Shown: one piece after another, positions 1-28,112 of the stretch | Layout: each line of letters begins with the position of its first letter | Position numbering within the stretch: position 1 is the first letter of the stretch | NCBI GenBank assembly: GCA_033442325.1 | Contig: JAWQFM010000034.1 | Location: 723,965 to 752,076, forward strand | DNA length: 28,112 nt | DNA from: Salpingoeca rosetta | Taxonomy: Eukaryota > Protista > Choanoflagellata | Reading direction: 5' to 3' | Made by a program: the position numbers and the translations under genes | The notes under the pieces: generated by a model | The model's input: only the letters and a program-made list of their open reading frames with translations | Database searches by the model: none | Told to the model about the DNA's origin: nothing

Positions 1-3000
1 ACATTGCCGGCGTCCACATAGAGGCGAGGGGCATGCACGTGCCCACCCCCGTCGGACATCAAGCACGTTGGCTTGCAGGGTGATCCAGGTGACCGGGTCG
101 TTGTCGTACTGTCGCACCTCACCACCTGATAGCACGGTGAGGCTGTTAAAAGAGTACACGGATTGGTTCTGGTCCTATGTGGTACCAAACTTGCTCAACT
201 CCAGGACGCAGCCGCGACCAACAGTGAGGTCCTCCACGCCGCCAAAGAAGCCGAGAAGCCGGATGGTGATGCCAAAGCACTCAAACTTCTTTGGAAGCTC
301 CAGGTGACCGTAGCGGTAGGCGTACTGGTTCACACGCACTTCACCCAGCTCGGAGAACTGACCCACCATGAGCTGCTGCTCGCCAGTGTGCAACACGCCT
401 GTGCGGTCGCCCTCGAAGCGGTCCACGTGCAGGCCGTACGGCTGCTTCATCTCCGGCATCATGGCGAGCTCGCCCTTGTTGAGGATGCGCACAATCTCAA
501 AGTCGTACTTTGCAGCCGTGAGCGCAGGGAGCCACGTGCGCCCGCTGTCGCTGGAGATGTCGTCAAAGTCTGGCACCATGTCCAGACCGCCCTGGTCGCG
601 GTTACCAGCGTCAACAATCAGCGTGCGGTTGACAACACCAAAGCTGGTGTCACTCAGGTACACGGTGCCTGCACCGCCATTGCGAGTTGAGGCATCTGAT
701 GTGCCACCGTACGCCTCAAACGTGCCCTGGAAGAGGTGGATGCGCTTGTAGTGGACGGCAATGCGACCGCCAGCACCAGCACCATACGCGCCACCGCTGC
801 CACCGTGCACTTGAATGTGCCCAAAACCCTCAAAGTAGTTGACGTCCACGATGACGCTGCCGCCGGAGGCGAGGGAGCCGCCCGCGTTGGAGGAGATGGT
901 GCCCTCCAACCACAGGCGATCCGACACGACAAACTCCAGAGACACCACCGCGCGGCTCGAGCTGCNNNNNNNNNNNNNNNNNNNNNNNNNNNNNNNNNNN
1001 NNNNNNNNNNNNNNNNNNNNNNNNNNNNNNNNNNNNNNNNNNNNNNNNNNNNNNNNNNNNNNNNNNNNNNNNNNNNNNNNNNNNNNNNNNNNNNNNNNNN
1101 NNNNNNNNNNNNNNNNNNNNNNNNNNNNNNNNNNNNNNNNNNNNNNNNNNNNNNNNNNNNNNNNNNNNNNNNNNNNNNNNNNNNNNNNNNNNNNNNNNNN
1201 NNNNNNNNNNNNNNNNNNNNNNNNNNNNNNNNNNCGCTCGCCCTCGTTCTGCGCGTCCTCCACCACTGTGAGGGTGTACACGTCTGCCTCGTCTGCGACG
1301 GCGCTCAAGAAATCAACGGTGCCCGTGTCCTGCACCGTCATGCCGACGCAGGTGAGGTCGCGAACAGAGGTAAGCTGCCACTGCCACGTTGCGCCGTGCG
1401 AGACGAGCAGGTGGGCACGGTGCATGTTGGTGAACCCCCACGTGCGAATCGTGCAGGGGATGGACAGGCTGGGGTAGGCCGGTGAGTTCTGGCAGCGCCA
1501 CTCCACCGTGCGCTGGGGCAAAATCAGGTCCGCGTGTTCGTAGACCTGGGGCATGAAGGAGATGTTGTAGCGCTTCCACGGCTCGACGGAGGTGATGTCC
1601 AGCGTCTGGTTGGGCAGGATGTGCAGGTAGCCCGTGCGGTCGCCAACCACCTCCGTGGCGGTGATGCGCGCGTGCGAGTTGTCGTCTGTTGGGTGCTGGA
1701 ACACGAGATGAGCCGCACCATACACCTCCACGTACTCAAACTCAAAGTTGAATGTCTCCGTCTCTGGGAGCAGGAACGCCGCAGCGCCTGCCTGCCGCAC
1801 AGATGCGTGGTCTGCATCCGTCTGCATGCGCGACGAGCGACCGCGGTTGTCGGCGCGGAGGTTGCGGAAGTTGTTGGGCCCAACCAGGTACGCCAGGCCC
1901 GAACCGCCGTTTTCCCAGCCCGTGCCACCCTGGACGTCTGTCTGGTCGCTGTACCACTTGCCGCTGGCATAGTGGGCGATGATGAAGCCACCGCTGCCAC
2001 CACCGCCGTTGCCGGCGCCGTTGCCACCGATGACTTGCATGCGACCCGAACCCGTGAGCGAGGTGGTGAGGAGGTAGATGTTGCCGCCCGCACCGCCGCC
2101 ACCGCTGCCACCAGCGCTGTCTGCGTTGGCGCGAACAGTACCGGTGATGTGCGTGCCCGAGGGCCCGTACACGTGCGCCTGAATGTAGCCGCCACCGCGC
2201 GCACCGCTGCCTGACAGACCACCGCCAGAGCCCCAGACGGATGGCATCTGGTTCTCCACGGGCGGGGTGCTGGCGGCGTATCGGTAGTAGATGGTGCCCA
2301 CGGGAGCTGCTGCGGTCGTGTATGGGGTGCGGCCACCGCGGCCGGCGTTGCTACCGCCAGTTCCGGCACCGCTCGCTGCAATGCCCGCAGCAGGGCCGTA
2401 GGTTGCAAAGTGACCCTGGCCGTCCACCGTTACCNNNNNNNNNNNNNNNNNNNNNNNNNNNNNNNNNNNNNNNNNNNNNNNNNNNNNNNNNNNNNNNNNN
2501 NNNNNNNNNNNNNNNNNNNNNNNNNNNNNNNNNNCCACTCTGACGCGCGGCCGAGCGGCTCCAGTGCGTGGACGCGGCCGTTGTTGGCGATGCGACACGT
2601 GTTGATGTCGTACAGGCGACTCGGGAGAAACTCGAAGTAGCCAGACACGTACATGTGGGTCCACCACGGCTGGACGGGGTTGGCCACGGCCATCTTACCG
2701 GCGCGGTACGTGCCTTTGACGTAGAAGTCGTTGATGGCCATGGACGACTCGCCCGTGAAGGTTGCGCCGGCTTGGCGGGTGACCTGGTCCAGGTTCAAGG
2801 TGCTGCCGACGTCAACGGTGAGGCCGATCATGACCCCCGCGTTTTGGCTGCGCATGTTGACGTGGCGCCACGCCTCGACGGTGCCGGTGATGTTCCATTG
2901 GTCAACACGGGCGAGGTGCTCAAACGCGTCAAAGGTGAGCTTGGACCTGCGATGCACGCCAGAGCTTGAGCCCGACGTCCACGGCAGCGGGAGCAGCTCC

Positions 3001-6000
3001 ACCAGGTTGGCGCGAAGCTCAAACAGGCCCGCGTTGAAGGTACCGTCCTTGATGCGGATGTACACATTGTCGACGGTCGTGCCAATGCGGGACGGCTCAT
3101 ACGCGTACCACGCGCGCGGCGACGCGGCGTGGCCGTCAACGTCGAGGACAACTAGGCCGGACACGTCGATGGTGGAGGTGGTGTTGAGGTTGACCGGGCG
3201 CCTGACATGCATTTCGCCTGCAACAGTGATGCTGGTGAAGAGCGCGGGTGCAGAGACGAAGTTGGGGTCAAACGTAAACACGCCGCGGTCGTACGAATCG
3301 GGGCTGCTGCTGACGAGGGTCCGACCCACGGTGAGTGTGTCAACGGGTGGGAAGACGCATTCGAGGCGACCGGCGTCGAGTCGGCCATCAACACTGATGC
3401 TCTCAAAGTGCAACAGGGACGACGCATTGGCTGTCCATGTGTGATCCTGGGTAGCATGGCCAAGGCTATCGAGGGTCATGGTGCCACCGTGGTGCACGTC
3501 CAAAGACGTGGCGCGAGATGTGCGGTCCTGGTTGCGGATGCGAACCTGGCGCCGCACCGAAACCTCACCGCTCACGTCCATGCTGTCAACGTGTGCCTGG
3601 AAGTCGAAGGCGTCAAAGGTGAGCGTGCCACTGACGGTGACCTGCGCCGCCCTGAGCGCGAGGTATCCGCCGTCCATGCGGCCGGAGACGGAGACGGTGA
3701 CGTCGTCCACAACGCGGCCAATCACAGATTCCTTGTACTGGTCCCAGGGCACGGTTGGCACGCCCTGGTGCCCGTCGTCGTCCAGGGTGAGCGTGCCGCC
3801 CACGGACACGGTCTGCGTTATGTCAAAGTTGACGGGGCGGCGAACAGTCATGATGCCGTTGACGGTGACGGAGTAGAAGAGGGCCGGATCGCCAATGTTG
3901 ACGGGGTCAAAGGTGAACACGCCGTTGACTGTGGACGTGGGCGACACGACGGTCCTGCGTACTTCAAGCGTGTGCACGCCCGGCATGATGCTCTCCAGCC
4001 GGCCCGCGTTCAGGCGCCCGGCCACGATCAGGCTCTGGGTGTAGATGAGAGAGCTGGTGTTGCCAGTCCAGACGTGCTTGGGGGTATTGTGACCAAGAAC
4101 GTCGAGGGTGACGGTTCCAGAGTGCGTGAGCGAGAAGCCGTCCATGCGACTGCTGCCGTCCTGGTTACGGAAGCGCACGGGGCGCAAGACGCTGAGTGTA
4201 CCCGCCACATTGACGGAGCGGACCCAGGCGCGCTGTTGGTTGGCAGCATCAAAGGTCATGACGCCTGTGGAACCGATGCTGAGGGAGTCCGCCCGCAGCC
4301 AGAGGTAGCCGGCCTTGAAGCGGCCGTTGATGCTCACGTCGAGTGTGTAAATGGTGCTGCCGAGCACCGAGGGCGGGAAGGCTTCCCACGCCGGCGCGTC
4401 ATCTGCCGTGTGGCGCTCGTTGTCGAGGGTGATGATACCGGCGCTGCTGGTGATGGACAAGCTGTGTGTTGTGGTGAGGTTGATGGGCTTCTCCACCGTC
4501 AGCGTGCCCGAGACGGAGATGGTCTGGTACCGGATGACGTGGCCGAGAGATGGCGGATCAAATGTCATGGTGCCGCCGACGACGAGGTCATTCGTGCCCT
4601 CCAGGTACGTCTCGTACTGGCCAGCGCTCAACACGCCGTCCACGCGCATGGTAGCGGTGTGCACGTGGGACACGGTGGGCTGCGACCACGCCTTGGTGCC
4701 CGTGGCGTGGCCAACAGTGTCCAGGGTGACGCTGCCTGAGGCAGTGATGGTGAAGAAGTCCATGCGGTCCACCTTGTTGCGGGCGTGCACGTGCACGGGG
4801 TTTCGGATGTCCACGTCTCCGCCGATTGTGGCGCGTGTGAAGTGCACGCGATCGGCAGTAGCCTCCATGGTGATGGCGCCACCGGTGCCGACGGTGAGGG
4901 TGCCGCCCTCAAGCTCCACCAGGCCCGCACGGAAGGTGCCGGACACGGAGAGCAGGTCCGTGTGCAGGGAGGAGCCTGTCGCTGTTGACCAAACGCCGGG
5001 CGCGTTGCTAGTCTGCGCGACGTAGTCGAGGGTGAGGACGCCCGAGGAGCCGACAGAGGCGGAGGTGAGGTTGCTGGTGCAGTCCCTGGCGCGGATGGTG
5101 AGCTGGTTGTCGATGAACAGCCTGCCGCCAACGCTGAGGGTGGTGGTGCACGCAATGTCGTTCTTGGCACGCATGGTTGTGGTTCCGCCCGAGATGGAGG
5201 TGGACGCGGCAACAAGCTCAAGCAGGCGGGCGGTGAAGGTACCGGCGCTGGAGACGGCGTCCGCGTGCAGCGATGAGCCGGCGGGCAGCCAGTCGTCGTC
5301 GTCGTCGATGGACACGGCGCCGGAGCCGCCAATGGCAAACGAGGTCATCGGCGACGTGCCGTCCTGTGCACGGAACACAACGCGGTTGTAGACGGTGAGG
5401 CGGCCGTTGGAGTACAGGTCGTCGACGCGAAGCAGATCGTCCTTGACGAGCATGGTGACGGCCGCGTTGCCGCTGGTGAGGCGGAACGACCCCGCGCGAA
5501 CGTTGACGTGGCCGGCCTGCCACGTGCCGCTGACGGTGATGCTGACGTCATCGATGGTGGCGCCGATGGTGGAGACGTAAGTGGTGTCGAAGACGGAGCT
5601 GTTGTCGCTGCTGGTGGCGTGGGCGATGTTGTCAAAGACGAGGAGCCCGCCCACGGACATGTCCTTGAGGCGGTGCAGGGTGACGGGCACGTTGATGTAG
5701 CTGGTACCGCCGACAGCAAGCGTCTGCACGGGTACCTGCTCCTCGTAGTCGTTGAACGTAAGGTCCATGCGGCCGTTGATGGTGAGCGTGTCGACAAAGT
5801 CGAGGTCGACGCGGGTGAGACCAGGATACATGGTGCAGCCTGAGCCCACGGTCCAGAAGTCAATGCCCACCATAGACGTGTCCGTGAATACACCATCGTC
5901 ACGCAGGTAAGCGACGTAGTCCCAGTACATGACTGCACCTGGGGACCCCGGCGACGAGAGGGTGATGGACTGCGAGCGGCCGCCGGCGGCAGTGTACCAC

Positions 6001-9000
6001 GACACGGGGTGGTAGAAGTACACGGTTGAGTCTGCTGCGCTCAGCGTGTTGATCTTGGTTGTGCCGTTCACGTCCACGCGCAGGGACGACGAAGAGGCCA
6101 GAGTGACGGCAAGGACATCGAAGGTGCAGCCGCCAAGGCGGACATGGGACGATGCCTGCACGGTGAGGGAGGCGAGGTCCACGCTGGTGGTCGGTGTAGA
6201 CCAGAAGCCGAAATCAACGACGACCGTGCTGGTGGTGGCCGGCAGCGCGGAGTCCTTGAAGCTGAACATGCCAATGGCGTTGAAGGTGTGCCGCAGGACA
6301 CCGCTGCGCGTGGGAGAGGCGCCACTGGAAAACGCGCCGCCCTGCTCAGTGATGTGGTGCTCCTCGTTCTGCCACACCCACTCGACCGTGTCGCCGTAGT
6401 GGATGTTGAGGTCCTGCCAGCCGGCGGTCGGCGACCACTGGATACGGTGCGTGGTAGGTTGCGAGCGCTGTGCATCCAACGCGAGGGAGGAGGACGAGTC
6501 AACGGTCACATCTGCGGCGCTGAAATCAACGGCGCCGTCGATGGTGAGCAAGGAGCGAACGAGGGACGTGGCGAGTGTGGATGCGAGCGTCCATGCTGTG
6601 GTCGGGCTGCTGCGCAGAACAGTGAACTTGGTGTCGCTCAGCGAGAGCGAGGCCGTGCGCAGCTGCGTTGTGGGGGATGTTGCGTGCAGGGTCACGCCGC
6701 TTCCCATGCGGGAGAAGGACAGGGCCGGTGTGTTGGGCACGGTGAGCTTGCCAGCGACGTCGAGAGTGCCCGACACGTCCACTGCACCAGAGCCCTTGAG
6801 CACGAGCTCTGCCCTCGGTCCCACAATGGCGCGGGAATCGAGCAGGGTGAGCACCTCGACCTTCTGTGACTCCATGACGTGGAAGACGCCCGTCTGCCCA
6901 TCAATGGAGGTGAAGGAGGCGGTGGCGCTGCCGCCCTCCACAACCACCAGGCCGCCCTCGCGGATGATCAGGTGGTCCACTTTGCTCGACCAGTACGCCG
7001 GATCGTACAGGAACGCGGTGTCTGTAAGGGAATGTTTGGGGTTGTGGTTGGGGTTGGGAGAAGTGGGGGGGGGGGTGTTAAGGATGAGTATGGTGGGAGG
7101 TGTGTTGGGGTGAGATGAGTGTGTGGATGCGAGGTGCGTGGGATGAGTGGTGTGTTGAGTGAGAGAAGAAACAAGGGTTGAAAGCAAAGGAGGGCAGGCG
7201 CGTAAAGGTGGCAGGAAGGGAAGGTGACAGAAGGTAATGGGGCAACAGAAAGGGACCGACAGCGAATGAAGACATTCAAACACACGCACACACAACCACA
7301 CCACCGCACACACACACGCACACCTTTGTAGTCTGCAAGCCACGCTGTGTGATCGTCAGCAGGGGCCACGCTGGTTTGGCGGAAGGCGCGCCCGGCGTCA
7401 ATCTCAAGCGACTTCTCGCTGATCATGTATACAATTCCGGGCCCACCGTTACCAGATGCTCTCGTGCCTAAGATGCAAGAATGAGGGATGTGAGCGTGGA
7501 AGGGGGAGGGGAAGTGTGGTTGAGAGGTGACATTAGAAGACATTGGTAAAACACAGCGCAACACAACGCGACGCAACACCGCATGACAAAGCAAAGCAAC
7601 CATCTTACGTTGGTTGACGGTGACGGTAAAGCTGCAGTAGACGGACGCGCTGTACAGGAACACCTTTGTCACGCCAAGGTGGAAGCGGGACCCTGGTGCG
7701 ATGGATGCAGACAGGCCACTCTGCACGGTGAAGGAGACGACGGCGTCGTTGCGGTCGACGTCTGCCGTGATGGTGATGTCTGCTGGACACAGGCCGCTTG
7801 TCTCCGTGAGCATGTTGGGCGTCACCACCACCTGCGTGGTGCACGTGTCTGTGGCGTAGATGCCGTCGGAGGCGGAGAAGGTGAATGCGTGTGTGCCTGT
7901 GCCAACAGTGGCCGGCATGGACGGGCTGGACACGCCAACTTGCGGCCAGACGGCAACGGTGGAGGGCAACACGGCGCCCGAGGGATCGACAGCTGTTGGG
8001 GTATCAAGAGTGATGGTGGCACTGGACGTGCCATGGTGCAACTGGCTCTCGGGGCAACTGGATGATAGTTGGGGGAGGGAGGGGGGTGCAAACGGATGTG
8101 ACGAAGGCGGTTGGGGGGTTGGGGGTTGGGAGGGACATGAAGGGGCGTTTAGAGAACTAGATAGTTTATGTTGGAGAGAGCGGCGTGCAACAAACACATG
8201 TGTGTGCGTGCGCTGACACACAGACAAAGACACAGACGGAAGTAATACATCCATTGCAGCTGCAGGTCCACTCACCCGTTGACAAAAAGAGGCGATGGAT
8301 GAACGGGCAGCTGGTTATTGCTTGTTGGCGTCTCGGCGTACCCGAGGACGTCCATGCGGGCGCCAACGGCGGTGCCGCCGAGCGGGTAGATGCGAATGCA
8401 GCGTGCACGCACGGGTCTGAAGCGGGTAAACACCTTCTGCGTGGGGCTGGTGCTGCCGAGGAACGTGCGCGTGACGCCCTCCTCGCCGTATGTGGTGAAG
8501 GTGCTGCAGTCGAGCGAGTACTTGACCTCAAACTCCCGCACGACGTACCGCGTCAATTCGTTGCCTGTAGCGTTGGAAGGGTTGAGAGAGAGTGGGGGGG
8601 GGACAGGGGGGTGAGTGAGTGAGTGAGTGAGTGAGTGAGGGTGTTGCGAAAGGCACGGGTGTTTGTGAAAGACGGAGCGCACAGGCCCACACGACCGTGT
8701 GCGCGGGGGCGACTTAAAACGCACATCCGTCACAGTAGTCTGGGCAAAACGACAAGGTTGGCATAGGAACAGTGTCTACGGTAGCGCATGCACACTCAGA
8801 TGCATGGACGCGCAAACACCAAAATGCAAACACCGACACGCAAACGCATGAGCATGACTCCACAGACTGAGAGCATGCAAAGACGAGTGCAAGGACCCAC
8901 CCTGTGTGACAACGCCGGAGACAACGTATACATTGCCCAGGTTCATCTGCAGGTACGGGTCGGCATCGTTCGTGTTGGGGCTCCAGCCACCACCAGCAGA

Positions 9001-9184
9001 CACGCCACCGTACAGGCGCGCCCAGTCGTCAAGGTGGCCCGGGGTTGAATCGACGCTGTACGAGTACGAGTTGCAGTTGCTGATGACACTCGTCGAGCAC
9101 TGCAACTGGTCGCGGGTGACGGGGAGCCAGCTCGACGCAGACACAGCCCCGATGCTCGCCGTTGCATGAAGCTGCACATCGGGC

Positions 9185-9247
<63 letters not shown>

Positions 9248-12200
9248 AATTGTGTGTGCAATTGTGTGTGCAATTGTGTGTGCAATTGTGTGAGTCAGGC
9301 ACTCCAAGGACATGGCAAGTACTTGGTACATAGCACATGGAGATGGCAGTTGCTTGAACTTCCACAGCGAGCGCACGCGTACACGATGTACACACACACA
9401 CACGCACACGATACACACGCACACACACGCTCGCACGATACACACTCTCTCGCACGCTACACGCACATACACACAAACACATACACACAGAGAATACACG
9501 CACGTGTGAGGCCGCCGTGGGCTTGGATGAGGGCCGAAGGGTAAGTGCGGACTGCTGCCTCGACAATGACCTCGCCACCGGCACCAGCACCGCCGTACGT
9601 GGACCCTGTGCCGCCATTGGCCTGCACAAGGGACAGCGACCCGCCACCAAGAAACTCCTGGCACACGATGCGGATGGTGCCGCCAGAACCACCACCGGCA
9701 CTCGCAGTCGAGGCATCCTGGCCATTGGCAAGCAGCTGTCCGTACAAGACAAACTGCTCCTCCACGAAGATGTCGAGTACGCCACCACCGAGGCCGCGGC
9801 CCTGACCACTGATGTCGCCGCCGCCGGCAGCACCGCCGCTGAGCGACTGCAAGTGCTGCGACGGGTCGCTGGCCTGCACCGCTGCAGAGTTGCCGCCGGC
9901 CGTCCAGAAGGAACCGCCGGCTGCGCCCTGCCCGCTCGCGGTGGCCGACGGGGCCGGGGTGGAGCACGCAAGCGGCAGGGGCTCGGCCACGATGCTGGCG
10001 AACTTGGTCACGGTGAGGTTGCCGCGCACGATGATCCTGGGGTAGGTGCAGCCGTTGGGCTTGACGGTGACGACCGTGTCTTCGCTGAACACGACGCTCT
10101 CCAGAAACTCCATGTCCGTGGACGAGTTGATCTCGCACGCGTCGCAGCTGCTTGTGCAGCCGCTGTACGTGCACGTGTCATCGCATGAGCCGGTGCAGCG
10201 CCGGCAACCACTGTAGCACGTGTGCGTGTGTATGTTTGTGTATGTTTGTGTAAGTGTGTGTGTGTGTGCGTGCGAATGTGTGCGTGTGTGTGTGTGTTTG
10301 TGTGTTTGTGTATATTTGTGTGTGTGTGTGTGTGTGCGTGTGTGTGTGTGTGTGTGATGGTGTGTGTGTGTGTGTGTGTTTACACGTGAGCGCGTGGGAG
10401 GATGGAATCAAGTGTGATGGGAAGCAATGACAGTGCACGCTGGCCAGAGAGCAGAGCGCGCGGTGTGGAGGTATGGGACGGGCAGGTCAAAGGAAACAGT
10501 TGAATACACCACTACCGCCACCAGCAACGATTGGCACGCACATGTCGCAGCTGGCGTCGCAGGCGCAAGACGAATCGCAGCTGCTGCTGAAAGAGTCACA
10601 GCTGTCATCGCACGCACAACTTGTGCGGCAGTGCCCGTTGCAGTACGAGCACGATGTATCGCAGCCACCTGTGCATGACACACTGTAACCGATGGCGCAG
10701 ACAAGTGATGGCGGTGAGCAAGAGGCGGCCAGATGTGCCCAACGGCGAAGCAAAAACAAAGCAATGCAAACTCGCTGCGAGAGGGCGGGAAAAGAGTGGG
10801 ACCAACACGACAAACATGATCCAGACAGCTGGGTACCTTGAGCAGCCATCACAGCTGCCAGTGCAGGTCAGCCCTGCTGCACGACGCACGCGCTGTCAAC
10901 AAAACAGCAAATTGATGGTGCGTGGTGACACGTGAGTGAGTGAAAGTGGCATGACATGTGCCATGATGATAGAGCGTGCCATGTGCAGTTCATTTCAACA
11001 AGAAGAAGCAAGCACCGAACGAAAAACGGCGCACGTTGCGCGCGCTGAGAATCGCTGCTGTTCACGACAGCATAAAAATATGAGAACCAAAATGGAGGAA
11101 TTGGCGCATTTGGAGACGCGAAACTCACGGAAAGCGGCGTGTTGTGTGCTTGCTGCGCACGAAACTCGGCCGATGTCACGTCCACAGGCAATCGTGCAGC
11201 ACGGCGTGCGAGGGCGTCAGTGGTGGCGTGCCCGCTGCTTGTCGTGTTTGTGGATGTGCAGAGGTGGCTCAGGACAGCAGCTGCTGCATCGTCGCTGCAC
11301 GCTCGATCAACAAGCATGTGGACGCCGTCGGGGTTGAGGAACGCGCTCAGGTCAAGCACGCTCTCGTACGCCTGCAGCAGTCGCGGCCGCAGCGCTTCAC
11401 ACTTGTCCTGATAGGTGGTGACAAACGCCTCCTTTGCAGCCGCACTCGTGGCGTTGCCCTCGAGAGCAACAGCGCACAGGCCGCCGTCGCCGCTGTTGAG
11501 CTGCCACGTGGGCACTGCCTCGAGAAAGGGGACGCCAGCGTCCTCGTCCACCAGCGCCTGCACCGCGTGGCGCCAGGACGCCGCAAACTCGGCATCTTCG
11601 ATGCTGGCTGCGTGCGTGCCGCCAAAGACGAGCGCGTCCGCCCAGGATAGCCCTCTGCGCTCAAGGGAAACAGTGAGATGCGTCGAGCCTTCCTCGTTGG
11701 CAAGCGCAAAGTGGATGATGCCCTTTGGCATGTACATGACGTCGCCCGCCCTCAGCGTGAAGTTGGTGCACGCCATGCCGCTCAGGTCCGCGTCGCTGTA
11801 CCTCGTGCAGCCTTGCTGCCGCCGCTGCCGAATCTCCTGCAGCTGCGCCAGCTGTGCTGGTGTCATCTTCGGCTGCGCGGTTGCGGCTGCTGTTGCGTCG
11901 GTGTCGGCCACACTGGCATTGGCACTGCTGCTGCTGCTGCTGCTGCTGGCGTCGTCGTTTGCAGCGGAGGAGCTCTCGGGTGCGCTGCTCGGCACGCAGG
12001 CTGTCCACCGCTTGCTGCCGCTCGTCTGCAGCACCAGGACATCGTATGGGTCCGTGTGCGGCTGAAGCGCGCGCGAGTCCTGCTGCGTTGCGTGGTAGAC
12101 GTGAACTGTGGAGTCCATGCCGAACACGCGACGCACGCCGGCCTGCAGCTGCTCCACTTGCTCCTGGACTGGCGACGTGTGCATGTCCTCGAAGCGAACA

Positions 12201-12419
12201 AGCACGCCGGCACCAGCCGCTAGCTCTTCGCGCATGTGGCTGCACGATGTCACCTGCCGCGTCTCGCCCTCGTCCTTCACCTGTCGAGGAACGGGAGAGG
12301 AATTTGGGGGGGGGGGGGAACGGTGACGTTGGTGTGAGCGGGCGTGTGTGTGTGTGGGGGGGATTGTGCGTGTGTGTGTGTGTGTGTGTTTACATGTGCG
12401 CGTGTGCGTGTGTGTGGGC

Positions 12420-12501
<82 letters not shown>

Positions 12502-12511
12502 GTGTGTGTGC

Positions 12512-12551
<40 letters not shown>

Positions 12552-12997
12552 TGTGTGTCAACAACAAATGCGCAAGACTCCCCGATACACAATGTCCCGC
12601 CATCGAATAAACCACGCCCACAACCTCCTGCATGAACACACACACACACACACACCTGCATGAAGCCTGATGTGACGGCGGACTGTGCCTCGAAATGCTG
12701 GCACAGAACATCAACATCAGAGAGAGGCGCGAAGAGAGAGCGCAAGGGTGCGGACACATTTGCGATGCCGCCAGGGCGATGGTCCACAAACGTGTCTGTC
12801 TGGTAGATATTGTGGAAGAACTCTCCGTGTTCAACAGAGGGAAAGAAGTCTGACAAGGAAAGTTCAGGTGTAGAAACTGCTGGGGCAACGACTGCCGCTG
12901 TTGCTGCTGCCAGAAGAGGAGTTGTGAGTGTGCAGAGCAGCAGGCAGGCCACAAACACAGCCGGCAAAGGCCGTGGGCGCTGCCTTGCCGCCCTCAT
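1..12997 (-). CDS. Giant secreted/surface multidomain protein, 5' part (3'-partial): signal peptide + JmjC (Cupin_4/ROX-like) + Cys-rich module + Gly-rich repeats + F5/8C + HYR x2 + cupredoxin-like + beta-solenoid repeats
   Basis: Hand-spliced GT-AG exons, all phase-consistent: 12997-12656, 12280-11129, 10892-10837, 10682-10542, 10210-9504, 9185-8901, 8564-8276, 8057-7609, 7467-7324, 7021-2535(gap), 2434-1235(gap), 965-<1. About 10.2 kb of sequenced coding DNA. Starts MRAARQRPRPLPAVFVACLLLCTLTTPLLAAA. In-frame TAG at 177-175 and an apparent frameshift near 50. Continuity across the N gaps is assumed. Confidence 0.8.
966..1234. other. Assembly gap (269 N)
   Basis: N run. Confidence 1.
2435..2534. 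other. Assembly gap (100 N, probably a placeholder of unknown size)
   Basis: N run; the coding frame differs on the two sides. Confidence 1.
2600..5700 (-). repeat. Degenerate protein-level beta-solenoid repeat array (~85-95 aa units, alternating into ~180-aa super-repeats)
   Basis: Recurring G.VTLD..GH....W....S.......V.G...AG.LE and GTLTFD...V.G.L.V.RPV motifs in ORF 2430..7343. Confidence 0.75.
6217..6455 (-). other. Cupredoxin/plastocyanin-like domain lacking the C-terminal copper ligands
   Basis: LNIHYGDTVEWVW...HHI...FSSG...RHTFNAIGMFSFKD...TVVV follows the plastocyanin pattern, but the Cys/His/Met loop is absent. Confidence 0.6.
7612..8300 (-). other. Two HYR (hyalin repeat, Ig-like) domains
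   Basis: P.F..GCP...TPTAVDPSG...GTHAFTFSASDG...DTCTTQVVV and CPADITI...AVVSF...PGSRFHLGVTKV...CSFTVTV. Confidence 0.75.
8338..9185 (-). other. F5/8 type C (discoidin) domain, two exons
   Basis: VSASS...ARLY...GGWSP...DPYLQMNLGNVYVVSGVVTQG / V.EFEVKYSLD...F...VRARCIRIYP...ARMDVLG is the classic discoidin pattern. Confidence 0.85.
9187..9292. repeat. (TG)~30 microsatellite plus (CAATTGTGTGTG)x~4, intronic, abutting a splice acceptor
   Basis: Seen directly. Confidence 0.95.
10130..10892 (-). other. RVRR site followed by a Cys/Asp/Ser-rich module (22 Cys in ~82 aa, across 3 exons)
   Basis: Spliced translation RVRRAAGLTCTGSCDGCSSVSCTGGCDTSCSYCNGHCRTSCACDDSCDSFSSSCDSSCACDASCDIGCRRCTGSCDDTCTYSGCTSSCDACE. 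Confidence 0.8.
10220..10380. repeat. Imperfect (TG)n microsatellite, intronic
   Basis: Seen directly. Confidence 0.9.
11660..12860 (-). other. JmjC / Cupin_4 2-oxoglutarate-Fe(II) oxygenase domain, ribosomal-oxygenase (NO66/MINA53/YcfD)-like, split by one intron
   Basis: Motifs VHVY...ALQPHTDPYDVLVLQTSGSKRW and LRAGDVMYMPKGIIHFA...STHLTVSL match the ROX consensus (GFAPHYD..FVLQLEGRKxW; LxPGDLLYxPRGxxH...SxHLT). HxD at ~12058-12050, distal His at 11713-11711, conserved Lys of GxKxW. Confidence 0.9.
12343..12655. repeat. (TG)n tract (12343-12557) and (CA)~10 tract (12636-12655) at opposite ends of intron 1 of the JmjC gene
   Basis: Seen directly. Confidence 0.92.
12900..12997 (-). other. Predicted N-terminal signal peptide
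   Basis: Basic n-region MRAARQRPR, hydrophobic h-region AVFVACLLLCTLTTPLL, Ala-rich cleavage region AAATA. Confidence 0.75.
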
Positions 12998-13378
12998 GCC
13001 TTCCTTCTCGTTGCGCTGTGTCGCTGCTTCTCCTTTCGGCAAGAAAACAGCAAGCGCGATAGAGAGTTGGGGATTGGAAAGGGGGACGGCCTTCTTTGGC
13101 AGCGGGCCGTTCGTGTTCGCTTCGGGTTAATAATCCCTCCACCGCTGCACAAGGTGCAGAGTGAACAGAGGTGTGGTGTGTACGATGTGAGCGGCGCAAA
13201 CTGCGGGGTTGAGGGGGGAACGGCACAAAAGTGTTTGTGGTGTGTGGTGGTTGTGTGCGTCTGTGTGTTCTGTGTGTTGCGTGCGCTCAGAGCGCAGGCG
13301 GGCTGCAATGCGACCGCTTCGCGGGAGCGTGTGTTGTTTGCGACGGGCCCAAGCACGAGCACCAAAATCAACAAATCT

Positions 13379-13422
13379 CGTCATTTTCGTCACCCAGATG
13401 ACGTCATTGCGCTGTGACGAAA
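13379..13422. promoter_or_regulatory. Cluster of CRE/ATF-type bZIP sites ~400 bp upstream of the JmjC-giant gene
   Basis: Palindrome ATGACGTCAT at 13398-13407, flanked by a 9-bp inverted repeat TTTCGTCAC (13385-13393) / GTGACGAAA (13414-13422), with another CGTCA half-site at 13379-13383. Confidence 0.4.
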
Positions 13423-13446
13423 CACGAAATAACCATTGAACTTTGG

Positions 13447-13492
13447 TGTGTGTGTGTGTGTGTGTGTGAGTGTGTCTGTCTGTCTGTCTGTC

Positions 13493-13540
<48 letters not shown>

Positions 13541-13575
13541 TGAGTGTGTGTGTGTGTGAGTGTGTGAGTGTGTGT
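13447..13575. repeat. Compound (TG)n/(TCTG)n/(TGAG)n microsatellite, intergenic or 3' flank of AIM24
   Basis: Seen directly. Confidence 0.93.
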
Positions 13576-13713
13576 CTGACATTCTGTGTTGATGCTCACA
13601 TGGCTGTGTCACTGTGTACTTGAGAATGGAAGAAAAAAACGGGGCAGCGCTCAAACACCAACATGTCTCAAGTGGAAACACAACCCTTGCGCCGCCGGGC
13701 GTGAGTTGGCGAG

Positions 13714-15569
13714 TTACTCGCCGCCACCGCCGCCGTTGTTGCCGCCGCGCGCAACGAGGGCCGCAGCAATCTTCTCGATGGGCATGGACTGCAGCACAAC
13801 GGTGCCGGGGCCTGTCAGCACGGAGTTGAACAAGCCCTCGCCGCCGCAGCAGCACATGAGCAGGCCGCCTGCACGACGAACGGCGTAGTTCACCGTCGAC
13901 TGGAAAGCAACGACAGCTGTGTGTGTGGTTGGGGGGGGGGGTTAAGTGTGTGTGTGTGCGTGTGTGTGTGCGTGGTGTGTATGTGTGTGTATGTGTGTGT
14001 ATGTGTGTGTGTTGGACTTTTTGGATGAGAGTTTGAGAGGTGCCTGGCGTCGGACAGTGAGGCAAGAACGATGATGCAATACGACATGGCGAGATGCGCA
14101 GATGTGCAAGAAGCGCAACGCGTGTGTGCTGACGCAGGCAAGCGAGCGTCAGCAATCAAGCAGCCATCAGCAACACATACATGACTGGTCGCAGATGAGC
14201 TCCTCGCCGGCTTCGAGCTTGCGCATCAGAACAGTGCCAGATGCGTTGAGGAAGACCATGCCATCACCAGACAGGTCGTTCAGGATGAAGCCCTGGCCAC
14301 CGCAGCACCCGGCGCCAATCTGGTGGAGCAAGCGTGTGCACGTGTGTGTGTGTGTGTGTGTGAATGTGCGTGTGTATGTGTGTGTGAATGTGTGTGTGAG
14401 AGAGAGCGTATGCATGTTTGTGTATGTGTGTATGTGTGTGTGAATGTGTGTGTGAATGTGTGTGTGTGTGTGTGAGAGCGTATGCATGTTTGTGTGAATG
14501 TGTGTGTGCGTGTGTGTCAGACAAGCGAGAGTCATGACGTGGATTCAAAGACTCTCACAGATACTGTAACGAGCGGCGAAAGAACACGCACACACGCACG
14601 CACACAACAGAACACACGCACGCACGCGCACACACACCACACGCACGCACACAACAGAACACTCGCACACACCACACCACACGCACGCGCACGCGCACAC
14701 ACAGTGGTGTTAGTCGTTGACGTACGCCAGCAAAGCGGTAGGAGAAGGTGGGCTCGCAGTTGTGGGCGCACATGAACGCACGGCTCTTGATGGTGATGCG
14801 ACCACCAAACTCGGCCAGGTTCACGGGAACAATCTTGGCGGGGAAGTTGGGGGTCAGCCCGATGTGCTGAGTCTACTCACGCAGACAACAAGAGGAAGGT
14901 GGGAAGCGAATGCAAGTGTGGCAGTTGCACAATGCGCGTTAGTACCTTGAGTCAAAGTGAACGTGGTGGCCAAAGCAAGGCAACTGCCCAAGTGTGAACA
15001 CCAATCTGCAACGTGGGCAGGCAAGGCATGCGAGTTTGCAGAGACAACCAACAAGACGCTCACGCACACATACACATACAATCGTCCACAAACACACACA
15101 CACACATACAATCGTCCACAAACACACACGCACGCATGCATACGCACGCACGCGCACACGCACGTGTACACATGGACACAACACATCTCGCCCACCGTCT
15201 CAGTGTTGTTCTGGTACTTGACACGGAAGAAGCTTTCGCCGGCGCAGCAGCTGCGTGTGCACGCCTGCCCACAGCCCCCGCCGAGGTGCACGTCTGGCTT
15301 GAGGCCGGATGACATGTGCACCATGGTGCCCTGAGCGACAAAGGGGGGATGGGGAGCAGGTAGGTTGAAGGCGAGTCGCAGTGGTGCAATGTGAGTGGGT
15401 TCAGGTGTATGCACGGTACTAAGCTCACGCATCGTGGCATGAATGTATCAAGCGCAAACGCACGGGTTCGGCGGTGACGGCGTCGTTGGGGTTGAGGACA
15501 ACTTCAAGGATCTGGGAGCCATCCCCGACAATCTGCATGTGTACATGCGTGTGTGTGTGTGTGTGTACA

Positions 15570-15606
<37 letters not shown>

Positions 15607-16012
15607 TTGTGTGTGCGTTTGTGTGTGTGTGTGTGTACGTGTATGTGTGTGTGCGCGCGCGTCTCCATTACACTGGCAGAAATCGAACACTGGTGGGCGG
15701 CGCACAAGTGGCCTTCCCGACATACCTGCCACTGAAGCTCATTGTGGTACTCCGGTGTCTTGAGTTCCATCTGAGAGAGGTTGACAACACAAGCAAAGCA
15801 GGGGGCGTGTCAACATTGTCATCTGTGAGTTTGAAAGGATGGATCAGGGAGTCCATCAACAGCACGAGTGCACTGCCACCTGTCATATTTTCACTTCGTC
15901 AGTCCCACACCAGCTTGCACCATCATCTTGTGCATGCTGATCCATAACTTACGAGACCTGCCCCAGCGAGCGGGCACCCCGGCTGTGCCGGCTTGAACAT
16001 ATCCGATGACAT
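13714..16012 (-). CDS. AIM24: AIM24 / DUF124 (TRAP-like fold) family protein, 7 exons, 265 aa
   Basis: Exons 16012-15953, 15770-15726, 15532-15464, 15330-15196, 14872-14726, 14319-14181, 13916-13714 total 798 nt, all GT-AG and phase-consistent; start in ccaccATG context, TAA stop. Motifs [96 protein letters not shown]. The exon 5 acceptor could alternatively be 14866. Confidence 0.9.
14333..14702. repeat. TG-rich (14333-14517) and CA-rich (14584-14702) tracts within one AIM24 intron
   Basis: Seen directly. Confidence 0.9.
15538..15660. repeat. Imperfect (TG)n microsatellite, AIM24 intron 2
   Basis: Seen directly. Confidence 0.9.
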
Positions 16013-16249
16013 GGTGGAGGGGATGGTCGGCAAGGAAGGTGGTGGGACGATGAGCGGGCGTGGGCGTGGCGAAAGTGGACATTTCTTGAAAGTCTTTGGT
16101 GATAAAAGGATAAAGGATCGCTACGGCGAGTACGACAAGGCCATCATGTTATCGATGGCTGAAGAAAGTGTGGGTGTTGCCTTGTTGCCTAGTAGTGGCA
16201 TCAAGGATCATGGGGTTGGATGCACTGAGACTGTTAAACAACGACAGGA

Positions 16250-16853
16250 CGACCTTCGGCATCCTTCAGCAGTATGGCGCTGCCTTTCAACCAGCTCCTG
16301 TTCCTCCTCAAAGTCCTCATCCCGGGAGTTGTTGAAGTCATCGACGGAAATGTCCAGTTTCAGCGCGGCCTTAAGCGAGGGCAACATCACCAAGGTTTTC
16401 AGCTTGAGGCGCTCCAGTTCCATCTCCCATCTCCAGCAGGAGCACAAACAGTTCCAGCAGGACGAACCCCATCAAGCCGAGGACCAGGCTGATGGTGGCC
16501 ACCGTGCCTGGCGACAGCTTTGCTCCGATCCGGATACCCAAACTGCACTCACTGGGGCCGACCGGCTCCAGTGTGCTTGTTGTGCCATTGGCCAAGATGA
16601 AGTCGCTGCAGCCAACCTCGCGCAGGAAATCGGGACTGAGGCTTGAGCTAAACGCTGGACCGGGGAACACCATCTCGCCCTCCGCCGTCCACGACGGCGT
16701 GTACTCGTTGTCGTTGGTGGTCCAGGCGTGAAGTCGAGCACAGAAAACCACAAACTCAAACAGGAAGAAGATGAGGAAATGCACAATGGGCGCAACGAAG
16801 CGCACGCGACGTGCCGAGCGCGGGCGATGCAAGCAGCACTTCAGGACGAACCA
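16250..16853 (-). pseudogene. Degenerate coding-like remnant, possibly retropepsin-like (clan AA aspartic protease fold)
   Basis: Fragments in shifting frames: AVVD / AEGEMVFP / LSPDFLREVG..FILANGTTSTLEPVGP / VSAVW / VLL / EMELERLKLK, then an acidic tail DDFNNSRDEDFEEEQE. Several frameshifts are needed and there is no intact DTG. Confidence 0.25.
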
Positions 16854-16953
16854 NNNNNNNNNNNNNNNNNNNNNNNNNNNNNNNNNNNNNNNNNNNNNNN
16901 NNNNNNNNNNNNNNNNNNNNNNNNNNNNNNNNNNNNNNNNNNNNNNNNNNNNN
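16854..16953. other. Assembly gap (100 N, probably a placeholder of unknown size)
   Basis: N run; it truncates the upstream giant gene. Confidence 1.
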
Positions 16954-16958
16954 CTCAC

Positions 16959-19900
16959 CAAACTCCAGCGTGCCTGCTGCTGTCTGTTGCAAGGTTGGCT
17001 GCGTGGATGTGCTCGACTTCACAAAGAATGCTGTTGATACGTTGACACCCAGCTCCATTTCGCGGCCAGGCGCAAGGTGGAGTGAAGTCACGCCAATCAG
17101 CGTGCCGTTGAGTGCCAAGCACGCACCAGCGTCTGTGTCGCCGACGAGATGCGTGGTGTCTGCGAGTTCCAGCTCACCGCCCACATCAACCAGGTAGTTG
17201 ACGGGGGTGCGGGCAGTGGACTTACGGAAGGGGATCACATCGACCGTAACGTAGTCCGAATCCGCCACATGCACAAAGCCCGTGTAGTCGCCAATGAGCT
17301 TGTTGATCACAAGCCTGTGTGCTGCATCGGTCAGGCGCAGAGCGGCGTGGTTGACGAGGTGCACCTCGTTGAACTCGTACTCAAGCTGGTCGCGCTCGCC
17401 AAGCTCGTAGTCCACGTCCCAGCCGTGGTTGTTGTTGTCGATGACAAGCGTCTCCCACACCTCAAACTCGGTGCGCTGGTGGCGCAGGTACGCGCTGCCA
17501 GGACCACCCGGGGATGTGCCGGAGCCGCCGTGCGTGTTCATGCTGCCGCGGAACTGCGTCTCATCAAAGAACAGCGCGACGCGGCCACCACTGCCAGAGC
17601 CAGCAGAGGAGGCAGCGGCAGTGCCACCGCGTACATCGAGCACACCATCCTCGTCGCCATACAACAGCTGCGTTTGCACCCAGACAGAGCCGCCACTACC
17701 AGCGCCCGCGAGGGAACCGGAGCTTGGCGATTCACCACGGACATCGAGCACGCCGTCAAGCGTGAGCGTGTCTGTGCGCACGACAATGGTGCTCCCACCA
17801 AAGCCGCCCATGTCTGAGGACGTGGCGTCGCCACCACGCGAGCCGGGCGTGGTTGGTGCATACAGCCAGCCGTAAGCGCTGCCACCATCACTGGTACTCG
17901 AAGCGCCGCCCTTGTTGACATGACCGCCGCCAGAGCCGCCCGTGGAGGCAGACGTGCCCACACTCGGGCCCTGTGTAACGTCGACGCCACGCCGGTCAAA
18001 GCCGCTGGCAGAGAGGCGTGCACCGGCGGTGATGTGGGCGGTCGTCGCGTTCACATCAAAGTAGTCTGCGGTGATGCGGGAGAGCGGCTTGAGCGAGAGC
18101 GTGTCAAGCAGTGCACGGAAGCCTAGTCCAGGCTCTGTGAACAGGTGTGCGCCCGTCTGCAGCTCCAGCTCAACAAGCTGAACCTCGCCCGGTTTGGATG
18201 AGTAGAGGAGTTGGCCCTCCTCCTCGAACGAGAACACACAGCCACGACGCACGCGCATCTGCACATCGCGCAGCAGCACCAGCTCTGGTGCGCCAATGAT
18301 GGTGCCGTTGCAGTCAACGGCCACACGCTCATCGTCATCGCCGTGAACCATCACGCCGTTGCCCTTCACATCAAACTGCTCGGGAAGCACGAGCTCACCA
18401 CCGTTGCGCAGCACAAAGTTCACCGGCGGCTTGGCCACGCTTGGCTCACTTGGATGCACCTCGCTCAGGATGCGGTGCCCTGGACCGACCAGAACGAGGC
18501 CGTCGCCGTCACTCTCAAAGTCAAAGACCGTCAGCACGTTGTTCAAGCTGCCGGGTGCGAGTGTGATGGCGGCGCGGCGCAGAAGATGCACCTGCTCAAA
18601 CGTGTATGCCTTGTCTGGGGCGCCAACAGTGTCCTCGGTAACGACGTAGGCGCGAGCGTCCCATCCCTGGTTGTCGATGCGCAGCTGGCGGAAGACCTTG
18701 CCAGCTCGCTTGTCCTCCAGGTAGACGCTGCCTGCACCGCCGCGCAGGGAGGTGTCAGAGCCCGCAGCGCTGCCACCAAAGGCCAGGTAGCGACCACGGA
18801 AAGCAACGGGCGCATCTGGCACGTGGATGGCCAGGCGACCACCACTGCCACCGCCCTGGCGGGCACCCAGGCCGCGACCACCGTTCACGTTGAGGTCACC
18901 CGAGCCCGTGATGTGATCGGTGAAGATGAGCAAGCTGCCGCCGCTGCCAGCACCAGACACGCGCGTGGGCACGCTGTCCTGGCCACTGACATCAATGAGG
19001 CCGTCAACAACGACATACTCGCTGCTCAGCTTCATCCATCCGCCTGAGAGCCTGTTTACCTCGTGCACCTGCTCAAACGTGTATGCCTTGTCTGGGGCGC
19101 CAACAGTGTCCTCGGTAACGACGTAGGCGCGAGCGTCCCATCCCTGGTTGTCGATGCGCAGCTGGCGGAAGACCTTGCCAGCTCGCTTGTCCTCCAGGTA
19201 GACGCTGCCTGCACCGCCGCGCAGGGAGGTGTCAGAGCCCGCAGCGCTGCCACCAAAGGCCAGGTAGCGACCACGGAAAGCAACGGGCGCATCTGGCACG
19301 TGGATGGCCAGGCGACCACCACTGCCACCGCCCTGGCGGGCACCCAGGCCGCGACCACCGTTCACGTTGAGGTCACCCGAGCCCGTGATGTGATCGGTGA
19401 AGATGAGCAAGCTGCCGCCGCTGCCAGCACCAGACACGCGCGTGGGCACGCTGTCCTGGCCACTGACATCAATGAGGCCGTCAACAACGACATACTCGCT
19501 GCTCAGCTTCATCCATCCGCCACCGTAGCCGCCGCTGTTGCCACCGCGAGAACCCGTCTGCGTTGGAAGGTAGAGGTCACCGTACTGCGCACCACCAGCA
19601 ACGCTCTGACTGCCGCGACCGCCGGGGCTGCCGTGGCCGCCACCAGAGGCCGACGTGCCATCAAAGCTGCCAGCGCCACGCGGGCTGTCGCCGAGCTGGC
19701 GATGTCCTGCAGCGCTCAAGGTGGATTCCGCCTCAATGTCAATCAGCGGAATTGTCACATCGACAAAGGAGGCGTCGATGAGCGCACCAAACTTGGCGTC
19801 GAGCGCCTCAATGTTGGCCAGCATGCCCATTCCAGCCTCAAACTTGAGATTTGACTCTGCGTGCAGGTTCAGCGTGGCAAACTTGAGCGTGCCTGGCTCA

Positions 19901-22900
19901 TCGACAGTCAGCGTCTCCCAAGACGTGAGGTTGCGAGTTGCACGCTCACTTGAGAAAAACACCTCAAGCGTGGTACCGCGCGTCAAGTCGAGGTCAATGA
20001 CGTTTGTAACGCGTCCTCGCCACTCAAACGTGCGAGTTCCTGCATATAACAAGTGGGGTGCGAAGACAAACTCAGCTTGCTCTTCCATGGTGAGGTCGAC
20101 GGGTGGCTGCACGCGGCGGTCGTGAGGGTCAAAGATCCACGTCTGGTTGGCGAAGCAGTGGATCGTTGTGGTCCTGTCGCCGGTGAGCTTCTCAACGTCA
20201 ACCATGATGCCCTGCACGGCGGGATGCACGCGAACAATGCCGGTGCGAACCACCTTGAGCTCAGCAAAGTTGAGGTGGTGCACGTCGTGCCGGTCAATCT
20301 CATGCACTTGCTTGTGGCCATGGTTTGCGTTGTCGATGGTGAGCACGGTTCGCACCGCGCCACCCAGTGCAACATCTTCGACAAACACGGTGCCCGCACC
20401 GCCGTGAGCGGCGTCCAGGCCAGCCGTGCCAGTGCCGCCAAGCGCCTGCATGGTGCCTGAATACTGGAGGTCAAAGGCAGCGTGGACGGCAACGCGGCCG
20501 CCGCTGCCACCGGTGTAGCCGTTGCCACCATCAGCACGAATGACACCCGTGCCTCGCAGCTCGTCCCCAACTTCAATCAAGATGGAGCCGCCAGAGCCTC
20601 CGCCGCTTGCTCCATCCACTGCAAGCACGCCGTCCACGAAGACGTCAATGGCCTGGATGAAGATGTGTCCACCGCCGTTGCCGCCCTGCGAACCGCGGTA
20701 GCCCGTTGTCGTGGGCGCATAAAACGTGCCAAAGTACGCGGATGGCGCTTGCACATCGGATGCGACACCGCCGTGTGAGGCGTGGCCAGCACCGCACTGC
20801 GAGCAGAGCCCGGGTTGCACCTGGGTCTCAACGCCACTGCAGTCAATGGATGCACCACGCTCGATGTTCAATACCCCGACGTCGAGCTCTAGGTGTTCCT
20901 GGTGGATGGTCGCACCAGTGCGGACATGAATCGCACCAGCGCGAAGTGTCAGTGGTCCGCCAGCGAATGTAGAGAGAGTTGAGCCGGACAGCAGCTCGAG
21001 CTCGTCAATTGTCACCTCGTTGGGCGTGTCGACATTGTTGTACACGGGTTCGTTGAATGTGGATGCTGATTCGTCAAGAGACGCTTTCACCATGCGTTCA
21101 CCAAGCACGACCGTTGCTCCCTCACCAATAGTGAGGCGGTTGGCGTTTGTGAGCTTGCCATTGACATGCAGAGCGTGGCCAATGACAGCAACAGACTGAG
21201 GCAAAATCAGCTCGCCACCTTCGTCAACCGTAAAGTCATGGGCAACAACAAGTCGAAATGTGCTGCGCGGTGTGCTGAAAGCGACCCACATTCTCTGTCC
21301 ATTCTGAACGAGCAGGTGACCCGTCTTGTCACCACCCAGCTCCACGGCACGGAGGCTGCTGCCCACAAACTCCACGCGGGCGCCACCGAAGATGTCAAGG
21401 CGGTCAAATACAAAGTCTGTCATGCCAGTCTGCTCAATCACGGTCGTGGGGGTGTCAGCGTGCGCCGCGCCGTTCTCGTTGTCAACTTGCAGGGACACCT
21501 CTGTTGACCCAAGGCGGGCGTTGACAAAGTGGAAGGTGCCTGGCGCGCCGACATCGTTGCTGCCGTGTCCGCCAGACGTGTACACCTCGCCGGCATACTG
21601 CGACAACGTGTCCACGACCACGGCAATGCGGCCGCCAGCACCAGAGCCTGCAGACGAAGCAGAGCCACCGCGAGCAGCGAGGTCGCCCGTGCCCGTGAGT
21701 TTTGATGCCTGGATGAAGATGGAACCACCCGCGCCAGCACCAACAGTAGCATCCTGCCCAGCGGCAGTGATTGTACCGGCGAGTCTCAGTTCCAGGCTGC
21801 TGACGATGTGCACGAGCCCGCCACCATGCACAGTTAAGCCACCGCTGCCCGGCATGTCTGGCGTCCCAAAGTCGCCGTACGCACAGCTAGCACCGGCACC
21901 ACCAGCGAATCCACCATGGCCGGCGCCAACAGCATCGCTGCCGGGACACGGGCCGGCGCCAGCCTCGTACCCGTGCTCGTCCAAGTCAATGACTGACTGT
22001 GGCTGCAGCACAAGCTCACCGACACCTGCAGTCAGTCGGTGAGCAGAGAGTCTGGAGGCGAAGCCAAGAACGAGGCGGCCTGCGGCAAGTGAGATGTCGT
22101 GTGTATGGTTTCCACCAAACACAAGCTGAGAGTGCGTGCCGAGTTCCAGCGCCCCAAACTTGAACTCGCCCGGCTGGCTGATGAAGCCATAACCAGATGC
22201 TTCGTCATACTGAGCCGTGCGCACGGTGTGATCAAGGTGCAGGACCCCATGTGGTTGCACATACACTCGCTGGGCGTTCGTGAGCTGACCAGCGATGACG
22301 CTACTTGGACCAACAAACTGCACCGCTGGTGGAAGCAGTAGCTCGCCTTGTGCCCTGAGGAAGATGTTTGAAGCAACGCGAGCAATCACGTTGCGGCTCG
22401 TCGATGTTTCGAGGAACACGCGCATGCTGTCGTGCACCAGGATGGTGGTTGACTCATCGGACACCAGGTCCACAATGGTCAGTGTCAGCGTTGCTTGTGT
22501 GTCGTCTGTCATCGACAGCTTGGCGCTGTCGGCCATGTGCACCTCATCAAACGCATACGCCGTGGCCCCCGCACAGCCCGAGAGCCGCGTGTACGGGTCC
22601 GTGTCGCGCTTGGCGTTCTCCAGGAACAGCTGGCGGAACGGATAACCGGTGGGCTGCGACGTGACATACGCCGTGCCAGATGCGCCGTGTCCGAGGCGCC
22701 CGCTGCCACCTCGGGTGAGCAGGCTGCCCTGGAAGTGGTTGGTCTTTGCCACCTCAATCACAATGCGGCCACCGCTGCCCGCGCTGCCACAGGTGGAGCA
22801 CGTGGCGTCGCCGCCAGCGACGGAGATGGTACCAACACCGTGCATCGTGTCCGACACACGCATGTAGAAGGAGCCGCCACTGCCAGAGCCGCTGCTGCCA

Positions 22901-23747
22901 CCAGCATGGGCACCATCGACAGCAACTCTGCCATCAATGCTGGCGTCCTGCGTTTCCACGCGGATAAAACCACCACCACGCCCGCCGTTAGTGTTGCCGC
23001 CGCCAGAGCCGAAGCGGTCCGCCCAGTACACGCAGCCGTGCTCGTCGACATGTGTGCCAGACACGGGCCCAGATGCGCCACCATAGCTGCCGCCAGTTCC
23101 GAGCATGAGCCCACCGCCAAAGCCTTGGCCAAAGGCATGGCCGAGGCCCGTGGCGGAGAGCACAGCGCCGTAGCCAACAGTGAACGTGGTTGACGTGAAG
23201 ATGACATGGCCCGCATCCATCTGCCCACCTGCAGTGAGCAAAAAGTCAACAGCAGAGAAGCGCATGGCCGTATCAGCCACACGCGTGTGCTGCTGCAAGG
23301 GTACGTCGCTGCCTTGCACGCCGTCGTAGGCGCCGTCCTCGGCATCTCCTTCAATGGTAACCTGGCCATCCTGTGCAACCTCAAAGTACCGGAATGACAG
23401 CTGACCCGGGGGATCGATGAACGTGTATGAGCCCGCGCCCTCGCCCGTGGCCGTGTGACTTGTGCGGCGGAAGCGCACGGTGGCACCGTTGCTGACAACC
23501 ATCTGATTACCGCCTGTGAGCAGACCTTGCAGGTCCAGGGTTGGCGACACGGAGGTGCCCGGGACTGTCACCCGCTGCGGAAGCACCAGCTCAGCCGAGG
23601 GCTCGACCACAAATGCGCTCGGAAGTGAGAGCGGGCGGCTCACAGCTGCTCGGGACACAGCCACATACAGAGACACGCCATCACGCACATACGCGCGAGC
23701 AGTTGCATCACCAGTGACACGACGCAGGATGATCTTGGCAGTGGCCC
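16959..23747 (-). CDS. Giant Gly-rich repeat / beta-helix extracellular protein, downstream segment (continues the 23745-28112 segment after a 1-nt frameshift; 3'-partial at gap)
   Basis: ORF of >2200 codons with ~400-aa units: GGxHGG..G..YG....P...GSxGG / GGGxGGSI.I....L.G.G.I.A.GG / GSGGRIAV / F.G....GG / GGAGTVY. Ends in a probable donor G|GTGAG at 16958 just before the N gap. Confidence 0.85.
18587..19521. repeat. Exact tandem duplication: 458 bp x2 (18587-19044 and 19064-19521) with a 19-bp spacer; period 477 bp, in frame
   Basis: Line-by-line comparison showed no mismatches. Spacer tgagagcctgtttacctcg at 19045-19063. Protein reads ...FEQVH-EVNRLS-GGWMKL... Confidence 0.97.
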
Positions 23748-26700
23748 TTGAACACCAGACGCTGGCTCGAAGGAAACCTCTGCCGCTTGCAAGATGGCAA
23801 GTCGATCAATCACCACGTCAGCAGGATTGCCGTCAACATCAACAGCCCCGAAGGATGTGGGCAGCTGAGGGCGATGGCCGCTGTTCTTAAACACGACAGA
23901 CGTCGTGGGAATGCCAAACAGCAGTTGTGCCCTGTAAATGGTGCCTGGCGCACCAGCAGTCGCGGCTGACGTTGAGCCGCCACCACCAAGAGCACGGAAC
24001 TCACCCGCAAACTGGGACTGGTCGGGCGTTTGCACGGAGATGCGCCCACCAGAGCCACCGTAAGCACCAGCGCCCGTTACCCGACCGCCGTTGGCGGTCA
24101 TGGACCCGTGGCCCTTGAGCACGTCCGCCTCGATCAGGATGGAACCGCCAGAGCCCGCGCCAGTGCTCGCGGAGTCGCCATTCACCACAAGTTCGCCGTT
24201 GAGAAGCAGCTCGCCTGCAACGTGGAAGCTGATGACGCCGCCACCGCGTGCAACGCCGTTGGCGCCGCTGCCATACGATCTTGGCCACATTGTGGAGCCG
24301 TACGTCACCTCGCTGCGCTGTGGGCCTGAGCCGGGACCACCGTGGGAGGCGCCGCTGTTAGCGCCAGCGGCACCGGGGCCAGCAAGCTCGCCGAAGCCAG
24401 ACAGGCCGATGTTGGCGCCGTTGCCGAGGAAGGCGTTGTCGCAGATGAACGTGAAGTTGCGCGTGCCTGAGTCGGGCGTGTCCAGCAGCGCGTTGTAGCC
24501 CATTTGGAAGTAGCCGATGCGCAGAATGGGGTGGGCCGTGCCCAGTCGCATGACGGAGTCATCCTGAAGCACCAGAGAGTCCAACACGTAAGTGGTGGCA
24601 TCACCGTCAGTACCGACGACCGCGCCTTCATCAAGCTGAAGCCGTGCCGACTTGCCAACCACAACAGCAAGCGTATCCAACTGGGCGCCGTCGTGCACAA
24701 CTGCGCGTGTGTTTGGACCAAGACTGAGGTACGGGCCAAGAACCTGGCCATACACCTCCAAAGCGGGGTTGCGCGTGCCCAGCAACAGCGTCGTGTTGAC
24801 CAGGTCAAGCACAGCACCCGTGCCCACCTTGAAGTTCACCAGGCAGCGTGCATCTTCAAACTCAGCAACACGCAGTTCGCTGTTGTCAAGCAAGTCAACG
24901 AGACCACCGCCATTGCCGGTCACGGTTGTTGCTGTGACGACTGCGCCTGGCTGCACAATAAAGGTTGCGCCGTCCATGACCATGAGTTCAGCAACGGTTA
25001 CATTGTCGCCGTACTCAGGGTCGCGCAGCGTGGTTGAGCCTTCACCAGCAATGGTCACGCGATCGCGCCACACACCGTCAACCTGATCACGCAGGAACAC
25101 CGTACCAGGCCCAGCACCGTTGCCACCACCGTATGCGGCCAGCGTGCCCTCAAAGCGGTACTCGTTGTTGGTGGTGACTTCGACGGCAATGCGGCCGCCA
25201 GAGCCGCCGTAGGTGCCGGTCCCGCCGTTGGCCTGGATGGTACCCGTAACTCCATGCAGCTTAGGTGTTGTAATGTACACGCTACCGCCTGCACCGCCGC
25301 CAACAGAACCCGATGCGCCATTTGCTTGGATAGTGCCGTCGTGTGTCATCTTCTCGCCCACAATCAGACGGACAACGCCGCCACCAAGGCCACCTGATCC
25401 GCTGGACGCTGCGCCGCCCGCTTCCAGCGGTGCGGTCACAGAGCCGTACACGTCATCGTCGTGTTGGGTAAAGCCGCCATGGAAGCCACCACGGCCAGCT
25501 GTAGTCGGCGTGCCCTTGGGGTTCGACGCGACACCATTTGATACGATGCGTGAACCACCGCGGGTGACCAAATCCCTGACACGAACCACTGTGGGCGTTG
25601 TTGCGTTGTGCTGCACGGTGATGTACGAGTTGCCCTGCAGCTCAAGGCGGTCATACTCGTGTTCGCCCGGCTCCAAGAAGCAGTTTTCCCCTGGTGAGAG
25701 GGTGAAGCCTGTGCGGTAGTCGCAGGAGATGGCGTACGTCATGTTCCAGTACGTGTAGTTGACCCGTTCAACCATGGTCTCGTTCCAGAAGTACGTCTGC
25801 TCATGGATACGTGTCTCGATGTACGTGTACCACGGCCGAAGCGAGTCAACACAGGCTGATGCACTGCCGTGGCCAATGTACAGGCGACGGTCACCCAGCG
25901 TCTGTGGCCAGGGCAGGTCAGCGGTCAGGTTGGCTGCGGAGAAGTCGCTTGTGATTCCGGCACTCTCAAAAATCGCGGCAACGTCTGCAGACGCATTCCC
26001 GCTGAGCTCGCCGGCAACAAACTGCTCAAGGGCACGAGAGTAGTTGCATGCTCCCTGCACAATGCTGTAAAGCGAGCCGTCGACCAGCGTGACGTTGTAT
26101 GGAAGTTGCCGAACAGCGTGCTTTTCTTCCGTGGTGAGCTGGTAGTAAAACGAGTCGAACGTCACATTTCGCTCGTCCACGATCAGCGTACCCTCGCGAC
26201 AGGGATTGTAGACAGCATACGATGTATCATTGTGCAGTTTGATACCCGTCGGACAGGGCTCGTTGTCGTAGAAGTGATAACACTTGGACGACAAACATGC
26301 ATCCTCTGTCGTCTGATCCGCGCATGTCGTCGGCTGCCAGTCGTACGAGAACACGGGCTCATAAAACGGATCCACCTTGCACGTGTGCTGGAATCGGTCT
26401 GCACTTGTGCAGTTTGATTCGCGACACACGTCTGCAAAGAAGTCGTCACAGTCTGGGCCCTTCTCGCAGTAGCGCTCGGGTCGTTCGGGGCACTCCGTCT
26501 CCGAGTGGAGGTCGTCGATGGGCTGGTCCTGGCAGCCGCAGGTCTGTGTGTTTGGATGCCAGAAGCAAGCACTGCCCTCAATGCGTCCGGCTTCTTCAAC
26601 GTCGACGTGCGCCGCATCACGCGTGGGCTCAGGGATGCCTGCAAAGTCGTACGTGGCACCGAAATGCACATTCAAGGAATCAACGGCGAGACGGGTGCTG

Positions 26701-28112
26701 AGCGGTGACAGAGAAATCACTGTGCCCTGGTACATCACCGTCACAGCCATCATCTCATACGTGCCAGGGGTTTGTCCACTTGTGTAGCCTGTAGACGCAA
26801 CCTTCCACACACCGTCCTTGCCCACGAGCAGGTGCTCGAGCCCGTTGAGCTGGCCCTGCGAGACCATAGTTGCGCGCAGCTCCACGGTTGCGGGCAGGTC
26901 GGCAATGCTGCCCTCCTGCAGGAAGAGGTCAAGGCGGATGTCTCGCTCCTCGTCCTCGCTCGTGGCCGGCGGCAGCGTCACGCGCTGGTCGCGGCCAATC
27001 ACAAGGCGCGCTGTTCCGCCCGTGCCTAGCAGGTGCGTTGCCGTGAGGGCAGAGGGCTGCCCTGGCGCGGGGTACATGGCAAGCTGAGCACCGTCGCCAA
27101 CACGCACCTCGTCAAACGAGTACACAAAGGTACCCGTGCCAGGCAGGTTGAGCGTATCGTCGCCAAAGGAGAGGTAGCTGATAGCTGGGTTGCGTGACAC
27201 GTCGTCAAAGTCAAATGCTGCCTGTGCGGGGAAGGATGGCGGCGTGCGCCCACCATTGTTCAGCTCAAGAACGGTGTACGTGTTGCCATCCGCCTGGGTG
27301 CGTTCCGTGTACAGGATACCTGCAGCGCCCACCTCAAAGCCGTCGCCACCAACAGCGCTGATGGTGCCGAAGAAGCGGGACTGTGTCTCGTCGTAGCTGA
27401 GTGAGATGATGCCACCAGAACCACCGCCACCGCGGAGGTTGTTGTACACGCCGCCGTCACCGCCGTCAGCTGCGAGGGACCCAAAGCCGTGCAGCGTCGT
27501 GGCGGTAATCCACAGGCTGCCGCCAGCACCGCCACCGCCGTCAACAGACACGCTCTCGCCAGAAACGTCGATGCGGCCCTCCAGCAGAACGGTGTCCGCG
27601 GAGATGCGAACAGCGCCACCGCCGCGGCCGGCCTGGCCTTGCGACCCAGTGGATCCACCAGGCCCCATCGTCACGGGCGCGAAGATGGAGCCAAACGGTT
27701 GCGAGCGTGTCACAGACGTGGAGCCGCGGCCGCCGCAGCCGGCATGCGAGGCGCCGTAGCGGTTGCCCTGCACAGTACCCGGACCCGTGTTTGGCGCATA
27801 GCCGAGCGACGCCGCCGTGATGATGCTGTCGACATGCATGTTGACCTTTGTCGACGCAATCGTTGCGTTGCGCACGCGAATCTCGGAGTATCCCTGCAGC
27901 TCCAGGTCATCCACCTTGAACGTGGTGGTGTTCATCGTATCCGTGGCCAGCCATGTGGCACCGGCTGACAGCACCAGTCGTGACAGCTCGACCAGGTTCT
28001 GCGCACCGCCCTGAGACGGTGACGGAACAATGGCCGCGTCCTCGTACATGGTGACTGTGCAGTCTGAGACCGTGAGCTCGCTCAGGCTGGTGACGCGGCC
28101 GCGGTTGTACAA
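23745..28112 (-). CDS. Giant Gly-rich repeat / beta-helix extracellular protein, upstream segment (5'-partial, runs off window)
   Basis: Open from the window edge for ~1455 codons. Three Gly-rich units plus a Cys-rich, N-glycosylation-sequon-rich insert (~26570-25720). Same repeat grammar as the other segments. Confidence 0.85.

What the first reader, a model, noticed from the sequence alone, without database searches (positions are those of the whole stretch)
10130..12997. Secretory-pathway ROX-type JmjC oxygenase fused to the N-terminus of a giant extracellular repeat protein
Seen: a signal peptide is followed by a JmjC domain with an intact HxD...H iron triad and 2OG-binding Lys. Phase-consistent canonical introns join it, without a stop, to a Cys-rich module and thousands of residues of Gly-rich/beta-solenoid repeats, F5/8C and HYR domains. 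Known: ROX enzymes (NO66, MINA53, YcfD) are intracellular His/Arg hydroxylases of ribosomal proteins; luminal protein hydroxylation is mainly attributed to P4H, PLOD and AspH, although a luminal JmjC (JMJD8) exists. Inference: this could be a self-modifying surface/matrix protein that carries its own hydroxylase. I do not recognise the architecture as described. The raw ORF track hides it because the JmjC ORF appears to stop at 10868.
Basis: partly seen in the sequence, partly recalled or inferred. Interest (0 to 1): 0.9.

Follow-up and report, generated by a model that had tools for sequence, protein, structure and literature searches.

The report
Secreted JmjC oxygenase heading surface protein
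A choanoflagellate (Salpingoeca rosetta) gene really does place an iron/2-oxoglutarate oxygenase of the ribosomal-oxygenase type behind a signal peptide at the head of a large extracellular protein. The gene model is already in GenBank and the architecture was described by computer analysis in 2010, so it is an untested member of a known oddity, not a new kind.

Summary
On the minus strand, ATG 12997 opens a signal-peptide-like N-terminus. It is followed by a JmjC_2 domain (Pfam E 5e-17) with H189, D191, H315 and K204 intact.

These lead to an RVRR site, a Cys array, a Gly-rich region and an F5/8C domain.

- **Already annotated.** My spliced model equals GenBank PTSG_13037 (4280 aa) over its first 2682 residues.
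- **Already described.** Iyer et al. 2010 (PMC2938197) reported extracellular MINA/No66-clade JmjC proteins expanded in Monosiga. I find at least 12 paralogues in S. rosetta and members in eight choanoflagellate species.
- **Long form not shown by RNA.** The X4 contig reads through the exon-7 donor to a TGA (991 aa) and ends at 8169. X4 holds few words of the downstream giant exon.

What I did not find in the papers searched: an R-x-K/R-R site followed by a C-[D/N]-x-x array sits after the JmjC head in 29 of 48 family proteins, against 2.4% of control windows. This suggests a head that is cleaved off and works in the secretory pathway. Self-modification remains untested.

The parts
12998..13213 (-). 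5' UTR as far as the RNA contig reaches
   Evidence: The X4 contig starts at 13213. The first in-frame ATG is at 12997.
12656..12997 (-). Exon 1 (aa 1-114): signal-peptide-like N-terminus plus the N-terminal strands of the oxygenase domain; NVS sequon at N80
   Evidence: Sequence. Hydrophobic maximum 3.1 at residues 13-22. The motif 'LSDFFP..FF.NIYQ' is shared with P0008 and P0154.
12281..12655 (-). Intron 1: 375 nt, in frame, no stop, mostly (CA)n
   Evidence: Skipped in the X4 contig. The ambiguous 7+3 letters fit junction 12656/12280.
11129..12280 (-). Exon 2 (aa 115-498): JmjC double-stranded beta-helix core plus helical extension. Carries H189, D191, K204, H315, four sequons, eight Cys, and ends '...LPVDVTSAEFRAQQAHNTPLS'.
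   Evidence: Pfam JmjC_2 E 4.9e-17. PDB alignments. AF2 model pLDDT 87.6. NO66/MINA53 are the top structural matches.
10881..10892 (-). RVRR (aa 499-502): dibasic furin/kexin-type motif, the first four codons of exon 3
   Evidence: Sequence. [RK]x[RK]R lies before the Cys array in 29/48 family proteins against 2.4% of control windows.
10837..10892 (-). Exon 3 (56 nt): RVRR and the start of the Cys array
   Evidence: Joints 10892/11129 and 10682/10837 in the X4 contig.
10542..10682 (-). Exon 4: Cys array with four-residue period C-[D/N/T/S]-x-x
   Evidence: X4 contig piece 10542-10682. 22 Cys in aa 499-600, with spacing mostly 4.
9504..10210 (-). Exon 5: end of the Cys array, then a Gly-rich region (aa ~600-800; 19.5% Gly)
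   Evidence: X4 contig piece 9503-10210. Composition. Nearest Atlas clusters are bacterial hypothetical proteins at 0.94. No Pfam hit.
8901..9185 (-). Exon 6: N-terminal half of the F5/8 type C domain
   Evidence: X4 contig piece. Pfam profile positions 16-55. On the spliced protein E 6.5e-15.
8276..8564 (-). Exon 7: C-terminal half of the F5/8 type C domain
   Evidence: Joint 8563/8900 (cut +1) in X4. Pfam profile positions 60-123.
8169..8275 (-). Read-through of the exon-7 donor in RNA. In-frame TGA at 8274-8272 gives a 991-aa product. The RNA contig ends at 8169.
   Evidence: X4 contig piece 8169-8563 is unspliced. 216 + 2976 + 103 nt = 3295, the contig length.
7609..8057 (-). Exon 8 of the annotated long form: two HYR-like modules
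   Evidence: Phase-consistent GT..AG. Identical to PTSG_13037. HYR E 0.005, below the cut-off. No RNA junction seen.
7324..7467 (-). Exon 9 of the annotated long form
2535..7021 (-). Exon 10 of the annotated long form: about 1500 aa of Thr/Val/Ser-rich repeats with no Pfam match, running into an assembly gap (N 2435-2534). The ORF continues to window base 1.
   Evidence: Word shares in RNA-like runs: X5 0.64, X4 0.17.

Best explanation
**Shown.**
- The stretch is the 5' part of Salpingoeca rosetta gene PTSG_13037.
- A signal-peptide-like N-terminus is followed by a MINA53/NO66-clade (ROX-type) JmjC domain. All three iron ligands and the 2-oxoglutarate-binding lysine are present.
- Splicing joins this head in frame to an RVRR site, a 22-Cys array of four-residue period, a Gly-rich region and an F5/8C domain.
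- It belongs to a choanoflagellate-wide family (at least 12 copies in this genome). In that family the JmjC head, the dibasic site and the Cys array stay constant while the rest of the protein varies.

**Inferred.**
- The protein enters the ER.
- The head works there or in the Golgi as a protein hydroxylase. Fe(II), 2OG, O2 and ascorbate serve P4H, PLOD and AspH in that compartment.
- A kexin/furin-like convertase then cuts after R-x-R-R and frees the head from the body.
- The most likely substrate is the adjoining C-[D/N]-x-x array, of the same or a neighbouring molecule. Other secretory cargo is the main alternative.

**Product length.** The annotated body continues to 4280 aa. The one RNA assembly examined favours a 991-aa form ending after F5/8C.

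**My odds.**
- Real, expressed fusion and family member: 0.9.
- Catalytically active in the secretory pathway: 0.6.
- Cleaved at RVRR: 0.55.
- Cys array is the substrate: 0.25.
For: **Domain and active site.**
- Pfam JmjC_2.
- HxD, H and K aligned to MINA53/NO66.
- K204 invariant; H189, D191 and H315 at least 90% conserved in 51 sequences.
- AF2 model pLDDT 87.6.
- Structural matches: NO66 Z 15.6, MINA53 15.5, YxbC 13.2, YcfD 12.2. Only these align past the core.

**Expression and splicing.**
- Spliced X4 contig with six canonical junctions, and stranded X16 reads on exons only.
- Identity to PTSG_13037 over residues 1-2682.

**Secretory location.**
- Five N-x-S/T sequons in the head, and family-conserved Cys C209, C272, C285.
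- Hydrophobic N-termini in 37 of 62 full-length relatives, and C-terminal TM segments in many long ones.
- Partner domains Sushi, HYR, F5/8C and ephrin-receptor-like.

**Cleavage site and Cys array.**
- Dibasic motif in 29/48 proteins against 2.4% of control windows. In 25 of the 29 it lies 1-13 aa before the first Cys.
- Only the Cys array is shared between this protein's body and other JmjC-headed proteins.
- The array is C-[D/N]-x-x: D or N follows Cys in 198 cases, the two commonest residues by far, and spacing 4 accounts for 166 of 268 gaps.
- P_proprotein (convertase P domain) at three or more loci in the genome.

**Published prediction.** Iyer et al. 2010 predicted hydroxylation of cell-surface proteins for the Monosiga relatives.
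Against: - No enzymatic, localisation or cleavage data exist for any family member. No paper names this gene.
- The signal peptide was judged by eye and a hydropathy scan only. The long hydrophobic stretch (aa 13-40) could be a signal anchor.
- 19 of 48 family proteins lack a strict [RK]x[RK]R motif.
- In this gene only 10 of 22 array Cys are followed by D or N.
- The complex prediction of head against Cys array gave no verdict.
- The family sequences are related, so conservation counts are not independent events.
- The junction to the giant tail was not seen in RNA.
Confidence: 0.65

Rival explanations
1. The main product is a 991-aa secreted protein (head, RVRR, Cys array, Gly-rich region, F5/8C) that stops at the TGA inside the exon-7 donor. 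The giant downstream ORF is then a separate transcription unit or a minor alternative isoform that the annotation merged.
For: - The X4 contig (depth 23.7) runs unspliced from 8563 to 8169 and ends there. Its length equals 5' UTR + 991-aa CDS + 103 nt exactly.
- X4 holds 0.60 of the words of 10100-13000, close to the exon share of 0.62. It holds only 0.17 of 2700-8050.
- X6-X9 also hold more of the head than of the tail.
Against: - Donor G|GTGAGT and a strong polypyrimidine-CAG acceptor at 8058 keep the frame open for more than 1690 further codons.
- No convincing start codon with a signal peptide opens the downstream ORF.
- The GenBank model uses the junction.
- X5 holds 0.64 of the tail words.
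- No poly(A) tail was seen on the contig, so 8169 may be a coverage drop in a retained intron.
Confidence: 0.35
2. The head hydroxylates other proteins in trans: extracellular matrix, theca or cell-surface cargo passing through the same compartment. The fusion and cleavage only deliver or anchor the enzyme, and the Cys array is a structural stalk.
For: - Iyer et al. 2010 proposed modification of cell-surface proteins.
- Known luminal hydroxylases (P4H, PLOD, AspH) act in trans (established knowledge).
- The tails are highly variable.
Against: - It does not explain why the Cys array and dibasic site always follow the head, whatever the tail is.
- It does not explain why there are at least 12 copies, each with its own head.
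Confidence: 0.25
3. The extracellular JmjC domain is a sensor, not a modifying enzyme. It reads O2, Fe, 2OG or redox state and signals through the membrane-spanning body.
For: - Suggested for the Monosiga proteins that carry SH2 or tyrosine-kinase tails.
- Several long relatives have a C-terminal TM segment and a tail.
Against: - PTSG_13037 has no predicted TM segment beyond the N-terminus and no signalling domain.
- 2OG and Fe(II) are scarce outside the cell (established knowledge).
- A cleavage site between sensor and body would uncouple them.
Confidence: 0.1
4. The head is a pseudo-enzyme: a folding, chaperone-like or binding pro-domain that kept the JmjC fold but does no chemistry.
For: - No activity has been shown.
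- The luminal JmjC protein JMJD8 has no established catalytic activity (my knowledge).
- Pro-domains removed at dibasic sites are often folding aids (established knowledge).
Against: - The Fe and 2OG ligands are invariant or nearly so across 51 sequences that share only 21-53% identity with this one.
- They are also kept in all eight S. rosetta paralogues read.
- Such conservation is not expected without catalysis.
Confidence: 0.1

Closest known systems
Extracellular MINA/No66-clade JOR/JmjC 'receptor-like' proteins of Monosiga brevicollis (Iyer, Abhiman, de Souza, Aravind, NAR 2010, PMC2938197)
   Same: - Signal peptide and an N-terminal extracellular JmjC of the MINA/No66 clade.
- Fusion to Cys-rich modules, a glycine-rich repeat (GlyRR) and other extracellular domains.
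- Lineage-specific expansion in a choanoflagellate.
- Monosiga members (P0026, P0028, P0046, P0112, P0165) are direct hits of this domain.
   Different: - A different species and a different tail: F5/8C, HYR-like modules and a giant repeat with no Pfam match. There are no Sushi, Ig, SH2 or kinase domains and no C-terminal TM in the annotated model.
- None of the passages I read from the 2010 paper mentions a conserved dibasic site, the four-residue Cys array as a constant partner, or transcripts.
Ribosomal oxygenases NO66 (RIOX1), MINA53 (RIOX2) and bacterial YcfD/YxbC
   Same: - JmjC_2 Pfam family.
- HxD...H triad and the 2OG lysine at the MINA53 K194 position.
- Helical extension after the core.
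- Best sequence and structure matches in the PDB.
   Different: - Those enzymes are nucleolar or cytoplasmic and hydroxylate His or Arg of ribosomal proteins.
- This one has a signal peptide, sequons and family-conserved Cys, and sits on an extracellular protein.
- No winged-helix strands appear in the model.
- Identity is about 20%.
Aspartyl/asparaginyl beta-hydroxylase (AspH) acting on EGF-like domains
   Same: - A 2OG oxygenase working in the ER lumen on Asp/Asn residues next to Cys in disulfide-rich extracellular modules.
- This is the functional analogy for the proposed action on the C-[D/N]-x-x array (inference).
   Different: - A different 2OG-oxygenase family, by my knowledge; not compared here.
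- It is a separate type II membrane enzyme acting in trans, and its substrate consensus differs.
- No evidence here for Asp/Asn hydroxylation.
JMJD8 and the predicted secreted JMJD5-like family of animals
   Same: JmjC-fold proteins with a signal peptide in the secretory pathway (JMJD8 from my knowledge; the JMJD5-like family).
   Different: - Those belong to the FIH/JMJD5 clade, not the MINA/No66 clade.
- They are stand-alone proteins, not fused to a giant body. As far as I know, no convertase-type site or Cys array is described for them.

Membership tests
ROX subfamily of JmjC 2OG oxygenases (NO66/MINA53/YcfD) | JmjC double-stranded beta-helix matching Pfam JmjC_2 (PF08007, formerly Cupin_4) above its cut-off | tested here: met
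   62.1 bits against a cut-off of 22, E 4.9e-17. 54.6 bits on the spliced protein.
ROX subfamily of JmjC 2OG oxygenases (NO66/MINA53/YcfD) | HxD...H iron-binding triad | tested here: met
   H189, D191 and H315 align with the MINA53/NO66 motifs. They are at least 90% conserved in 51 sequences. Residues checked.
ROX subfamily of JmjC 2OG oxygenases (NO66/MINA53/YcfD) | Lys binding the C5 carboxylate of 2OG, 15 residues after the first His (MINA53 K194; residue number from my knowledge) | tested here: met
   'GSKRW' aligns with 'GEKHW'. K204 is invariant in alignment A1.
ROX subfamily of JmjC 2OG oxygenases (NO66/MINA53/YcfD) | Helical dimerisation domain following the JmjC core | tested here: inconclusive
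   The model has helices 213-345. Only ROX structures align up to model residues 335-370, while other JmjC proteins stop at about 207. Dimerisation itself was not tested.
ROX subfamily of JmjC 2OG oxygenases (NO66/MINA53/YcfD) | C-terminal winged-helix domain | tested here: inconclusive
   No beta-strand after residue 206 of the exon-2 model. The alignment to NO66 ends at chain residue 578-582.
ROX subfamily of JmjC 2OG oxygenases (NO66/MINA53/YcfD) | Intracellular enzyme acting on ribosomal proteins | tested here: not met
   Signal-peptide-like N-terminus, five sequons, and splicing to F5/8C and Cys-rich extracellular modules. The substrate itself cannot be tested with these tools.
Choanoflagellate extracellular MINA/No66-clade JmjC proteins (Iyer et al. 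2010) | N-terminal secretion signal followed by a MINA/No66-clade JmjC domain | tested here: met
Choanoflagellate extracellular MINA/No66-clade JmjC proteins (Iyer et al. 2010) | The same polypeptide carries extracellular modules (Cys-rich, GlyRR, Sushi/Ig and others) | tested here: met
   The RNA contig joins the head to the Cys array, Gly-rich region and F5/8C. The Cys array is homologous to those of P0182, P0008, P0176, P0010 and P0013.
Choanoflagellate extracellular MINA/No66-clade JmjC proteins (Iyer et al. 2010) | Receptor-like topology: C-terminal TM segment with an intracellular SH2 or kinase domain (in the paper's wording) | tested here: not met
   PTSG_13037 has no hydrophobic segment beyond the N-terminus and no such Pfam domain. 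The end of the annotated model may be incomplete.
Choanoflagellate extracellular MINA/No66-clade JmjC proteins (Iyer et al. 2010) | Choanoflagellate origin and closest kinship to the Monosiga members | tested here: met
   The genome holds PTSG_11500 at 99% identity. Named close relatives are all choanoflagellates: Salpingoeca rosetta, Monosiga, Hartaetosiga, S. infusionum, Microstomoeca, Choanoeca, Barroeca and Bicosta.
Proprotein-convertase (furin/kexin) substrates | R-x-K/R-R motif in an exposed linker of a secretory protein | tested here: met
   RVRR at aa 499-502, between the head and the Cys array. Family-wide enrichment 60% against 2.4%. Convertase P domains are present in the genome.
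Proprotein-convertase (furin/kexin) substrates | Actual cleavage after the motif | not testable with these tools
   Needs a western blot or N-terminal sequencing of the native protein.

The most novel reading that the evidence does not exclude
The JmjC head is a built-in, single-use maturation enzyme. While the protein passes through the ER and Golgi, the head hydroxylates Asp/Asn (or other residues) of the adjoining C-[D/N]-x-x array. A convertase then removes it at R-x-R-R. This would be a eukaryotic 'enzyme as pro-domain' arrangement, akin to a RiPP leader/enzyme pair and to AspH on EGF domains, conserved across choanoflagellates.
Probability: 0.2. Interest if true: 0.8.

Novelty: new member of a known kind. 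Interest (0 to 1): 0.42.

Why it matters
ROX-type oxygenases are known as intracellular hydroxylases of ribosomal proteins. [quoted passage not shown]

The architecture has been on record since 2010, but I found no paper that tests it. Three things here make it testable:
- **Transcript proof** of the fusion in S. rosetta, an organism in which forward genetics is established (papers listed) and, to my knowledge, genome editing too.
- **A constant three-part head:** JmjC, dibasic site, C-[D/N]-x-x array. This gives a concrete substrate and processing hypothesis.
- **A candidate short secreted isoform** of 991 aa.

If the head proves to be a cleavable hydroxylase acting on its own protein, it would be a new mode of post-translational maturation in eukaryotes. 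If not, it remains a curious lineage-specific expansion.

Tried and rejected
- **Complex prediction**, head (aa 38-498) against Cys array (aa 503-600): score 0.01, no verdict. Not evidence either way.
- **Single-sequence fold of the Gly-rich region** (aa 596-800): pLDDT 33.8, unusable. 'Beta-solenoid' stays unverified.
- **Pfam on the giant exons** (2535-7019, 178-963, 1237-2433) and on the upstream giant ORF (16756-28112): no significant family.
- **Atlas search of aa 1189-2000:** no usable hit.
- **Genome sequence downstream of the window** (L009, L010) reads N, so the 3' end of the gene could not be read from DNA. The window's high end is the contig end.
- **Homologue search limited to 398-1267 aa:** no copy of this gene's own product, so no independently called short form is on record.
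- **Cys-array search in the own genome:** only four matches, all just downstream of JmjC exons. Too few to show exclusive co-occurrence.
- **Self-BLAST script for internal repeats:** returned nothing, for a technical reason. The period of the giant repeat was not determined.
- **Only one read-laying run was allowed.** It began at 8000, so junction 8276/8057 and the tail could not be examined in reads.
- **Phylogeny against human NO66/MINA53:** Placement rests on PDB sequence and structure ranks, and on Iyer et al.
- **Rejected idea:** that the spliced contig is DNA. It lacks six GT..AG introns.

Full report
**What is in the sequence**

The window is a GC-rich eukaryotic stretch whose introns are largely (CA)n/(TG)n microsatellites. 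Exon 1 (12997-12656) encodes MRAARQRPRPLP-AVFVACLLLCTL-TTPLLAAATA, which has the layout of a signal peptide. It was judged by eye and a hydropathy scan, because no SignalP was available.

Exon 2 (12280-11129, 384 aa) matches Pfam JmjC_2 (PF08007) at E 4.9e-17, 62 bits against a cut-off of 22. phmmer against the PDB finds MINA53 and NO66 first (E about 1e-6). It aligns 'PHTDPYDV' with 'PHYDDVEV', 'GSKRW' with 'GEKHW', and 'STHLTVS' with 'STHVTIS'. That gives:
- H189 and D191 (the HxD pair)
- K204 (the MINA53 K194 position; residue number from my knowledge)
- H315 (the distal His), all checked

**Structure**

An AlphaFold2 model of exon 2, built on a 51-sequence family alignment, has mean pLDDT 87.6.
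- Foldseek ranks NO66, YxbC, MINA53 and YcfD first.
- VIA-align gives NO66 Z 15.6, MINA53 15.5, YxbC 13.2 and YcfD 12.2.
- JMJD5 and other JmjC proteins score Z 11 or less and align only to the core, residues 1-207.

So 'ROX-type' is right for fold and active site. A winged-helix domain is not evident: there is no strand after residue 206.

**Is the fusion real?**

Yes, as far as F5/8C. The single read-laying run put one contig of run X4 (3295 nt, depth 23.7) on these pieces:
- 13213-12666
- 12283-11129
- 10892-10837
- 10682-10542
- 10210-9503
- 9178-8900
- 8563-8169

Joints are listed at 11129/10892, 10837/10682 and 8900/8563, and piece ends lie at 10542/10210. The few unassigned letters at two microsatellite-flanked joints fit 12656/12280 and 9504/9185.

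A contig lacking six introns must come from RNA. The 34 raw reads of the stranded RNA run X16 lie only on exons, all with the first mate on the plus strand. That fits a minus-strand RNA.

The spliced frame reads ...NTPLS|RVRRAAGLTCTGSCDGC... It runs through a 22-Cys array (aa 499-600) and a Gly-rich region (aa ~600-800, 19.5% Gly). It then enters an F5/8C domain split by a phase-1 intron. The domain scores E 6.5e-15 on the spliced protein.

**How far does the gene go?**

Splice sites with consistent phase (8276/8057, 7609/7467, 7324/7021) extend the frame without a stop through two HYR-like modules. HYR scores only E 0.005, below the cut-off. The frame continues through about 1500 aa of Thr/Val/Ser-rich repeats into an assembly gap.

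This model is identical over residues 1-2682 to GenBank 'hypothetical protein PTSG_13037 [Salpingoeca rosetta]'. That entry is 4280 aa, and UniRef names it 'Ribosomal oxygenase 2'. A partial S. rosetta protein, PTSG_11500, matches the window's genome at 99%. The organism is therefore S. rosetta, and the fused model is already public.

RNA does not yet show the long form:
- The X4 contig runs unspliced past the exon-7 donor. It meets TGA at 8274-8272, giving a 991-aa product, and ends at 8169.
- Its length equals 216 nt of 5' UTR + 2976 nt of CDS + 103 nt.
- X4 holds 0.60 of the sampled words of 10100-13000, which matches the exon share of 0.62. It holds only 0.17 of 2700-8050.
- X5, from the same study, holds 0.59 and 0.64.

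So the tail is expressed somewhere, but in X4 the head-to-F5/8C transcript dominates. No poly(A) tail was seen, so 8169 may be either a true 3' end or the fading of a retained intron. I could not lay reads again because the cap is one call.

**The family**

phmmer of exon 2 against 1.84 billion representatives gave 1788 hits, 153 of them at E 1e-10 or better. Many are 2000-4200 aa proteins with the JmjC near residue 200. The close hits that carry names are all choanoflagellates:
- Hartaetosiga balthica
- Salpingoeca infusionum
- Microstomoeca roanoka
- Monosiga brevicollis (at least five)
- Choanoeca flexa
- Barroeca monosierra
- Bicosta minor
- S. rosetta itself

Several of these are complete ORFs from transcriptomes. 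That is independent transcript evidence for the architecture.

Their tails differ: Sushi, HYR_4C, Ig-like, ephrin-receptor-like and fn3 domains. Many end in a TM segment and a cytoplasmic tail. S. rosetta has at least 12 loci with this head. All eight paralogues I read keep PHTDPYD, GSKRW and SSHLT.

In the 51-sequence alignment:
- K204, W206, C209, C285 and P299 are invariant.
- H189, D191, H315 and C272 are at least 90% conserved.

More distant hits are MINA/NO66-like proteins of diatoms, haptophytes and dinoflagellates.

**What is constant beside the head**

Only residues ~500-600 of PTSG_13037, the Cys array, find counterparts in other JmjC-headed proteins. The array has a four-residue period, C-[D/N]-x-x. 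Across 12 members, D or N follows Cys in 198 cases, far ahead of any other residue. Spacing 4 accounts for 166 of 268 gaps.

A dibasic motif sits directly before the array:
- RVRR here
- RQKR, RSRR, RTRR, RARR, RNRR, RKRR and others elsewhere

[RK]x[RK]R occurs in the 45 aa before the array in 29 of 48 proteins. It occurs in 2.4% of other 45-aa windows of the same proteins. In 25 of the 29 it ends 1-13 residues before the first Cys. The flanking linker itself is not conserved.

The genome encodes convertase P domains at three or more loci. The sequences are related, so these counts are not independent events. Even so, the motif persists among family members that share only 21-53% identity with this head.

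**Mechanism, shown and inferred**

Shown:
- an expressed, spliced fusion
- an intact cofactor site
- secretory-type features: signal, five sequons, family-conserved Cys, extracellular partner domains
- the constant trio of head, dibasic site and Cys array

Inferred:
- The head folds and acts in the ER or Golgi lumen, where other 2OG hydroxylases (P4H, PLOD, AspH) find Fe(II), 2OG, O2 and ascorbate (established knowledge).
- It is then separated from the body by a kexin/furin-like convertase.
- The substrate is unknown. The ever-present neighbouring array is the best candidate, by analogy with AspH on Cys-flanked Asp/Asn of EGF domains. I put this at about 0.25.
- A complex prediction gave no verdict.

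**Comparison with what is known**

[quoted passage not shown] They list fusions to GCC2/3 repeats, Ig, disintegrin or Sushi domains and SH2 or kinase tails. Their figure legend lists a glycine-rich 'GlyRR' domain also found in prokaryotes. That fits my Atlas result for aa 596-800, whose nearest clusters are bacterial hypothetical proteins. They predicted hydroxylation of surface proteins or redox sensing.

The architecture is described by sequence analysis and the gene is annotated. Nothing has been tested, and no paper I could search names the gene or the S. rosetta family.

**Verdict**

This is a new member, in another species and with a different tail, of a known kind.

- junction-level RNA proof of the fusion
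- the candidate 991-aa form
- the family-wide coupling of head, convertase-type site and C-[D/N]-x-x array

Interest is moderate, 0.42. It would be high only if the cleavable self-modifying head were shown.

Two first-reader notes from the scan, s1-434453 (RVRR) and s1-434475 (Cys module as cis-substrate), cover the same stretch. I tested the first across the family and the second only partly.

Noticed in passing
window 16756-28112 (-): Another giant open frame (2310 + 1490 aa in two overlapping ORFs) lies upstream on the same strand. It has no Pfam match, is interrupted by an N gap at 16854-16953, and runs off the contig end at 28112. Its relation to the tail of PTSG_13037 was not examined.
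   Followed up: partly
window 14854-15432 (-): A 192-aa ORF with a weak AIM24 (PF01987) match (E 6e-6, just over the cut-off) lies between the upstream giant ORF and the JmjC gene. It is probably a separate small gene.
   Followed up: no
window 8169-8275 (-): An RNA contig reads through the exon-7 donor G|GTGAGT, whose own TGA closes the frame, and ends at 8169 ('...CTCTCCAACA'). This could be an intronic polyadenylation site giving a 991-aa secreted isoform, or a retained intron.
   Followed up: partly
window 8254-8058 (-): Inside that intron an ATG (MDVLLPSVSLSVC...) is in frame with exon 8 and no stop intervenes. It could in principle serve as an alternative start for the tail. The peptide is only weakly hydrophobic.
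   Followed up: no
G000 C21:1270832-1271875 (+) and C21:780660-781712 (-); C29:541263, 558826, 592665; C6:1488553, 1668319: The JmjC-headed genes of S. rosetta occur as near-identical inverted copies about 490 kb apart on C21 (96-99% to PTSG_11500) and as clusters on C29 and C6. This points to recent duplication. All keep the same exon boundary ('...KEQGETRQV' to '...PVDVTSPRFRK').
   Followed up: partly
window 12281-12655, 10211-10541, 9186-9503 (-): Introns are filled with (CA)n runs and stay open in frame for over 100 codons. Raw ORF tracks therefore translate them as long 'THTHTH'/'CVCVCV' stretches and blur exon ends.
   Followed up: yes
G000 C29:524749-525009 (+): This is the best JmjC_2 match in the genome (82 bits) and is not one of the extracellular family. 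It is likely the canonical intracellular NO66/MINA53-type gene, lying about 16 kb from a cluster of the extracellular copies.
   Followed up: no
P0060/P0184 (Prymnesium parvum), P0068 (Seminavis robusta): Distant MINA/NO66-like domains also sit in long proteins of a haptophyte (JmjC at aa 863-1078 of 1210) and in a 558-aa protein of a diatom. Their architectures were not examined.
   Followed up: no
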